From NCBI GenBank assembly GCA_964568735.1, contig CAZMRF010000007.1, positions 15,517 through 79,516 of the forward strand: DNA of 64,000 bases, given 5' to 3'. This DNA comes from an uncultured Acidobacteriota bacterium (lineage in GTDB: Bacteria > Acidobacteriota > Polarisedimenticolia > JACPZX01). Position 1 is the stretch's first letter, and every line of letters begins with the position of its first letter. The notes beneath the pieces were generated by a model. It ran no database searches. It saw nothing but the letters and a program-made list of their open reading frames with translations, and was not told where the DNA came from. Positions 1 to 64,000 of this stretch are shown one piece after another. The translations under genes were made by a program, and so were the position numbers.

Positions 1-2488
1 ACTCCACGTCGATCCCCCCCTGGGTGGAGATCTGCCACTTGCCTCCGGGGCCAGGCCATGGGATCACGTAGACCTCGAACCTCCCTGATTCGTTGGAGGT
101 GAAGGCCAACCAGCGGCCGTCGGGCGAGAAGGCCAGGTCGTTCTCCACGAAGCGCGTCTGGATGAGGGGCCTCGGCTCACCTCCCGGGGAGAGGGGCATG
201 ACCCAGATGTCGACCCCGCCCGTGGCCTCGACGTCGGCCTCGATCTTCGAGTAGGCCAGGTACTCGCCGTCGGGAGACCAGTCGGCGGGGAACATGTCGC
301 CATCAGAGCTGATGAGGGGACGCTCCGGGGTCGTCGCGCCCACGTCTTTCACGAAGATGCCGAAGTGGCGCCCTTCGCGATCGCTGGCGAAGGCGACCCG
401 CTTCCCGTCGGGCGACCAGGTCGCGGCGACCTCCGTACCCACATCGAAGGTGAACCGCGAGCGGACCTGCCGCGCCACGTCGTAGATCCAGATGTCGCTC
501 GTCCCGGAGCCGGCGTCGGGCAGCGTCACCGTCGCAGAGCGTCCGTCGGGAGAGAGATGGATCTCCTCGCCGTAGTCGGCCGGATCGCCCAGCGGGGCCA
601 GCTCCTCTCCCGTAGCGCTGAACCATGCCAGCCTGTTCCCCGTGCCGGCCCCTCCCGGCTGGTAGACGAGCACACCGTTCTCCGAAACGGAGTAGATCCC
701 TCGCGAGGCGGCCGAGATTGCTCCCACCTCGCTGGCCAGCGGAACCGGGTCTCCGATGAACTCCAGGCGATCCGGATCGAAGGGGCGCGCGAGCAGGATG
801 TTGTCCTGGACGTACAGGAGCTGGCCCGATGCGTAGGCGGCGTGGAATGTCGCGGGCATGAGGCTCTCGGATCCCTGCTTCCCGAGCTCGCCGACGCGGA
901 TCGCGCTCCCTCCCCCCGCCCCGCCCCTCGCGGCGCGCGAGAAGAAGATGAAGTGCCTGCCATCGGGGAGCACTTGTGGAAATCTGTGGGAGTTCTCCCC
1001 GCGCTCCGCGTCCAGCTCGGTCACGGGAGTGGCCTCGCCTCCAGAAGAGGAGATCCGGTGGATGGCCGAGTTGAAAGCGGGAGCGAAGAGGATCGTGCCG
1101 TCGCGGCCCCAGCTCCCGCCCTTTCCGGTCGGGGCTTCGCCGAGGACCACCGCCGGGCCTCCCGCGGCGTCGATCCTCTTGAGCTGCCCTCCGGCAAAGA
1201 ACCCGATCGCCCGGCTGTCAGGAGACCAGAAGGGATAGGAGGCCCCCTCTGTCCCCTTGAGCATCTCCGCCTCTCCGGATTCCTGCGAGCGGACCCAGAG
1301 CTGCACGGAGCCGCCCACGTCGCGCCCCACGAAGGCGAGCCTTCGGCCGTCGGGTGAGAGGGCAGCGGGCCCCGGCTGGATCCCTCCGATGTTGAACTCG
1401 ATCCCTGCGGGGGCGTTGATCGAAGCCTTGAGCACCGGCTCCTCGCGGGAAGCGAGACGGGCCGTCGTGATCCCGAGCACGGCTCCTGAGGCCAGCCCGA
1501 CGACGGCCACGCCCCAGGCCAGCCGCTCGCGGTTTTTTCGTCGGATCGCAACGGGAGCGGGAACTCCGGCCAGCGATCCCCCCTCGCCGATCCAGCGGAG
1601 CTGGAGGAGCACGTCGTGCATCGTTTGCCAGCGATCGTCGGGATCCTTGGCAAGGCAGGTCGAGACGACGCGCTCGAGGGCTGGAGGCGTTGCCGGCTGC
1701 AGGTCGGTGAGGCGGCGCGGCTGCTCCTTGAGGACGGAGGCGGCCAGGCTCGCGTGGGTCTTGCCCTCGAAGGCCCGCAGCCCCGAGAGCATCTCGTAGA
1801 GAACGACTCCGAAGCCGAAGATGTCGCTGCGAGCATCGGCCTCCTGCCCCTCGAGCTGCTCGGGCGACATGTACTGGAAGGTCCCCACCACGGTCCCGGC
1901 CGCGGTGAGCGGGCTGAGAGCGGTGGGAAGGGCTGTCGGTGTCGTGGGTCCGGATGAGGCCGCACCGGCCGCGGTCGCCGCGCGGCTGACTCCCGAGATC
2001 GGGGCCGGGCCCTCCAGGCTCTTGGCCAGGCCGAAGTCGAGGAGCTTCGCCCCGCCCCGCGTCAGCATGATGTTGCCCGGCTTGAGATCCCTGTGGATGA
2101 CGCCGCTCCGGTGCGCCTTGTCGAGCGCGTCCGCCATCTGGACGGACACCCGGAGAGCTTCGTCCGCGGGCAGGGCGCCCCGCGTGAGCCTCGAGGCGAG
2201 CGTCTCGCCCTCGAGGTGTTCCATCACGAGATAGTCCACCCCGTCCTGGCTCCCGATGTCGTGGAGGGTGCAGATGTTGGGATGGTTCAGCCCGGAGACG
2301 GCGCGGGCCTCGCGCTCGAAGCGCTGGCGAAGCATGGGATCGGAGGAGAGATGGCCGGAGAGCACCTTGACGGCCACGGTCCGATCGAGGCGCGTGTCTC
2401 GGGCGCTGTAGACCTCTCCCATCCCCCCCGCACCGAGGGGAGAGAGGATCTCGTAGGGACCGAGCCGGGAACCGGCGATCAGGGGCAT
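1..2488 (-). CDS. Ser/Thr protein kinase fused to TolB-like (PD40) beta-propeller; 3' end runs off the window
   Basis: Absent from the ORF track because it is open to the window edge. My translation from the ATG (complement of 2486-2488) reads MPLIAGSRLGPYEILSPLGAGGMGEVYSARDTRLDRTVAVKVL..HRDLKPGNIML..DFGLAK (Hanks motifs). The distal part reads ..AFSPDGRWLAFTSNESGRFEVYVI.. (PD40-type repeats). This frame has no stop from 2488 down to base 1. Confidence 0.85.
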   Translation of the reverse strand, partial: MPLIAGSRLGPYEILSPLGAGGMGEVYSARDTRLDRTVAVKVLSGHLSSDPMLRQRFEREARAVSGLNHPNICTLHDIGSQDGVDYLVMEHLEGETLASRLTRGALPADEALRVSVQMADALDKAHRSGVIHRDLKPGNIMLTRGGAKLLDFGLAKSLEGPAPISGVSRAATAAGAASSGPTTPTALPTALSPLTAAGTVVGTFQYMSPEQLEGQEADARSDIFGFGVVLYEMLSGLRAFEGKTHASLAASVLKEQPRRLTDLQPATPPALERVVSTCLAKDPDDRWQTMHDVLLQLRWIGEGGSLAGVPAPVAIRRKNRERLAWGVAVVGLASGAVLGITTARLASREEPVLKASINAPAGIEFNIGGIQPGPAALSPDGRRLAFVGRDVGGSVQLWVRSQESGEAEMLKGTEGASYPFWSPDSRAIGFFAGGQLKRIDAAGGPAVVLGEAPTGKGGSWGRDGTILFAPAFNSAIHRISSSGGEATPVTELDAERGENSHRFPQVLPDGRHFIFFSRAARGGAGGGSAIRVGELGKQGSESLMPATFHAAYASGQLLYVQDNILLARPFDPDRLEFIGDPVPLASEVGAISAASRGIYSVSENGVLVYQPGGAGTGNRLAWFSATGEELAPLGDPADYGEEIHLSPDGRSATVTLPDAGSGTSDIWIYDVARQVRSRFTFDVGTEVAATWSPDGKRVAFASDREGRHFGIFVKDVGATTPERPLISSDGDMFPADWSPDGEYLAYSKIEADVEATGGVDIWVMPLSPGGEPRPLIQTRFVENDLAFSPDGRWLAFTSNESGRFEVYVIPWPGPGGKWQISTQGGIDVE

Positions 2489-2530
2489 GGCGGCGCCTGA
2501 GGGTATCAGATGGGGCCACCCCTCGAGCGC

Positions 2531-3208
2531 TTACTTCTTCTTGGGCGTCGACCCGTGCGCATCGTGCGGCACCTTCGATCGGGAGAGGGCCGGGGCGCTG
2601 CGGTTCGAGGAAGCATCCACCGCCGAGCAGCTCGTCGTATAGGTGCGGCCCATTCCGCCGCCACCCCTCTCGGCACGAAGCTCCAACTCGAAGGATCCAA
2701 TGCCGTTCGTGGAAGCCACCATCCGCTCGCCGGTCCCCTGCGCCATCACGGGCACGCCGTCGAAGACGATGTCGAACAGCGTGCGTCCGTCACCCGAGCG
2801 CGCGTCCGCGGGCTCGTTGCTCTCGACGGAGCAGAAGATCACCGGCTCGGGATCGCAGACGTCCCGGGCCACGATCTGCGGCACCGACATCGTCCGGAGT
2901 CTGTGGTTGGGGAGCTGGAGGATCGCCGGGAGAATGGAGAAGCCGGGCTCGAAGACCGGTGGCGTCGTGTCGGCCACGGTGACGCTCGACGTGCACGACG
3001 TCGAGTTGCCGCTGTCGTCCGTCGCGGTGAAGGTCACCAACGTCTCCCCGAGTCCGAGCACCGCGGGTGCATCGTGCGTTATCTCCGGGCTCGAGTCACA
3101 GGCGTCCATGGCTGTGGCGGCACCCAGGAACGCAGCCACCAACGGATCGGTCACCGCCGCCCCCCCGGGACTCGGATGAGCATGCCCCCGGCTCGCCGCC
3201 AATTCCAA
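2531..3208 (-). CDS. Secreted protein with HYR-like (hyalin repeat) Ig-fold segment
   Basis: 225-aa ORF containing the classic HYR signature ..LVTFTATDDSGNSTSCTSSVTVADTTPPVF... Same strand as, and 42 nt upstream of, the kinase gene. The track start is a TTG and the real start is uncertain; an in-frame GTG gives TDPLVAAFLGAATAMDA, which is signal-like. Confidence 0.55.
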   Translation of the reverse strand: MELAASRGHAHPSPGGAAVTDPLVAAFLGAATAMDACDSSPEITHDAPAVLGLGETLVTFTATDDSGNSTSCTSSVTVADTTPPVFEPGFSILPAILQLPNHRLRTMSVPQIVARDVCDPEPVIFCSVESNEPADARSGDGRTLFDIVFDGVPVMAQGTGERMVASTNGIGSFELELRAERGGGGMGRTYTTSCSAVDASSNRSAPALSRSKVPHDAHGSTPKKK

Positions 3209-3321
3209 ATGACAGGCACAGGCATCTCCTCAGCCCATTCAAACGAAAAGGGTACGGCGTGTACAGGGGATGGGCCACTCAATCCTGTGATGGCCCCGCG
3301 GCCCTTCTGGCCCCCGCCGTG

Positions 3322-3801
3322 CTACTCGCCCGTGGTTCCGGCCGCAGCCTCGCCTCCGGCCGGGGCCGTCCCCACCGTGAACATCAGACGCGTCAGGACG
3401 TGCCCCGCTGCATCCTCCACGGTCACGGTCCAGTCCCCGGACCACTCGGGAGGGATGTTCTTTCTGCTCCAGGTCCTCCAGGAGGAGCTCCGGATGGGAA
3501 GCTCCACACGAGCCTTCTCTTCCCCGCCGAGAGTCCAGACGTGACGGATGACGGCCTCGCCTTCCGCGCCTTCGACCTGCGTGAAGCAGACCAGGTGGCC
3601 GACGTCGGCCGGGAAGGTCGTTGCCTCCTCCACCGGCTCCCGCTCTTCGACCTCGCGGGCGATGGCCGAGCGGGTCACGCTCAGCGCGCCTCCTCCGGCC
3701 GGATCACCGGCTGCCTTATCCTGAGCAGGAACGGGAGCCTGGAGCACCAGGGGCAGGAGGGCGAGCGCGATCAGGAATCGGCGACTGAGATGAAATGGCA
3801 T
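3322..3801 (-). CDS. Secreted DUF2914-like protein
   Basis: I place the start at the internal ATG (complement of 3799-3801), which is preceded by AGGAGG at about 6-nt spacing. The N-terminus MPFHLSRRFLIALALLPLVLQAPVPAQD looks like a signal peptide. The C-terminal ..IRHVWTLGGEEKARVELPIRSSSWRTWSRKNIPPEWSGDWTVTVEDAAGHVL.. matches the DUF2914 pattern as I remember it. Confidence 0.65.
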   Translation of the reverse strand: MPFHLSRRFLIALALLPLVLQAPVPAQDKAAGDPAGGGALSVTRSAIAREVEEREPVEEATTFPADVGHLVCFTQVEGAEGEAVIRHVWTLGGEEKARVELPIRSSSWRTWSRKNIPPEWSGDWTVTVEDAAGHVLTRLMFTVGTAPAGGEAAAGTTGE

Positions 3802-3886
3802 GGGCAGCCTCCTTCTGAGATGGCGGCCCGCCCATTCTGCCAGAGATCTACCGGCCCCGCGCAACAGGCTCTGCACCACCTTGGAA

Positions 3887-5116
3887 TCAGACCAGGACGG
3901 CGAGGCCTTCCATCTCGCAGAGCCAGCCGGGGCGGCAGACGCCGGCCAGGCAGATCGTGTGGGGGCCCCAGCCGTTCAGTCCCCGCCGCCTCGCGACGCG
4001 GAGGAAGGGCTCGACGAAGTCGGCGCGTTTCAGGTACGTCGTCAGCGTCACGACATCCTCCCAGCCCGCCTCCTGCCCCTCGAGGAGGCGCTCGACGTTG
4101 TCGAGCATGCGCTCCGCCTGCCGCTCGATCGAGCCGGGATGGACGATCTCACCGCGCTCGTCGATGCTGGCCGTGCCCGAGAGGTGGATCAGGGTCCGGT
4201 CGGGGAGCTCCACACGCGTGCCGCGCGAGAAGTCCGAGCCGTAGGCAGGAGCCTCGTTGAGCGTCGGAGCGTGGATGGCGCGGACTGCCTGGGGAGGCAG
4301 CCCAGCCGCCGCCCGCAGGTCCATCGAGCAGAGCCTGCCCGGAAGCGACGGCACCCCCTGAATGCCCGTGCTGGCCGGCGGCGGCTCGACGCCGAGCGAT
4401 CGGAAGAAGGCGCGGCGCGCGTGGTTCAGTACGCCGTAATCCCGATCGATCTCGGGGAGGTAGATCCAGGTCCGGAAGACGTCATGGAAGGTCAGCCCCT
4501 GGCGGAGAAGAAGGGCCTGGGCACGCCTGAACATGGAGGCCGCCTGCTCCTCGGCCTCCGAGTCGCCGGTCGAGGGAGCGCCCGTGATTCCCGAGAGGTG
4601 CAGAAGGCGGAGATCCGACTGCTGCACGACGCACCCGCTGATCCCCGGGGGGAGGCCTTCGAGGCGCCGCAGCGGGAGCGGCCATCCCTCCGAGGCCAGG
4701 AGCGCGCAGGCCTTCACCTCGAAGGCCGAGGCCGGATCGAGCGGAGGCTGCTGAACGATCGACGAGGCGGGAGCACGCACCGCACGGCGGGGCTCCAGCC
4801 CGTAGAAGCGCTCCCGGACGCGCTCGATCGCGGGGCTCTGCGCTACCACGTCCGATACGAAGATCTTCTCGGCCACGACATCGGAAGGGCCGGCCCCGTG
4901 GGCCCGTAGCGCCTCGAGGAGCGCATCGTAGGCAGCCTCCGCGCTCTCCTCGACGCCCTCCACGCTCGCCGGCGCTCTCGCGCGGGCATGGATCTCCGTG
5001 ACGGCCTGCGTGCGGACCACCGACGCCTGCCACGGAGCCTCCCGGCCGCCCACTCGCCCCACGGCCGGGCTGCTGTGGCGTGCCTCCGGCACGCGAGCCG
5101 CGCTCGAGCGCATCAC
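3887..5116 (-). CDS. Chorismatase-like enzyme (FkbO/Hyg5/XanB2 family; triple RidA-fold single chain)
   Basis: The 409-aa ORF is built from three tandem RidA/YjgF-like repeats: ..AEAAYDALLEALRAHGAGPSDVVAEKIFVSD.. / ..AASMFRRAQALLLRQGLTFHDVFRTWIYLPEIDRDYGVLNHARRAFF.. / ..QAERMLDNVERLLEGQEAGWEDVVTLTTYL... This is the pseudo-trimeric layout known for chorismatases. It lies directly downstream of a DAHP synthase. The start codon is uncertain. Confidence 0.55.
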   Translation of the reverse strand: MMRSSAARVPEARHSSPAVGRVGGREAPWQASVVRTQAVTEIHARARAPASVEGVEESAEAAYDALLEALRAHGAGPSDVVAEKIFVSDVVAQSPAIERVRERFYGLEPRRAVRAPASSIVQQPPLDPASAFEVKACALLASEGWPLPLRRLEGLPPGISGCVVQQSDLRLLHLSGITGAPSTGDSEAEEQAASMFRRAQALLLRQGLTFHDVFRTWIYLPEIDRDYGVLNHARRAFFRSLGVEPPPASTGIQGVPSLPGRLCSMDLRAAAGLPPQAVRAIHAPTLNEAPAYGSDFSRGTRVELPDRTLIHLSGTASIDERGEIVHPGSIERQAERMLDNVERLLEGQEAGWEDVVTLTTYLKRADFVEPFLRVARRRGLNGWGPHTICLAGVCRPGWLCEMEGLAVLV

Positions 5117-5210
5117 CTCAGTCCCTCGGACTCCCTGTCCGGTGTCGCGCAGGATAGGGAAATGGCGCCGGTGAGAAGGGGCAAGGCCACGAAGGCGCGC
5201 GGCCGGGTTC

Positions 5211-6065
5211 TCACACCGTTCTCCCCGTCGCGACGGCTATCCGGCGCACGCCCTCCATCGTCCGGACGAAGGTCTGCGGCGTCAGGGACTGGAAGCCGTC
5301 GCTCAGGGCGAGGCCGGGCTGGTCGTGCACTTCGATGATCAGGCCGTCGCACCCCGCAGCCACTGCCGCCTGGGACATCCCGGGCACCATCCACCAGTGG
5401 CCCGTGCCGTGGCTTGGATCGACGATGACGGGCAGCCGTGATTCGCGCTGCAGATAGGGCACGGCGTTCAGATCGAGAGTGTTCCGCATGTAGGGATCGA
5501 AGGTGCGTATCCCACGCTCGCAGAGCACGATCTGCTCGTTCCCCCCCGCGGCGATCCTTTCCGCGGCAAGAAGGAACTCCGAAATTGTGGCGGACATTCC
5601 CCGCTTGAGCAGCACCGGCTTGTCCACGCGCCCAAGCTCGTCGAGGAGCGTGAAGTTCTGCATGTTCCTCGACCCGATCTGGAGCATGTCGGCCACGCCC
5701 GAGACCACCTCGAGGTGGCGCGCATCCATGACCTCGGTGACCACGAAGAGCCCGGTCAGCGCCCTCGCCTCGGAGAGCAACTCGAGCCCCTCCTCCCTCA
5801 GCCCCTGGAACGAGTAGGGCGACGTTCGAGGCTTGTAGGCCCCGCCGCGGAGGAACCGCGCGCCGGCATCGCGCACCGCGCCGGCCGTGGCGAGGAGCTG
5901 CTCCCTGTTCTCTACGGAGCATGGGCCCGCGATGATCGCGAGCCGGTCGCCGCCGATCTCCTCCGTCCCCACCCGCACCGTGCTCCGGAACGTCCCGGGC
6001 TCGCGGCAGACGAGCGGGAAGGCCATCGTCGTGCTCATGGTGTCCCCCCGGTGGATGCTGCTCAT
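5211..6065 (-). CDS. 3-deoxy-7-phosphoheptulonate (DAHP) synthase, type I-beta (KDO8PS-like)
   Basis: ..[63 protein letters not shown].. are hallmark DAHPS I-beta/KDO8PS motifs. The start may instead be the internal MSTTMAF. Confidence 0.9.
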
Positions 6066-6288
6066 TGCACATCATGAGCCACGACTCCGGCCGGTGCTCT
6101 CCCCAGAACGGGCGGTTTTCCTCACCTGTTGTGGTGGAGCCGTCCGTCCGGATCGGCCCTCCAGGGGAGAGCGATGAGGGAGATCCCCTGACACTGATGG
6201 GAGCCACGCAGGAGCGGGCCCTCCGCGTCGCAGAGCAATCCGGGTCGTCAGCCGGCGGCGATGTCCATGGCGTGGAGGGGTAGCGCGA

Positions 6289-8745
<2,457 letters not shown>

Positions 8746-8768
8746 GCCAAAGGATGCGGGCCCTTGTC

Positions 8769-11700
8769 TCAGCTCCTTGCAATCGTCCGGAGACGCGAGA
8801 GGTGGAGACCAAGAGCCGCCACTGCCGACAGGGCAAGGATAGCCGCGAAGACCCTCATGTGGGGCATGACCTGGTGTGCCGTCCACGCGGCCAACCCGCC
8901 GGCGCCGGGCGCCTCCGAAGAGGTGATCTCGTTGGGCAGCGGGAAGGTCGGTGATCCCGCATACAGCCGATCCAGGCTCCCAATGACGAGAGCGGGGCCC
9001 CACAATGCGGCGAGGATCGGGAGCAGGCAGAGCGCGCAGGTCAGGAGGCCTCGCAACGCCGACCCCCGGCTCACGTCGTACGAGCCCGGCACGACGTAGA
9101 AGAGCGCCCCGGCGAGCCGGGAGCTCCGTCGCGCCGCCTCTTGCGCCGGCCCACGATCTCCAGATGGAATGACGAGGAGGGCGATGCAGGTCACCAGGCC
9201 GAGGAGAAGGAAGACGCGCGAGAGCGTCTGAAGCGAGAGGAATAGAATGTCCTCGACGGACACCATGAAGTCTCCCCCGAGCCACTTCATCGGGTTCGAT
9301 GGCTGAGCAATCGAGCTCCACAGGCTCGCCACCCAGTCCTTCCAGGATCGCGAAGCAAAGGCCTTCCAGAGATCCTCGGCCCTGAGAGGCTCGGGCGGGA
9401 CGAGATTCCCCTTCTCCAGGGCAGCCAGGTTCGCCACGGCTCGCGGCGCACCGGGAATCGACCTGTACAGCTCCCGTGCGCGCCGCACGTTTCCCGCCAG
9501 GTGGTTGACGACGGCTGCTGCATACCTGGTCTCGGTGGAGTCCATGACCTCGAGCCTCTCCTCCAGCTTCCGCACCGTCGAGTCGTTCCCTAGAGAATCC
9601 GCCGTCATCAATGGCTGGTTCATCCACGCCACCCACCGGGCTTGAAGCACGGCGTGCACGCCGTGCGCTGCCAGCGCGACCGCCATTCCAATGACCACGG
9701 CCCGCCGATGGCGAGGCTCGATGGAGGGGGCAACCCGGGGCAGGCGGTGCCTCCAGGAGGGGACGTTAAGGAGCACCAGGAGGGCGGCGGCACCGAGAAT
9801 CGCGTAGTTCTGCAGATCCAGCTCCCTGCTGCGCACCGACACTGCGAAGCGCGCGTTGATCGTGGCGACGACGACGCCCCAGATGAAGAGGGCGGCGAGG
9901 GCCGCGACGATCGCGCGACCCGCCCATGGGGGGAGGGAGCGGAGCCATCGGACTCCGGATCGGAGGCTTCCGTGCCGCACTTCGGGATCGAGGTTGGAGT
10001 CGCCGCCCTGCGCACTCCGGTTGACTGCCCTCATCTGCACGCTGACGAGGAGCGCTCCGAGAGCCAGAGATGCTGCCATGGAGACCAGGAGCGCTCCCTG
10101 AGCCCGCGCTTCGGCGACAGCATAGTTCAACGGGTGCCGCAAGCCTTCCTCGAAAACTCGCGCCTCGTTCTCGGCACGGGAGACGTCATTCCGCTCCCTG
10201 AAGTACCGCTCCCAGATCCACGCAGCGAGAAAATCCTCCGGGCAGGTCCCCGTGAGGCGGCGCGCTCGATCGAGCCATACGTACTGGCGCTCGAGGTCTT
10301 CCTCGAGGTACTCCGCACGGGCGGCCTGTCGCATGGCGGGGAAGTTGATGAGCCGCTCGATCAGCCAGGTGGACTCGATCGGCTGCGGCAGGAGCTGCCG
10401 GCGTCGAAGGGTTTCCTCGAAGGCCCTGTCGGCCCACTCTCTCTGCTGGAACCGCTCGAAATGCGCGGCCATCCTGGCGTATTCGTAATAGGGGATGGCC
10501 GGAAAGGCCCCTCGCAGAAGCGCACCCCAGGAAGATTCGGCCTCGCGCTGTCGTCCCTGCCACCATTGCGCCTGCCCCAGGTAGAACAGGTGCCACGGCT
10601 CCGTGGGGTCTCGCTCCGATGCGGCGCGCAGCGCGATCTCGAGCTGATGCAGGGTCTTCGGCGCGTCATCGTAGTTCCTGTCGGGGCTGAAGGTGAAACG
10701 GGCCAGAGGGAGCGGGTCAACGAAGGACATCTCCAGGCCTTCCAGGAAGTTCGCCGAGATGAGCCCTCCCCGGTTCATGGAGTGCAGGCGCAGGAGGAGG
10801 GAGCTCCACGGGAGAGCCTCCTTCGCGAGGCGTCCGCGAGAGAGCACGATCTTTCCCTCCTCGGACTCTCCGTCTATCTCGTAGCTGATGGTGAGGGTGG
10901 CGTCATCCACGGCGAAGGAGGTCGCGAGGCCCGGGAGACGGTGGCGGTCGAGCACATGGCCCGTATCCGGATCGATCGCCAGCAGGTAGCCCGTATGGAC
11001 GAGGTTGCCGATGGTCCGGGGGCGCGTCCAATAGGATTCGGGAACGTAGAGCTTGCCGTCGTAGAGCGCGCCGGCTCGGGTGATGGTGGGTGATCCGCCA
11101 CTGGCCGTGGCCACCCGGTAGGCGCTGGCTGCATCTTGCAGCCGATCGGCCTTGACGTAGTAGTCCCCGAGGAGCGCGTGGGCCTGAGCATCCCCGGGAT
11201 CGAGATCGATCGCTTCCCGAATCGCTGCCAGCGCCTCCTCCGTCCTGTCGAGCCGGTCGAGCGCTTCCGCTCGAAGACGGAGGCTGTCCACCGTCCGGGG
11301 CGTCTGCTCGAAGAGCTTGAGCGCCTTCCCGGGGTCCTGCTCGTTTCGAAGAGCATGGGCTCCGGCCAGGAGCATGACGACGTCCCCGACGCCGCTCGCG
11401 CTCGTCGTCCGTAGCGCGATCTGGTTGGAGGCCGCAGCCTCGACGACCATCGGATCCGGCGCCATCTCCTCGGCCATGGAGAAGGGATCGCCTCCGGCCA
11501 GGATCGCAGGGGCCTCACGCGGCTCGCCCTCACCCGTCTCAGGCTCCGCCCTCGAGACGAGGGTCACGTAGGGCCGGATCTCGGTCTCGCTGCGCAAAGC
11601 GAAGGCTTCACCCCAGAGGACGGCTGTCGCCCCCAGCCGCTCGCCTAGGGCGCGTGCGGCATCGTGATCGCGCACCGGCTCTCCCGTTTCTTCCATGCCG

Positions 11701-12935
11701 ACAACTCTGGCCCTCCCCTTGCCGAGGCGCTCCCGGACCGTCCGCTCGATGAGCGCGGCCATCACCCGGCCCTCCTTGATCGAATCCTCGTCAGGGCCGT
11801 AGAAGGGTGCGATGGCCACGACGAGGTGCGACCCCCGGCCCTCCGTGCGAGGGATCGGGGGCGGAGGATTCAGCTTTTGCCACAGGCCCCAGCCCGCGAA
11901 GGCCGCAGCAGCGAGCAGGAACACCGCCGTCACGGGCGCGCTCCAGGAGCGTGACCTCGCGGGCGGGGGTAGAGGGCGGTTGGGCTCCGCGGCCACAACG
12001 GGAAGAACAGCCTCGCCGCTCACGAGCCCATCGACCACGCGGATGAGCGCCGCGTGGCTTGCAGACCGCGCCTCAGGATCCTTACGAGTCATCCAGACCA
12101 GGAGTCGCTGCACGCCTTCCGAAACCTCCGGCCGCCGTTCGCGCACATCCGGGAGAGCCTCGCGGACGTGCTTCTCGACGACTTCGAAGGGTGTCGCGCC
12201 GGTGAAAGGCGGCACTCCCGCGAGCATCTCGTAGAGGACGATGCCCAGCGAGTAGATGTCGCTCCTGAAGTCCACTTCGCGCCCGCGGGCCTGCTCAGGT
12301 GAGACGTAGTGAGGAGTGCCGAGGAGCGACCCGCTGTGAGTCAGCGCGGGATCACCCTCCGTCAGGATCGGCTTCGCCAGGCCGAAGTCCGCGACATGCA
12401 CGTCGCCGCGCGCGTCGAGGAGAATATTGGAGGGCTTGATGTCGCGATGGACGATGCCGCGCTCCCAGGCGGCCTCCAGCCCCTCGAGGACCTGTCTCAG
12501 GAGCCGCAGCGCCTCGCCCTCGGTGAGGCTGCCCGCGCGCTTGAGGCGCTGTGAGAGCGTCTCTCCCTCGACGTATTCCATGACGAGGGAGGGCTTTCCT
12601 TCGAATTCCCCGAAGGCGTAGACCCGTACGACGCGGGGATGCTCGACGGTCGCCATCGCCCGCGCCTCGCGCACGAACCGGGCGATGCCCTCTCCCTGCC
12701 CCCGGAAGACCTCCGAGATCGTCTTGATGGCGACCTTCCGGCCGAGGGTTTCGTCGAGGGCGAGGTGGACGGCCCCCATGCCTCCCACGCCGAGCTTGCT
12801 GATCGTCCGGTAGCCGGAGATGGGGGGAAGGGGTGGGGTTGGCTGGGCGAGGAACAGGGTATTGCCGCACTCGGGGCATTCGGCCCCCGCTGCCGGGAGC
12901 GGCCGCCCGCAGGTGGCGCAGGAGACTGGGTCCAC
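8769..12935 (-). CDS. Giant multidomain Ser/Thr kinase (zinc-ribbon, kinase, TM, TPR and polytopic C-terminal region)
   Basis: 1388 aa. N-terminal CxxC..CxxC (SCATCGRPLPAAGAECPECG). Kinase motifs GVGGMGAVHLA, VAIK, HRDIKPSNILL, DFGLAK, GTPHYVSPE. A TM segment (VTAVFLLAAAAFAGWGLW), then TPR-like helical repeats (..LDRTEEALAAIREAIDLDPGDAQAHALLGDYYVKADRLQDAASAY..), and several hydrophobic helices in the last ~450 aa. Confidence 0.9.
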   Translation of the reverse strand: MDPVSCATCGRPLPAAGAECPECGNTLFLAQPTPPLPPISGYRTISKLGVGGMGAVHLALDETLGRKVAIKTISEVFRGQGEGIARFVREARAMATVEHPRVVRVYAFGEFEGKPSLVMEYVEGETLSQRLKRAGSLTEGEALRLLRQVLEGLEAAWERGIVHRDIKPSNILLDARGDVHVADFGLAKPILTEGDPALTHSGSLLGTPHYVSPEQARGREVDFRSDIYSLGIVLYEMLAGVPPFTGATPFEVVEKHVREALPDVRERRPEVSEGVQRLLVWMTRKDPEARSASHAALIRVVDGLVSGEAVLPVVAAEPNRPLPPPARSRSWSAPVTAVFLLAAAAFAGWGLWQKLNPPPPIPRTEGRGSHLVVAIAPFYGPDEDSIKEGRVMAALIERTVRERLGKGRARVVGMEETGEPVRDHDAARALGERLGATAVLWGEAFALRSETEIRPYVTLVSRAEPETGEGEPREAPAILAGGDPFSMAEEMAPDPMVVEAAASNQIALRTTSASGVGDVVMLLAGAHALRNEQDPGKALKLFEQTPRTVDSLRLRAEALDRLDRTEEALAAIREAIDLDPGDAQAHALLGDYYVKADRLQDAASAYRVATASGGSPTITRAGALYDGKLYVPESYWTRPRTIGNLVHTGYLLAIDPDTGHVLDRHRLPGLATSFAVDDATLTISYEIDGESEEGKIVLSRGRLAKEALPWSSLLLRLHSMNRGGLISANFLEGLEMSFVDPLPLARFTFSPDRNYDDAPKTLHQLEIALRAASERDPTEPWHLFYLGQAQWWQGRQREAESSWGALLRGAFPAIPYYEYARMAAHFERFQQREWADRAFEETLRRRQLLPQPIESTWLIERLINFPAMRQAARAEYLEEDLERQYVWLDRARRLTGTCPEDFLAAWIWERYFRERNDVSRAENEARVFEEGLRHPLNYAVAEARAQGALLVSMAASLALGALLVSVQMRAVNRSAQGGDSNLDPEVRHGSLRSGVRWLRSLPPWAGRAIVAALAALFIWGVVVATINARFAVSVRSRELDLQNYAILGAAALLVLLNVPSWRHRLPRVAPSIEPRHRRAVVIGMAVALAAHGVHAVLQARWVAWMNQPLMTADSLGNDSTVRKLEERLEVMDSTETRYAAAVVNHLAGNVRRARELYRSIPGAPRAVANLAALEKGNLVPPEPLRAEDLWKAFASRSWKDWVASLWSSIAQPSNPMKWLGGDFMVSVEDILFLSLQTLSRVFLLLGLVTCIALLVIPSGDRGPAQEAARRSSRLAGALFYVVPGSYDVSRGSALRGLLTCALCLLPILAALWGPALVIGSLDRLYAGSPTFPLPNEITSSEAPGAGGLAAWTAHQVMPHMRVFAAILALSAVAALGLHLSRLRTIARS

Positions 12936-13115
12936 CAGGTAACCCCCCCTGAGAGTGTCGCCGCAGGCTACGAATCGGCGGGATTTCTGTCAAAAAGGAC
13001 TGAAACTGAGCCTCCCTTCGGGCGGGGGGACACCGTATATTCCGAGTTCCGGGACATCCATCGGGCCTGGTCGCCTGAACCCGCGGGCAGGATACCCCCA
13101 GGAGGAGAGGCCGAC

Positions 13116-14648
13116 ATGATCGTCAGACGCGAGAGGGACAGAATCGTTCGAACCCTGGCTGGGCTGGCCTTGATCCTGGCCGTGTCGGCCGCGCCGGGCG
13201 CCGGGGGCCTTCTCGCCGCCACGATGGGTGGCTCGGGCCTCGAATCGGCCGAGGCCGGCGGTCCCGGCGGGGACGCGGCGCGCCGGCCGCCTCCCGGCGT
13301 GCACATGATCCGCCACTGGAACAAGGTCGCCATCGACATGAGCGGGCTCGACCACACACCCGTGCCGCCCGCCGATCCGGTGAAGCGCGGAGAGCAGCTC
13401 GGGCCGGGGCGGGCGAGCCGGGCGATGGCGATCGTCCACATCGCCGTCTTCGACGCGGTCAATGCAATCGTCGGCGGATACCGCGGCTACACGGATATTC
13501 CTCGGGCGCGACGCAACACCAGCATGGAGGCGGCTGTTGCCCAGGCGGCGCACGACACGCTCGTCGCCCTCTTCCCCGCACAGAAGGCGGCCTGTGACGC
13601 CCAGCTCACCGACGATCTCGGGCAGATCCGCAGAGGGATCAGGAAGACGAACGGGATTGATCTCGGCCGCCGCGCGGCCGCCGCGATCCTAGCAAGAAGG
13701 GCCGGCGACGGCTCGGACCATCCCGAGCCCCAATTCGACGTGGACTACTTCCCCGGGCAGGATCCCGGGGTCTGGCGCATGGATCCGATCAGCCAGCTCC
13801 CTGTCGCCCTCGGAGCCCGGTGGCACGAGGTCACTCCCTTCGTTCTGCCCTCGGCGGATCATTTCCGGGTGCCCCCTCCTCCCGATCTCAACAGCCCGGA
13901 GTACACCGCTGCCTACAACGAAGCGAAGGCCCTGGGCGGCGATGGCGTCGTGACGCCGACCTCGCGCACCGCGGAGCAGAGCTTCATCGGGATCTACTGG
14001 GCCTACGACGGTACGCCGAGCCTCTGCGCGCCGCCGCGCCTCTACAACCAGATCGCGATGCAGATCGCCGATGAGATGAGGACGGACGCCGTCGAGACGG
14101 CGCGTTTTCTGGCGCTGATCAACGTGGCGATGGCCGACGCGGGCATCGCGATATGGGAGTCGAAGTACTTCTACGAGTTCTGGAGGCCGGTCGGCGGAAT
14201 CCGCGAGTCCGATCCGGGGACGGGTCCGACCGGAGCAGGAGACGGCAATCCGAACACGTCGGGCGATCCCGCATGGAAGCCCCTGGGTGCTCCGGCAAGC
14301 AACAGCCTGGTCGCGGTCGACTTCACGCCACCCTTCCCCGCCTACCCCTCCGGCCACGCCGGCTTCGGGGGGGCGCTCTTCCAGACGATCCGGAACTTCT
14401 TCGGTACCGACGACATCCCCTTCACCTTCGTTTCGGACGAGTTCAATGGCGTGACCCTCGACAACGACGGAAGCGTCCGGCCGCTCATGCCGCGATCCTT
14501 CGACAGCCTCTCCCAGGCCGAGGAGGAAAACGGCCAGAGCCGCATCTACCTCGGCATCCACTGGAGGTTCGACAAGACCGAAGGGATCGCGCAGGGCCGC
14601 GAAGTGGCGGACTACGTATTCGACAACGCCTTCCAGCCGGAGCCCTGA
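13116..14648 (+). CDS. PAP2-superfamily enzyme, vanadium-dependent haloperoxidase-like
   Basis: Start placed at ATG 13116, preceded by GGAGGAGAGG (13101-13110). Signal-like N-terminus MIVRRERDRIVRTLAGLALILAVSAAPGAGG. Tripartite PAP2/V-HPO motif: KYFYEFWRP (Kx6RP), YPSGHAG (PSGH), SRIYLGIHWRFD (SRx5Hx3D). The track ORF start at 12639 overlaps the divergent kinase gene. Confidence 0.8.
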   Translation: MIVRRERDRIVRTLAGLALILAVSAAPGAGGLLAATMGGSGLESAEAGGPGGDAARRPPPGVHMIRHWNKVAIDMSGLDHTPVPPADPVKRGEQLGPGRASRAMAIVHIAVFDAVNAIVGGYRGYTDIPRARRNTSMEAAVAQAAHDTLVALFPAQKAACDAQLTDDLGQIRRGIRKTNGIDLGRRAAAAILARRAGDGSDHPEPQFDVDYFPGQDPGVWRMDPISQLPVALGARWHEVTPFVLPSADHFRVPPPPDLNSPEYTAAYNEAKALGGDGVVTPTSRTAEQSFIGIYWAYDGTPSLCAPPRLYNQIAMQIADEMRTDAVETARFLALINVAMADAGIAIWESKYFYEFWRPVGGIRESDPGTGPTGAGDGNPNTSGDPAWKPLGAPASNSLVAVDFTPPFPAYPSGHAGFGGALFQTIRNFFGTDDIPFTFVSDEFNGVTLDNDGSVRPLMPRSFDSLSQAEEENGQSRIYLGIHWRFDKTEGIAQGREVADYVFDNAFQPEP

Positions 14649-14697
14649 TCCAGCGCGGGCCTAGTCCGCTTCGACGCGAAGGGTGCCCGAAAAGGAC

Positions 14698-14717
14698 AAG
14701 AGCCTGACGTGGCTCTT
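14698..14717. terminator. Hairpin between convergent haloperoxidase-like and vapC genes
   Basis: aagagcc-tgacgt-ggctctt (7-bp stem, 6-nt loop). No clear U-tract. Confidence 0.3.
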
Positions 14718-14784
14718 CCGTCACTGGAGGCGAGCTCCGGGAGGCCTGCCGGCTCGCGAAGGCGTCGAGCGAAGGGGGGCCCTC

Positions 14785-15180
14785 TCAGGCCAGGCGTGTG
14801 ATGCCTGGGTACCCGTCGAAGCCGCGGTCGAAAGAGAGGATGGTGTCGACCCCGTGCGCCTGCATGATCGCCAGGTGCAGGGCGTCACGGGCGGAGATCG
14901 CCGGCGATCCGAGAACGATGTCCCGGGTCCGCATCAGGTCCGCTTCGGTGATGGGGAAGGTCTCGTCCACGACAGCGAGCAGTGCGTTGAAGGCAGGCTG
15001 GATCGCGTCACGCCGTTTGATCGAGACGTATCGGTGGAGGATCTCCTGGAAGATCTCGGCATCCGTGACAAGCCGCTGGTCGCTGGCAATGCACCTCTCG
15101 AGGAGGCGCTGGGCGTCGGTCTTGTGAGGGTGGGACGCACCAATCAGGTACATCGGGATGTTGGAGTCGACCAGGATCAA
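14785..15180 (-). CDS. vapC: PIN-domain ribonuclease toxin VapC
   Basis: 131 aa starting [12 protein letters not shown]. Conserved acidic residues are in PIN positions (D5, E in TDAEIFQE, D in ISARDALH, D in SFDRGF). TTG start overlaps the upstream stop (TTGA). Confidence 0.85.
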
Positions 15181-15428
15181 GGCCCCGCCACCTTATAGCC
15201 CCGGGCGATCTCCTCCAGCATCTCGTCGATGTCAGCCGTGGGGAACTCGTGGCCGGCGGCCGCGCGCACGGCGGCCAAGCGTTTCTCCCGGCTCGTGAGG
15301 GGCACCTCGCGGTAGGCCCCCTGCAATGCCCGGCGCACCCAGGCGGCCAGCGTCATTCCCTGCCGCCTGGCGGCCTTCGAGACGCGCCTGTACTCGGCGT
15401 CCTCCAGGAGCACCTGCATTCGCTTCAT
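15177..15428 (-). CDS. vapB: VapB-type antitoxin (RHH/CopG-like)
   Basis: 83 aa, [35 protein letters not shown].. (ribbon-helix-helix pattern). 4-nt overlap with vapC. A palindrome cluster sits just upstream. Confidence 0.75.
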
Positions 15429-15430
15429 GT

Positions 15431-15462
15431 CATGAGTATGAATGACTCATGGGTATGAGTCA
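15431..15462. promoter_or_regulatory. Palindrome cluster (candidate VapB operator) abutting the vapB start
   Basis: catgagt (15431-15437) pairs with actcatg (15445-15451), and tgactca (15443-15449) pairs with tgagtca (15456-15462). These are overlapping inverted repeats in an AT-richer patch. Confidence 0.4.
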
Positions 15463-15527
15463 AGTCGCGGATCCGTGCTCCTCCAAGCGAGCACGCTTGA
15501 ATCCTCGCGCGGGCAGCTTCGCCGGCA

Positions 15528-16130
15528 CTATCGCGGGGTCCTGAACTTGAGGCCGAGGCCGATCAGGGTCCCGTCGGGCTCGACCTGGTCGTCCTCATTC
15601 TCTTCGTCGGTGAAGATGCGGCGCAGCTCCAAGTTCAGCGCGAGCCGCTCGCTCCCGTTCCTCTTGATGATGATGTCGAGCCCGCCTCCCGCGTGGACCC
15701 CGAACTCGTACTCGGTATCGTCGATGATCGTGTTCCCACAACAGTCGGTGATCTCGAAGCGCGACTCGTAGAGTCCGAGGCCGGCCAGAAGGTAGGGTTG
15801 GACGGAGACCTTCCGCTTCATCGGGTAGGCCTCGATGCTGACTGTCAGAGCGTACGTCTCCCGGCTATCGAGATCGAAGTCGGCCGAGTGGTAATCGAGC
15901 GCGCCGTTGAGCGCCACGTACCTGAGGATTCTCCCGCCGACGAATGCGCCGAGGTTCAGATCCCCTTCGTCCACATCCTCGACCTCCAGCCAGGAGAGCC
16001 GCCCGCCGAAGTAGATCTCGCGCCAATCTCCCGAGGCATGCTCCGCGCCTTCGGCGGACTGAGCCAGGGAGGTGGGCGCGATCAGGGTCGCCACGATCAG
16101 CATCACGATGAAGCCGGCACGCTGGATCAT
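15528..16130 (-). CDS. Small outer-membrane beta-barrel protein (OmpW/OMP_b-brl-like)
   Basis: Signal peptide MIQRAGFIVMLIVATLIAPTSLAQSA. Alternating amphipathic strands with a C-terminal ..LIGLGLKFRTPR. RBS GGAGAGGGTGGG lies directly upstream of the ATG. Confidence 0.75.
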   Translation of the reverse strand: MIQRAGFIVMLIVATLIAPTSLAQSAEGAEHASGDWREIYFGGRLSWLEVEDVDEGDLNLGAFVGGRILRYVALNGALDYHSADFDLDSRETYALTVSIEAYPMKRKVSVQPYLLAGLGLYESRFEITDCCGNTIIDDTEYEFGVHAGGGLDIIIKRNGSERLALNLELRRIFTDEENEDDQVEPDGTLIGLGLKFRTPR

Positions 16131-16446
16131 CCCACCCTCTCCTGTTCATCCGGCGTTTCGACGGCTCTCCGAGGATCGGGGCCGGCTTCCGGAGCAAGCC
16201 GGCCCTGAGTTGCTCTCATGGCCAGATCCCGCCGTCGTGACGGTCATTGAGTCGCGCGGAACGGGCACCTGCGGAGTCTACCCTTCCCAACGAGCCGATT
16301 GGGAAGGATTGCCGCCTCCGACCGCTGTAAGTGAGGGGCACCCCGCGAAGAGCCGCCGGAGCTCTTCTCCTCCGCAAAGCCCTCCGGGGTGCTAGTCTGC
16401 GCCGCCAGGTTGGACTTCGAGGACTCGATCGAAGGGGGAGCCCGCC

Positions 16447-17925
16447 ATGCGGAGCGTCTCGAAGCAGTTTCTGATCGGCCTCGTCATCTGGCTGGCGGCG
16501 GCATCGTGCAGCCGTCCCTCCAGCCAACCGGCCGTCCTCAATGACGTTCATTCGCGCCTCAATCCGACCGAGGTCGCGGAGTATCACGAGCCCGCCACCA
16601 GGCAGGAGATCGTCGCCCTCGTCAGGGAAGCCGCCCGAACGGGCCGCGCGATCAGCATCTCGGGCGGCAAGCACGCGATGGGCGGCCAGCAGTTCGGCGA
16701 AGGCACGATTCACGTGAACCTCTCGAAGTACCACCAGGTCGTAGGCTTCGATCCGGAGCGCGGCCTGGTGACGGTAGAGTCCGGGATCCAGTGGCCCGAG
16801 CTGATCGACTGGCTCGCAGGCCATCAGGAGGGGAAGGAGCCCTCCTGGGGGATCCGGCAGAAGCAGACCGGCGCCGACCGGCTCAGCATCGGCGGAGCCC
16901 TCTCGGCCAACGCCCACGGCCGCGGATTGAAGCTCAAGCCCATCGTCGGCGACGTCGAGGCCTTCGAGCTGGTCGACGCGAAGGGGGAGTTCCGGCGGTG
17001 CAGCCGCGAGGAGAACCCCGAGCTGTTCCGGCTCGCGATTGGCGGTTACGGCCTCTTCGGCATCATCACGGAGGTCACTCTGCGCCTCTCGCCGCGGACG
17101 AAGGTGGAGCGCAAGGTCGAGATCGTCCATCTCGCCGATGTGCCGGCGCTCGTGGATCAGCGGATCCGCGACGGATTCGAGTATGGCGACTACCAGTTCA
17201 AGACCGACGAGCGCTCCGAGGACTTCCTGCAGGTAGGAGTCTTCTCCTTCTATCGTCCCGTGCCGGCCTCCACCCCAATCGCCCCCGAGCAGCGGCAGCT
17301 CTCGACCGAGAGATGGAACGAGCTGTACAAGCTCGCACACCTGGACAAGTCGAAGGCCTTCCAGATCTACTCGGACTACTACCTCTCGACGAACGGGCAG
17401 ATCTACTGGAGCGACACGCACCAGCTCTCGACCTACGTGCAGGGGCTGGATCAGCTCATCGACGAGGCGGAGGGGGCGCGCGCGCCGGGCAGCCTGATGA
17501 TCACCGAGCTGTACGTCCCCAGGAGCCGGCTGCCCGAGTTCATCCTCGAGGCGGGCGAGGTGATTCGATCGACGAAAGCCAACCTCGTCTACGGCACGGT
17601 GCGGTACATCGAGAAGGACGACGAGACATTCCTCGCCTGGGCCAGAGAGTCCTTCGCCTGCACTGTCATTAATCTCAGAGTGACGCACGACGACGCCGGG
17701 ATCGAGGAGGCCCAGAAGCAGTTCCAGGCCCTCATCGACGTCGCGCTGTCCATGGACGGCAGCTACTTCCTCACCTACCACCGCTGGGCCAGGAAGGATC
17801 AGATACTGAAAGCCTACCCTCAATTCCCGGAGTTCCTGAGACTCAAACTCCGGTACGATCCCGACGAGCGATTCCAGAGCGAGTGGTATCGCCATTACAA
17901 GCGGATGTTCACCCCCGGAACGTGA
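16447..17925 (+). CDS. FAD-binding (PCMH-type, FAD_binding_4) oxidoreductase, lipoprotein
   Basis: Lipobox LAAASC. ..ISISGGKHAMGGQQF.., ..LSIGGALSANAHGRG.., ..GGYGLFGIITEVTLRL.. are typical of the vanillyl-alcohol-oxidase/DprE1-type FAD domain. RBS GGGGGAG is 7 nt before the ATG. Confidence 0.85.
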   Translation: MRSVSKQFLIGLVIWLAAASCSRPSSQPAVLNDVHSRLNPTEVAEYHEPATRQEIVALVREAARTGRAISISGGKHAMGGQQFGEGTIHVNLSKYHQVVGFDPERGLVTVESGIQWPELIDWLAGHQEGKEPSWGIRQKQTGADRLSIGGALSANAHGRGLKLKPIVGDVEAFELVDAKGEFRRCSREENPELFRLAIGGYGLFGIITEVTLRLSPRTKVERKVEIVHLADVPALVDQRIRDGFEYGDYQFKTDERSEDFLQVGVFSFYRPVPASTPIAPEQRQLSTERWNELYKLAHLDKSKAFQIYSDYYLSTNGQIYWSDTHQLSTYVQGLDQLIDEAEGARAPGSLMITELYVPRSRLPEFILEAGEVIRSTKANLVYGTVRYIEKDDETFLAWARESFACTVINLRVTHDDAGIEEAQKQFQALIDVALSMDGSYFLTYHRWARKDQILKAYPQFPEFLRLKLRYDPDERFQSEWYRHYKRMFTPGT

Positions 17926-18111
17926 GGCGGACGGGCCCCGCTTGCAGCGCCATGAGGTCATCGTCGTCGGAGCGGGGGCAGCAGGCCCGAGTACCAGTCT
18001 TCCCAGGGCGGCAGGCAGCGCGGTCGGTAGAGGCCGACGTACACCTGCCCCAGCACGCGGCTCACGAAGAGGAGCAGGCAGATCCACAATGCCAGGCTGT
18101 AGAGTCACGCG

Positions 18112-18768
18112 ATGGAGCTCATTTCATGGGGCGGGCCATTGACCATCACCGAACCGGCCACTCTGCTCACAGACTACCTGATGGCAGCTCTGGCTGTCTG
18201 GTTCGCCCTGGTCCTGGGACGGGGCATCTCGACGGCGTCCCACGTCCGCTGGTGGAGCCTCAGCTTCGTCTTCCTTGCGACCAGCGCCCTGACCGGTGGG
18301 AGCTACCACGGCTTCCGCGATGAGCTTTCATCGGAGGTAGCCGAGGGGCTCTGGCGGGTAACAGTCGCGACAGGGTCGCTGTGCAGCTTCGCCCTGATGA
18401 GGGCGGTGGCGCTCCAGTGGCTCGGCGACGGACGGCAGGGGCTGTGGAAGGGAGCGGCGGCGCTGAAGCTATCGATCGCGCTCGTGGCGGGACTCCTGCG
18501 CCCGGTCTTCGCCGTCGTCATCGCCGACCTCGGCCTCACGATGCTCTTCGCCATCGGAGCTGGCGTGATCGGCCGGGAACGCAATACCCGCGCATTCCGA
18601 TTCCTTACGGCAGGCGTCGGGCTCTTCGTGGCCGGGGCGGTGATCCAGCAGGCCCGCCTGAGCCCGCATCCCGTCTTCAACCACAACGACCTCTTCCACG
18701 TCGTGCAGATCCTCGGGAACGCCAGCTTCTTCGTGTCGGCCCGCATTGCCCCGCCGCGGCAACGATGA
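18112..18768 (+). CDS. Integral membrane protein, ~7 predicted helices, unknown function
   Basis: 218 aa, hydrophobic throughout (..LLTDYLMAALAVWFALVLG.., ..WWSLSFVFLATSALTGGSYHGF.., ..LFHVVQILGNASFFVSA..). No motif I recognise. Confidence 0.65.
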   Translation: MELISWGGPLTITEPATLLTDYLMAALAVWFALVLGRGISTASHVRWWSLSFVFLATSALTGGSYHGFRDELSSEVAEGLWRVTVATGSLCSFALMRAVALQWLGDGRQGLWKGAAALKLSIALVAGLLRPVFAVVIADLGLTMLFAIGAGVIGRERNTRAFRFLTAGVGLFVAGAVIQQARLSPHPVFNHNDLFHVVQILGNASFFVSARIAPPRQR

Positions 18769-18952
18769 CCTCCCAGCGGAGAGTGGGAATGGGGGTCCCG
18801 AGCCAGGCTCCAGTCGAACGCGCGGTGTCGGCGTTGTGGGATGGTCCGGACGCCGGTCGTCCCGTAGCACGGGCCTCGGTCGCCTCCGGCCGGAGTCGCA
18901 GTAGAGGGCCGTGCACCGGGCGCGATGCCGACCTGGAATCGCGCAACCTCGT

Positions 18953-21900
18953 TCAGGGCGTGCAGGCCGGCGCGGTGCGAGCGACTCCGTCCGAATCGGG
19001 GGCGATGGTCCGGCCGCATCCGTTCCGCGCACCGAGCAGGTAGTAGAAGGCGCTCGACGGGATACCGGCATCCATCGACGATGTCGAGGCCATGTTCGCT
19101 CCCAGGCACGTCGCCCCGCCGAAGATCGCGCCGTCGCTGCGGAGCAGATCGTAGGTCACGGCGCCGGATCCTCCGGGGATCGCGGGGGCATGCCACGTGA
19201 AGAGCGTCGTGGTGCCGCCGCCGGCCTCGAGATCGAGGACCGCCGAAGGCTTCGACCAGAGCGTGCCGTTCGCCGGCGCGCAGTCGGCGGCGTCGAAGGT
19301 GCCGTCAACGTCCGCGTCGCACGTCGGGTCGTGCGTCACCAGCACCGGGAAGGGCGTGCTCGTGATGTTCGTGAAGGCGATGTCGTCGATCTCCCAGCCC
19401 GGGGCCCCGGCGTAGAGGTCCGTGCCGATGCGGAAACGGATCCGCACCGTTTGCCCTTGGTAGGCCGTCCCCAGGCTGACCGTCACCGTGTTGAAGGCAG
19501 GATACGAAGGATTCCGGCCGACCCATGCCTGCCGCCCATCGAGAGGATTGCCTCCACCTGGAATGACGGTGTTGTTGTAGCCGGGGGATGCGAAGCCGCC
19601 GATGTCGCTCCATGTCGCACCGCCGTCGGCGCTGATTTCCATAACGCCGCAGTCGAAGAACGTCGCACCGCTCCCCTTCTGGAAGTCGTGACGGTGGCGG
19701 AAGGTGAAGCCGAAGCTCCCCGTCGGAGCCGCCGGGAGGGTCGGCGAGATCAGCCACACGTCCGTCACACCGGTGGTGTCCGGACCGTGCCACCGGTGAT
19801 CGAAGACGTTCACGGCGACCCGCTCCCAGGAATGCGACCCCCCGGCCGCAGGATCGTTCGCGGCCGTCCAGAGGCTGTTGTCGCTCTCGACGTCGTCGGT
19901 GGCCGACTGGGCGGGCAGGTCGTCCGAGTTCACCCGGAAGGAGCCGGACGCAGTGATGGGCCCAGGGACCACGAGGCCGGAATCGTCGAACTCGATCTGG
20001 AAGACGGCCTCCTCGATGGCCGCGGCGCCCGAGAGGATGATCGGGACCGACGCCGTCGTCGTGCCGAAGGGCGCCGACGTCGGGAAGACGATCGCGTGGC
20101 CCGAGGGGAAGAAGACGTCCGGATTCGTCGAGACGACGGCGCCCGCCGTCGCACCGAGCATAGCGCTCCCTGAGTTCCTCAGCGTGACGGCGAGGCTGCC
20201 GGTCTCGGCCTCGTCGAGATCGCCGTCCGGGAGGCACTGCGTGGCGACGTCGTCCGCGAGCGACAGGCTCTCGAGCACGAGGTCGCCGCCCAGCGCGTAG
20301 CTCTCCACCACGCCGCTGTTGTCATCCGAGAATGTGTCGGGGGCGACGGCTCCGACCCCGGCTCCTCGCTTCGCAAAGGCCTGCCAGAAGAGACCGAGAT
20401 CCAAGGGATCGTTGGCGGCCGCCACGGAGAGGAGCGCGTCTCTCGCATCGAGGAAGGTGGGCGAGTTGGGGGTCATCTTGAGGCTCGCGACGAGATAGTC
20501 CTTCATCCTTTGCTGCGCCTCCGCGAAGCTCAGGCGAGGCGAAGAACCCAGCGTGTCGCGGAGAAGCGCCGCGTAGCACTCCCAGAGCATGTTCGCCCAG
20601 ATCTCTCCCGTCCTGTGGACCTCGGAGTTGAACGTGCCGGACTGCCCGAAGGCCAGCGGCGCCGTCGTGGGCAGCGGGACGCCGTCCTCGATGTGGCGGA
20701 AGGTCAGCGGATTCTTCGCAAAGTCCGTCGAATAGGGAGCCCGCCGGATGCCGAAGTAATAGGGATCGATCCTCCAGGGTTCCGCGGCGTAGGGATAGAG
20801 TGCGTAGACGCCCGAGAAGCTGGCGTTCGCGGCTTGATTGGCGTCCTCGGGACGTACCGTCATGAACAGCGCGATGAAGTCACCCCAGCCCTCGCTGAGG
20901 GCGACGCCCTGGAGCGTGTCGAGGCCGCCTACGTTGCCCACCAGACGGTAGCTGATGTAGTGCCCCCACTCGTGCGCGACGGTCTGGTTGTCGATCGTTG
21001 CGTCGAGGTCCAGGCCCGACTGGCGCAACATGCGGACGTTCACACCCGCCCCCAGGTTGGCCTTGATCGCGGCCCCGTCGGCCTGGGTGATCATCAAGCT
21101 CGGGATCTCCACGACGCCGGTGCCTTGCATCGTCGTCAGCCCGGCCGTGTCATTGGCTATGAGCACTCCGGCCGAGCCGTAGATCTCGGCGTTCTGGACC
21201 TTGAGGATGAAGGAGCAGTTTCCCGCGTCGATGAGCGCGATCCGGCCGGGAAGGAAGTCCCCGTTGACGAAGGGGATTGTGCAGCCGTCCGTCGTGACGC
21301 CGGCGCCGTCGTCCACGAGGACGACGTCTCGCGTTCGAACGAAGGAACGGAGCCCGAAGTCGGCGCCTGCCGCGGGGATCGTCCCGGCGATGGCGGGCGG
21401 GCTGTTGATCTCGACGGACAGAGTCTCCGGGCCGTCGGTGATGTATATCTGCATGATGGGGCTGAAGCCGTCAGGGAGGATCGTCATGTCCGCATTGTTC
21501 CGGCCCGAATAGTCCTGCCCCTCGGCAAGCAGGACGTCGCCGGCGACGCCGCCCCTGCCGTAGTTGTCCGCCTGGGCGTTGCCGGAGGCTTCATCGAAGC
21601 CCGCGTCGTAGAACCAGTCGTGCAGCCAGTTGTTCGCGTAGAAGAGCTGCGTGATCGCGGCGAGCTGTTGGGTGATAGCCGTCGGCTCCACGGCCGTGTC
21701 GTAGGTGCGGTCGAAGACCCCGGTGGACGTGGTCGTTGCGCGCAAATCGCCTGCGGAGAAGCCGTCGGGCGAGGCGATGTCGGCGTAGGCGTCGACGTTG
21801 TTCCCCACGGATTCCGTGGCGGCAGGCGGAAGCCAGGGATCGCCGGTGCTGATCGGAGTGCTCGCCAGGGTGATCAGGTGCGATGGCACGGACGGAGCAT

Positions 21901-22912
21901 GGAATCCATCCGGGAATCCCGTCGGGTGCGGTGTGGGGTCGTTGCCTTCGGGGCCGTCGAAGGGGATCAGGTCGTTGGGATCGGCCCAGACCCGGTAGGC
22001 GTAGGCGTCCGAGAGCGTGAAGCTCATGCGGTGAAGGATTCGGGAGTCCGTAGCCGCGACGACGTAGCCGTAGCTGGCCGACTCGACTCCTTCGGGAGTG
22101 CCGAGCCTGACGATGACGTTCCAGGCCGGCTCGAGCCCGTCGGGGAGTCGGAACCAGACCCTCCTAGCCCCCTGTAGAGCCGACTCCACGATGCCCGAGG
22201 CGGCCTGCGCGCTCTGATCGAGCGAGTAGAGATGGAAGCCGGCTCGCGGAGGTAGCCCCGCGGGCCGGAGGTCGCCGCCGGCGAAGGGGTGTCGGGTGAG
22301 ATCGGCCAGCGCCGCGGCCACCGCCTCCTCCGCACGGAGGGCGAAGGCTCTCTCGCGCCGGACCGGACTCGTCAGGTAGCCCGACAGGGCGATGAGATCC
22401 CCCCGTCGATCGAGCGCGAGCCGCATCTCGTCGCGGAAGACGTCGACCCCATCCACCACCTGGGAGAAGGCTACGATCCGCGCTCCCCTGCCCGTGTCGT
22501 GCACCGATCGGATCTTCAGGCCGGAGAGGTCGGCGGGCTCGAGGTGGTAGAGAGGAGCGTAGGCTTCGAGGTGGATCCGAGCGGCGTCGGCAGGCGAAAT
22601 CACGCCTCCGGCGCGGGCCACCGCGGTCAGCCTGCCGCGCTCTCCCGCCCAAAGGAAGGTCGGGAGGCCGAGGCGAGGCTCGTAGCGGATCTCCGTGCCG
22701 GGCCTGACGTGGCCGCTTCCGGGAGAGGGAGCCTCAGGCTGCGGACCGCCGCGCCCTTCCAGCTCGAGGGCGTTGTAGCGCTCACGAAAGAGCCGGGCCG
22801 GGCCGTCCTTCCTGTTCCGATCGGGATTTGCGGAGGGGAATGCAGGGGCGGTACTGGGCAGGGACGTCACGAAGAAGAGGCACAGCAGGAGGGCCGACTT
22901 CGTTCGTCCCAT
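18953..22912 (-). CDS. Secreted M36 (fungalysin-like) zinc metalloprotease with PA domain, LamG/MAM-like region and conserved C-terminal Cys module (copy 1)
   Basis: Start placed at the internal ATG (complement of 22910-22912), giving the signal peptide MGRTKSALLLCLFFVTSLPSTAPA. M36 motifs HEWGHYISYRLVGN and SEGWGDF. PA-domain segment GRIALIDAGNCSFILKVQNAEIYGSAGVLIAND. C-terminus ..DCAPANGTLW..YDLLRSDG..FYYLLGARNGCG..APACTP. Confidence 0.88.
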   Translation of the reverse strand: MGRTKSALLLCLFFVTSLPSTAPAFPSANPDRNRKDGPARLFRERYNALELEGRGGPQPEAPSPGSGHVRPGTEIRYEPRLGLPTFLWAGERGRLTAVARAGGVISPADAARIHLEAYAPLYHLEPADLSGLKIRSVHDTGRGARIVAFSQVVDGVDVFRDEMRLALDRRGDLIALSGYLTSPVRRERAFALRAEEAVAAALADLTRHPFAGGDLRPAGLPPRAGFHLYSLDQSAQAASGIVESALQGARRVWFRLPDGLEPAWNVIVRLGTPEGVESASYGYVVAATDSRILHRMSFTLSDAYAYRVWADPNDLIPFDGPEGNDPTPHPTGFPDGFHAPSVPSHLITLASTPISTGDPWLPPAATESVGNNVDAYADIASPDGFSAGDLRATTTSTGVFDRTYDTAVEPTAITQQLAAITQLFYANNWLHDWFYDAGFDEASGNAQADNYGRGGVAGDVLLAEGQDYSGRNNADMTILPDGFSPIMQIYITDGPETLSVEINSPPAIAGTIPAAGADFGLRSFVRTRDVVLVDDGAGVTTDGCTIPFVNGDFLPGRIALIDAGNCSFILKVQNAEIYGSAGVLIANDTAGLTTMQGTGVVEIPSLMITQADGAAIKANLGAGVNVRMLRQSGLDLDATIDNQTVAHEWGHYISYRLVGNVGGLDTLQGVALSEGWGDFIALFMTVRPEDANQAANASFSGVYALYPYAAEPWRIDPYYFGIRRAPYSTDFAKNPLTFRHIEDGVPLPTTAPLAFGQSGTFNSEVHRTGEIWANMLWECYAALLRDTLGSSPRLSFAEAQQRMKDYLVASLKMTPNSPTFLDARDALLSVAAANDPLDLGLFWQAFAKRGAGVGAVAPDTFSDDNSGVVESYALGGDLVLESLSLADDVATQCLPDGDLDEAETGSLAVTLRNSGSAMLGATAGAVVSTNPDVFFPSGHAIVFPTSAPFGTTTASVPIILSGAAAIEEAVFQIEFDDSGLVVPGPITASGSFRVNSDDLPAQSATDDVESDNSLWTAANDPAAGGSHSWERVAVNVFDHRWHGPDTTGVTDVWLISPTLPAAPTGSFGFTFRHRHDFQKGSGATFFDCGVMEISADGGATWSDIGGFASPGYNNTVIPGGGNPLDGRQAWVGRNPSYPAFNTVTVSLGTAYQGQTVRIRFRIGTDLYAGAPGWEIDDIAFTNITSTPFPVLVTHDPTCDADVDGTFDAADCAPANGTLWSKPSAVLDLEAGGGTTTLFTWHAPAIPGGSGAVTYDLLRSDGAIFGGATCLGANMASTSSMDAGIPSSAFYYLLGARNGCGRTIAPDSDGVARTAPACTP

Positions 22913-22975
22913 GAACTGGCCGACTTCAGGGAGCGGGAGGCGTCGAATGATCCCGATACAACGCAAACGCCGCGC

Positions 22976-23002
22976 CCTGCCTGCTGAAAACTACACCGAA
23001 AG
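22976..23002 (-). promoter_or_regulatory. Conserved upstream box of M36 protease gene 1
   Basis: On the plus strand cctgcctgctgaaaactacaccgaaag matches cctgcccgacgaaagctacaccgaaaa upstream of gene 2 at 22/26-27. Both boxes begin exactly 64 nt upstream of the preferred ATGs, while the sequence in between is not conserved. Confidence 0.45.
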
Positions 23003-23194
23003 TCCCCAGCTCACAACAGCGATCTTCGAGTCCGGGGGACCTCCGGCGTGCGCGAAGATGCGCTCCGCGCTTCTCGACAAACCTGCCTCCGCCAGCCCCT
23101 CCCCCGGGACTCCAGGGGCCCGGATTCCCCCACAGCGGCAGCGATAGTCCGCCTGCTGAGAGCGAGCGAACGACCTGAGATCACGCGGCCTCGT

Positions 23195-26100
23195 TCAGGG
23201 CGTGCAGGCCGGCGCGGTGCGAGCGACTCCGTCCGAATCGGGAGCGATGGTCCGGCCGCATCCGTTCCGTGCACCGAGCAGGTAGTAGAAGGCGCTCGAT
23301 GGGATACCGGCATCCATCGACGATGTCGAGGCGACGTTCGCCGCCAGGCAGGTCGCCCCGCCGAACACCGCCCCGTCGCTGCGGAGCAGATCGTAGGTCA
23401 CGGGGGCGGATCCTCCGGGGATCGCGGGGGCAGGCCACGTGAAGAGCGTCGTCGTGCCGCCGCCGGCCTCGAGATCGAGGATCGCGGAGGGCTTCGACCA
23501 GAGCGTGCCGTTTCCCGGCGCGCAGTCGGCGGCGTCGAAGGTACCGTCGAAGTCTGCGTCGCACGTCGGATCGTGCGCCACGAGGATGGGGAAGGGCGTG
23601 CTGGTGATGTTGTTGAAGGCGATATCGTCAATCTCCCATCCCGGAGCCCCGACGGCGATGTCGGTCCCGATCCGGAAGCGGACGCGGACCGTCTGACTCT
23701 GGTAGGCCGTCCCCAGGCTCACCGTCACCGTGTTGAGCGACGGATACCCCGCGCTGACCCCGACGTAGGCCGGCCGGCCTTCGATCGGATTGTTCCCGCC
23801 CGTGACGATGCTCCCGCCGTAGCCGGGCACGGCGGAGGCGCCGATGTCGCTCCACGATGCGCCGCCGTTCGTGCTGATCTCGATGACGCCGCCGTCGAAG
23901 AAGACCGAGGTACCACGCTCGAAGTCATGGCGGTGCTTGAAGGTGAAGCTGAAGCTCCCCGCGGGAGCCACAGGCAGCGGCGGAGAGATCAGCCACACGT
24001 CCGTCGTGCCGCCCCCGTCCGGGCCATGCCAGCGATGATCGAGGCCGCTGAGGGCGATCCGTTCCCAGGGCAGGGAGGCTCCGAGTCCGGGATTGCTCGA
24101 TACCGACCAGACGCTGTTGTCGCTCTCCACGTTGTCGGCAGCCGACTGCGCGGGTAAATCATCGGAATTCACTCTAAATGAAGCACCGCCCGTCAGCGGC
24201 CCCGCAACCGCCAGCCCCGGATCGTCGAAGCTGATCTGGAAGGCTGCCTCCTGGATCGAGACGGCCCCCGAGAGGCTCACGGGGATGGCCGCGGTCGTCG
24301 TTCCGAAGGAAGCGGAAGAGGGAAAGACGACCGAGCCGCCGGAGGGGAAGGCGACGGAGGGGTTCGTGGAGCTGATCATCGCCGTGGTGGAGCTGAGCGC
24401 GGAGCTGCCCGTGTTCCTCAGAGTCAGCGTCAGGCTCCCCGTCTCGCCCCGATCGAGATCACCGTCGGGCAGACACTGAGTCGCCACCCCATCGTCGAGG
24501 AGCACATCCTCGAGGACGAGGTCGCCTCCCAGGAGGTAGCTCTCCACGACACCGCTGTTGGTCGAGGAGTAGCGATCGGGCGCCACGGCTCCGACACCCG
24601 CTCCCCGCTTGGCAAAGGCCTGCCAGAAAACCTGCAGGTCCGCCGCATCCCCGGCGGCAGCGGCCGTCAGGACCGCATCCCGCGCTTCGAGGAGAGTCGG
24701 CGAGTTGGGCGTCATCTTGTAGCCGGCAACGAGGTACTCCTTCATCCTCTGCTGAGCCTGCGCGAAGCTCAGGCGCGGGGAGGGTCCGAGCGTGTCGCGG
24801 AGGAGCCCCGCATAGCACTCCCAGAGCATGTTCGCCCAGATCTCTCCCGTGTTGTGCACCTCGGAGTTGCCCGCGCCCGACTGCCCGAAGGCGAGGGGGG
24901 CCGTGCCCGGAAGCGGCACGCCTTCCTCGATGTGCCGGAAGGTCAGCGGGTTCTTCGCGAAATTCGTCGAGTAGGGCGCCCGCCGGATTCCGAAGTAGTA
25001 GGAGAAAGAGCCCGGTCCGCCCACGGCGTAGCCGGCCAGGGCGTAGACGCCCGAGAAGTTGGGGTTCGCCGGCGCAGCCGCATCCGCCGCGCGCACCGTC
25101 ATCAGCAGCGCGGTGAAGTCGCCCCACCCCTCGCCGAGGCCCGAGGCCATCTGCGTGTCGAGCCCGAAGGCGTTGCCCACCAGCCGGTTGCTGATGTAGT
25201 GGCCCCACTCGTGCGCCACGATCTGGTTGTCGACGGTGCCGTCGCGGTCCACGTCGGAGTCGCGGAAGAGGCGGGCGTTCACCCCGCTCCCGAGGTTGGT
25301 CCTGATCGCGTTTCCGTCGGCCTGGGAGACCATCAACGAGGGCGTCTCCGCGAAGCCCGTGCCGCCCATCGTGATCACGCCCGATGTGTTGTTGACGATG
25401 ATGACGCCGGCGGCGGCGTGGCTCTCCGCGTTCTGGACCTTGACGATGAAATTGCAGGTCCCGCGGTCGATGAGAGCGATCTTCCCGGCGATGGCGGCCC
25501 CGTTGATGAAGGGGAAGGTACATCCATCCGATGGGGTGCCTGCACCATCGTTGACGAGGACCACGTCCTCGGTCACGTCGAAAAGGGACGGCCCGAACTG
25601 GGCCGGCCCGGCCACCTTCGTGCCGGCGATGGAGGGCGGGCTGTTCACCTCGACGAACTGGTTGCTCGGACCATCGAAGATGTACATCTGCATGATCGGG
25701 TTGAAGCCGTCCGGAGGCGTGGACATGTTGGCGTTGTTTCGCCCGGAGAAGTCCTGCCCCTCGGCGAGGAGGAGGTCGCCGCCCACGCCGCCCCTCCCGA
25801 AGTTATTCGCCTGCGCGTTGCCCGAGGCCTCGTCGAAGCCCGCGTCGTAGAACCAGTCGTGGAGCCAGTTGTTGACGTAGAAGAGCTGCGTGATGGAGGC
25901 GCGCCGCTGGTTGGCGGTGGCGCTCGGGGAGAGCGAAGTGTTGTAGACCCTGTCGAAGATTCCCGCCGAGGTCGTCGTGGCCCTCAGGTCTCCCGTTCCG
26001 AAGCCGTCCGGCGAGGCGATGTCCGCGTAGGCGTCGACGTTGTTCCCCAACGACTGCGTCGCCGCGGGCGGCAGCCAGGGGTCGCCCGTACTGATGGGGC

Positions 26101-27154
26101 CGCTCTGGAGCGATATGAGCGGCTGAGACAGGAAGGCCGGCTGGATATCGTCGAGCAGCCCCGTGGGATGCGGCGTCGGATCGAATCCCTGGGGGCCGTC
26201 GTAGGGAGTCAGGCCATTCGGATCCGCCCAGACGCGGTAGGCGTAAACGTCCGACAGGGTGAAATCACGGCGGTAGAGGATGCGGGCGTCGGCCGCGGAG
26301 ATCACGTACCCATAGCTCGCCGACTCCACGCCGTCCTGCGTGCCCAGCCTCACGATGACGTTCCACGCCGGCTCGAGGCCGTCGCCGAGGCGGAACCAGA
26401 CCTTCTTCGCTCCCGCCGGGGCCGCTTCCACCAAGCCAGACGCGGCCTCCGTGCCTTCGTCGAGAGAGAAGAGCCGGAAACCGCCTCGCTGCGCCTGGCC
26501 CGCGGGCCTGAGATCTCCGATGTCAAAGGGGTAGCCGCTCAGATCCGCGAGCGCCGCGGCCACCGCCTCCTCGGAGCGGACCTGGAATGCCGCACCGCGG
26601 CGGATCGGCCGGGTCAGATATCCCGAGATGGCAATCAGGTCACCCTGACGATCCAGCGCGAGCTTCATCTCGTCGCGGAAGACGTCGATCCCATCAACTT
26701 CCTGGGAGAAGGTGACGATCCGCGCTCCCCTTCCCGTGTCATGGACCGATCGGATCTTCAGGCCCGGGATGTCTGCGGGGTCCAGGGCGTAGAGATGCGC
26801 GTATTCCTCGAGGTGCAGGCGTGCGGCCTCGGAAGCGCTCGGCCCGCTACCCGAGCTGACCGACGCAGCCAGCCTCCCCCGCTCGCCAGCCCACAGAAAG
26901 GTCGGCAGGCCGAGACGGGGCTCGTAGCGCGTCTCGGAGCCACGCAAGACGTAGCCTTCGCCGGGAGCGACCCACGCCGGCCGCCCGAGTCCGCGCCGAT
27001 CGGCCGCAAAGGCGTCGTGGGGCTCCCTGGAGAGTCTCCGCGCACCATAGTTCGCGGGAGGATTTGACCTGCGAGCCGAGGCGCCCGCGGGAAAGCCCGG
27101 GACGGTCGAGAGAATGAGAATCGAGAGCGTCATCGCCGCAGTCGTCCGCCTCAT
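23195..27154 (-). CDS. Secreted M36 (fungalysin-like) zinc metalloprotease, tandem paralog (copy 2)
   Basis: ATG 27154 with GGGAGA about 10 nt upstream. Signal MRRTTAAMTLSILILSTVPGFPAGASA. HEWGHYISNRLVGN, GEGWGDF, PA segment GKIALIDRGTCNFIVKVQNAESHAAAGVIIVNN. Collinear with copy 1 throughout; the last ~140 nt are nearly identical at DNA level. Confidence 0.9.
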   Translation of the reverse strand: MRRTTAAMTLSILILSTVPGFPAGASARRSNPPANYGARRLSREPHDAFAADRRGLGRPAWVAPGEGYVLRGSETRYEPRLGLPTFLWAGERGRLAASVSSGSGPSASEAARLHLEEYAHLYALDPADIPGLKIRSVHDTGRGARIVTFSQEVDGIDVFRDEMKLALDRQGDLIAISGYLTRPIRRGAAFQVRSEEAVAAALADLSGYPFDIGDLRPAGQAQRGGFRLFSLDEGTEAASGLVEAAPAGAKKVWFRLGDGLEPAWNVIVRLGTQDGVESASYGYVISAADARILYRRDFTLSDVYAYRVWADPNGLTPYDGPQGFDPTPHPTGLLDDIQPAFLSQPLISLQSGPISTGDPWLPPAATQSLGNNVDAYADIASPDGFGTGDLRATTTSAGIFDRVYNTSLSPSATANQRRASITQLFYVNNWLHDWFYDAGFDEASGNAQANNFGRGGVGGDLLLAEGQDFSGRNNANMSTPPDGFNPIMQMYIFDGPSNQFVEVNSPPSIAGTKVAGPAQFGPSLFDVTEDVVLVNDGAGTPSDGCTFPFINGAAIAGKIALIDRGTCNFIVKVQNAESHAAAGVIIVNNTSGVITMGGTGFAETPSLMVSQADGNAIRTNLGSGVNARLFRDSDVDRDGTVDNQIVAHEWGHYISNRLVGNAFGLDTQMASGLGEGWGDFTALLMTVRAADAAAPANPNFSGVYALAGYAVGGPGSFSYYFGIRRAPYSTNFAKNPLTFRHIEEGVPLPGTAPLAFGQSGAGNSEVHNTGEIWANMLWECYAGLLRDTLGPSPRLSFAQAQQRMKEYLVAGYKMTPNSPTLLEARDAVLTAAAAGDAADLQVFWQAFAKRGAGVGAVAPDRYSSTNSGVVESYLLGGDLVLEDVLLDDGVATQCLPDGDLDRGETGSLTLTLRNTGSSALSSTTAMISSTNPSVAFPSGGSVVFPSSASFGTTTAAIPVSLSGAVSIQEAAFQISFDDPGLAVAGPLTGGASFRVNSDDLPAQSAADNVESDNSVWSVSSNPGLGASLPWERIALSGLDHRWHGPDGGGTTDVWLISPPLPVAPAGSFSFTFKHRHDFERGTSVFFDGGVIEISTNGGASWSDIGASAVPGYGGSIVTGGNNPIEGRPAYVGVSAGYPSLNTVTVSLGTAYQSQTVRVRFRIGTDIAVGAPGWEIDDIAFNNITSTPFPILVAHDPTCDADFDGTFDAADCAPGNGTLWSKPSAILDLEAGGGTTTLFTWPAPAIPGGSAPVTYDLLRSDGAVFGGATCLAANVASTSSMDAGIPSSAFYYLLGARNGCGRTIAPDSDGVARTAPACTP

Positions 27155-27217
27155 GTGTCCACAGTCTCCCGCACTAGAACAAATACGAACAGAATTGAAA
27201 TAGGGTGAACACCAACT

Positions 27218-27245
27218 CCTGCCCGACGAAAGCTACACCGAAAAG
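27218..27245 (-). promoter_or_regulatory. Conserved upstream box of M36 protease gene 2
   Basis: See 22976-23002. On the coding (minus) strand it reads CTTTTCGGTGTAGCTTTCGTCGGGCAGG, with TTTC repeated at about 11-12 nt spacing. Confidence 0.45.
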
Positions 27246-27313
27246 GACCCGGCCACCACAACGCATTCACTCAAGTATGATCGCCGCCGGCCCGCGGCGT
27301 CCCGCCGCTGCCA

Positions 27314-29161
27314 GTGCCGTGCGGAGCAAGGACGCCCATCTTCCCCGCCAGCCCCGAGACCCGTCGCCCCGCGAGCGCTCCGAGCCTGCGCCCCCATCTC
27401 CTCGTCCTGGCTCTCTACCTCGCGTGGTTCCTGCTCCTCTTCTCCCAGTTCCCGGCTTCGGGGCGGCTGCCCGGCAACATCGACACCTGGTACGCCATCG
27501 CCTTCACGAACAGCTACCTGAACGAGGTCCGTGAGGCCTTCGGCATCGAGAGCTACGGGAGCTTCCTCTATCCCGTCGAGCATCCGCACTCCTACGGCGA
27601 AAGCTCGATCGGCCTCGCGATCGTGCCGATGCTCCTGCGCGCGCTCGGCCTGGGAGACATCGCGGCCTACTACCTCTTCCTCTCCCTCGTCTTCACGGGG
27701 ACGGCCTTCTCGGCCTATCTCGTCGCCACGCTCTACCTTCCCCGGCGCGCTCCTGCCGTGCTCGCCGGCTTCGTGGCGGCGTCGTCGAACTTCATGCTCT
27801 CCACGATCGACAGCCCGCACACCACCTTCTTCGGGATCGCCTTCCTTGCGTTCTATTTTTTCAAGCTCTGGCTCGACTCGGGACGACGCCGTCACCTCTG
27901 CGCCTCGGCGATCCTCGCGGGGATCCAGACATGGTTCTCGGCCTACGTCTTCCTCCTCCTGGGCGTCGCGCTCGCGGTCCTCGTCGCGGCCAACCTGCGC
28001 CAGATCGCGGGCCGGCCAGGCGGGCTTCGAGGCATCGCGCTGCACGTGGCGATGACGGCTGCCCTCGCTTCGCCCTTCTTCGCCTGGTACTTCAGCCACC
28101 TCCAGGGCTTCTACGACTGGCGCTCGCAGGCGGTGCTCTTCGCCGAGTTCAACAGCCTCGACGTGCAGGACTTCTTCAATCCCATGCCAGGCAACCTGAT
28201 CTACCCGGAGGGGCACCGCTTCGACCACGAGGATGCCGTGGCACTCCAGGCGCGCCTGGGCCGAAGTGATCCCTTCTTCTCCACCGAGGAGTTCCAGCTC
28301 CTGATCGGGGCAGCCCCCGAGGCGGGCGAGGAGTCGATGTGGGTCGCTTCGCGGCGACGCGCCTTCATCGGAGTCACCCCGCTCCTCCTGGCATTGCTCG
28401 GAGCCTGGGGGCGCGAACCGGGGAGGCGCGAGCTCCTGGCGCTCCTCGCCGTGGCTGTGGTCCTGGCCCTCGGGCCCGTCGACGTCTTCGGAGGCAGAGT
28501 CGTCCCGATGCCTCTCTACCTGCTCTACGAGCACGTCCCTCTCTTTCACATGTTCCGCATTCCGGGCCGGGCCTTCGCCCTGGGGCTCCTCGCCCTCGGG
28601 GTCCTCGCCGCGCGAGGCCTCGATGGCCTCGTGGAGAAGCTGGCGCCTTCCGCACGCGGGGCTCTCCTCGCGGCCTCGATCGCTTCGTGTCTCGTGGTCC
28701 TCGCCGAGAACGTCCCCGTTCCCATGCGTTCCTTCGAGGCCGCCCGGTGGGCGGAGCCGCCGGCGGAGCTGGTGAGCTTCTTCTCATCGCGGCCGGAGGC
28801 CGTTATCCTCGACCTCCCGAGCGGCATCGGCTACGGCCTCGCGGGGTCGGCGAAGGATCTCAATGTCTTCAACCGTGAGCTCATCTACATGAACTGGCAG
28901 ACCAGGCACGGGGCGACCATCGTGAACGGCGTGAACGGCTACATCCCGGACGAGCGGATAGCGATCCAGAAGCTGATCTCCCGGCTGCCGGCGCCCGAGG
29001 CGGTCGAGGGGCTGGCCCTGACGGGGGTGACGCACATCGTCTTCCACGAAGATCTCGCCCTGCCGGGAGAGGAGCGGCTGCTCCCGGCCCTGCGGAGCTC
29101 TCCCCGCCTCGAGCCTCTCGTCGACTCCGAGGGGACGGTCATCTTCCGGATTCGTTCTTGA
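27314..29161 (+). CDS. Large polytopic membrane protein with C-terminal soluble domain (GT-C-like by topology), paralog A
   Basis: 615 aa, about 10+ hydrophobic helices. Conserved first-loop motif PGNIDTW. C-terminal ..LAENVPVPMRSF..NRELIYMNWQTRHGATIVNGVNGYIP... GTG start; the true start is uncertain. Confidence 0.7.
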   Translation: MPCGARTPIFPASPETRRPASAPSLRPHLLVLALYLAWFLLLFSQFPASGRLPGNIDTWYAIAFTNSYLNEVREAFGIESYGSFLYPVEHPHSYGESSIGLAIVPMLLRALGLGDIAAYYLFLSLVFTGTAFSAYLVATLYLPRRAPAVLAGFVAASSNFMLSTIDSPHTTFFGIAFLAFYFFKLWLDSGRRRHLCASAILAGIQTWFSAYVFLLLGVALAVLVAANLRQIAGRPGGLRGIALHVAMTAALASPFFAWYFSHLQGFYDWRSQAVLFAEFNSLDVQDFFNPMPGNLIYPEGHRFDHEDAVALQARLGRSDPFFSTEEFQLLIGAAPEAGEESMWVASRRRAFIGVTPLLLALLGAWGREPGRRELLALLAVAVVLALGPVDVFGGRVVPMPLYLLYEHVPLFHMFRIPGRAFALGLLALGVLAARGLDGLVEKLAPSARGALLAASIASCLVVLAENVPVPMRSFEAARWAEPPAELVSFFSSRPEAVILDLPSGIGYGLAGSAKDLNVFNRELIYMNWQTRHGATIVNGVNGYIPDERIAIQKLISRLPAPEAVEGLALTGVTHIVFHEDLALPGEERLLPALRSSPRLEPLVDSEGTVIFRIRS

Positions 29162-29264
29162 GCAGTACGGACGCAGCGGGAGATGCGGGGCTGCTACGCG
29201 TGCGTCGGGTGCGAGGCCCGGCTGGATGCATCGGACGCCGCACGACGACCGACGGTAACCGCTT

Positions 29265-31199
29265 GTGACCGAGAGCGACGTTCAGGCCGTGCGCTCGCCG
29301 CGTCTTGCCCTCTGGATAGGCGCAGCCTACGCGCTTTTCTTCTCACTTCTCTTTCTGCAATTCCCTCTCGCGGGCGCCCTCCCCGGGAACTGCGACACGT
29401 GGCTCAACGGGCTGGCCATCCCCAACACGATCCTGAGCCGCGCGCTCGCGGGATTCGATGTCGGGAAGGCCGGGACCTTCTTCTATCCCGAGAGCGCCGT
29501 CTTCGGCTTCGGCGAGTCCGCCTTCGGCACGTCGTCGATCTTCGTGCTCTTCAAGCTGATCGCCCGGAACGACGTGACGGCCTACTACCTCTTCATCGTG
29601 GCGATCTTCACGCTCAACGCGCTCGGGGCCTTCCTGCTCGCCGGCTTCTGGATGCGGGACCGCTTCGCGGCAGCCTTCACGGGGCTCGCCTTCGCGGCCT
29701 CGAACTACACGCTGGGCAACATCGACAGCCCGCACTCCAGCTTCTTCCTGATCGCCTTGCTCGCCCTCTTCTTCCTCGAGAGGCACCTGGCGACCGGGGA
29801 GCGCCGCGCCCTCCTTCTCGCGGGGCTCCTGGGGGGCGCGCAAGTCTGGTTCTCCGCCTACGTATTCCTCTTCATGGGGGGCGCGGCGGCGCTCTTGATC
29901 GTCTGGCACCTCTTGCGCCACGGTCGCGGTGCTTGCTTCGATGCGCGCGCGCTCGTGACCAGCTCCCTCGTTTTCTTCCTCTGCGCAGCCCCATTCTTCG
30001 TCTTCTACAGCCAGGCGCGGCGCAACCCCAACTTCACCAACCCGTGGAACAGCCTCTTCCTGGCAGAGGTGCACAGCCTCGAGCCCTCGGATCTCTTCCG
30101 GACTCTCGAGAACAACCTCCTCTATCCCTTCGACAGAAAGGTCGTCACGGAGGACCTCGCGCGCCGGACGAGATGGATGATGGAGCAGGGCGTCCTCGTG
30201 CCGGAGAGCCTCACGAGCGGCGATGCCGGGATCGTGATGGGGACGCTCTCGAGCCCGGACGACGTCAAGTACTTCGTCTACACGCGCCGGTGCGCCTTCC
30301 TCGGCTTCGTTCTGTACGCTCTCGCCGCCGCGGGCATCGCGACGGCGCGCCGGTGGGAGCTGGTCCTGCTCTTCGCGGTCTCGCTTCTCGTCTCGTTCGG
30401 CCCCTTCATCGAGATCGGGGGCACGCTCATTCCGGGTGCGACCTGGCCCGTCTACAGGTGGCTCGACGCGTCGGGGCTGCTGCGGGTGCCCAGCCGGGCC
30501 TTCGCCTTCGCCCTCCTCGCCGCGGCGCTGGCGGCCGGAGCGGGCCTCGAGTGGATCGCATCGGCGCGCGCGTTCCATGGCTGGTGGCGCCGAGCCGCGC
30601 TCTACGCCCTGGCGAGCCTCGCCCTCCTGGCCGAAAACGTGCCGATGCCGTTGAAGTCCTTCGCCGGAGCGAAGCTCGCGACGCCGGAGCCGGTCGTCCG
30701 CGACTTCTTCGCGGGCAAGCGGGGCCTCGTCCTCCTCGATCTGCCGAGCCGACCCGGAGGTGCCCTCTACGGTGACAGCGGGGACCTCTTCGAGTGGAAC
30801 CGCGAGCTGATCTACATGAACCGGCAGACCTACCACCAGCAGAACATCCTCAACGGCGTGCACGGCTACTTTCCGGCGAGCCGCTTGCGCATGCAGGAGC
30901 TGATCAACGCCCTGCCCGCCTCCGAGGCGCTCGCGGCGCTGAGAGGGGCCGGAGTCGACCACCTCGTCTACCATCACGCCCTCGAGCTGCCCTGGGATAC
31001 AGGGCTCTTCGAGGCCATCTCGTCTGCACCCACACTCCGTATCGAGGCCTCCTCACGCGAGGCGACGATCTTTGGCTGGCGGGAAGCCAAGCCAGCAGGA
31101 ATGGCTCGCGCCCGACCCCCACGAGGAGGCGCCACGGCCTGTGCGATCCCGGCGGCCGGCGTTGCTCCGCGGTCCCGGAAAGCGGGGCACCTCCCATGA
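29265..31199 (+). CDS. Large polytopic membrane protein (GT-C-like by topology), paralog B
   Basis: 644 aa, collinear with paralog A (PGNCDTW; FGESAFGTS vs YGESSIGLA; LAENVPMPLKSF; NRELIYMNRQTYHQQNILNGVHGYFP). Its stop overlaps the next start (ATGA at 31196-31199). Confidence 0.75.
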   Translation: MTESDVQAVRSPRLALWIGAAYALFFSLLFLQFPLAGALPGNCDTWLNGLAIPNTILSRALAGFDVGKAGTFFYPESAVFGFGESAFGTSSIFVLFKLIARNDVTAYYLFIVAIFTLNALGAFLLAGFWMRDRFAAAFTGLAFAASNYTLGNIDSPHSSFFLIALLALFFLERHLATGERRALLLAGLLGGAQVWFSAYVFLFMGGAAALLIVWHLLRHGRGACFDARALVTSSLVFFLCAAPFFVFYSQARRNPNFTNPWNSLFLAEVHSLEPSDLFRTLENNLLYPFDRKVVTEDLARRTRWMMEQGVLVPESLTSGDAGIVMGTLSSPDDVKYFVYTRRCAFLGFVLYALAAAGIATARRWELVLLFAVSLLVSFGPFIEIGGTLIPGATWPVYRWLDASGLLRVPSRAFAFALLAAALAAGAGLEWIASARAFHGWWRRAALYALASLALLAENVPMPLKSFAGAKLATPEPVVRDFFAGKRGLVLLDLPSRPGGALYGDSGDLFEWNRELIYMNRQTYHQQNILNGVHGYFPASRLRMQELINALPASEALAALRGAGVDHLVYHHALELPWDTGLFEAISSAPTLRIEASSREATIFGWREAKPAGMARARPPRGGATACAIPAAGVAPRSRKAGHLP

Positions 31200-32041
31200 G
31201 CCAGATCCGGACCGCGCTCTTCCACCTGAGGCTCTACGAGAGCGGACAGATCCTGGCCCCGGGGCTCTTCGGCATCCTGACCCAGACGCGCCTCCCCTCC
31301 TGGCCGATCCTGATCGCGTACCTGATCGCCTACGCGAGCCACGTCCTTTCGGTCTACTCCTACAACGACTACTGCGACTGGGAAGGCGACTCGCTGAATC
31401 CCCGCAAGACGGAGAGAAGGACGCGGAGCCGGGTGTGGCTGCGGAATCAGACCTTGATACTCACCGTGCTCTTCCTGGCGTCAGTGGTTTTCCTGCCGCA
31501 GGGAGTCATCTCCCTGCTCCTCCTGAGCCAGGTCGTGTGCATGGCCTACTCGGACCCGCGGGTCCGTCTCAAGGGGCTCCTCTTCGGGAGCGAGGCCGCC
31601 CACTTCCTTGTCGGCTACTGCTACTTCATGTCCGGCGTGATCGTCGCGGGTGGGGCCACAGGCCCGAACCTCCTGGGCGGGCTGCTCTTCGGCCTCCTCT
31701 ATGTCTCGGGGGGGACCTTCAACGAGATCATGGACAGTGATCACGATCGAAGGACGAATCTGAAGCACCTGGTCGTCATCGCGGGGAGAGGGCCGATACT
31801 CCGGCTCATCCTGGTGATCCACACGGTCGCCTTCGCCCTCGTGGCGCTCTACGAGCCCACGCCCCTCGTCCTCGCCGCCTGCGCCGTAGGCTTCCTCGCC
31901 TATGCCGCATCCGCGAGGCACCCCTCCCGGATGGAGAGGGATCCCGCCGCGCTGCTCCGTTTCCGGCGGCGCTACCGAATCATCTTCGTCGCTCTTCTCA
32001 TCATCCTCTCAGTCTCCGTCTCGGGACGCCTGGCACTGTGA
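31196..32041 (+). CDS. UbiA-superfamily prenyltransferase / polyprenyl-phosphate phosphoribosyltransferase-like
   Basis: Real start MSQIRTALFHL at ATG 31196; the track start at 30794 lies inside the upstream gene. About 8 TM helices. First Asp-rich motif YNDYCDWEGDSLNPRK (NDxxDxxxD), second IMDSDHDRR. Confidence 0.8.
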   Translation: MSQIRTALFHLRLYESGQILAPGLFGILTQTRLPSWPILIAYLIAYASHVLSVYSYNDYCDWEGDSLNPRKTERRTRSRVWLRNQTLILTVLFLASVVFLPQGVISLLLLSQVVCMAYSDPRVRLKGLLFGSEAAHFLVGYCYFMSGVIVAGGATGPNLLGGLLFGLLYVSGGTFNEIMDSDHDRRTNLKHLVVIAGRGPILRLILVIHTVAFALVALYEPTPLVLAACAVGFLAYAASARHPSRMERDPAALLRFRRRYRIIFVALLIILSVSVSGRLAL

Positions 32042-32117
32042 GTGAAGGTCGACTCTCATCTACAGCGGTTTCCAGTCGAAGTCTCTCGCCTCGGGAAACG
32101 AGATTGATGGCGCATCC

Positions 32118-33935
32118 ATGACGATCGGCAACGCCCCTGAGGAGGTTCGCCGGATCCGCAGGAGCCGGGCGGCGCTCTTCGTCCTGTTCCTGCTGTGGCC
32201 GATCGCTCTCGTGGACGTCAGCGGCCCCTCGATGGCCGATTCGACCCTGCTCGCCGCGATCCGCCTGGTGGATGCGGGGACGTGGACCCTCACGGATCAG
32301 GCCGACCCCGAAACCGTCTTCCGTACGACGGCCTTCGACATCAGCACGCACGACGGGCGCATCTACTCCGGGGTCGGTCCGGGAGCCAGCGTGATCGCCG
32401 CGCTCTGGTATGTGGCTCTCAAGCCGGCCTTCGCCCTCTTCGGCGACGACGTGGTGCGGAACGATCGTGTCCTGACCTACTACCTCCCCAACGCGCGGGC
32501 GCTGGGAGTCGAGCCGCCGGGTCACTTCAAGAAGATGTACCTGCTGCAGATCGCCCTCGTGTGGAGCCTGATGGCTCCGCTCTTCGCGTGGTACCTCGTA
32601 CGCCTCCACGCCCACCTTGGAGCCCGCGGGGTCCCACCGGCCCAGGCGACCCTCACCGTAGTCGCCCTCGGCTTCGGAACGATGCTCCTCTATTACTCCT
32701 CGATGTACTCCCGGCAGGGGCTCGCCGCCCTGCTGGCATGGCACGCCCTGCTGAGTCTGCTGGGCATCACGGGAGGCGGCGGGATCAAGCTCCGCGGAGG
32801 CGGAGCCGAGTTAGGAGCAGGAGTCGCGGTTGACGGCGAAAGCCACGTGCACCGAGGCGAAGGCATCGCAGGAGCGAGAGTCGATGGCAGTGCCGGAGCG
32901 GCTCCCCGTGGCATGACGCTCGTGATCGCAGGGACACTTTGTGGCGCAGCGGTGGCCATCGATTACCCGCTGGTGATCCTCGTCGGGATCTCGCTGCTCT
33001 TCCTCCTGCCTCGACTCGACGGACCCGGCCGCCTGCGTGTCGTTCTTCCCGCCGCTGTCGTGCTCCTTCTGACCGGCCTCTACCACCAGTCCGCCTTCGG
33101 CTCGTTCTTTTCCACCCCCTATCACCATCGCTTCTGGTTTACGCACGATCTGCTGGCCGGAATGGGAGTGGATCTCAGCGCCTTCCAGGAAGGGCCTTTG
33201 CTGGGAATCGGCCTGCCGAGCCCCGCCGTCATCCTCCAGCTCTGCTTCGGCCTCTACAAGGGGCTCTTCGTCTACAGCCCCATTCTCCTCGTCGCGCTCG
33301 TCGGCCACTTCGAGGCGCTGCGCCTGCGCCGCACTTCCGGGCAGGCCCAAGGAAGAGTCAGACGTGACGACGTTGGCGCTGAGTCTGGTGACTTGCCCGA
33401 TCAGCGATCCGCAGGCGCAGCGGTGCTTACGGGTTCGATCGGTGCCCCCCGCTCCCGCGGGGATGCAAGGCTCCACGTCATGAGCCTCGTGATCTTCGGG
33501 GCCTACCTCCTTTTCAATGCCTCCCTTGGCTCCGGCCTGGGCGAGCACGCTCACCATTACTGGGGCGGACTGAGCGGCCTCTGGGGGCCTCGCTACCTGC
33601 TCGTGACTCTCCCCTTCCTGGCTCTTGGTCTGGCCGGACTCGACTGGAGCCGGCGAGCCGTGAGGCTCGCGTGTTTCATTGCCCTCGCCCTCTCGTGCGT
33701 CTTCAACATCCTCGGCGCGATCTTCGCCCGGTCGCTCATGTCGAGCTTCGCATTCGGCTCCGAGCTGCGCTTCCCGCCGGGACACGTGCTGCAGCTGCTC
33801 TTCACCGAGGGGCCGAGGATCACAATCCTCGACGCCTACGGAGCACCGCTGCCCACCCAGGTCCTGCTCCTCGTCACCCTGCTCACCGTTTCGGCATTCC
33901 TCCTGCGTACGAGCCTGAAACCGCCAATGAACTGA
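32118..33935 (+). CDS. Large polytopic membrane protein with Gly/Arg-rich loops (possible GT-C-type glycosyltransferase)
   Basis: 605 aa with many hydrophobic helices (..ALFVLFLLWPIALV.., ..MYLLQIALVWSLMAPLFAWYLV.., ..LFVYSPILLVALVGHF.., ..RYLLVTLPFLALGLAGL..) and two low-complexity loops. Same strand as, and 76 nt after, the UbiA gene. Confidence 0.65.
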   Translation: MTIGNAPEEVRRIRRSRAALFVLFLLWPIALVDVSGPSMADSTLLAAIRLVDAGTWTLTDQADPETVFRTTAFDISTHDGRIYSGVGPGASVIAALWYVALKPAFALFGDDVVRNDRVLTYYLPNARALGVEPPGHFKKMYLLQIALVWSLMAPLFAWYLVRLHAHLGARGVPPAQATLTVVALGFGTMLLYYSSMYSRQGLAALLAWHALLSLLGITGGGGIKLRGGGAELGAGVAVDGESHVHRGEGIAGARVDGSAGAAPRGMTLVIAGTLCGAAVAIDYPLVILVGISLLFLLPRLDGPGRLRVVLPAAVVLLLTGLYHQSAFGSFFSTPYHHRFWFTHDLLAGMGVDLSAFQEGPLLGIGLPSPAVILQLCFGLYKGLFVYSPILLVALVGHFEALRLRRTSGQAQGRVRRDDVGAESGDLPDQRSAGAAVLTGSIGAPRSRGDARLHVMSLVIFGAYLLFNASLGSGLGEHAHHYWGGLSGLWGPRYLLVTLPFLALGLAGLDWSRRAVRLACFIALALSCVFNILGAIFARSLMSSFAFGSELRFPPGHVLQLLFTEGPRITILDAYGAPLPTQVLLLVTLLTVSAFLLRTSLKPPMN

Positions 33936-33944
33936 CTCAGGCTG

Positions 33945-34265
33945 TCACAAGCGCCGCCGCGAGGCTCGTCTCTGTTTCCAACTCCCCCGGCGGAGCTTGA
34001 ACCCACCGCGGTTCTTGTAGACAGTGAGGACCGCATCGCCGTCGGGAGCGACGATCACGTGTATCCCCTTCACAGCTTCGAGGCTTGGATCCCGAGGCGA
34101 GCCGCGAGAGGCTCTTGTCCTGAGTACGACGAAGTGTCGGGCACCCCGCTCACGGATCATTTTTCCATGACGAAGGACGGCTTCGATTTCTGGCTCGGAG
34201 ATGCGCCGTCGGCACATTCGCTCGCGCGCATGGCCGGAGAATCTGAAGGACCGCGTGTTCCTCAT
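33945..34265 (-). CDS. DUF4258-like putative toxin
   Basis: 106 aa. ..FSGHARERMCRRRISEPEIEAVLRHGKMI.. matches the H-A-x-x-R-M-x-x-R-x-I signature of DUF4258 as I recall it. Lies in the lower-GC islet downstream of an RHH protein. Confidence 0.6.
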   Translation of the reverse strand: MRNTRSFRFSGHARERMCRRRISEPEIEAVLRHGKMIRERGARHFVVLRTRASRGSPRDPSLEAVKGIHVIVAPDGDAVLTVYKNRGGFKLRRGSWKQRRASRRRL

Positions 34266-34371
34266 CGCTTCACCTCGAGTTCGCTCCGTGATCCATGGGG
34301 CTCACAAATTCGGGCCTCGCACGCTCGCGAGACCGGTATGGATAAGAGAGTTGATGCATGTCATTGCTGCC

Positions 34372-34890
34372 TCAGGAGCTCGGATCCACTGGCTTAGGAA
34401 GATCGGCTCGGTCAGGTGCGAGGCGAGACTCGCAGGCTTCTACGATCAGATTCAGGAAGTCGCTTCCACCAAGCCTGGCCGCCGAGCGGAATGTCTCGAG
34501 CTCCTCAGCCGACAGCTCGGCGGTGTACGCCTCGGCGGGGTATGTGTCGTTGTCGGCAGCAAACTGATCCGCGAACTGCTCGAATGTGAGGTCCTCCAGA
34601 CCACTGTCCTCGTGGGGAATCCGCACCCCGATCTCGACCTTCACGAGCTGCCTGGCGATCCGTTGCGCCAACCCGCTGAAATCGAACTTGGTTCGGGTGG
34701 CTGTATTGATGATGTGAGCTGACTTTTCGAGCGCGGCGATGCGGATGAGGTTGGATGGTGTCCAGCCTTTTAGGTCGGCAGCCTTCACGACGCGCTCGCG
34801 CTGCTCCTCGGTCAGCCTCGTGCTGAAGGTGACAGTTTCACCTTCGGGTTTGGGCTCAATCGTCTGTCGGGACCTCTTTCTCCTGGGCAT
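34372..34890 (-). CDS. RHH-type DNA-binding protein with long acidic C-terminal extension (putative antitoxin)
   Basis: 172 aa. ..VTFSTRLTEEQRERVVKAADLKGWTPSNLIRIAALEKS.. has the CopG/DUF1778-like ribbon-helix-helix pattern. About 100 extra C-terminal residues are rich in D/E. Sigma70-like promoter and palindrome lie upstream. Confidence 0.6.
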   Translation of the reverse strand: MPRRKRSRQTIEPKPEGETVTFSTRLTEEQRERVVKAADLKGWTPSNLIRIAALEKSAHIINTATRTKFDFSGLAQRIARQLVKVEIGVRIPHEDSGLEDLTFEQFADQFAADNDTYPAEAYTAELSAEELETFRSAARLGGSDFLNLIVEACESRLAPDRADLPKPVDPSS

Positions 34891-34935
34891 CTGGGGTCTC
34901 CCTGCGTTTCGGTGTCAGGTTCAGTGCAATGTTTA

Positions 34936-34961
34936 CTATTGAAAGCACTACTTGTCAATAG
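34936..34961. promoter_or_regulatory. Inverted repeat (candidate operator) overlapping a TTGACA box upstream of the RHH gene
   Basis: CTATTGA (34936-34942) and TCAATAG (34955-34961) are 7-bp arms 12 nt apart. On the minus strand TTGACA (complement of 34953-34958) is followed 17 nt later by TAAACA. Confidence 0.35.
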
Positions 34962-35078
34962 AAATCCTTGCATTCGTCCGCCTCTTCCGCGTTAGGGCCA
35001 CTAGTCCTTTTTAATGAATACTTTACGGGTGGCCTTCTAGGCTCTTCGGTTCCCAGGGGCACTCGACTAGCGCCTTGT

Positions 35079-35107
35079 TTGACCATCAAGTGGAAACGTT
35101 GTACTAT
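35079..35107 (+). promoter_or_regulatory. Sigma70-like promoter for abiEi-abiEii
   Basis: TTGACC (35079-35084), 17 nt, then TACTAT (35102-35107), about 38 nt upstream of the abiEi ATG, in an AT-rich intergenic stretch. Confidence 0.5.
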
Positions 35108-35145
35108 TTATCCTGAACATTTAGTACCATGGAGATGCGTCATCG

Positions 35146-35724
35146 ATGCCCCCTCCCAGCCGACCCACTCTCGAGCCCGGCAAGGTCTACCGGACGAGCG
35201 ACCTCGCAGCCTGGGGCCGAAACCCGTCCAGGCTCGCGAAGCGTCTCGAGCGTGAAGGGGTCCTCGTCCGACTGGCACACGGGGTCTTCTTGCATCCGCG
35301 ACAGAGTCGCTTCGGCTCGGTGCCGCCTGACGACGATTCTCTGATGCGCTCGTTCCTGGGCGGAGCGCCATTCGTGATGACAGGCCCGGAGCGCTGGAAC
35401 CCGCTCGGACTCGGATCGACTGCAGTCTTCCCTGCTCGGCTGGTTTACAACACGAAGCGCTCGGGAGAATTCACCCTGGGCGGGCGGCGGTTCATCCTGC
35501 GCCGCGTGAGCTTCCCTGAGAACCCCACACCCGAGTGGTCAGTGGTGGACCTCCTCGAGCACTCCGACGTGGCCGGAGTGTCGAGGGCGGACCTTGAGGC
35601 GAACCTGGCGCGAGCCATCGCCACACGCCGCTTCACCAGCGAGGCACTCCAGCAGGCTGCTCGGCAATACGGGACGCGGAAAACGCGGGATTTGATCGAT
35701 CGCGCAGCGGAGAAGGCTGCTTGA
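35146..35724 (+). CDS. abiEi: AbiEi-family antitoxin/transcriptional regulator (type IV TA)
   Basis: 192 aa. N-terminal wHTH-like ..GKVYRTSDLAAWGRNPSRLAKRLEREGVLVRLAHGVFLHP... TTGA overlap with the downstream AbiEii gene. Confidence 0.7.
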   Translation: MPPPSRPTLEPGKVYRTSDLAAWGRNPSRLAKRLEREGVLVRLAHGVFLHPRQSRFGSVPPDDDSLMRSFLGGAPFVMTGPERWNPLGLGSTAVFPARLVYNTKRSGEFTLGGRRFILRRVSFPENPTPEWSVVDLLEHSDVAGVSRADLEANLARAIATRRFTSEALQQAARQYGTRKTRDLIDRAAEKAA

Positions 35725-36677
35725 GTTTCGTTCACGACGATTCCGAGTTCGGGGAACTCCTCCGGATCGTCGCGAGCGACTCAGGGTTGAGCAACGCCCT
35801 CGTCGAGAAGGACTACTGGGTGACCCACTCCCTGTGGGCCATTCAAGAGACGAAGCTTGAGGTCTGGCTCAAGGGGGGAACTTCGCTCTCGAAGGGGTTC
35901 GCGCTCATACAGCGATTCTCCGAGGATCTTGATCTGCGAATCGAGCCCGGAGCGCAACCGGGAGTCCCGGCGGTCAAGAGTTGGAAGAGCGCGAACAAGG
36001 GTCCGGTCTCTACGCGCCGCGCCTTCTACGAAGCCATCGAGCGAGTCATCGCTATCCCGGGTGCACCGCTCGAGCTCGATCCGGACAGCATCGACAAGCA
36101 TGCACGCGGTGCGAGCTACCGGGTCCGCTATCCCGGCAAGTTCACCGATGAGCTTCACCCGGACATGCGTCCGTTCGTGCTACTCGAGATCGGCACGGCG
36201 CGCGTCACCCCGTTCGTTGAACTCACGATCAGCTCACTGGTCCACGACTGGCTCAAAGGCCACGATCGAGACGCTGACTACGAGGACAACAGGCCGAAAA
36301 CCACGAGGTGCACCCACCCTCTCGTGACGCTTGTGGAGAAGGCCGACGCCATTGTCCGCCGTCATGCTCACGGAAGGGAGCCGGCGTCCTACATTCGGCA
36401 CTATGAGGACATGGCCCGCATCATACAGAAGAGAAAGCACCTGCCCGCGCTCGAAATCAATACGGCAGATCTCGTGCAGGACATGGTTGCACAAGGGCAA
36501 GTCCACGCCATCCCCTCGCCCGATGACCCTGCATTCACCCTTGCCGACGCAGACAGGCGGGCTGAGCTCTTGAAGGCGAACGATGCGATCACCCCGATGT
36601 TCTGGGGCGAGCGTCTATCGTTCGGCGCTGCATGCAGGATCGTCCGCGAATGGCTTGATACGCTGCCGCGGCAATAG
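35721..36677 (+). CDS. abiEii: AbiEii/AbiGii-family nucleotidyltransferase toxin (DUF1814)
   Basis: 318 aa. ..EKDYWVTHSLWAI..WLKGGTSLSKGFALIQRFSEDLDLRI.. is the canonical NTase G-S-x(n)-D-x-D core of the family. Confidence 0.85.
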   Translation: MSFVHDDSEFGELLRIVASDSGLSNALVEKDYWVTHSLWAIQETKLEVWLKGGTSLSKGFALIQRFSEDLDLRIEPGAQPGVPAVKSWKSANKGPVSTRRAFYEAIERVIAIPGAPLELDPDSIDKHARGASYRVRYPGKFTDELHPDMRPFVLLEIGTARVTPFVELTISSLVHDWLKGHDRDADYEDNRPKTTRCTHPLVTLVEKADAIVRRHAHGREPASYIRHYEDMARIIQKRKHLPALEINTADLVQDMVAQGQVHAIPSPDDPAFTLADADRRAELLKANDAITPMFWGERLSFGAACRIVREWLDTLPRQ

Positions 36678-36691
36678 TCGGGTGGAGCACC

Positions 36692-38026
36692 TCACTCCTC
36701 CCGGGGCATGTTGGCGAAGATGACGCGGCGGGCGAGGAGCTCGCGGTAGAAGACGAGGGCCTTCAGGGCGAAGGAGGTCGTCTCGGCGCGGGAGCCGTCG
36801 TAGTAGCGGGCGGTTCCGGGTGAGGCGAGGGCGCGCTCGACGTCGTAGGCGACGCCGCCCCTCAGTCTGGGGATCGCGAAGCCCTTCCCTTCCACGAAGG
36901 CCTTGAGCGCGTCGTGGTTGACCTCGTACTCGTAGAGCGGCCCCGGATCCCAGGATCCGTCCACGATCCGGCGCTGGGCCAGCTCCCTCACGAGCGGATC
37001 CAGCTCGCGGCAGGGCTGGGCGTCGAGGAGGCACAGGTGGCTGCGGGCCTTCACGAGCGCGGCCAGCTCCAGATTGTGGAGCTTCGATTCCGCGCCCGGA
37101 GCCGGTGCCGCGAGATCCCCGAGCAGCTCTGCGAGCACCTCCTTCGCATCCACGGCGCCGTGCTCGACGGCGTTCGAGGCGAGGCAGGCGAGAATGGGCA
37201 GCGAATGATAGAAGGGGCTCTTCTCCCAGTAGCGCTCCCGCTTCATCACCTCGCGCAGACTCTCCATGAGCCCGGAGCGCTCCAGCTCGTACTTGCCGAA
37301 GAATCCGAGGACGTTCAGGTTCACGCCGAGCGAGGGAGGGTTCGGATCGGGCACGAAGCCCTTCTCGCCGTGGAAGCCGTCGAAGTAGGTCCGGTAGAGT
37401 CCGCCGGGGGCCCGGTGCTCGTCGAAGAGCGCGCGCAGCTCCGCCGCCGCCTCGCGCGAGAGCGGCTGCCTCCCCCCCAGGACCATGAGCGCCACCGCCG
37501 TGTCGTCGGAGTCAGGCTCGAAGAGCCGATCTCTCCCGAAGCGGCCGGGCTCGTAGAGGGACCACGTGTTCCTCGGACCCATCCGTCCCTTCAGGTACTG
37601 CGCGCCGCGGGCAAACGTCTGCGACGCCTCGAAGCCCGTGTGTGAGAGGTTCATGAGGACCATCGCCGTCCCGAAGAGGCGCGCGTGCGGCTCCGGCTCC
37701 GCGAAGTCGGGGCTGCGGCTGTGGAAGTAGTCCCACGAACCGTCCTCCGCCTGCGTCGAGGCGAGGAAGGCTCCCGCCTCTTCGATATAGGCGTCCAGGG
37801 GGCTCCCTCCGCCGCCTGCCGCTGCGGGAGGCTTCGCGGCGCCGCCCTGAGGCGGCTGCGCCTGGCCGCCACCCTGGGGGGGCACGCCAGCGGGAGGGCC
37901 GGGGACGCGAAGCCCCGAGCCGCCTGTCTCGCCCGCCGGGGCCTCCTCTCCCTGACCGGCGCACGAGGCGAGGCAGATGGCGACGAGGGAGATGATCAGT
38001 ACGCGGGAGTCAGTGAAGGGGCGCAC
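36692..38026 (-). CDS. Lipoprotein with prenyltransferase/terpene-cyclase-like alpha-alpha toroid repeats
   Basis: ..AFLASTQAEDGSWDYF.. and ..QRRIVDGSWDPGPLY.. are PFTB/SQHop-cyclase-type repeat signatures. Lipobox ICLASCAG. I place the start at GTG (complement of 38024-38026; VRPFTDSRVLIISLVA..). The track start at 38182 would overlap the divergent gene. Confidence 0.6.
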   Translation of the reverse strand: MRPFTDSRVLIISLVAICLASCAGQGEEAPAGETGGSGLRVPGPPAGVPPQGGGQAQPPQGGAAKPPAAAGGGGSPLDAYIEEAGAFLASTQAEDGSWDYFHSRSPDFAEPEPHARLFGTAMVLMNLSHTGFEASQTFARGAQYLKGRMGPRNTWSLYEPGRFGRDRLFEPDSDDTAVALMVLGGRQPLSREAAAELRALFDEHRAPGGLYRTYFDGFHGEKGFVPDPNPPSLGVNLNVLGFFGKYELERSGLMESLREVMKRERYWEKSPFYHSLPILACLASNAVEHGAVDAKEVLAELLGDLAAPAPGAESKLHNLELAALVKARSHLCLLDAQPCRELDPLVRELAQRRIVDGSWDPGPLYEYEVNHDALKAFVEGKGFAIPRLRGGVAYDVERALASPGTARYYDGSRAETTSFALKALVFYRELLARRVIFANMPREE

Positions 38027-38082
38027 GGCGCGGGCGATGCTAGCATAGCTCCTCACGTGCCGATCTCCGCGGACCCTCCGGC

Positions 38083-39738
38083 ATGACCCCACGCTTCCTC
38101 CGACATCTGCGGCGCGCGGCCGCGAGCACCTTGCTTCTCGCCGCGGCCGCGTCCGCTCCCGGATGCAGGAGCGCCGATCCACCCCGAAGTCCCGAGGCCT
38201 CCCTCTCCGCCGCGACCTTCCCGGACCTCCCGCCGCGGCGCACCGGGCGGACCCCCGTCGTGGTGGTCGGGATCGACGGCGGCGAGTGGAAGGTGATCCA
38301 CCAGCTCTGGGAGAAGGGGAAGCTGCCGGCCATGAAGCGCCTTCACGACGAAGGGGCGTGGGCCGATCTCGGTACTGCCTTCGGTATCTCGCCCGTGATC
38401 TGGACCACCATCGCCACGGGGCGCACGCCGGACGACCACGGCATCACCGGCTTCGTCGTCCCGACCCCGGAAGGGACCATCCCGGTCTCCTCGTCGGTAC
38501 GCCGAGTCCCGGCCCTCTGGAACATGGCCACGAGAGCCGGGCTGCGCACCGCCGTCTTCGGATGGTGGGCCACCTGGCCCGTGGAGCGGGTCACCGGGGT
38601 CATGGTCACCGACCGTGCCCACCTTTCCGAGGATCGCATCGTCCACCCCGAGGGGTACCTCGCGGCCTTCCGCGAGGGGCGGGAGTCCGCGAGGCGGCGC
38701 TACCCGGGGATGGACGGCGGCGTCTCGGTCCAGGACACCTGGATGGAGGACGGCGCGCTTCGGGACAGGATCATGGCTCACGAGGCGATCCGGCTCGCGG
38801 GGATTGGCTTCGACCTCCTGCTCGTCTATTTCAGGGGCGTGGACATCGCGAGCCACCGGTACTGGAAGTACTTCGAGCCCGAAGGCTACGAGGTCACCCC
38901 CGAGGCGCTGAAGCGCTATGCGGGGGTCATCCCCTCCGTCTACGAGGCGACCGATGAGGCCCTGGGCGATCTCATCGCGGCGCTGCCCGAGCCGAGCAAC
39001 GTCTTCGTCCTCTCCGACCATGGCTTCGTGCGCGGTCCCGAGGAGCACTTCGTCAACCTGAGCGCGGATCGCCTCCTGGAGGTCCTGGGCTTCATGGTGC
39101 GGAACGGGGAGACGGTGGATTTCACGCGATCCATGGCCTATCCAGTCGACAGCCCGGACCACGCGAGGACCAAGATGTTCCGCCTCTCGCTCGCGGGGCG
39201 CGAGCCGGGGGGAAGCGTCGCCCCGGCCGAGGCTGCCGCGGCGCGCCTCCGGCTGGCCCGGGCCCTCGAGAGCCTCACCTACGAGAATGGCGGCCCCGTA
39301 TTCAATCTCAATGTGTCGGTGCCTCCGCCGGGGATCGATCTCGTCGCGGAGGTGAGCGTGAAGGATCCCACGATGAAGATCATCGCCGGCCAGGAGACTC
39401 ACGAGGGCGTCGTCGTCTACATCAATCGCATCTCGGGGACGCACGACGCGACCACCAACGGGATCCTCCTCGCACGCGGGCCGGATCTGATCCCGGGCGC
39501 ATCCCTCGAGGGCATCACGGTCCTCGACATCGCCCCCACCTTGCTCTACGCGCTCGGCCTCCCCGTGGCCGACAACTTCCCGGGGCGCGCGCGGACCGAC
39601 CTCTTCACCCCCGAGTTCCGCCGGCGCCACCCTCTCCGCACCGTGCCCACCTGGGGGACCATGGAGAGCTGGAAGGTGGAATCCTCCCCGGAAGACTCGC
39701 GCCTCCTCGAGGAGCTGCGAGCCCTGGGCTACCTCTAA
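38083..39738 (+). CDS. Alkaline-phosphatase-superfamily lipoprotein (type I phosphodiesterase/nucleotide pyrophosphatase-like)
   Basis: Lipobox AAASAPGC. ..VVVVGIDGGEWKV.., ..ISPVIWTTIATG.., ..VDIASHRYW.., ..VFVLSDHGF.. is the metal/nucleophile motif order typical of the Phosphodiest/AlkP family. Confidence 0.75.
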   Translation: MTPRFLRHLRRAAASTLLLAAAASAPGCRSADPPRSPEASLSAATFPDLPPRRTGRTPVVVVGIDGGEWKVIHQLWEKGKLPAMKRLHDEGAWADLGTAFGISPVIWTTIATGRTPDDHGITGFVVPTPEGTIPVSSSVRRVPALWNMATRAGLRTAVFGWWATWPVERVTGVMVTDRAHLSEDRIVHPEGYLAAFREGRESARRRYPGMDGGVSVQDTWMEDGALRDRIMAHEAIRLAGIGFDLLLVYFRGVDIASHRYWKYFEPEGYEVTPEALKRYAGVIPSVYEATDEALGDLIAALPEPSNVFVLSDHGFVRGPEEHFVNLSADRLLEVLGFMVRNGETVDFTRSMAYPVDSPDHARTKMFRLSLAGREPGGSVAPAEAAAARLRLARALESLTYENGGPVFNLNVSVPPPGIDLVAEVSVKDPTMKIIAGQETHEGVVVYINRISGTHDATTNGILLARGPDLIPGASLEGITVLDIAPTLLYALGLPVADNFPGRARTDLFTPEFRRRHPLRTVPTWGTMESWKVESSPEDSRLLEELRALGYL

Positions 39739-39803
39739 GTGAAACGCCGAGATTCTGAGCCGATACCGCGACCAGCGCCTCCCTCATCGCTCCACTCCAG
39801 CCG

Positions 39804-41450
39804 ATGCGCGGTGAGGAAGTGACCAGCGCAGACCGGGATGACGAGCGGCCGAGCCCGTGGCGGTCGTTGACCGCCCGCGGTTTCGACCTGTACGTCGAGC
39901 TGCTCTTCCTCCTCGGGTTCGTGACCCGCATCCGGCCCATCTTCTTCCCCGACCCCGAGATGTTCCGCAGCTTCCCCACGGAAGACGGCTACCTGATGCT
40001 GACGGTGGCGCGCAACATGGCGCTGGGGTTGGGGATGACGAGCGCCGCGGGCACGATGCCCACGAACGGAGTCCAGCCGCTGGCGGCCTTCGTGCAGGCG
40101 CTCTGCTTCCGGATTGTCGACGGAGATCGTGCGACCGGGCTGCGGATCCTCCTCGTCGTCTACACGCTCATCGCCGCCCTCACCGCCTTCTTCGTCTACA
40201 GGCTCGGCCTGCGCATGATGGGCTCCTCCCCCGAGGGTCGCCATGCCGCGCTCCTTGGTGCCGCCGTCTGGTTCATCAGCCCCGCGATCCTCTTCCACAC
40301 GATGAACATGCTGGAGACAGGGCTCTACGCTGCGTTCGTCGCGGGCGCTGCGCTCTTCTTCACGGCGGGCCACCAGGGCGGCTCTGTTTCCTGGCCATGG
40401 CGGCGTTGCCTCGCCATGGGCGCCCTCCTGGGACTCGCTTTCTGGGCGCGCAACGACGCCGTCTTCCTGATGCTTGCCGTGGGCGTGGCGCACCTCGCCA
40501 CCAGGGCTGCGGGGGTGTCGCTTGCGCGGCGCATCGCCGAGACTTCCGCCATGGCGGCTGCCGCGGCAGCCCTCGGCTTGCCCTGGGTCATCCACGGCTA
40601 CCGGGCCTTCGGCAGCATCGTCCCCGTCAGCGGCCAGGCCTACCTCGGGAGCCGGGATGCCCTCGAGGCGCTCCGTGCCGCGGCCGTCGCGCTCTTCGAG
40701 CACGTCACGCTCCTGGTTTCCTTCGAGCACGACCCGCTCCAGCACAACGCCATCTTCGTCATCATCTGCGGAGCGGTGGTGGCGCTGGCAGGCGCCGGCG
40801 GGATCGCGGCGCTCTCGAGGGCTCGAATCACGCCCGCAGAACGGGCGCCTCTACTGGCTCCCGCCCTTTTCGGCGCAGGGCTCCTGGTCTTCTACGTCTT
40901 CTTCTTCAACGGCTCCCACTTCCTGCGCCGCTACCTCTCCGCGCTCTCCCCCTGGCTGGCGCTCCTCTGGGGGTATGCCGTCTGGGCGCTCTGGCGGAGA
41001 ATCCGATCCACGCGATTCGCCCTCGCGGGCCCCCTTTTCCTTCTTCTCCTCCTCGCGAACTTCGTCGCTCGTGACGGCCTCTTCGTCCAGGGACCGTGGC
41101 ACCGAGGCGTCTTCTTCCGAAGCGTCGAGTGGATCGAGAAGAACGTCCCCGAGCAGGCATGGGTCGGCGCCTTCCAGTCGGGAACGATGGGCTTCTTCCA
41201 CGACCGCACCATCAACATGGACGGCAAGCTGAACCCTGCGGCGCTCGCCGCCATCCGGGCGGACACCCATCATCAATGGGTGGTGGACTCGCCCATCCAG
41301 TTCGTGGCGGACTGGGCCTCCATCGTCGTCCCCTGGGCCGAGTCGGATCCCATCATCCACCGCAACTTCGGATGGTCGATCCGGGACGAGGAGCGCAACT
41401 TCGCCGTCCTGCGCAGGAGAGCCGCGCACCCGGAGCCCGCTCTGCCATGA
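39804..41450 (+). CDS. GT-C-fold-like polytopic glycosyltransferase (ArnT/PMT-like, family unassigned)
   Basis: 548 aa, more than 10 helices. First-loop acidic motif ..FPTEDGYLMLTVARNMALG... C-terminal soluble domain. Its stop overlaps the lgt start (ATGA at 41447-41450). Confidence 0.6.
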   Translation: MRGEEVTSADRDDERPSPWRSLTARGFDLYVELLFLLGFVTRIRPIFFPDPEMFRSFPTEDGYLMLTVARNMALGLGMTSAAGTMPTNGVQPLAAFVQALCFRIVDGDRATGLRILLVVYTLIAALTAFFVYRLGLRMMGSSPEGRHAALLGAAVWFISPAILFHTMNMLETGLYAAFVAGAALFFTAGHQGGSVSWPWRRCLAMGALLGLAFWARNDAVFLMLAVGVAHLATRAAGVSLARRIAETSAMAAAAAALGLPWVIHGYRAFGSIVPVSGQAYLGSRDALEALRAAAVALFEHVTLLVSFEHDPLQHNAIFVIICGAVVALAGAGGIAALSRARITPAERAPLLAPALFGAGLLVFYVFFFNGSHFLRRYLSALSPWLALLWGYAVWALWRRIRSTRFALAGPLFLLLLLANFVARDGLFVQGPWHRGVFFRSVEWIEKNVPEQAWVGAFQSGTMGFFHDRTINMDGKLNPAALAAIRADTHHQWVVDSPIQFVADWASIVVPWAESDPIIHRNFGWSIRDEERNFAVLRRRAAHPEPALP

Positions 41451-42235
41451 GGCCCATCCTCTTCTCGTGGGGACCCGTCGAGGTCAGCTCGTGGGCGGTC
41501 TTCCTCTCGCTGGGAGCCTGCGTGGGCTTCTGGCTCACTGCGCGGGAGGCCGCGCGGAAGGGCGCCGACGTCGTGGCCACTCTCCGTACCTCGCTCATCG
41601 CCTTCGTGGCCGGCCTCGCCGGTGCGCGAGTCCTGGCCATCCTCCTCAACCTGGACCTCTACGCCCGGGGATTCCCCCTGCACCTGCTCGCTCTGTGGGA
41701 TCCGGGTGGCATGTCGCTCTTCGGCGGGCTCGCCCTCTCGGCCACGCTGGGGCTCGGCTGGATTCTCTTGAAGCACCTGCCCGTATGGGAGACGGCGGAC
41801 ACGCTCGTGTTGGCCTGGACGCCCTTTCTCTCACTCCTCCGGATCGGATGCTTCCTCAACGGCTGCTGCTACGGCCGGCCCACGACGAGCCCTCTCGGGA
41901 TCGTGGCGGGCGGGTCGCGCAACAACATGAACTTCGGCGTGCCCTCCCATCCCGCGCAGCTCTACGACGTCGCCGCGACGCTGGGGATCTTCGCACTGCT
42001 CTGGTGGATGAAGACGAGGAGGCGATTCACGGGTCAGCTCACCGTGACCTTCCTCGCGCTCTACGGCGGTGCGCGCTTCATGCTGGATTTCGTGCGGGGG
42101 GACATCCGGATGGTCGTCCGGGTCGGAGAGGAGCTGACGGTCACGCCAACCCAGATCTTCAGCCTGGCCCTGATCCTCTTCGCGACGGCCGCGGCTTGCT
42201 GGCTAGGGTGGCGGAGGCGCCTGGACCCGACCTGA
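41447..42235 (+). CDS. lgt: Prolipoprotein diacylglyceryl transferase
   Basis: Real start MRPILFSWGPVEVSSWAVFLSLG at ATG 41447; the track start at 41096 is inside the upstream gene. ..GGMSLFGGL.., ..IGCFLNGCCYGRPT.., ..SHPAQLYD.., ..YGGARFMLDFVRGD.. are Lgt hallmarks. Confidence 0.88.
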   Translation: MRPILFSWGPVEVSSWAVFLSLGACVGFWLTAREAARKGADVVATLRTSLIAFVAGLAGARVLAILLNLDLYARGFPLHLLALWDPGGMSLFGGLALSATLGLGWILLKHLPVWETADTLVLAWTPFLSLLRIGCFLNGCCYGRPTTSPLGIVAGGSRNNMNFGVPSHPAQLYDVAATLGIFALLWWMKTRRRFTGQLTVTFLALYGGARFMLDFVRGDIRMVVRVGEELTVTPTQIFSLALILFATAAACWLGWRRRLDPT

Positions 42236-42268
42236 GGTCCTGGTCCAGGCGCGAATGCCGGACTGGGC

Positions 42269-43261
42269 TCAGTCCTTCTTTTTGCGGAAGCTCCGGGCCA
42301 GACCCAGGGCGAAAACTACCGGGATCAGGCCGAGCGCCAGGTTCGCGTAGCGGCTCTCGGAGGTCTGACCGAGGCCGGCATCGGTCTGGGTGGTCTGGTT
42401 CGCCTTGCACTCGGTCACCTCGGGGATGGGCAGGCAGCCGAAGTCCTTGACGATCTCGATCGAGAGGGCGTTGACGAGAAGCCCCTCGCCCTTCCGGTTC
42501 ACGAAGGCGCCGTCGAGAGTGCCGTCGATGAGCGGCTGGACGAGGGCGGCGATCAGCGGATCGATGCCGTCGCAGGGATCGAAGGCCGGCGGATCGGGGA
42601 TGGGAGACGGGAAGTCCAGGGCCACCCGGCACGAGCCGAAGCCCGTCAGATCGATGTCGAAGCCGTTGATCCTCGCGTCGGAGAACTCCAGCGGGCTGAC
42701 CGCCATGCAGTTGCCCAGTACGCAGGTGTCGGCGATCTGCGTCACCGTGATGCTGTCCCAGGTCGCCGAGCCGTGAAGGAGACCCAGGACGGGGCCCACG
42801 ATGCCCGCCTCGATGGAGCAGCCGTTGAAGATCTCGCCCACGTAGGGAAGAGAGATCCTGCAGGACGAGGAGCAGTTGACGCTGCGGTACCTGCTGCCGT
42901 CCACGTCGATGCCGAAGGGCCCCATCACGTCGAGATTCACCTGGATGGAACCAGGCGATGGCGTGATGGTGAAGGGCGCGCCTGCCACCGGGAAGGAGAA
43001 CAGATCGATATCGACATCGATCTGGTGGTCCACGCAGAAGCCGCTGAGGGTGATGGCGCCGCCCGGCGGGTTGGAGTTGATGCGTCCGAGTGCCGCAAGA
43101 AGGCTGTTGATCTTGTTCGGATCGACGGTCGCTTGGAAGTCCACCGCGTTGGGGTCGGTGTCGCAGACGCTCGTGGCCAGCGCCGCTCCCCAGCCGGCTG
43201 GCAGAAGGAGCATCCCGACGAGGAGGAAGGCACGCGCCGGTGAGAGCCTGAGGAGCTTCAA
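42269..43261 (-). CDS. Secreted Cys-rich protein with C-terminal TM anchor and basic tail, unknown function
   Basis: 330 aa. Signal MKLLRLSPARAFLLVGMLLLPAGWGAALA. About 14 Cys. C-terminus ..SESRYANLALGLIPVVFALGLARSFRKKKD. TTG start overlaps the upstream stop (TTGA at 43258-43261). Confidence 0.6.
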   Translation of the reverse strand: MKLLRLSPARAFLLVGMLLLPAGWGAALATSVCDTDPNAVDFQATVDPNKINSLLAALGRINSNPPGGAITLSGFCVDHQIDVDIDLFSFPVAGAPFTITPSPGSIQVNLDVMGPFGIDVDGSRYRSVNCSSSCRISLPYVGEIFNGCSIEAGIVGPVLGLLHGSATWDSITVTQIADTCVLGNCMAVSPLEFSDARINGFDIDLTGFGSCRVALDFPSPIPDPPAFDPCDGIDPLIAALVQPLIDGTLDGAFVNRKGEGLLVNALSIEIVKDFGCLPIPEVTECKANQTTQTDAGLGQTSESRYANLALGLIPVVFALGLARSFRKKKD

Positions 43262-44520
43262 GAGCGCCCCCTTCCCCGGCTGTTGGGTTTCCCGGGATCG
43301 GCTCCCCGGATGGACTCGACTTCATCCCGGAGATCCGGGGACAACTGCTCGAGGTAGACCTGGCGCCGCGCCTCCCGCTTCTGACCCTCGTCCATCTCGT
43401 CGAATCTCCGGCCGAGGCGCTCGCGGAGCGTGGCGTCCACCGACGCGCGATCCTCGCCCACGAATCCCACGTAGGTCCCCTGGGCGGCCAGCTCGATCCT
43501 CAATGCTTCGCGCCGCTCGCCCATGCGGCCGGCTCTCCCCGCTTCGTCGAGGGTGGCGTCGTCCTCGAGAGCGAGGATGTCGATCTGGTAGCGCTCGATG
43601 GCTTCCTGCCGTCCGAACAGGGCGGTGGCCGCGTCGTCGCCGAAGGCCCGGCGCCGCGCTTCGGAGCGGAAGGCAATCCGCTCGGAGAGGCTCATGTCCC
43701 GGAAGTCCGCCGTTGCGAGCTCCTGATCGAGGAGCCTCCGTCCCTCTAGCAGCGGAACCGCCTCCGATTTCCCGGAGTCGAAGAGCCTGCCAAGAGCCTC
43801 TTCGTAGAGGGCATCGGGTCCGGCTGCCGCCACACCCTCCTGCTCGATCTGTCCGACGAGCGCCGAGACCTCCGCATATCGAAGCTCGAGATCCCTTCGC
43901 TCCAGGAAGCGCGCATCACGGGCACGCTCGAACCTGCCCGCCCTGCTCAACACTTCGCCGAGATCGCGGCTCAGCTCCTCGCCTCCCGCGACGGTTGGCG
44001 TGCCGTCCTGATCGAGGTGCACGTCGGGGAGCGCCTCCAGCAGGTCTCCCACGCGGATGTCACGCAGGGGCACATCGCGGCCGACGATTCTCCGCGCGAG
44101 GACGACCATCATCTGCTCACCCAGCTCGACCGAAATCCCGCGCCAGGTCACGCGAACCCGCGGCGCCTGCTTCAAGAGATCGACGAGGAGGATCGATTCG
44201 AGAGGCTCTCGCGTTCCGAGGAGCCCCTGGGCCAGCTCCGTGGCGGCGTCCCGATCGATCACGACGCTCGCGTCCGAAAGGTTCACGCGAACGAGGTCGT
44301 CGAGACTGATCTCGAGCACCCCGCCGCCTCGGCGCCCATCGGGGATCCTCGCCTTGCCGCGCGGAGCACCGGCTCCCGAGCGGTTGGCGCCGGCCTCGGC
44401 CTTCGTCCCGTAGGCCGCCCACCCGGCCACCAGCAAAGCGGCGAGAAGCGGCATCAGTACGAGGGCCGTGATTCGGGCGATTCGGGAGGCGGCCGGACGG
44501 CCGCGCAGGGAACTGGACAT
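43258..44520 (-). CDS. Membrane-anchored lipase-chaperone (Lif)-like protein
   Basis: 420 aa with an N-terminal TM (ITALVLMPLLAALLVAGWAAY). The C-terminal ..RRRAFGDDAATALFGRQEAIERYQIDILALEDDATLDEAGRAGRMGERREAL.. resembles the conserved Lif/LipH/LipB segment (FG.EE...RY...RL.I..D..LS...K..R) as I remember it. RBS GGAGGGG is 7 nt before the ATG. Confidence 0.45.
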   Translation of the reverse strand: MSSSLRGRPAASRIARITALVLMPLLAALLVAGWAAYGTKAEAGANRSGAGAPRGKARIPDGRRGGGVLEISLDDLVRVNLSDASVVIDRDAATELAQGLLGTREPLESILLVDLLKQAPRVRVTWRGISVELGEQMMVVLARRIVGRDVPLRDIRVGDLLEALPDVHLDQDGTPTVAGGEELSRDLGEVLSRAGRFERARDARFLERRDLELRYAEVSALVGQIEQEGVAAAGPDALYEEALGRLFDSGKSEAVPLLEGRRLLDQELATADFRDMSLSERIAFRSEARRRAFGDDAATALFGRQEAIERYQIDILALEDDATLDEAGRAGRMGERREALRIELAAQGTYVGFVGEDRASVDATLRERLGRRFDEMDEGQKREARRQVYLEQLSPDLRDEVESIRGADPGKPNSRGRGRS

Positions 44521-44735
44521 CTTTTTACCCCTCCTTCAAGGGTTCGGTCCGCCGGCCGGGACGGACCATTCACCGGCGGGCCGCGGGACACCAGAGGCAG
44601 GGGGCGCAGCGGCTAGCCGGGGTATTGTGGGGGGACGGACACTTCGACCCACCCCCCCCACAGGCCCTCTATTGTCCACCCGATGGTGCTGGAGAGCAAT
44701 GGTTTTCTTCAGGGGTGCCCCGGGGGGACCCGACC

Positions 44736-45503
44736 TCAGGAGGTCAGCCAGAGCTGGATGGCCAGGAGAATCACGACGATCGTGACGACCCCGCGAACCC
44801 AGCCGTGGCCTTTCAGCACCGTGAGGTGGACCCCCGCCAGCCCCCCGGCGGCGCTTCCGATGCCGAGTACGAGGCCAGGAAGCCAGGCCACCTGTCCCTT
44901 CCAGGTGAAGAGCGCGAGGGAGAGGGGCGTGAAGATGAGCACGCAGAATACTTTCAAGGCGTTGCCGCGGACCAGGTCGTAGCCCGCGAACATCGCGGCC
45001 GCCAGGAAGAAGAAGCCCACCCCCGCCTGGATGAAGCCCCCGTAGGCCCCGGCCGCGGCGAAGCCCAGTCCGACGGCGATCGGACCTGCCCGGCGGGCCG
45101 CACCGCCCCGGGCGGCTGCGGCGCGGGCCACCGGATCCCACAGGGTCCAGATCGTGACGGCCACCATCAGGATGGCCAGGACTCGCGTGAAGGTTTCTCC
45201 CTCGATCCAGAGCGCCACGAGCGTGCCGGCCACAGCTCCCAAGGTTGCCGGCAGCGCCGCCGTGAGGACCCAGCTCCCATCGATGAGCCCGTGGCGGCGG
45301 AAGCCCCAGACGGCCCCGATGTTCTGGATGAGGATGCCGACCCGGTTCGTCCCGTTGGCCATCGTGGGGGGGAGGCCCATCAGGATGAGCAGCGGGAGGA
45401 TCAGGAACGATCCCCCGCCGGCAACGACGTTCAGCGCTCCGGCCACGACCCCGGCGACAAGGAGAAGCGCAAGGAAGCCGAGCTCACCAGCCGTCGGGAT
45501 CAT
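44736..45503 (-). CDS. TauE/SafE (TSUP) family anion exporter
   Basis: 255 aa. ..GALNVVAGGGSFLILPLLILMGLPPTMANGTNRVGILIQN.. and the duplicated 4-TM architecture are typical of TSUP. Confidence 0.85.
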   Translation of the reverse strand: MIPTAGELGFLALLLVAGVVAGALNVVAGGGSFLILPLLILMGLPPTMANGTNRVGILIQNIGAVWGFRRHGLIDGSWVLTAALPATLGAVAGTLVALWIEGETFTRVLAILMVAVTIWTLWDPVARAAAARGGAARRAGPIAVGLGFAAAGAYGGFIQAGVGFFFLAAAMFAGYDLVRGNALKVFCVLIFTPLSLALFTWKGQVAWLPGLVLGIGSAAGGLAGVHLTVLKGHGWVRGVVTIVVILLAIQLWLTS

Positions 45504-45550
45504 CGCTGCATTCCATCGACCTTTGTGGGGGGAGGAAGGCCGTGTCGAGG

Positions 45551-45661
45551 GGGACCGGGGGGATGCGAGCCGCTCCCTGGTCTTCGCACGTTGTCACGCC
45601 TGGACCCCATGCCCGATCGAGCCCGTGCTGCGCTCGTCCGCGCTCGCATCCCCCCGGTCCC
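45551..45661. repeat. Palindromic intergenic element, copy E1 (20-bp perfect terminal inverted repeats, 71-nt spacer)
   Basis: gggaccggggggatgcgagc (45551-45570) is the exact reverse complement of gctcgcatccccccggtccc (45642-45661). The spacer contains cgctcc...cgttgtcac. Located between the ridA-like stop and the tauE-like start. Confidence 0.8.
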
Positions 45662-45674
45662 TCACTGGCTCGCG

Positions 45675-46136
45675 CTACTGCCTGCGGGCGATGCCCATGA
45701 TCTCGAAGTGGCAGGACCTGAGGAGTGGGCCCGATCCGATGAAGGCCCGGGCCGGGAAGCGCTCCTTGAAGTAGGTCCTGTAGGCCGCGTTGAACTGGTC
45801 GTAGAGAGCGAGGTCTGTCGCGAAGATCTGCACGCTGACCAGCTCCTCCATCGTGAGGCCTGCCAGCTCGAGCTTCTCCTTCATTCCGTCCATGAGGAGG
45901 CGGATCTCCCGCTCGACGTCCCCGGCGGGGGCCTGCCCTGTATTCGGATCGAGGCCGAGCCCACCCGAGAGGTAGACGGTATCGCCCGTGTCCACGACGT
46001 CGCTGAACGGAAGCTCGTGGCCGCGGCCGGGCGCATTGAGGTACTTCCAGTCCCGCGCCGCCGGGGCCGCGCCGCCGACGGAGGCCAGCAGCACGATGGA
46101 CCCCAGGACAGCGAGGCCGGAGAGGGCGTGCATCAT
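45675..46136 (-). CDS. Secreted RidA/YjgF-family protein
   Basis: 153 aa with signal MMHALSGLAVLGSIVLLASVGGAAP. ..DTVYLSGGLGLDP..EREIRLLMDGMKEKLELAGLTMEELVSVQIFATDLALYDQFNAAYRTYF..PARAFIG.. is the RidA pattern. Confidence 0.85.
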   Translation of the reverse strand: MMHALSGLAVLGSIVLLASVGGAAPAARDWKYLNAPGRGHELPFSDVVDTGDTVYLSGGLGLDPNTGQAPAGDVEREIRLLMDGMKEKLELAGLTMEELVSVQIFATDLALYDQFNAAYRTYFKERFPARAFIGSGPLLRSCHFEIMGIARRQ

Positions 46137-46285
46137 GTTCCACTCCTTCTTGAGTCGTGGGCGGAGCGCCGGAGCTCCTCCTCCCTTTGGGGGCGCGAGT
46201 ATACTCCGGCCTTTCCGAACCTACTCCGCGGATCGTGGATCCCGGAAGTGGGAAAAGCCCCGGCTTCAACTAGAGAGGAGAGGTC

Positions 46286-46723
46286 ATGCGGGTGGCACGA
46301 CGGTGGCTCTTCGCGCTCAAGGTGACGCTGCTTGCCGGCGCGGCCGCCGATTTCGGGGCAGCCGCCTCGACGGCGGAGTCCGGCCTCCGCGGGGTCGTCG
46401 AGAAGGCGGCCAGCGCTCACGCGCCGCAGCCGCTGGACTACGGGTCGATGCTCTTCGTCTTCGTCCTCGCGACCTTCATCGGCCTGGGGGTCATCCGCCA
46501 CGTCTCCCGCCTGCTGCACACGCCGCTGATGTCGCTGACGAATGCGATCTCGGCTATCGCCGTGGTCGGCTCCATCGTCGTCACGGGCGCCGACTATCCG
46601 CTGCACATCCGGGTGATGGGAGCCATCGCGCTGTTTGCCTCGATGACGAACATCGTGAGCGGCTTCCTGATCACTGACCGGATGCTCAAGATGTTCAAGA
46701 AGCCCGAGGGCGGGAAGCGATGA
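46286..46723 (+). CDS. pntAB: NAD(P) transhydrogenase subunit alpha, part 2 (membrane dII fragment)
   Basis: ..LHTPLMSLTNAISAIAVVGSIV.. and ..MTNIVSGFLITDRMLKMFKK.. are PntA-dII signatures. The 145-aa size is comparable to split PntAB proteins. ATGA overlap with pntB. Confidence 0.85.
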   Translation: MRVARRWLFALKVTLLAGAAADFGAAASTAESGLRGVVEKAASAHAPQPLDYGSMLFVFVLATFIGLGVIRHVSRLLHTPLMSLTNAISAIAVVGSIVVTGADYPLHIRVMGAIALFASMTNIVSGFLITDRMLKMFKKPEGGKR

Positions 46724-48117
46724 TGCAGGCGGTCGTTCAGCTCGCCTACGTCGCCGGGACCGCTCTGTTCATCCTCTCCCTGCACTGGATGAACAACCCG
46801 AAGACCGCGCGGCGCGCCATCTTCGCGGGTGCGTCGGCCATGTTCCTCGCCATCGCGGCGACGTGGATCCAGCCTGGAATCATCCATCACGGGTGGATCG
46901 TCCTGGCGATCATCTCGGGCTTCGCCGTCGGGATCCCGCTCTCGCGCGTGCCGCTCACGGCGGTGCCCCAGCGGACCGCGCTCTCCCACGCCTTCGGGGG
47001 GCTCGCCGCCGGCCTGGTCGGGACGGGCAAGTATTTCCTGTGGCTGGGCCAGGGAGGGGACCAGCTCACGACATTCCGGATGGTCGCCATCATCGCCGAG
47101 ATCATCCTCGGATACCTCACCTTCACGGGCAGCCTCATGGCAGCCGGCAAGCTCCAGGAGGTGCGTTGGATTCCCACGCGCCCGGTCACGTACCCGATGC
47201 AGAACCTGGTCAACATCGGTCTGCTCGTGATCGCGGTCGTGCTCGGCGTGCTCCTCGTCCTCAACCCCGCGGCCTCCTGGTCGGGCGCCCTGTTCCTCGC
47301 GATTATCGGCCTCGCTCTGGCCTTCGGCATGCTGCTCATCATTCCCATCGGCGGCGCCGACATGCCGACGGTCATCTCGCTGCTCAACGCCTACGCCGGC
47401 CTCTCCGCCGTGGCGATGGGCTTCGTTCTGGACAACAAGATCCTGATCACCGCGGGCGCCCTCGACGGATCGAGCGGCCTCATCCTCTCCGTCATCATGT
47501 GCCGGGCGATGAACCGCTCGTTCACGAACGTGCTCTTCGGGGCCTTCGGGCAGGTAAAAGCGTCGACCACCGAGTCGACGCATCAGTTGTACAAGGAGGA
47601 AACCCCCGAGGGGGCGGCGCAAGTCCTCGAGCAGTCGAACTCCGTGGTCATCATCCCCGGGTACGGCATGGCGGTGGCGCAGGCCCAGCACAAGCTCCGC
47701 GAGCTGTACGACCAGCTCACCCGGCGCGGAGTCAAGGTCAAGTTCGCCATCCATCCGGTGGCGGGCCGCATGCCCGGGCACATGAACGTGCTGCTGGCCG
47801 AGGCGGACGTTCCCTACACCGATCTCGTCGAGATGGACGAGATCAACGGCGAGATGGCCCAGTGCGACGTCGCCCTCGTGGTCGGCGCCAACGACGTCGT
47901 GAACCCGGCAGCGCGCCACGACAAGTCGACACCCATCTACGGCATGCCGATCATCGACGCCGACAAGGCGAGGATGGTCTTCGCGATCAAGCGGAGCAAG
48001 AACCCGGGCTTCGCGGGCATCGACAACGAGCTGTACTTCCAGGATCGAACGTTCATGCTCTTCGGCGACGCGAAATCGGTCGTGGCTGAGCTGGTCAAGA
48101 ACATCTCCGGCGAATGA
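46720..48117 (+). CDS. pntB: NAD(P) transhydrogenase subunit beta
   Basis: 465 aa. ..LNAYAGLSAVAMGFVL.., ..VIIPGYGMAVAQAQH.., ..VKFAIHPVAGRMPGHMNVLLAEA.., ..VVGANDVVNPAA... Confidence 0.95.
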   Translation: MMQAVVQLAYVAGTALFILSLHWMNNPKTARRAIFAGASAMFLAIAATWIQPGIIHHGWIVLAIISGFAVGIPLSRVPLTAVPQRTALSHAFGGLAAGLVGTGKYFLWLGQGGDQLTTFRMVAIIAEIILGYLTFTGSLMAAGKLQEVRWIPTRPVTYPMQNLVNIGLLVIAVVLGVLLVLNPAASWSGALFLAIIGLALAFGMLLIIPIGGADMPTVISLLNAYAGLSAVAMGFVLDNKILITAGALDGSSGLILSVIMCRAMNRSFTNVLFGAFGQVKASTTESTHQLYKEETPEGAAQVLEQSNSVVIIPGYGMAVAQAQHKLRELYDQLTRRGVKVKFAIHPVAGRMPGHMNVLLAEADVPYTDLVEMDEINGEMAQCDVALVVGANDVVNPAARHDKSTPIYGMPIIDADKARMVFAIKRSKNPGFAGIDNELYFQDRTFMLFGDAKSVVAELVKNISGE

Positions 48118-48129
48118 CGAGGTGCTGAT

Positions 48130-49623
48130 TTGAGCAACCACCTGTTCGCGAAGAAGTCGTTGGCGCTCCTTCTGGCCGAGATGGAGGACGATAATCGGCT
48201 GCGGAGGGTGCTCGGGCCCGTCACGCTCACGGCTCTGGGAATAGGCGCCGTCATCGGCGCGGGCATATTCGTCGCCACCGGCGCTGCGGCGAGATCCGTG
48301 GCCGGGCCCTCCCTGATGGTCTCCTACATGATCGCGGGGATCATCTGCGTATTCGCAGCGCTCTGCTACGCCGAGTTCGCCGCGATGGCGCCGGTGGCCG
48401 GAAGCGCCTACACCTATGCGTACGCCACGATGGGGGAGCTGGTGGCATGGATCATCGGCTGGGACCTCGTGCTGGAGTACGCGGTCGGATCCGCGACGGT
48501 CGCCAACGGCTGGTCCAGCTACTTCCAGAGCGTCATCGCGAAGATAGGCATCGTCGTGCCGGAGGCCCTCAAGGCCGCGCCCATCGTCTACAACGTGGAG
48601 ACCGGAGAGTTCCTTAGGACGACATCCTTCATCAACCTGCCGGCCGTCGCCATCACGGCGGTCGTGACGACCATCCTCGTCATCGGCATCCGGCAGAGCG
48701 CCAGCTTCAACGCGACCATGGTGGCCATCAAGCTGGCTGCCGTCATCTTCGTGATCCTGGTCGGCGCCTTCTACATCAACCGCGCGAACTACGACCCGTT
48801 CGCGCCCTATGGCTGGACCGGGGTCAGCTTCTTCGGGATCCCGATGCTGGGCCAGTCGAACCCGAAGGGTGAGCCCCTGGGCATGCTGGCGGGGGCCGCC
48901 ATCATCTTCTTCGCCTACATCGGCTTCGATTCCGTCTCGACGCACGCGGAGGAGGCTCGCCGGCCGCAACGCGACGTGCCGATCGCCATCATCTCATCGC
49001 TGCTGATCTGCACCGTGCTCTACGTCGGAGTCGTGGCGGTGCTCACGGGCATGGTCCCGTACGCCGCCCTCTCGAAGGACGCGGGCGTCTCCGATGCCTT
49101 CAAGCAGGCCGGCCTGCCATGGGCCGAGGTCATCGTGGCCAGCGCGGGCGTCGCGGGGATCACGTCGGTCATGCTCGTCCTGATGCTGTCGGGCCCCCGT
49201 GTGTTCCTCGCGATGGCGAGGGATGGCCTGCTCCCCTTCAGCTTTTTCGGCACCGTGCATCCGAAGTTCCGGACTCCCTGGAAGAGCACGATCGCCGTCG
49301 GCGTCTTCGTCGCCGCGATGGCCGGGTTCCTGCCGATCGACGCCCTGCTGCACATGACCAATATCGGGACGCTCTTCGCATTCGTGATCGTGTGCGGCGC
49401 GGTGCTGATCATGCGCAAGACCAATCCGGACGCCAACCGGCCCTTCCGCTGCCCGTTCGTGCCCGTCACGCCGATCCTCGGCATCGCGGGCTGCCTTCTC
49501 CTGATGCTGTCCCTTCCAGCCGCTAACTGGTGGCGCCTCTTCGGCTGGCTGGCCGTCGGCATGGTCATCTACTTCGCCTACAGCCGGCACCACAGCCACC
49601 TGCGAAAGGCCGCGCAAGCCTGA
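48130..49623 (+). CDS. APC-superfamily amino-acid permease (cationic amino acid transporter-like)
   Basis: 497 aa, TTG start. ..LTALGIGAVIGAGIFVATG.., ..CYAEFAAMAPVAGSAYTYAY.., 12+ helices. Confidence 0.9.
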   Translation: MSNHLFAKKSLALLLAEMEDDNRLRRVLGPVTLTALGIGAVIGAGIFVATGAAARSVAGPSLMVSYMIAGIICVFAALCYAEFAAMAPVAGSAYTYAYATMGELVAWIIGWDLVLEYAVGSATVANGWSSYFQSVIAKIGIVVPEALKAAPIVYNVETGEFLRTTSFINLPAVAITAVVTTILVIGIRQSASFNATMVAIKLAAVIFVILVGAFYINRANYDPFAPYGWTGVSFFGIPMLGQSNPKGEPLGMLAGAAIIFFAYIGFDSVSTHAEEARRPQRDVPIAIISSLLICTVLYVGVVAVLTGMVPYAALSKDAGVSDAFKQAGLPWAEVIVASAGVAGITSVMLVLMLSGPRVFLAMARDGLLPFSFFGTVHPKFRTPWKSTIAVGVFVAAMAGFLPIDALLHMTNIGTLFAFVIVCGAVLIMRKTNPDANRPFRCPFVPVTPILGIAGCLLLMLSLPAANWWRLFGWLAVGMVIYFAYSRHHSHLRKAAQA

Positions 49624-49851
49624 CGCTCGCGCGACCGCAAGCCCCCGGGTTCCGCCTCCACCTGGGTATGAACGGAAGGGCGGGAGGGTGCTGCGGAGCC
49701 TTCCCGGAGCCCGATCGAGCGGGCCCGGGCGCGGATTCGTCCTGCCCGGGGCGCGGCATGACCGTAGAATCACCCTGTGCGCCGCGGGGGGCATCACGCC
49801 CCTGCGGGGGCCTGCCGGGAGCAGGCGTTCCACGGAGAGGGGGGCAGCGGG

Positions 49852-52800
49852 GTGAGGAGGATCCGGCAGGCGCTGTTGTCATGTGCCCTGGCACACCTGC
49901 TTGCCGCACCCGCCGGTGCCGCCCCTGCGCCCCCGCCGCCCGGCCTTCCCGCAACGGAGCAGGTGCCCGTCCTCAGCCAGCCCTTCAATCGCGGCAGCCA
50001 GCTCGTCATCAGCCAGGCGAATCCCGACGTCATGTACTGGATCGTGGACGGGCTGGGCGTCTTGAAGTCCACCGACCGGGGCCTGAGCTGGGAACCGAAA
50101 AACGACGGCCTGCCGAACCTCGCGACGCTCTCCCTCGCGATACATCCCCAGGATCCGGACCACCTCATGGTCGGCTTCCTCGGGCACTTCACGGCGCAGG
50201 GGGATCGCCCCTACCGCTCTCTCGACGGGGGCGGCCGCTGGGAGCCGACCGTGGTCTGCGAGCGGGAGGACGGCCTGGAGAACCTCCGGCAGCAGTGCGA
50301 TGCCGCCCGGGTGCTCTTCGACCCCACGGCGCCGAGCCGCTTCTATCTCCTGGTCATCTCCCAGTTCGACGCCTGCGGCGCCTTCTACCGTTCGTGCGAC
50401 CTCGGCGCCTCCTACGATCGGAACCCTCGCTGCCTTCCTCCGGGCGGGCCCCGCCCGCCCTGCTCCAGCGCCGATCCCGAGCCCGTCAACAACTTCGGGA
50501 GCAACGACGGCTCCATCCTCGAGGTCCATCCGCTGACCGGTGACCTCCTCGGTACGACCGGCGTCCATCCCCTGGAGTCGGCCCTGATGACCTCGCGCAA
50601 CAAGGGTGGCCTCTGGACCTACGAAGACGTGGCGGATACAACGGGGTCGTTCGTGGGATCTACCGACCAGGGGCGCACCAGCCTCTTCATCCGCGCCCTC
50701 GTGCTCGCCCCCTCCGATCCCGACGTGCGGTACGCCTCGCTGGAGGGGTCGCGATGCACGGACGGGAAGGCTCACCCTGTGAGCTTCGCCTGTCCTCCCC
50801 CCTTCGCGGTCGTGCCGCAGCCCCCCCTCGTCGTGCGCTGGTTCGGGGAGATGTCCGCCTCTGTTGAATGCTCCGGCTCCAACGACTGCGACGGGGATCC
50901 CTTCCCCGATCGACTCTGGCGTCCGCTCTTCGACGTGCAGGCCTCGTCGCCTGGATCGGGCGCGCAGGCCCTCCTCGTCGATCCCACCGACCCCGACAGG
51001 CTCTTCGCGGCGGTGACGGGCTCAGTCTCCGCCTCCAACGAGCTGCTGATGCTGACGCCGGCGAGCGAAAGCGATCCGACGGCCACCCCATGGAGGAAGA
51101 GGCTGATTCACACGGGGTTTGGAAGCCCCGCCTCCCTGGTCCGGGACCCCGGCGATCCCGGTGCGTTCTTCCTCGTGGACCGCACGTCCATCCGCCGGTT
51201 CGCCTCCGACGACGGCTGGCAGAGCTGGCAGGCCTCGACGACGGCGGACCTCGGCGGCGTCCATCATGTCTACGACCTGCTCGAGACGCGGGGCAGCGAC
51301 GGACCCCGGATCGTGGCCGCCACGACGACGGCGATCTGGGTCGCAGACGAGCTCGGTCTGGGCTGGACCACCAGCGACGCCTTCGCCATGCAGGCCGCAT
51401 CCCGGCCGGCCGTGGCGCCCTCGGATCCCGACCGGGTCTACGCCAAGCGCACGTGGGCCCTCACGATCGGCACCGGAGGGTTCGACGAGATGACGGAGAT
51501 GGACAACGTCTCGGCGAGGCGCAGCGTGATGTGCACCAACGTCTTCCACCAGGTCGCGGTCGACCCGGACGATCCCTCCGTCGTTTACGCCGCCACCGGC
51601 GCCGGGATCTGGAGCCACCCCTACGCGCGAGTGCCCGCCGATCCGGCCGAGGTGGATACCATCAGCAGGGAGTGGGTCGCTCTCGCCAGGAGCGCGGACG
51701 GGCTCGACGACGAGTACATCTGGTCCCTGGCCTTCGATCTCGACGATCCGGGTCACAACCGGATCCTCGCCGGCAGCCGCAGCGGCGCGATCTTCGAAAG
51801 CCTGGACCGTGGCCTCTCCTGGCTCCCCTCCCCGATGAGCCTGCCCGCATCGGTTACGAACCAGCTCCGGGACGTGCGCGACATCCGCCTCGTCGGCCCG
51901 CGAGGCTACGCCGCGACCGGCGCGGGGATCCTCGCTCGGGAAGAACCCTCGGCGCCGTGGAGGGCTTCGCTGACCGGCGACAGGATGTCGCGGATCGCTC
52001 CCGGTGCAACAGGCGCAAGTCGGCTCTACGCGGCGGGAGAGGCAGGGCTCTATCGAAGTAGAGACAGCGGCGGGAGCTGGGAGCCGCTCGATCTGGTACC
52101 GGCCCCGCCGTACGGCGCAGTCCTCGAGACGAAGAGCCGTGACGGGCGCCACCACCTGTGGGTGCCGGATTTCAGCGCGGGGCTCTTCCGGATCTCGACG
52201 ACCATGACGGCGCGGCCCGGATCGAGCCCGCAGCAGATCGTCCTCGACTGGCAGGCAAGCCCGGGAGGGCCCCCGGTCACGGGCTACGAGCTTCACTACG
52301 GCTTCGACCCCGACCTTTTCTCCGGGGCGGGAGCGGCGGAGGGGAGCTCGCCCATCCATCTCGGCCCCGTGACGACGGCGACGCTCACCGGGCTGGATCT
52401 CAGCTCCGGACCGCTCTACGTCGCGCTGAAGGGAGAGGACAACGGGGGCCAGCCCGGACCGATCGGACTTCCCCTGCAAGTGGACCCCGGCTACGTCTTC
52501 TCCCCGGCAATCGAGGCCTCGGATGCAGGCTCGTGCCCTCCGGCCATGCTCCTGGAATGGGATCCGGTGCCGGGCGCCGCGGGCTACCGCGTGTATCGCT
52601 CCGCGGGATCGCCGGGCGGACCCTTCGAGGCGATCGCCACGCTCGAGGCCCCTGCGACCTCGTTCGAGGACGCGGGCGTGTCACCCGGCGCCGTCTTCGC
52701 CTATTTCATGACGACGCTCTCCGCGGGGAGCGAGACGACCGGCGGGAACATCGCTCAGGCCCAGGTCATCGACGACTCCGACCTCGATGAAATCTCGAAT

Positions 52801-53217
52801 TGCTCCGACAATTGCCCCGCCGAGTGGAACCCGCTTCAAGACGACGGCGACACCGACGGAAGGGGCGACCTCTGCGACTGCGCTCCGCTCGATCCCGCGG
52901 CCTTCACGGCACCGTCGGACATCGCCGGGCTCGATCTCGCGCCGGATGCATCGACTCTGACCTGGGCACCCTCCGCCACGGGCAGCGGGACGCTCTACGA
53001 CGTGGTGCGGGGAAGCCTCTCGCAGCTCCCCGTGGGGACGGGACCCTCCGAAGCCTGCCTCGAGTCGGGCTCGTCCGACGCGATGGCACTCGATCCCGAG
53101 ATCCCGCCTCCGGGCTCGGGTCACTACTACATCGTCCGGGCCAGGAACGGCTGCGGCACCGGGACGTACGGTTTCCAGGCCGGAGCCGCCGAGCGGGCTT
53201 CCCCGGCCTGCCCGTAG
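49852..53217 (+). CDS. Giant secreted protein: BNR/Asp-box beta-propeller(s), FN3-like modules, TSP3-like Ca-binding repeat and conserved C-terminal Cys module
   Basis: I prefer the GTG at 49852 (VRRIRQALLSCALAHLLAAPAGAAP, signal-like; GGAGAGG about 12 nt upstream). Asp-box repeats: KSTDRGLSWEP, RSLDGGGRWEP, ESLDRGLSWLP, RSRDSGGSWEP. FN3-like ..LEWDPVPGAAGYRVYRS... TSP3-like DNCPAEWNPLQDDGDTDGRGDLCD. C-terminus DCAPLDPAAF..LYDVVRGS..HYYIVRARNGCG..SPACP. Confidence 0.8.
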   Translation: MRRIRQALLSCALAHLLAAPAGAAPAPPPPGLPATEQVPVLSQPFNRGSQLVISQANPDVMYWIVDGLGVLKSTDRGLSWEPKNDGLPNLATLSLAIHPQDPDHLMVGFLGHFTAQGDRPYRSLDGGGRWEPTVVCEREDGLENLRQQCDAARVLFDPTAPSRFYLLVISQFDACGAFYRSCDLGASYDRNPRCLPPGGPRPPCSSADPEPVNNFGSNDGSILEVHPLTGDLLGTTGVHPLESALMTSRNKGGLWTYEDVADTTGSFVGSTDQGRTSLFIRALVLAPSDPDVRYASLEGSRCTDGKAHPVSFACPPPFAVVPQPPLVVRWFGEMSASVECSGSNDCDGDPFPDRLWRPLFDVQASSPGSGAQALLVDPTDPDRLFAAVTGSVSASNELLMLTPASESDPTATPWRKRLIHTGFGSPASLVRDPGDPGAFFLVDRTSIRRFASDDGWQSWQASTTADLGGVHHVYDLLETRGSDGPRIVAATTTAIWVADELGLGWTTSDAFAMQAASRPAVAPSDPDRVYAKRTWALTIGTGGFDEMTEMDNVSARRSVMCTNVFHQVAVDPDDPSVVYAATGAGIWSHPYARVPADPAEVDTISREWVALARSADGLDDEYIWSLAFDLDDPGHNRILAGSRSGAIFESLDRGLSWLPSPMSLPASVTNQLRDVRDIRLVGPRGYAATGAGILAREEPSAPWRASLTGDRMSRIAPGATGASRLYAAGEAGLYRSRDSGGSWEPLDLVPAPPYGAVLETKSRDGRHHLWVPDFSAGLFRISTTMTARPGSSPQQIVLDWQASPGGPPVTGYELHYGFDPDLFSGAGAAEGSSPIHLGPVTTATLTGLDLSSGPLYVALKGEDNGGQPGPIGLPLQVDPGYVFSPAIEASDAGSCPPAMLLEWDPVPGAAGYRVYRSAGSPGGPFEAIATLEAPATSFEDAGVSPGAVFAYFMTTLSAGSETTGGNIAQAQVIDDSDLDEISNCSDNCPAEWNPLQDDGDTDGRGDLCDCAPLDPAAFTAPSDIAGLDLAPDASTLTWAPSATGSGTLYDVVRGSLSQLPVGTGPSEACLESGSSDAMALDPEIPPPGSGHYYIVRARNGCGTGTYGFQAGAAERASPACP

Positions 53218-53219
53218 GA

Positions 53220-53244
53220 GGGGGCGGCCCGGACGGCCACCCCC
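53220..53244. terminator. GC-rich hairpin between convergent giant BNR protein and collagen-like genes
   Basis: gggggcggcc-cggac-ggccaccccc (10-bp stem with one mismatch), followed by tgatcttgctgctg. Confidence 0.35.
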
Positions 53245-53259
53245 TGATCTTGCTGCTGT

Positions 53260-54048
53260 CTACTTGACCGTAACGCTTCCGATGTACCGTGCCGGCACCG
53301 GCGGCCCGGCCCACCAGGTGCCCGGGCAGAAGTACTGCAGCGACTTGTCGAAGGCGATGTAGTAGGTGCCCGGCGTCGAGGGCGCCGTGAGGTTGAAGCT
53401 CACGCTTCCCGTGTTTCCGCCGGATCCCGGGATCCCCTCATAGATGCAGAGCGCGGGATCCTGGTTCGCGAAGCCGATCATGATCTGCTCGATGCAGCCC
53501 GGGCAGTAGGTGTCCCTGATCTCGTAGCTCAGTTCCACGGCGATCGAGCTGCCGGGAGCCACGATCGACGTGATCTTTGCTCCGTTGAGCATGACGGCCG
53601 AGAGAGTCGTCTCTTCATAGGTTGGGATCGCCCCGTAGGCCAGAGTGGCCCCAGGACCCGGTTCACCTGTATTGCCCTTCGGACCCGTGGGACCAGCCTG
53701 GCCAGCGGGGCCAGCCGGGCCCATGTCTCCCGCAGGACCTGGCGGGCCGACGGGGCCTGCAGCACCAGCCGCGCCCGTGGCGCCGGCGGGACCAGCCGGG
53801 CCGACGGCACCTGCCGGACCTGTGGGACCAGCCTGCCCGGCCGGACCTGCGGGTCCCTGCAGGCCGACCGCCGCGGGATCGACCTGCATCTCCTTGGCGG
53901 GACAGGCGACCCGCAGGTGGAGATCGGCGCCGTCTTTCATCATGCCTGTCCTGGGGTCCTTCTTCGCGCACAGGATCATCGCGTCGGCATGCGTGACGAA
54001 CCCCAGGACGGCGAGCGCCACTGCGATGGATATCAGTCGTTTCATCAT
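53260..54048 (-). CDS. Secreted collagen-like (Gly-X-Y) repeat protein with C-terminal globular domain
   Basis: Start at [23 protein letters not shown] (complement of 54046-54048). An uninterrupted run of about 24 G-X-Y triplets ([72 protein letters not shown]) is followed by a ~110-aa Cys-containing domain. Confidence 0.8.
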
Positions 54049-54516
54049 GGGTTGTTCTCTCGCGTCATGGCGATCCTCGCATGTGAAGCTCGGATCGCCG
54101 GCGCATGGACGGGCCGGCGTGCGACGTATTGCTTCACGCAGCGCCGGGCCGCACCCCGCGGGCATGGTCTCAGTGCGAACTCACCGATCTGCCGCGACAA
54201 CTCCGCACCACGATCGTACTCACGCCCGGCCGGAGCGTGCCGGCGCTGCCGGGCGCGCATCGGACGCGCCGGCCGGTTCAGCGTATGGCGGTGGGATTGA
54301 AGGATCGGTGAGGCAGCAGGGGTGGGGCGAAGAGCCCGGGGGCCCCCTGGCCCCCAATGGTGAGCTTCGAGAGAGAATGCTCACGCCGCGACCGGATGGA
54401 GGGAGCGGAAGACCCCTTATACTCCCCTGCAGACTTCGATGTCAATGGCGAGATCCATCGCCGCAGGGGCCGTTTCAGAGGGTGACCGCCTGAGGATGGC
54501 CCTGGCGCACCACGCT

Positions 54517-56805
54517 TCAGCCGTTCAGCCGATCCAGCCCCACGCGCCGGCGTAACTCGCTGAAGCGGGGATCGCCTCGCAGCGGCGCGACCCGCGGATC
54601 GACGTCGAGGAAGGCGAACCAGTGGGCCCGCTCCTTCAGGGCCGCGTCGAGCAGGACGAAGGCGGCGTCAATCTCGCCCAGCGCCGTCCGGACTAGCGCC
54701 GTGAGGAACGAAGAGACGTAGACCTCGCCCCGGCGCCCCTCGAGCTGGGCGAGGAGCCGCCGCGCCTCATCGGCGTTGCCGGCGCGCGCGTGGCCATAGG
54801 CCAGGAAGGCCTCGGTGAAGGGGACGTTTCCCGCGTGGCAGTTGGCCTTTTCGAACTCTTCGAGCGCTTCGCCGTGATCCCCCGTCTCCAGGAGCGCCCA
54901 TCCGCAATAGAGCCTCCCGAGAGCGAAGCTCCGGTCGAACTCCTGCGTGCGGCGCAGCTCGTAGACGGCGCGCTCGTGATCCCCCTTGAAGTGCCAGACC
55001 CACCCCATCGCCGAGCTGTTGATGAGCGAGAGGGGATCCAGCAGGCAGGCCCTGCGGGCCATCTCGAGCGCCTCGTCGAAGCGGCGGGCCACCGTGAGGA
55101 AATTCGCGAAGTAGCGGAGCGTCTCGGAGGAGTTGGGGTTGCCCTCGAGGGCCTTGCGGAGGCTCAACTCGGCCTTCTCCCAGTCCCAGTCGTGATAGAG
55201 CTGCGAATAACCCACGAGGGCGTGGGCGTCGCTGAGGGAAGGGTCGAGCACCAGCGCGATGGTTGCGGCGGCCTTCGCGCGGGGGAAGGCGTCGTCCGGG
55301 CGGAGGTAGCAGTAGAAGCCAAGGATGTTGCAGGCCTCGGCCACCCCGGCGTGCGCCAGCGCGAAGGTGGGCTCGATCTCGATGGCCCGGTTGAAGTGAT
55401 CGAGGCTCTTCCGGAGTGTCTCCTCCGTCCGGCGATTCCAGTAGTAGCGCCCTTTGAGGTAGGCATCGTAGGCCTCGGGCGCCATCGGGCGCGCCGAGGT
55501 CAGCCGCGCGTGCGTCTTCTCGTCGAGCTTCCCCGCGATCTCGTGCGCGATGGCATGAGATACCTCGCGCTGCAGCGCCAGGACGTCCTCCAGGCTCCTC
55601 TCGTAGCTCTGTGCCCAGAGCGTCGTGTCGGTGGCGACGTTCACCAGCTCCACCGTGATCCTGACGCGGCCGCCCCCGCGGAGGATGGAGCCTTCCACGA
55701 TGGCGTCCACCTTCAGCTCGGCGGCGATCTCGCTGAGCCGCATCCGGCTGCCCTTGTAGTGCATGGCGGTCGTCCGGGAGATGACGCGGACGTTCGCCAG
55801 TCCGGCCAGGTCCGCGATCAGCGCCTCCGTCATCCCGTCGGCGAAGAAGTCATGATCGGGGTCGCCCGATAGGTTCCGGAGCGGCAGCACGGCCAGGGCG
55901 CGCGCCCTGGGCCCGGCGGTGAAAGGCTCCGGCACGGCGGGGGGTGGCGTGTCGAAAACGGCTGTCGAGAGGTTGCGCAGCGAGAAGGCCAGGTCCCCCG
56001 CCGTCTGAAAGCGCGCGGTCGGGTCCTTCTCAAGACATCTGAGGACTACGCTCTCGAGCTCGCGCGGAAGGGCCGAGGCGCTTCCTCCCATGGCCGCAGG
56101 GCTGTCGCGCAGGATGGCGGCCGTGCGCTCGGCCGCCGTCGGTCCGCTGAAAGCGGGCCGGCCGGCGATCATCTCGTAGAGGACGCATCCGAAGGCGAAG
56201 AGATCGGATCGAGCGTCCACCGGCTGTCCACGCGCCTGCTCGGGAGCCATGTAGCCCGCCGTCCCGAGCGTCGTTCCGGGCTGCGTCGTGTTCTTCGGAA
56301 GGGTCGGCTGAGCGGTGTCACCGCGGCGCGCCGGCTCGTCGATGCGCGCCAGGCCGAAGTCGAGGATCTTCACGTGGTTGTCGCGCGTGATGAAGATGTT
56401 CTCCGGCTTCAGATCGCGGTGGACGATGCCCCTGGCGTGGGCCGCACCCAGGCCGTCGGCGATAGCCGTGGCGAACTCGACGGCCCGGCGCCAGGGCAGC
56501 GCTCCCCCCCGGAGACGGTCCCTGAGCGTTTCGCCCTCCAGCAGCTCCATGACGGCGTAGGTGACTCCCTCCGCCTCGCCGAAATCGTGGATGGCCAGGA
56601 TGCTGGGATGGGTCAGCGAGGCGATGGCCTTCGCTTCACGCCTGAATCGCGCCTGTCGCTCGGGGTCCTTCGCCACCTCGGCAGGCAGTACTTTGAGCGC
56701 GACCTTGCGCTCCAGGCGGCAGTCCTCCGCGAGGTAGACCTCACCCATCCCGCCACGGCCCACTTCGCCGAGGATCGTGTACTGGTCGAGGCGCTTGCCT
56801 ATCAC
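54517..56805 (-). CDS. Ser/Thr protein kinase with TolB-N-like/periplasmic module and C-terminal TPR repeats
   Basis: GEVGRGGMGEVYLAED, VALKVL, HRDLKPENIFI, DFGLAR, GTAGYMAPEQ. Then ..LAVLPLRNLSGDPDHDFFADGMTEALIADL.. (a segment often seen in TPR-kinases/adenylate-cyclase-type sensors), then TPR-like helices. I prefer the GTG start at 56805 (VIGKRLDQY); the track start at 56955 would overlap the upstream gene. Confidence 0.88.
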   Translation of the reverse strand: MIGKRLDQYTILGEVGRGGMGEVYLAEDCRLERKVALKVLPAEVAKDPERQARFRREAKAIASLTHPSILAIHDFGEAEGVTYAVMELLEGETLRDRLRGGALPWRRAVEFATAIADGLGAAHARGIVHRDLKPENIFITRDNHVKILDFGLARIDEPARRGDTAQPTLPKNTTQPGTTLGTAGYMAPEQARGQPVDARSDLFAFGCVLYEMIAGRPAFSGPTAAERTAAILRDSPAAMGGSASALPRELESVVLRCLEKDPTARFQTAGDLAFSLRNLSTAVFDTPPPAVPEPFTAGPRARALAVLPLRNLSGDPDHDFFADGMTEALIADLAGLANVRVISRTTAMHYKGSRMRLSEIAAELKVDAIVEGSILRGGGRVRITVELVNVATDTTLWAQSYERSLEDVLALQREVSHAIAHEIAGKLDEKTHARLTSARPMAPEAYDAYLKGRYYWNRRTEETLRKSLDHFNRAIEIEPTFALAHAGVAEACNILGFYCYLRPDDAFPRAKAAATIALVLDPSLSDAHALVGYSQLYHDWDWEKAELSLRKALEGNPNSSETLRYFANFLTVARRFDEALEMARRACLLDPLSLINSSAMGWVWHFKGDHERAVYELRRTQEFDRSFALGRLYCGWALLETGDHGEALEEFEKANCHAGNVPFTEAFLAYGHARAGNADEARRLLAQLEGRRGEVYVSSFLTALVRTALGEIDAAFVLLDAALKERAHWFAFLDVDPRVAPLRGDPRFSELRRRVGLDRLNG

Positions 56806-56893
56806 GTTGGGTAGGAGCCTTGATGAACGATGGGAGATGAACCCACGCGATTCTAACAACCGGGGGTCCCCGGCGCTTTCCTCCGGCGGCCGG

Positions 56894-57736
56894 TCAGCGT
56901 GCGGCGAGCGCCAGGTCCCATCCCATGGCCATGATCGCGAGATCGGCCATGACATGGCTGACCCAGCCGGGCAGGATCGAGGCGGACCTCTCGTAGAGCC
57001 AGGCCCAGAGAAGGCCTCCCAGGACGACGCCGATCGTGAGGGGCCCCATCAGCCAGGCGCCCGGCCCCGTGCCAAGGTACGTCCAGAGGACGACGACGTG
57101 GTGCGACGCGAAGGCGAGGCTGCTGAGGAGCGCCGCCGCGCGGAAGCTCGTGCCGATCCGTATCCGCCTGAAGAGGAACCAGCGCCAGTAGTACTCCTCC
57201 AGCCAGGAGTGCAGGATCGCTATGAAGACCGCCAGCAGCGCGTAGCGCAACGGCGTCGTCGCGCCCATGGCGGCCAGCCGCTCGGCCACCCTCTGCGCCG
57301 CCGCGGAGGCCGCGGGGCCGCCACGCAGCATGAAGACGTAGCCGGCACAGATCACACCCGAGATGAGAGCGCCAGAGAGCAGCCCCACCGTCAGGTGACG
57401 CATCCGCCCGGGCCCTCCCCTGCGGTCCTTTTCTTCAAGGGGCCGCGCACCCTCCCTTCGGGCGGCCACCGCTGCGATCCCGGAGCTGTCCACATGCTGC
57501 ACCTGAGGGCCGTCGCGCCTCCACGCGCCGCGGGACAGGAGCAGCCAGGCCACCGGCAGGCCGAACTGGATCGCCTTGCAGCCCAGATAAGCGATCTGGA
57601 AGAGAGGGCCGTCCGAGAGTCGCACGAAGTAGAGCCACGCCCCGAAGGTGGGAAAGAGCGCAGCAAACACAACAACCGGGAGCTCGGCCCTGCCCGTGGA
57701 TGCAGTTCCATTATCTGCGCTCGGATTACTGCTCAT
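56894..57736 (-). CDS. CPBP-family intramembrane glutamic endopeptidase (CAAX-protease-like)
   Basis: Motifs EEYYWRWFLFRR (EExxxR), FASHH (FxxxH) and HVMAD (HxxxD) lie in hydrophobic helices. Start taken at the internal ATG (MSSNPSADNG, complement of 57734-57736). Confidence 0.8.
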   Translation of the reverse strand: MSSNPSADNGTASTGRAELPVVVFAALFPTFGAWLYFVRLSDGPLFQIAYLGCKAIQFGLPVAWLLLSRGAWRRDGPQVQHVDSSGIAAVAARREGARPLEEKDRRGGPGRMRHLTVGLLSGALISGVICAGYVFMLRGGPAASAAAQRVAERLAAMGATTPLRYALLAVFIAILHSWLEEYYWRWFLFRRIRIGTSFRAAALLSSLAFASHHVVVLWTYLGTGPGAWLMGPLTIGVVLGGLLWAWLYERSASILPGWVSHVMADLAIMAMGWDLALAAR

Positions 57737-57949
57737 ACGTCGGGTGAATCTCGCACGGCAGGCCCGTGAACTCCAACCGCGCTCAGGAAGCGTCCCGGAC
57801 GCAACCGTCATCCGAATCCTGCAAGCGCAGGGCCCTCAATGCACAAGCACCCGTTGGCGCGTGGCGGAGGATCTCGCAGGCGTGTATCCTCGCCACCCGC
57901 AGCCGGCCCACCCACGGGCTCGCCGCCGTCTCTCGCAGGAGTCCTCCGC

Positions 57950-59254
57950 ATGTCTTCGAAGGCCTTCCGAGCAGCACCTGCCCTCCTCCTTCTCGCGCAC
58001 GCACTCGTGGGCACTCCACCGGCCGCGGCCTCCGAGTCCTACGTCATCCGTGCCGGCACCCTCATCGACGGGACTGGGGGGCCGCCCGTCACCGGCGTGT
58101 CCCTCCTGATCGAGGAGGGCCGCATCGTACGGATCGACCGCAAGATCGATCCCCCGTCGGGCGCCCGCGTCATCGACCTGTCGAAGAGGTGGGTCCTCCC
58201 GGGCCTGATCGACGCGCACGTTCACCTGACCGGCCGTGAGATCGGCGAGGGCGACTGGAAGAACTCCGCGGTCCGCGATCTGCCCCAGGAAGACGCCATC
58301 CGCGGAGTCCGCAACGCACGGCTCACGCTCGAGGCCGGCTTCACGACGGTGCGCAACGTGGGAGCGAGCGACTACTCGGACATCGCCCTGAGGCGGGCCA
58401 TCCACGACGGCGTCGTCCCCGGTCCCCGGATCATCGCAGCGGGCCACAGCCTCGGCAGCACGGGAGGCCACTGCGATACCAACGGGTTCATCCCCGGCGT
58501 GGCCGAGCGCGGACCCGCCGACGGCATCGCGGACGGAGTCGACGCCGTGATGGAAGCCGTCAGGGCGCAGATCAAGCGGGGCGCCGACGTCATCAAGTTC
58601 TGCGCCACCGGCGGCGTGCTCTCCGAGGGAGATCCCGTCGGCGTCCAGCAGTACACGCTGGAGGAGATGAAGGCCATCGTGGAGACGGCCCACATGGGCG
58701 ACCGGCGCGTGGCGGCCCACGCCCACGGCACCGAGGGAATCAAGGCGGCGCTGAGGGCCGGGGTCGACTCGATCGAGCACGGATCGATGCTCGACGACGA
58801 AGCCATCGCGCTCTTCAAGCAGACCGGCGCCTGGCTGGTCCCCACGCTGATGGCGCAGGAGGCCGTCGAGAGGCAGGCCACCAACGGCACGCTCACCGAC
58901 ATGCGCCGCGAGAAGGCCCTCTTCATCGCGCCGAGAGCGAGAGCCTCCTTCCGCAAGGCCGCCGCGGCCGGCGTGAAGATCGCGCTGGGCTCCGATGCCG
59001 GCGTCTACCCCCACGGGACCAACGGCCGCGAGCTCGTCCTCATGGTGGACAACGGGATGTCGCCGATGGATGCCATCCTGGCCGCCACCCGGAACGCGGC
59101 GCAGCTCCTCGGCCTGCCCGATCAGGTGGGGACGCTGGAGCCGGGGAAGGTGGCCGACGTCGTCGGGTTCGCGGGGGATCCTCTCGCCGACATCCACACC
59201 GTGACGGCGCCCGTCTTCGTCATGCACGAAGGGAGGATCGTCGTCGAGAAATAG
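57950..59254 (+). CDS. Secreted amidohydrolase-family metallohydrolase
   Basis: Start MSSKAFRAAPALLLLAHALVG (ATG 57950). ..LPGLIDAHVHL.., ..VIKFCATGGV.., ..VAAHAHG.., ..SIEHGS.., ..IALGSDAG.. give the HxH/K/H/H/D ligand order of the amidohydrolase superfamily. Confidence 0.88.
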   Translation: MSSKAFRAAPALLLLAHALVGTPPAAASESYVIRAGTLIDGTGGPPVTGVSLLIEEGRIVRIDRKIDPPSGARVIDLSKRWVLPGLIDAHVHLTGREIGEGDWKNSAVRDLPQEDAIRGVRNARLTLEAGFTTVRNVGASDYSDIALRRAIHDGVVPGPRIIAAGHSLGSTGGHCDTNGFIPGVAERGPADGIADGVDAVMEAVRAQIKRGADVIKFCATGGVLSEGDPVGVQQYTLEEMKAIVETAHMGDRRVAAHAHGTEGIKAALRAGVDSIEHGSMLDDEAIALFKQTGAWLVPTLMAQEAVERQATNGTLTDMRREKALFIAPRARASFRKAAAAGVKIALGSDAGVYPHGTNGRELVLMVDNGMSPMDAILAATRNAAQLLGLPDQVGTLEPGKVADVVGFAGDPLADIHTVTAPVFVMHEGRIVVEK

Positions 59255-59269
59255 CCCGGTGACACGTTT

Positions 59270-59288
59270 CGCGGGCCGGAGGGTCGCC
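59270..59288. repeat. Solo arm of element E2 (19-nt identical direct copy)
   Basis: cgcgggccggagggtcgcc at 59270-59288 is identical to 60970-60988. It lies between the convergent amidohydrolase stop and the repeat-protein stop. Confidence 0.7.
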
Positions 59289-59326
59289 TTTCGCTCGAAG
59301 TCCCGGCGCTGGTTCGCCGGACGCCG

Positions 59327-60892
59327 CTAGGGCAGCACGTCCACCTGACGGACGTTTCCGAAGTTCTTGCGCGCAGTGTCGTTCCTGGCCAGGTCGTCGT
59401 CGAGGCCGTAGACCTGGATGTACAGAACGGGGCTCGAAGGGTTCTCCGCGAGCGCCCGCGCACAGGCCTGCCGCCACTTCTTGAGCGTCGGGGTCCACGC
59501 GGGGGACGTGAGGTAGCGGTCGCCGCTGGTGAGCCGCTTTCCCTTCGCGAACGTCGGGTCCCACGCGACGAAGACGCGGTACTTGTCGTACTGGGAGGGA
59601 TCCCAGGCGATGGTCGGACGGATGGTCGAGGGGTCGCTGCAGTCGACGGCTCCCCCGGAAGCCGGATCCATCACGAGCGGCGGGCCGGCCAGGGGCTGCC
59701 CGAAGACGCCGTAGTCCGATCCGTCCTGCTCGTAGCTCTGCCAGACGACCACGAAATTCCCGCGAGGATCCGCTGCGATCGCCGGCGACGCCTGCGCGGA
59801 CGTCGTGTAGGTGTTCACCGCGAACTCGCCGCCGATGGACGCCCCCGTGCTGTCGTACCGCCGCCCCGAGAGCGCGAAGTCGGAGCCGTCCTGACCGTAC
59901 GACTCCCACACGATCGCGAAGGCGCCGGCTGGATCGACGGCGATCGAGGGCTCGCGCTGTGTCTCGGTCGTGTAGGTGTTGACCTGGAACTCGAGGCCGA
60001 TCGGGGCGTCCGTCCCATCGAAGCGCGCTCCAAAGACGCCGGCGACGGAGCCGTCCTGGTCCTGGCTGACCCAGGTGACCGTGACCACCCCGAATCTGCC
60101 GATCCCGACGGAAGGGTCGAGCTGGTACCCCTCCGTGTAGGTGTTCACCAGGAACTCGGAGCCGGGCGTGCCAAAAGCATTGAAGCGGCGCGCGGCGACT
60201 CCCCTTCCCGATCCGTCCAGGCCGGCGCTGTCCCACGTCACCACGAACTCGCCCGAGGCATCCATGTCCACGGCGGGCCGCTGCTGATCGCCCGTCGTGT
60301 ACGTGTTGACGATGAACTCGGGAGAGAGCCCGACGCCCCGGCGATCGAGAAGGCGCCCCACGATCCCCTCGCTCGAGCCGTCCTGCCCGGGGCTCGCCCA
60401 TACCACGATGAAGGTGCCCGAGCCGTCCGTCGCCACGGAGGGTCCGAACTGGGAGCCGGTCGTATAGGTATTGACCTGGAAGGGCGGCCCGAGCGGTCCG
60501 TTCACGTCGAAGGTACGGCCGAAGACGGCGTCGGAGGAACCGTCGCCGTAGCTGTTCCAGACGACGAAGAAGATGCCCTCCCCGGCCGCGACGGCCGGGA
60601 CCTCCTGTGAGTAGGTCGTGTAGGTGCTGATCTGGAAGGACGGGCCCAGGGGCGTTCCCCCCTGATCGAAGCGGCGCCCGAAGATCCCCGTGGTGTAGCC
60701 GCCCCCGTAGCCCGACCACACGACCATGAAGTCGCCCCCTTCGCGGACCGCCACCTTCGCGTTGAGCTGCGGGCCCGCCGCCGCGGGGCTGATCGGACGC
60801 TCCGGTCCGCGGAGGTAGCCCTCCGCGAACACCGCGCCGCCGGTCGCAGCGTACAAGAGCAGGAAAATGTTCAGAGGCCTCTTCAAGGGCAT
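59327..60892 (-). CDS. Secreted protein with 6-7 tandem ~55-aa repeats (probable beta-propeller) and a distinct C-terminal domain
   Basis: Start at MPLKRPLNIFLLLYAATGGAVFA (complement of 60890-60892). Repeat consensus F.VNTYTTG.Q..P.VA.D..G.FVVVW.S..QDGS..G(V/I)FG(R)RF...G.P.G.E is seen six times plus a partial. Confidence 0.75.
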   Translation of the reverse strand: MPLKRPLNIFLLLYAATGGAVFAEGYLRGPERPISPAAAGPQLNAKVAVREGGDFMVVWSGYGGGYTTGIFGRRFDQGGTPLGPSFQISTYTTYSQEVPAVAAGEGIFFVVWNSYGDGSSDAVFGRTFDVNGPLGPPFQVNTYTTGSQFGPSVATDGSGTFIVVWASPGQDGSSEGIVGRLLDRRGVGLSPEFIVNTYTTGDQQRPAVDMDASGEFVVTWDSAGLDGSGRGVAARRFNAFGTPGSEFLVNTYTEGYQLDPSVGIGRFGVVTVTWVSQDQDGSVAGVFGARFDGTDAPIGLEFQVNTYTTETQREPSIAVDPAGAFAIVWESYGQDGSDFALSGRRYDSTGASIGGEFAVNTYTTSAQASPAIAADPRGNFVVVWQSYEQDGSDYGVFGQPLAGPPLVMDPASGGAVDCSDPSTIRPTIAWDPSQYDKYRVFVAWDPTFAKGKRLTSGDRYLTSPAWTPTLKKWRQACARALAENPSSPVLYIQVYGLDDDLARNDTARKNFGNVRQVDVLP

Positions 60893-60968
60893 CCTCCTGC
60901 CAGTTGCGGGGGGAACAGGCTGGATCCTACCGCGATCGTCAGGACGTAGCCAGCGCCCCCACTCGATG

Positions 60969-61082
60969 GCGCGGGCCGGAGGGTCGCCCGGAGCGTACGT
61001 CTGGAGCCGGTCGAGATGATCCGCCTGGCATCGATGTGACAACGGCGGAAGTAGGAGCGCAGGGCGACCCTCCGGCCCGCGC
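60969..61082. repeat. Palindromic intergenic element, copy E2 (21-bp perfect terminal inverted repeats, 72-nt spacer)
   Basis: gcgcgggccggagggtcgccc (60969-60989) is the exact reverse complement of gggcgaccctccggcccgcgc (61062-61082). In reverse orientation the spacer reads tgcgctcc..ccgttgtcac.., matching boxes in E1. Confidence 0.8.
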
Positions 61083-61097
61083 TGAGTGCGGCGTAGT

Positions 61098-61183
61098 CGG
61101 GGGAAGGAGCGTCGCCCGAAGCGTGCGTCGGGCGCCAGGCCGTTGCCTTCACGGAGCGGAGCGCACTACCCTCCGGGCGCGCG
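61098..61183. repeat. Degenerate, centrally shortened tandem copy of element E2
   Basis: gtcgcccgaagcgtgcgtc (61111-61129) matches gtcgcccggagcgtacgtc (60983-61001) at 17/19. ggagcgcactaccctccgggcgcgc resembles ggagcgcagggcgaccctccggcccgcgc at the right end of E2. Confidence 0.45.
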
Positions 61184-61250
61184 GGAGCGTGCCGGGAACC
61201 CGGGCCGAGCCGGAAGCCATCTCAGGCCGCACGCGCAAGGGAGGATCTCC

Positions 61251-61841
61251 GTGATTGGATTGATCGTCCTGACGGTCCTCGCGGCCGTGATCATTCTCTG
61301 GGTGGCCTCGATCTACAACAGCCTCGTCTCGCTGCGGAACCGCTTCAAGAACGCCTTCGCGCAGATCGACGTCCAGCTCAAGCGGCGCTACGACCTCATC
61401 CCGAACCTCGTGGAAACGGCGAAGGGCTATCTCAAGCACGAGCGGGGGACTCTCGAGGCCGTCATCATGGCCAGAAACCAGGCCGTCGCGGCGAACAACC
61501 GTGCCGCCGCCGCTCCCGATGACGCGGGCGCCGTGAAGGGGCTCATTGGAGCGGAGACCGCGCTGACGGGCGCCCTCGGGCGCTTCTTCGCCCTTGCGGA
61601 GTCGTACCCGGACCTGAAGGCGAACCAGACGATGGCCTCGCTGATGGAGGAGCTCACCTCCACCGAGAACAAGGTCGCCTTCGCGCGCCAGGCCTACAAC
61701 GACTCGGTGATGGGCTACAACACGGCGCGCGAGCAGTTCCCCGCCGTGATGCTCGCCGCTCCGATGGGCTTCAATGAAGCCGCCCTCTTCGAGATCGAAG
61801 CACCAGCCCAGAGGGAAGCCCCCAAGGTCCAGTTCACCTAG
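61251..61841 (+). CDS. lemA: LemA-family membrane protein
   Basis: GTG start at 61251 with GGGAGGA about 6 nt upstream. VIGLIVLTVLAAVIILWVASIYNSLVSLRN..QIDVQLKRRYDLIPNLVETAKGY..HE..TLEAV..AR is the canonical LemA N-terminus. The track start at 61086 adds an Arg-rich extension. Confidence 0.88.
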   Translation: MIGLIVLTVLAAVIILWVASIYNSLVSLRNRFKNAFAQIDVQLKRRYDLIPNLVETAKGYLKHERGTLEAVIMARNQAVAANNRAAAAPDDAGAVKGLIGAETALTGALGRFFALAESYPDLKANQTMASLMEELTSTENKVAFARQAYNDSVMGYNTAREQFPAVMLAAPMGFNEAALFEIEAPAQREAPKVQFT

Positions 61842-61850
61842 GAATAGAGG

Positions 61851-63851
61851 GTGGACTTCTTCGCCCAGCAGGAGGCCGCGCGCCGGCAGTCGAAGCGGCT
61901 CGTCGTTCTCTTCATCCTCGCCGTGGCCGCGATCATCGTGGCGGTCTACCTCGTCGTCGGCCCCCTGTGGTTCATCTTCGCGGCCGGGAAGGGACACGTC
62001 CGGGAATGGCACTACTGGGATCCCGAGCGCCTTCTCCTGGTAACCCTGGGCGTCTGCACCGTGATCTTCCTGGGATCGGCCTATCGCATCGCGACGCTCA
62101 AGCAGGGCGGCGGGGCCACGGTAGCGCGCCTGATGGGGGGGCGCCCTGTGGATCCCGACACCCGGGATCCGCACGAGCGCCGGCTCCTCAACGTGGTCCA
62201 GGAGATGGCCATTGCCTCGGGGATCCCCGTCCCCGCCGTCTACCTGCTGGAGGGGGAGGATTCGATCAACGCCTTCGCGGCCGGCTTCGCGACGGACCAG
62301 GCCGTCATCGGAGTCACGCGCGGCTGCCTGAAGCTCCTCTCGCGCGATGAGCTGCAGGGAGTGATCGGCCACGAGTTCAGCCACGTCCTGAACGGAGACA
62401 TGGGGCTGAACCTCCGGCTGATGGGAATCCTGTACGGCATCCTCATCATCGCCATCATCGGCCGGCTCCTCATGCGAGCGCGGAGCGGGCGCGGAAAGGG
62501 CGCCGGTCAGGTGCAGCTCATGGGCCTGGGACTCTACGTCGTGGGCTACACCGGCATCTTCTTCGGGACGCTGATCAAGGCGGCGGTCTCCCGGCAGCGC
62601 GAATTCCTCGGAGACGCCTCGGGTGTTCAGTTCACGCGCAATCCCGGCGGGCTCGCGGGTGCGCTCAAGAAGATCGGCGGGCTGGCCTCAGGCTCGCACC
62701 TCGTGACGGCGCACGCGGAGGAGGCGACCCACTTCTTCTTCGGCGATGCCATGCGCCGGGGCTTCTCGGGATGGCTTTCCACTCACCCGCCGCTGAGCGA
62801 GCGGGTAGCGCGGATCGATCCTTCCTTCGACGGCGTCTTCCCGGCAGTGGATGGGACGGCTCTGAGCGCGACGTCGCCGGAGGCCGGTGACGCCCCAGCC
62901 ATTCCCTCCAGCGTGCCCGTCTGGCGTTCAGCGGCTGCGGCGCCCGCCGGCGTCGCGGCAGCGGCTGGTGCCCTCGGCATGGCGGGGCGAGCGGACACGC
63001 CTCCCACGGGCCGCCCGGGGTTCAATCCCGGAGCCACGGTGGCGCGAGTGGGCACGCTGGACCGTGCCCATGTCGATCACGCCGTGGCGCTTCTCGAGGC
63101 GCTCGGAGCCCCGCTCCTCGAGCGCTCCCGGAGCCTTCCCGGAGCCTTGATGGTGGTCTACGCACTGCTGATCGGGAGCGAGGCTCAGTCGAGGAAGAAG
63201 CAGGTGGAGATCCTCCGGCGCGCGCTGCCCCCGGCCCACATGGCCGATTTCGCGAAGGTCCTCCCGGCGCTGGAGGGCGCACCGCGCGAGGCCCGCCTGC
63301 CGTTGATGGACCTCGCCGTTTCGACGCTGCGCCGTCTCTCCCCGGCGCAGTTCCAGAGCTTCCACGAGACCGTCCAGGAGCTCGTGCGCGCCGACGATCG
63401 GATCGACCTCTTCGAGCTCGCGCTGAGCCGCGCGGTGGTACGGCACGTCGCGCCCGTCTTCGGCGGGAACCGCCCCCCGGAGGTGCGGTACCGGTCGATC
63501 CGCTCCATCTCCGGCGAGGTCTCGGGGCTCCTCACCGCGCTCGCGCGATGCGGGCAGCGGGAGCCCGAGGCCGCACGAAGCGCCTTCGAGTCGGCCAGGC
63601 TGCTCCTCGGGGACGAGGCCGGCCTGATCCGCATGCTCCCTCCCGGGGAGTGCGGCGTCGAGAGGATCGAGCGGGCTCTCGATGAGATGGCCCGGACCTC
63701 GCCGTCGATCAAGAAGACCCTGATCGCCTCCGCAACAGCATGCGTGATGTGGGATCGGACGGTCACGATGGAGGAGGCGGAGCTTCTCAGGGCCTTCGGC
63801 GACGCCCTCGACTGTCCCGTGCCGCCCTTCATCCCGGGAGTGGAGATCTGA
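61851..63851 (+). CDS. M48-family (HtpX-like) zinc metalloprotease with long C-terminal TerB-like helical region
   Basis: 666 aa, GTG start 9 nt after the lemA stop. N-terminal TMs, then HEFSHVLNGD (HExxH) and ..REFLGDASGVQFTRNP.. ; the C-terminal ~330 aa contain two ..DDRIDLFELAL.. / ..VTMEEAELLRAFGDAL.. helical motifs. Confidence 0.85.
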   Translation: MDFFAQQEAARRQSKRLVVLFILAVAAIIVAVYLVVGPLWFIFAAGKGHVREWHYWDPERLLLVTLGVCTVIFLGSAYRIATLKQGGGATVARLMGGRPVDPDTRDPHERRLLNVVQEMAIASGIPVPAVYLLEGEDSINAFAAGFATDQAVIGVTRGCLKLLSRDELQGVIGHEFSHVLNGDMGLNLRLMGILYGILIIAIIGRLLMRARSGRGKGAGQVQLMGLGLYVVGYTGIFFGTLIKAAVSRQREFLGDASGVQFTRNPGGLAGALKKIGGLASGSHLVTAHAEEATHFFFGDAMRRGFSGWLSTHPPLSERVARIDPSFDGVFPAVDGTALSATSPEAGDAPAIPSSVPVWRSAAAAPAGVAAAAGALGMAGRADTPPTGRPGFNPGATVARVGTLDRAHVDHAVALLEALGAPLLERSRSLPGALMVVYALLIGSEAQSRKKQVEILRRALPPAHMADFAKVLPALEGAPREARLPLMDLAVSTLRRLSPAQFQSFHETVQELVRADDRIDLFELALSRAVVRHVAPVFGGNRPPEVRYRSIRSISGEVSGLLTALARCGQREPEAARSAFESARLLLGDEAGLIRMLPPGECGVERIERALDEMARTSPSIKKTLIASATACVMWDRTVTMEEAELLRAFGDALDCPVPPFIPGVEI

Positions 63852-63867
63852 ACCCGGCCTCCCCTCT

Positions 63868-64000
63868 TCAGTTGCAGGCTCCGGAGAGCGGCACCCTGGG
63901 CTTGGGAGCATCCGCCGATCCGTAGGTGCTGGGATGCGGGTCGCGGTACTCCCCGACGTAGAACCAGGCCCGGCCCGGCCCGGGGATTTCCGTGTCCTCG
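63868..64000 (-). CDS. 3' end of an unidentified gene (partial); tail resembles the shared C-terminal Cys module
   Basis: My translation of the minus strand reads ..EDTEIPGPGRAWFYVGEYRDPHPSTYGSADAPKPRVPLSGACN-stop (TGA, complement of 63868-63870). GC3-rich. Compare DPEIPPPGSGHYYIV...SPACP in the 49852..53217 protein. Confidence 0.4.
   Translation of the reverse strand, partial: EDTEIPGPGRAWFYVGEYRDPHPSTYGSADAPKPRVPLSGACN

Follow-up and report, generated by a model that had tools for sequence, protein, structure and literature searches.

Genes A and B, a UbiA gene and gene D, which occupy positions 27314-33935 of the 64-kb stretch of DNA analyzed here (the window), are the core genes of a membrane locus that is larger and continues coherently past 33935 to 42235. 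Tentatively, and taking the proposal as a whole, we read 27314-42235 as a single envelope locus for the assembly of a lipid-linked glycoconjugate at the outer, periplasmic face of the cytoplasmic membrane, in which the UbiA step would be a classical prenyl transfer. A preliminary description of this DNA had proposed a lipid-linked-sugar locus; we retain envelope glycoconjugate assembly by GT-C enzymes, and set aside the phosphoribosyl-type UbiA step. Conservation of the gene order extends well beyond the source genome.

The core genes lie on the + strand. Gene A (27314-29161) and gene B (29265-31199) encode polytopic proteins of 615 and 644 aa, the UbiA gene (31196-32041) a 281-aa UbiA-superfamily membrane enzyme, and gene D (32118-33935) a polytopic protein of 605 aa. 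We verified the A, B and D reading frames, the GC3 of which (0.80-0.88) is typical of coding DNA in a window of 68% GC. As initially described, the stop of B overlaps the start of the UbiA frame in an ATGA at 31196-31199, an arrangement of translational coupling; 76 nt (32042-32117) separate the UbiA gene from D; and the UbiA protein carries NDYCDWEGD and DSDHD.

A and B had been called paralogs on the strength of a PGN(I/C)DTW loop and C-terminal motifs, and alignment bears this out (36% identity over ~590 aa, E ~1e-90, BLASTP). The first loop after TM1 reads LPGNIDTW in A and LPGNCDTW in B, and the blocks LAENVPxPxxSF and NRELIYMNxQTxH...NGVxGYxP are common to their C-terminal regions, a periplasmic alpha/beta domain in A. 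These motifs coincide with columns invariant in 30 homologs (G41, N42, D44, T45 and W46; N512, R513, E514, Y517, N519, Q521 and T522), among them Asp44 of the first periplasmic loop of B. A has an ortholog in a related locus, L005 (59% identity), and matches an HMM of the A/B family at 2.8e-221. That the large proteins carry no motif of a named family also proved correct: A, B and D gave no above-threshold Pfam, NCBIfam or PDB sequence match, the best Pfam hit of A being PF10131 (PTPS_related) at E 0.002, under the cut-off. The family comprises 306 clusters when cut at E<=1e-30 and grows to 2825 at E<=1e-10, and 15 representatives likewise matched no Pfam or NCBIfam model.

The suggestion that these proteins are GT-C enzymes stands for B on its structural model, extends to A by paralogy and is weaker for D. 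The AlphaFold2 model of B (pLDDT 89.4, pTM 0.90; final ~35 residues of low confidence) retrieved STT3 (3e-6), ArnT (4e-5), DPY19 (4e-5) and AftA (2e-4) from the PDB by Foldseek, together with ALG12, PglB, AftD and Emb, and nothing other than GT-C enzymes below E 0.1. TM-scores ranged from 0.37 to 0.50. We are confident in the predicted GT-C glycosyltransferase fold of B, and A probably shares it by homology; A/B is a large family of GT-C-fold membrane proteins that has no name. Its remote members sit in ordinary glycan clusters with small AglJ/ArnC/PpgS-like GT2 enzymes, which fits A/B proteins as true transferases that need polyprenyl-phosphate sugars.

D represents a second family, unrelated in sequence to A/B (no relation found by hhalign). 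It has no large soluble domain, and Asp74 in its first periplasmic loop is invariant in an alignment of 33 homologs; two low-complexity insertions (residues ~221-262 and ~428-470) are peculiar to the D of this window and the closest relative. It gave a weak match, under the cut-off, to the NCBIfam LA_3751/LA_3752 putative GT family (3.6e-7). The model of D (pLDDT 85.6, pTM 0.88) suggests a GT-C-like fold, more weakly than that of B, with Foldseek E-values near 1e-2 (ALG9 7.7e-3, ArnT 9.4e-3, also Pmt4 and EmbC; probability 0.9-1.0, TM 0.31-0.46). A D gene follows B or B-UbiA in L001, L004-L006, L009, L030, L032, L033, L035-L037, L039, L041, L049 and L050.

The 281-aa protein belongs to the UbiA superfamily, as first proposed (PF01040, 72.5 bits against a cut-off of 34.2). 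It retains both Asp-rich motifs in full (N57-D58-x-x-D61-x-x-x-D65 and N176-E177-x-x-D180-x-x-x-D184), and its YSxPxxRLK belongs to a family motif, YSxPxxRxK, that aligns with YSAPPRFK of AfUbiA. Within its clade (21 sequences, 50-90% identity) all canonical catalytic residues of both motifs are kept, as are the conserved Tyr, Lys and Arg positions; the retention of every canonical catalytic residue argues for enzyme activity here. In NCBIfam it matches generic prenyltransferase models best (PRK12875, 5e-12; PRK13105, 5e-11), and archaeal-type models of this kind align over the full length at 42-45 bits. The only PDB entries that a profile of the family retrieved at E<=10 were ApUbiA (4od4, 2e-7) and AfUbiA (4tq3, 2e-5), with no chain of Rv3806c among them. 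The protein thus falls with the classical branch: ApUbiA, AfUbiA and prenyltransferases of archaeal type are its nearest relatives, and the branch is also represented by PRK12875/PRK12884 and by the models for chlorophyll synthase and digeranylgeranylglyceryl-phosphate synthase.

At the sequence level the analogy to Rv3806c, a DPPR synthase, breaks down. NF008977, the model for DPPR synthases, scored 21.6 bits against a cut-off of 234, aligning only with residues 46-118, which span the first Asp motif alone; this result and the PDB profile rule out orthology at the sequence level. About 10-12 other A/B-linked UbiA proteins, from other phyla, behave alike. It nonetheless has to be weighed, as a rather unlikely reading, whether the enzyme acts like DPPR synthase or the Citrobacter/Pseudomonas polyprenyl phosphoribose synthase, transferring a sugar phosphate to polyprenyl phosphate from a sugar activated as the diphosphate, for example PRPP; the product would be flipped, perhaps dephosphorylated by an alkaline-phosphatase-family lipoprotein of the locus, and used as donor by A, B and D. 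UbiA-type synthases do work with GT-C enzymes in Rv3806c with Aft/Emb and in the PPPRS-MATE-GT136 system (PMC11127046, PMC10994848), the window encodes no other donor synthase, and the locus conserves a periplasmic lipoprotein of the phosphatase family. The pairing of remote A/B genes with GT2 and of this subclade with UbiA also looks like an exchange of donor-making enzymes. However, GT2 and UbiA genes both adjoin the A/B gene in L003 and L058, and a GT2 and a flippase-like gene share a supercluster with a UbiA-toroid fusion on the L001/L047 contig, so UbiA has not just taken the place of GT2; this co-occurrence is in keeping with a division of labor, one enzyme serving the donor and the other the acceptor. 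At 16447-17925, 9.4 kb upstream of the locus, is a lipoprotein FAD oxidase whose domain order resembles that of DprE1 and which aligns with the DprE1 model over the full length, though weakly. It can be counted in favor of a DPPR-like route, but relatives do not keep it near the locus; the earlier observation that no DprE1-type gene is adjacent remains accurate, with this more distant gene to be added.

The UbiA gene is the conserved partner of the A/B family in many phyla. In ~30 loci a UbiA and an A/B gene are no more than 100 nt apart; these loci represent nine or more phylum-level groups and come from MAGs labeled Acidobacteria/Polarisedimenticolia, Myxococcota, Bacteroidetes, Pseudomonadales, Halobacteriovoraceae/Bacteriovoracaceae, Vulcanimicrobiota and others. 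Among 126 genes neighboring A/B genes in 18 loci, UbiA was the first-ranked Pfam family (13 genes) and the sole recurrent one; the next families reached at most 4, and GT2 was found twice. No MATE, SMR or GtrA flippase, HAD or PAP2 phosphatase, or DprE2-like gene recurred in this set, which again speaks against a DPPR-like route. Gene order is conserved, the UbiA protein is not firmly placed in a quinone, heme or chlorophyll prenyltransferase clade and the large proteins A, B and, more weakly, D have predicted GT-C folds, so the idea of a lipid-linked-sugar locus is contradicted outright on none of these three counts.

Outside the window's clade, an Asp-rich motif is incomplete in many A/B-linked UbiA homologs: N-[SA]-x-x-G-x-x-x-D replaces it in L003, L012, L013 and L022-L024, the second motif is degenerate in Bdellovibrionota copies, and the L058 protein has NDWGG. 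Such losses are awkward for any simple catalytic model. They would suit a UbiA-like partner that is mainly a carrier-binding or translocating subunit of the GT-C enzyme, presenting or flipping a polyprenyl-phosphate-linked donor in the role that GtrA, MATE or SMR proteins play in three-component systems. In Sumerlaeota and Spirochaetales loci the A/B gene is followed by a different polytopic protein of ~300 aa, with no similarity to UbiA, and GT2, A/B and UbiA in L003 and L058 make up a three-component gene count with no other flippase. We consider a subunit role improbable, however, given the intact catalytic residues of the window's clade; moreover, we know of no UbiA-superfamily member that is a flippase.

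Beyond D the locus holds four further genes, which encode a lipoprotein resembling squalene-hopene cyclase, a probable lipoprotein of the alkaline-phosphatase family, another polytopic protein and a divergent paralog of Lgt. Neither these genes nor the lack of sequence relationship between D and A/B appeared in the preliminary description. An AbiE toxin-antitoxin insertion interrupts the locus.

The first of these, X496 (36692-38182, - strand; coordinates of the maximal ORF, with the true start probably at ~38026-38056), is an exported lipoprotein with an alpha/alpha-toroid domain homologous to squalene-hopene cyclase. Its translation shows a signal peptide with a lipobox (...LVAICLASC), a Gly/Pro/Ala-rich linker and the toroid, and the protein has the QW-like motif FLASTQAEDGSW. 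A profile of eight homologs matched squalene-hopene cyclase (1gsz, 8e-15) and lanosterol synthase (1e-5). Where the cyclase has its catalytic DVDDTA, X496 has DSDDTA, and the acid motif D-x-[DE]-[DT]-T-[AV] is retained at this position. Orthologs occur in L004, L005, L009 and L032. On four independent contigs (L011, L040, L042 and L047) the toroid is fused behind the last UbiA TM helix, and on two (L007 and L031) it is attached C-terminally to a third paralog of A/B; because of these fusions we place X496 in the same module. The UbiA-toroid fusions favor chemistry on an isoprenoid tail over phosphoribosyl transfer, and a DPPR-like route offers no rationale for them. The toroid is restricted to Acidobacteria/Myxococcota-type loci, and so does not explain the A/B-UbiA pairing in other phyla.

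The remaining genes lie on the + strand. The 551-aa alkaline-phosphatase-superfamily protein (38083-39738; type I phosphodiesterase/nucleotide pyrophosphatase family, PF01663, 5e-31) has an N-terminus that resembles a lipoprotein signal peptide (...AAASAPGC) and is thus probably an exported, periplasmic lipoprotein; orthologs occupy the same position in L004 (92% identity), L005 (60%) and L007. E548 (39804-41450) is, by ORF and hydropathy, a 548-aa polytopic membrane protein with orthologs in L004 (82%) and L005 (53%). It had no Pfam, NCBIfam or PDB match and no significant hhalign relation to A/B or D. An invariant segment, FPTEDGYLMLTVARN, after its first TM helix is reminiscent of GT-C enzymes. 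Its stop overlaps the start of the 262-aa Lgt-family (prolipoprotein diacylglyceryl transferase) protein (41447-42235), which matches PF01790 at 156.7 bits and the Lgt equivalog TIGR00544 at 85.2 bits, under the 118.9 cut-off. In sister genomes the Lgt paralog is coupled directly to D, with B-D-Lgt contiguous in L001, L030, L036 and L037.

Coupling of an Lgt-family gene to GT-C-like genes in both arrangements, lipoprotein signal peptides on two or three locus proteins, STT3 and PglB among the best structural matches of B, and a weak match of its C-terminal domain to that of AglB (3vu0, Foldseek probability 0.82) could suggest oligosaccharyltransferase-like or O-glycosyltransferase action of A/B on exported proteins, notably the locus lipoproteins, with Lgt providing the lipid anchor; we give this little credence, since the C-terminal domain lacks the WWDYG motif, the preference for STT3 over ArnT, DPY19 and AftA may, at such TM-scores, reflect size, Lgt and the lipoproteins are confined to Acidobacteria/Myxococcota-type loci whereas the A/B-UbiA pair is much wider, and UbiA goes unexplained.

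In the assembly of a lipid-linked glycoconjugate that we favor, UbiA would be a classical transferase that uses prenyl diphosphates at the cytoplasmic face of the membrane to make the anchor or acceptor, a polyprenylated lipid or head group. After translocation, the toroid may bind the isoprenoid tail, or protonate and cyclize it in a cofactor-free reaction. A, B, D and perhaps E548 would glycosylate the head group with polyprenyl-phosphate sugars, and the phosphatase-family lipoprotein and Lgt paralog would trim or lipidate components. The window contains no GT2 or flippase gene, and the donor source is therefore an assumption: a small GT2 encoded elsewhere in the source genome, such as is found in the same cluster in sister genomes. 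To our knowledge, a periplasmic class II terpene-cyclase reaction is without precedent, and the combination of UbiA, A/B, D, toroid, phosphatase-family and Lgt-type parts would set this locus apart from every characterized system that we know of.

Four open reading frames on the forward strand of the window (G+C ~68%), each with the third-position GC of coding sequence, form the core of the locus: A (27314–29161; 615 aa), B (29265–31199; 644 aa), the 281-aa UbiA-superfamily protein, hereafter UbiA (31196–32041), and the 605-aa polytopic protein D (32118–33935). A preliminary description had presented A and B as paralogs with shared motifs, with UbiA overlapping the end of B and D close behind, and in these respects it was accurate. 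A and B share 36% identity across ~590 residues, the motifs quoted for them are all present and sit at columns invariant among 30 homologs, the stop of B and the start of UbiA share ATGA at 31196–31199, and 76 nt separate UbiA from D. The superfamily assignment of UbiA likewise stands: Pfam profile PF01040 scores 72.5 bits against a cut-off of 34.2 and aligns residues 20–253 with profile positions 2–243 of 250. D contains low-complexity insertions rich in Gly, Ala, and Arg (residues ~221–262 and ~428–470; pLDDT <50), which are restricted to the window and its nearest relative, P0089; the remaining 31 homologs measure ~500–530 aa. A 79-nt tRNA-Arg(cct) called by ARAGORN on the reverse strand within the 3′ end of B (31049–31127) is probably a false positive; Rfam at E ≤ 10 returns no tRNA there, and the segment folds no better than its shuffles (z −0.6).

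UbiA carries the two Asp-rich motifs (NDxxDxxxD and DxxxD) expected of the superfamily in cytoplasmic loops, N57-D58-Y-C-D61-W-E-G-D65 and N176-E177-I-M-D180-S-D-H-D184, both of which are kept in 21 close homologs and partly lost in remoter homologs linked to genes of the A/B family, the unnamed family containing A and B. The preliminary description likened UbiA to the DPPR synthase Rv3806c, a comparison that our searches do not sustain. The DPPR-synthase equivalog NF008977 scores 21.6 bits against a cut-off of 234 and aligns only with residues 46–118; the best curated models, generic archaeal-type prenyltransferases that all stay far under their cut-offs, are PRK12875 (45 bits), PRK13105, ubiA_other, and BchG. 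The single UbiA sequence matched no PDB chain. Searched with a family profile built from 22 UbiA sequences, the full set of PDB chains yielded only ApUbiA (4od4, 2e-7) and AfUbiA (4tq3, 2e-5) at E ≤ 10, the AfUbiA alignment taking in the YSxPxxRxK motif. The solved Rv3806c structure, 8j8j (cited in PMC11127046), which we assume to be contained in the 2026 PDB copy, was not matched at this threshold. Twelve further A/B-linked UbiA proteins from other phyla behave alike, with PRK12884, PRK12875, or digeranylgeranylglyceryl-phosphate synthase as top model and the DPPR-synthase model ranked first for none. On the strength of the curated-model scores that underlie its placement, together with the PDB matches and the 12 linked proteins, we classify UbiA by sequence as a distinct superfamily clade on the classical prenyl-diphosphate side and not as a DPPR-synthase ortholog. 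Several UbiA sub-clades in homologous loci of other genomes and MAGs (designated by L numbers) have eroded Asp-rich motifs (L003, L012, L013, L016, L017, L022–L024, L051, L053, L057, and L058), examples being N-[SA]-x-x-G-x-x-x-D, NDWGG, and, for the second motif, S-x-x-x-D-x-x-x-E; the window's clade retains both motifs.

The large proteins A, B, and D, along with 15 family representatives, reached no cut-off in Pfam or NCBIfam, which places them outside the named GT-C sequence families (PMT_2, PTPS_related, YfhO, STT3, ArnT, and others). Nor did any PDB chain match the single A and D sequences or the A/B and D family profiles. Sub-threshold matches linked A to PF10131 (PTPS_related) and D to the LA_3751/LA_3752 putative glycosyltransferase model. 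We predicted the structure of B from a 30-sequence alignment (pLDDT 89.4, pTM 0.90) and found that all 19 Foldseek matches at E ≤ 1e-3 are GT-C proteins (probability 1.00, TM 0.34–0.52), among them STT3 of the yeast and human OST, ArnT, DPY19, AftA, ALG12, and PglB; AftD and Emb proteins fell slightly short of this threshold, and transporters appeared at E > 0.1 with probability <0.2. The best matches of the D model (pLDDT 85.6, pTM 0.88) are ALG9, ArnT, Pmt4, and Emb proteins, all of them GT-C (E 8e-3 to 0.1), with transporters again at probability <0.2. The GT-C fold anticipated for the large proteins is therefore clear for B, weaker for D, and extended to A through its 36% identity to B.

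GT-C enzymes have their catalytic acid in the loop after the first TM helix. D44 of B, within PGNxDTW, and D74 of D are invariant (30/30 and 33/33 sequences, respectively) and both lie in the loop following the first TM helix, which we place on the extracytoplasmic side from the positive charges ahead of TM1. The WWDYG motif that the oligosaccharyltransferases STT3, PglB, and AglB carry in their C-terminal periplasmic domain is missing from A and B, which have a different conserved C-terminal block, NRE[LI][IV]YMNxQT. An exhaustive profile search sized the A/B family at 306 clusters of 50% identity at E ≤ 1e-30 and 2825 at E ≤ 1e-10. Remote members adjoin small GT2 and sugar-nucleotide genes, the GT2 proteins being related to an AglJ/ArnC/PpgS-like GT2 of L003, and from this gene context we predict that the family very probably uses polyprenyl-phosphate sugars.

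Beyond D the G+C content dips to 0.60 over an AbiEi/AbiEii pair, after which come four conserved genes. X496 (36692–38182, reverse strand) encodes a lipoprotein (lipobox LASC) with a squalene-hopene-cyclase-like profile match. The other three lie on the forward strand: an alkaline-phosphatase-family protein with a lipoprotein-like N terminus (38083–39738; PF01663, 5e-31), the polytopic 548-aa protein E548 (39804–41450), and an Lgt-family protein whose gene overlaps the E548 stop (41447–42235). E548 matches nothing in Pfam, NCBIfam, or the PDB, and hhalign comparisons of A/B with D, and of E548 with each, gave probabilities of 0.1–9%, so these constitute three unrelated sequence families. The Lgt-family protein scores 156.7 bits against Pfam LGT (cut-off 24.9) and misses the equivalog cut-offs (TIGR00544, 85.2 versus 118.9; NF000778, 101.6 versus 334), marking it as a divergent paralog within the family. 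Consensus promoter and terminator scans yielded nothing exceeding shuffles except a terminator-like hairpin just 3′ of the Lgt-like gene (42260–42275), between convergent genes. Past it, on the reverse strand, lie genes for a secreted 330-aa protein of unassigned family (42269–43261) and a lipase-chaperone-domain protein (43258–44535); synteny with L001, L030, L036, and L037 suggests that the two may be part of the wider neighbourhood. Set between D and X496, the dip itself (34000–36700; 0.60 versus 0.67–0.69) divides the locus and contains an unknown ORF (34201–34722) and the type IV toxin-antitoxin pair (AbiEi-like, 35146–35724; AbiEii, 35721–36677). A sigma-70-like promoter match falls at 35079–35107. 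In L004, the closest relative, that spot is occupied by the AbiEi-like gene alone (81% identity).

A profile of the X496 domain matches squalene-hopene cyclase (1gsz) at 8e-15, aligns DSDDTA with the catalytic DVDDTA of the cyclase, and includes QW repeats, as expected for a class II enzyme at the sequence level. The motif varies among X496 relatives as D-x-[DE]-[DT]-T-[AV], and the domain of ~380 residues produces six partial matches scattered along the 631-residue cyclase. Homologous domains are fused in-frame behind the last UbiA helix in four loci (L011, L040, L042, and L047) and form the C terminus of a third A/B paralog in two (L007 and L031). In the UbiA fusions, an Arg-rich loop ahead of the last UbiA helix implies a periplasmic toroid, which agrees with the lipoprotein form of X496 in the window.

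Word-indexed searches with B, UbiA, and D returned ~40–55 homologs apiece, none carrying a name. We gathered 60 loci from contig look-ups and two collection scans and mapped them with family HMMs. The MAGs named among them belong to Acidobacteria/Polarisedimenticolia, Myxococcota, Bacteroidetes, Epsilonproteobacteria, Pseudomonadales, Halobacteriovoraceae, Bacteriovoracaceae, Sumerlaeota, Spirochaetales, and Vulcanimicrobiota. In ~30 loci no more than 100 nt separates a UbiA gene from an A/B gene; in 2 more the two are 1.4–4.6 kb apart, and 8 loci with sufficient flank have no UbiA gene. When the 126 genes neighbouring A/B genes in 18 loci were sorted by Pfam family, UbiA came first with 13 members, every other family occurring at most four times (GT2 twice). 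No Pfam family of MATE/SMR flippases or HAD/PAP2 phosphoribose phosphatases occurs among the locus genes, nor are these among the 25 commonest of the 134 Pfam families in the 126-neighbour set. Our searches of a literature library found no description of the A/B–UbiA pairing.

Conservation of gene order beyond this genome, which the preliminary description had put up for checking, is evident in L004 (88% identity) and L005, where A-B-UbiA-D is again followed by phosphodiesterase-E548-Lgt; a partial A-B-UbiA-D ... Lgt order occurs in L007, L009, and L032. We considered and rejected UbiA loss as an account of the B-D-Lgt arrangement lacking UbiA in L001 and L006, the same contigs holding A/B-A/B-UbiA-toroid ~10 kb away. 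The B-D-Lgt loci L001, L030, and L037 carry A/B-A/B-UbiA at about that distance, as loci L047, L040, and L042. Between the A/B sub-loci of L001/L006 (~2600–9973 in locus coordinates) lie three more unannotated genes for proteins of 534–542 aa, a methyltransferase gene, a gene for an LPG_synthase_TM protein that resembles a flippase, and one for an AglJ/PpgS-like GT2, so that the unnamed membrane proteins here make up a far larger "supercluster". Other loci vary the theme. In Sumerlaeota and Spirochaetales MAGs, a conserved gene for a ~300-aa polytopic protein overlaps the A/B end (L019:3688–4593, L020:2083–2994, L021:9971–10858); its copies are 39–51% identical and showed no Pfam or NCBIfam match and no detectable UbiA similarity. 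Several loci have two or three UbiA-family genes flanking A/B (for example, L016:3552–5093, reverse; L023:432–1832, forward; L012:116–2095 and 6469–7302), with variants of 513 aa (a ~270-aa N-terminal extension) and 466 aa (a C-terminal extension), and in L024 a B12-binding radical SAM gene separates the A/B gene from UbiA.

Upstream, the earlier statement that no DprE1/DprE2-type gene is adjacent survives with a footnote: there is no DprE2, and a weakly DprE1-like FAD oxidase (FAD_binding_4 + ALO; 16447–17925, forward) with a lipoprotein signal peptide (MRSVSKQFLIGLVIWLAAASC) lies 9.4 kb upstream, followed by a DUF6962 polytopic protein (18112–18768, forward). The oxidase has the DprE1 domain order and aligns with the DprE1 model over its full length (61.5 bits, cut-off 500), and its FAD domain is closer to sugar-lactone oxidases. 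The 10-kb flanks of relatives hold no homolog save a weak one in L003, a FAD_binding_4 gene two genes past its UbiA, and we rejected the oxidase as a missing DprE1 of the conserved system while retaining it as a lead. Two tandem metalloproteases of the M36 fungalysin type, bearing PA and FTP propeptide domains (18953–22966 and 23195–27154, reverse; 1319–1337 aa, 70% mutual identity) are divergent from A; on the other strand and not seen in relatives' flanks (L005, the one whose sequence reaches far enough upstream, shows neither over 8 kb), they were likewise set aside. Elsewhere the window encodes three large protein kinases of the Ser/Thr type that contain PD40 beta-propeller or TPR repeats (2–2530, 8769–12989, and 54517–57048, reverse); three such kinases in 64 kb fit a Myxococcota- or Acidobacteriota-like genome.

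What might this machinery do? GT-C enzymes, a class II-cyclase-like toroid, a metal phosphatase-family protein, and Lgt could all act without nucleotides, and such extracytoplasmic parts would fit a periplasmic assembly line fed by a UbiA reaction at the cytoplasmic face. We tentatively, and by a narrow margin, favour the reading that UbiA makes a prenylated acceptor or anchor, on account of where it falls by sequence, its fusion to a toroid of isoprenoid type, the fact that GT2 and UbiA occur together in L003, L058, and the L001 contig, and the lack of a conserved flippase, phosphatase, or epimerase among the 126 neighbours from 18 loci. The model of the preliminary description, in which UbiA would synthesize the sugar donor for A, B, and D, has precedents in the PPPRS-MATE-GT136 system (PMC11127046) and the mycobacterial pathway and is only somewhat less likely; the partial loss of Asp-rich motifs in linked UbiA homologs complicates it, as it does acceptor synthesis. 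Partial erosion of an Asp-rich motif, seen in many such homologs outside the window's clade, would suit a non-catalytic carrier subunit, a role we judge very improbable for UbiA. Separately from the acceptor or anchor role that we prefer, we consider it a long shot that the A/B-UbiA-toroid module is an unrecognised lipid pathway leading to a polycyclic isoprenoid glycolipid, a functional hopanoid analogue in the envelope of Acidobacteriota and Myxococcota. UbiA would produce a polyprenylated lipid, the periplasmic class II terpene-cyclase-like domain would cyclise the lipid tail without a cofactor, and the new GT-C family would then glycosylate it; in many other phyla, the bare A/B–UbiA pair would lead to prenyl glycolipids of a simpler kind.

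Many glycans of the bacterial envelope are made by GT-C enzymes, whose families continue to grow in number (GT136 was founded in 2024). Our analysis marks out a large family with the GT-C fold, which comprises hundreds of clusters at 50% identity and has no relative in Pfam, NCBIfam, or the PDB, and assigns to it a dedicated UbiA-type partner across many phyla, most of them represented by metagenomes only. This partner falls outside the known phosphoribosyl-transferring branch; either phosphosugar transfer arose twice in the superfamily or prenyl transfer is coupled to periplasmic glycosylation in a different way. The results should serve the annotation of soil and sediment Acidobacteriota and Myxococcota and the reading of their lipid biomarkers; medical relevance is not obvious.

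Among known proteins, the closest sequence relatives of UbiA are archaeal-type enzymes (ApUbiA 4od4, AfUbiA 4tq3, digeranylgeranylglyceryl-phosphate synthase, and chlorophyll synthase). They share both Asp-rich motifs and YSxPxxRxK, and the alignments span most of UbiA, but UbiA stays far under the cut-offs of their models (45 bits versus 205 or more), and for none of them is a GT-C partner or a fusion with a cyclase-like toroid known. X496, in turn, shares QW-type repeats and an acidic D-x-D-D-T-A at the catalytic position with squalene-hopene and oxidosqualene cyclases; it differs in apparently comprising one toroid of ~380 residues, in occurring either as an exported lipoprotein or as a fusion at the periplasmic end of UbiA or A/B, and in that the fourth motif position varies among its relatives (DADTTA, DIETTV).

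GtrA/GtrB/GtrC- and ArnC/ArnT-type systems combine a small GT2 polyprenyl-phosphate sugar synthase, a flippase, and a GT-C enzyme. The GT2 and sugar-nucleotide genes beside remote A/B members recall them, as does the presence of an AglJ/PpgS/ArnC-like GT2 gene and a flippase-like gene within the same cluster in sister genomes, and ArnT is a top structural match for B and D; in the window's subclade, however, it is UbiA and not GT2 that recurs as the constant partner, and the 64-kb window has neither a GT2 nor a flippase gene. The mycobacterial decaprenyl-phospho-arabinose pathway comprises the UbiA protein Rv3806c, Rv3807c, DprE1/DprE2, and the Emb and Aft GT-C arabinosyltransferases. There, too, a UbiA-family gene adjoins GT-C genes, with multiple GT-C paralogs per locus, and the structures that B and D match include AftA, AftD, and Emb. 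Against this, our locus shows no specific Rv3806c similarity, PAP2 phosphatase, or DprE2, its single weak DprE1-like gene is 9.4 kb distant and not conserved, and the lineages with A/B–UbiA loci are not Actinobacteria.

The three-component system for pentofuranose addition in Citrobacter youngae O1/O2 consists of a polyprenyl phosphoribose synthase (ORF15, 31% identical to Rv3806c), a MATE flippase (ORF14), and a GT-C enzyme (ORF12, CAZy family GT136) whose C-terminal part is a beta-rich carbohydrate-binding module (Kelly et al. 2024, PMC11127046). Both systems encode a UbiA-superfamily membrane enzyme with a GT-C transferase bearing an extra periplasmic domain, and both are expected to follow one logic, a lipid-linked substrate made at the cytoplasmic face and transferred at the periplasmic face. 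ORF15 is Rv3806c-like, whereas the window's UbiA is not DPPR-synthase-like; the locus is without the HAD phosphatase domain, MATE flippase, and epimerase; and B ends in an alpha/beta domain where GT136 has its beta-rich module, a difference in domain order. The cyclase-like toroid, the alkaline-phosphatase-family lipoprotein, and the Lgt paralog are in turn present in the locus and not in C. youngae. By the tests applied, the locus belongs neither to the DPPR/PPPRS systems nor to any named GT-C family; it appears to work like a lipid-linked periplasmic glycosylation system.
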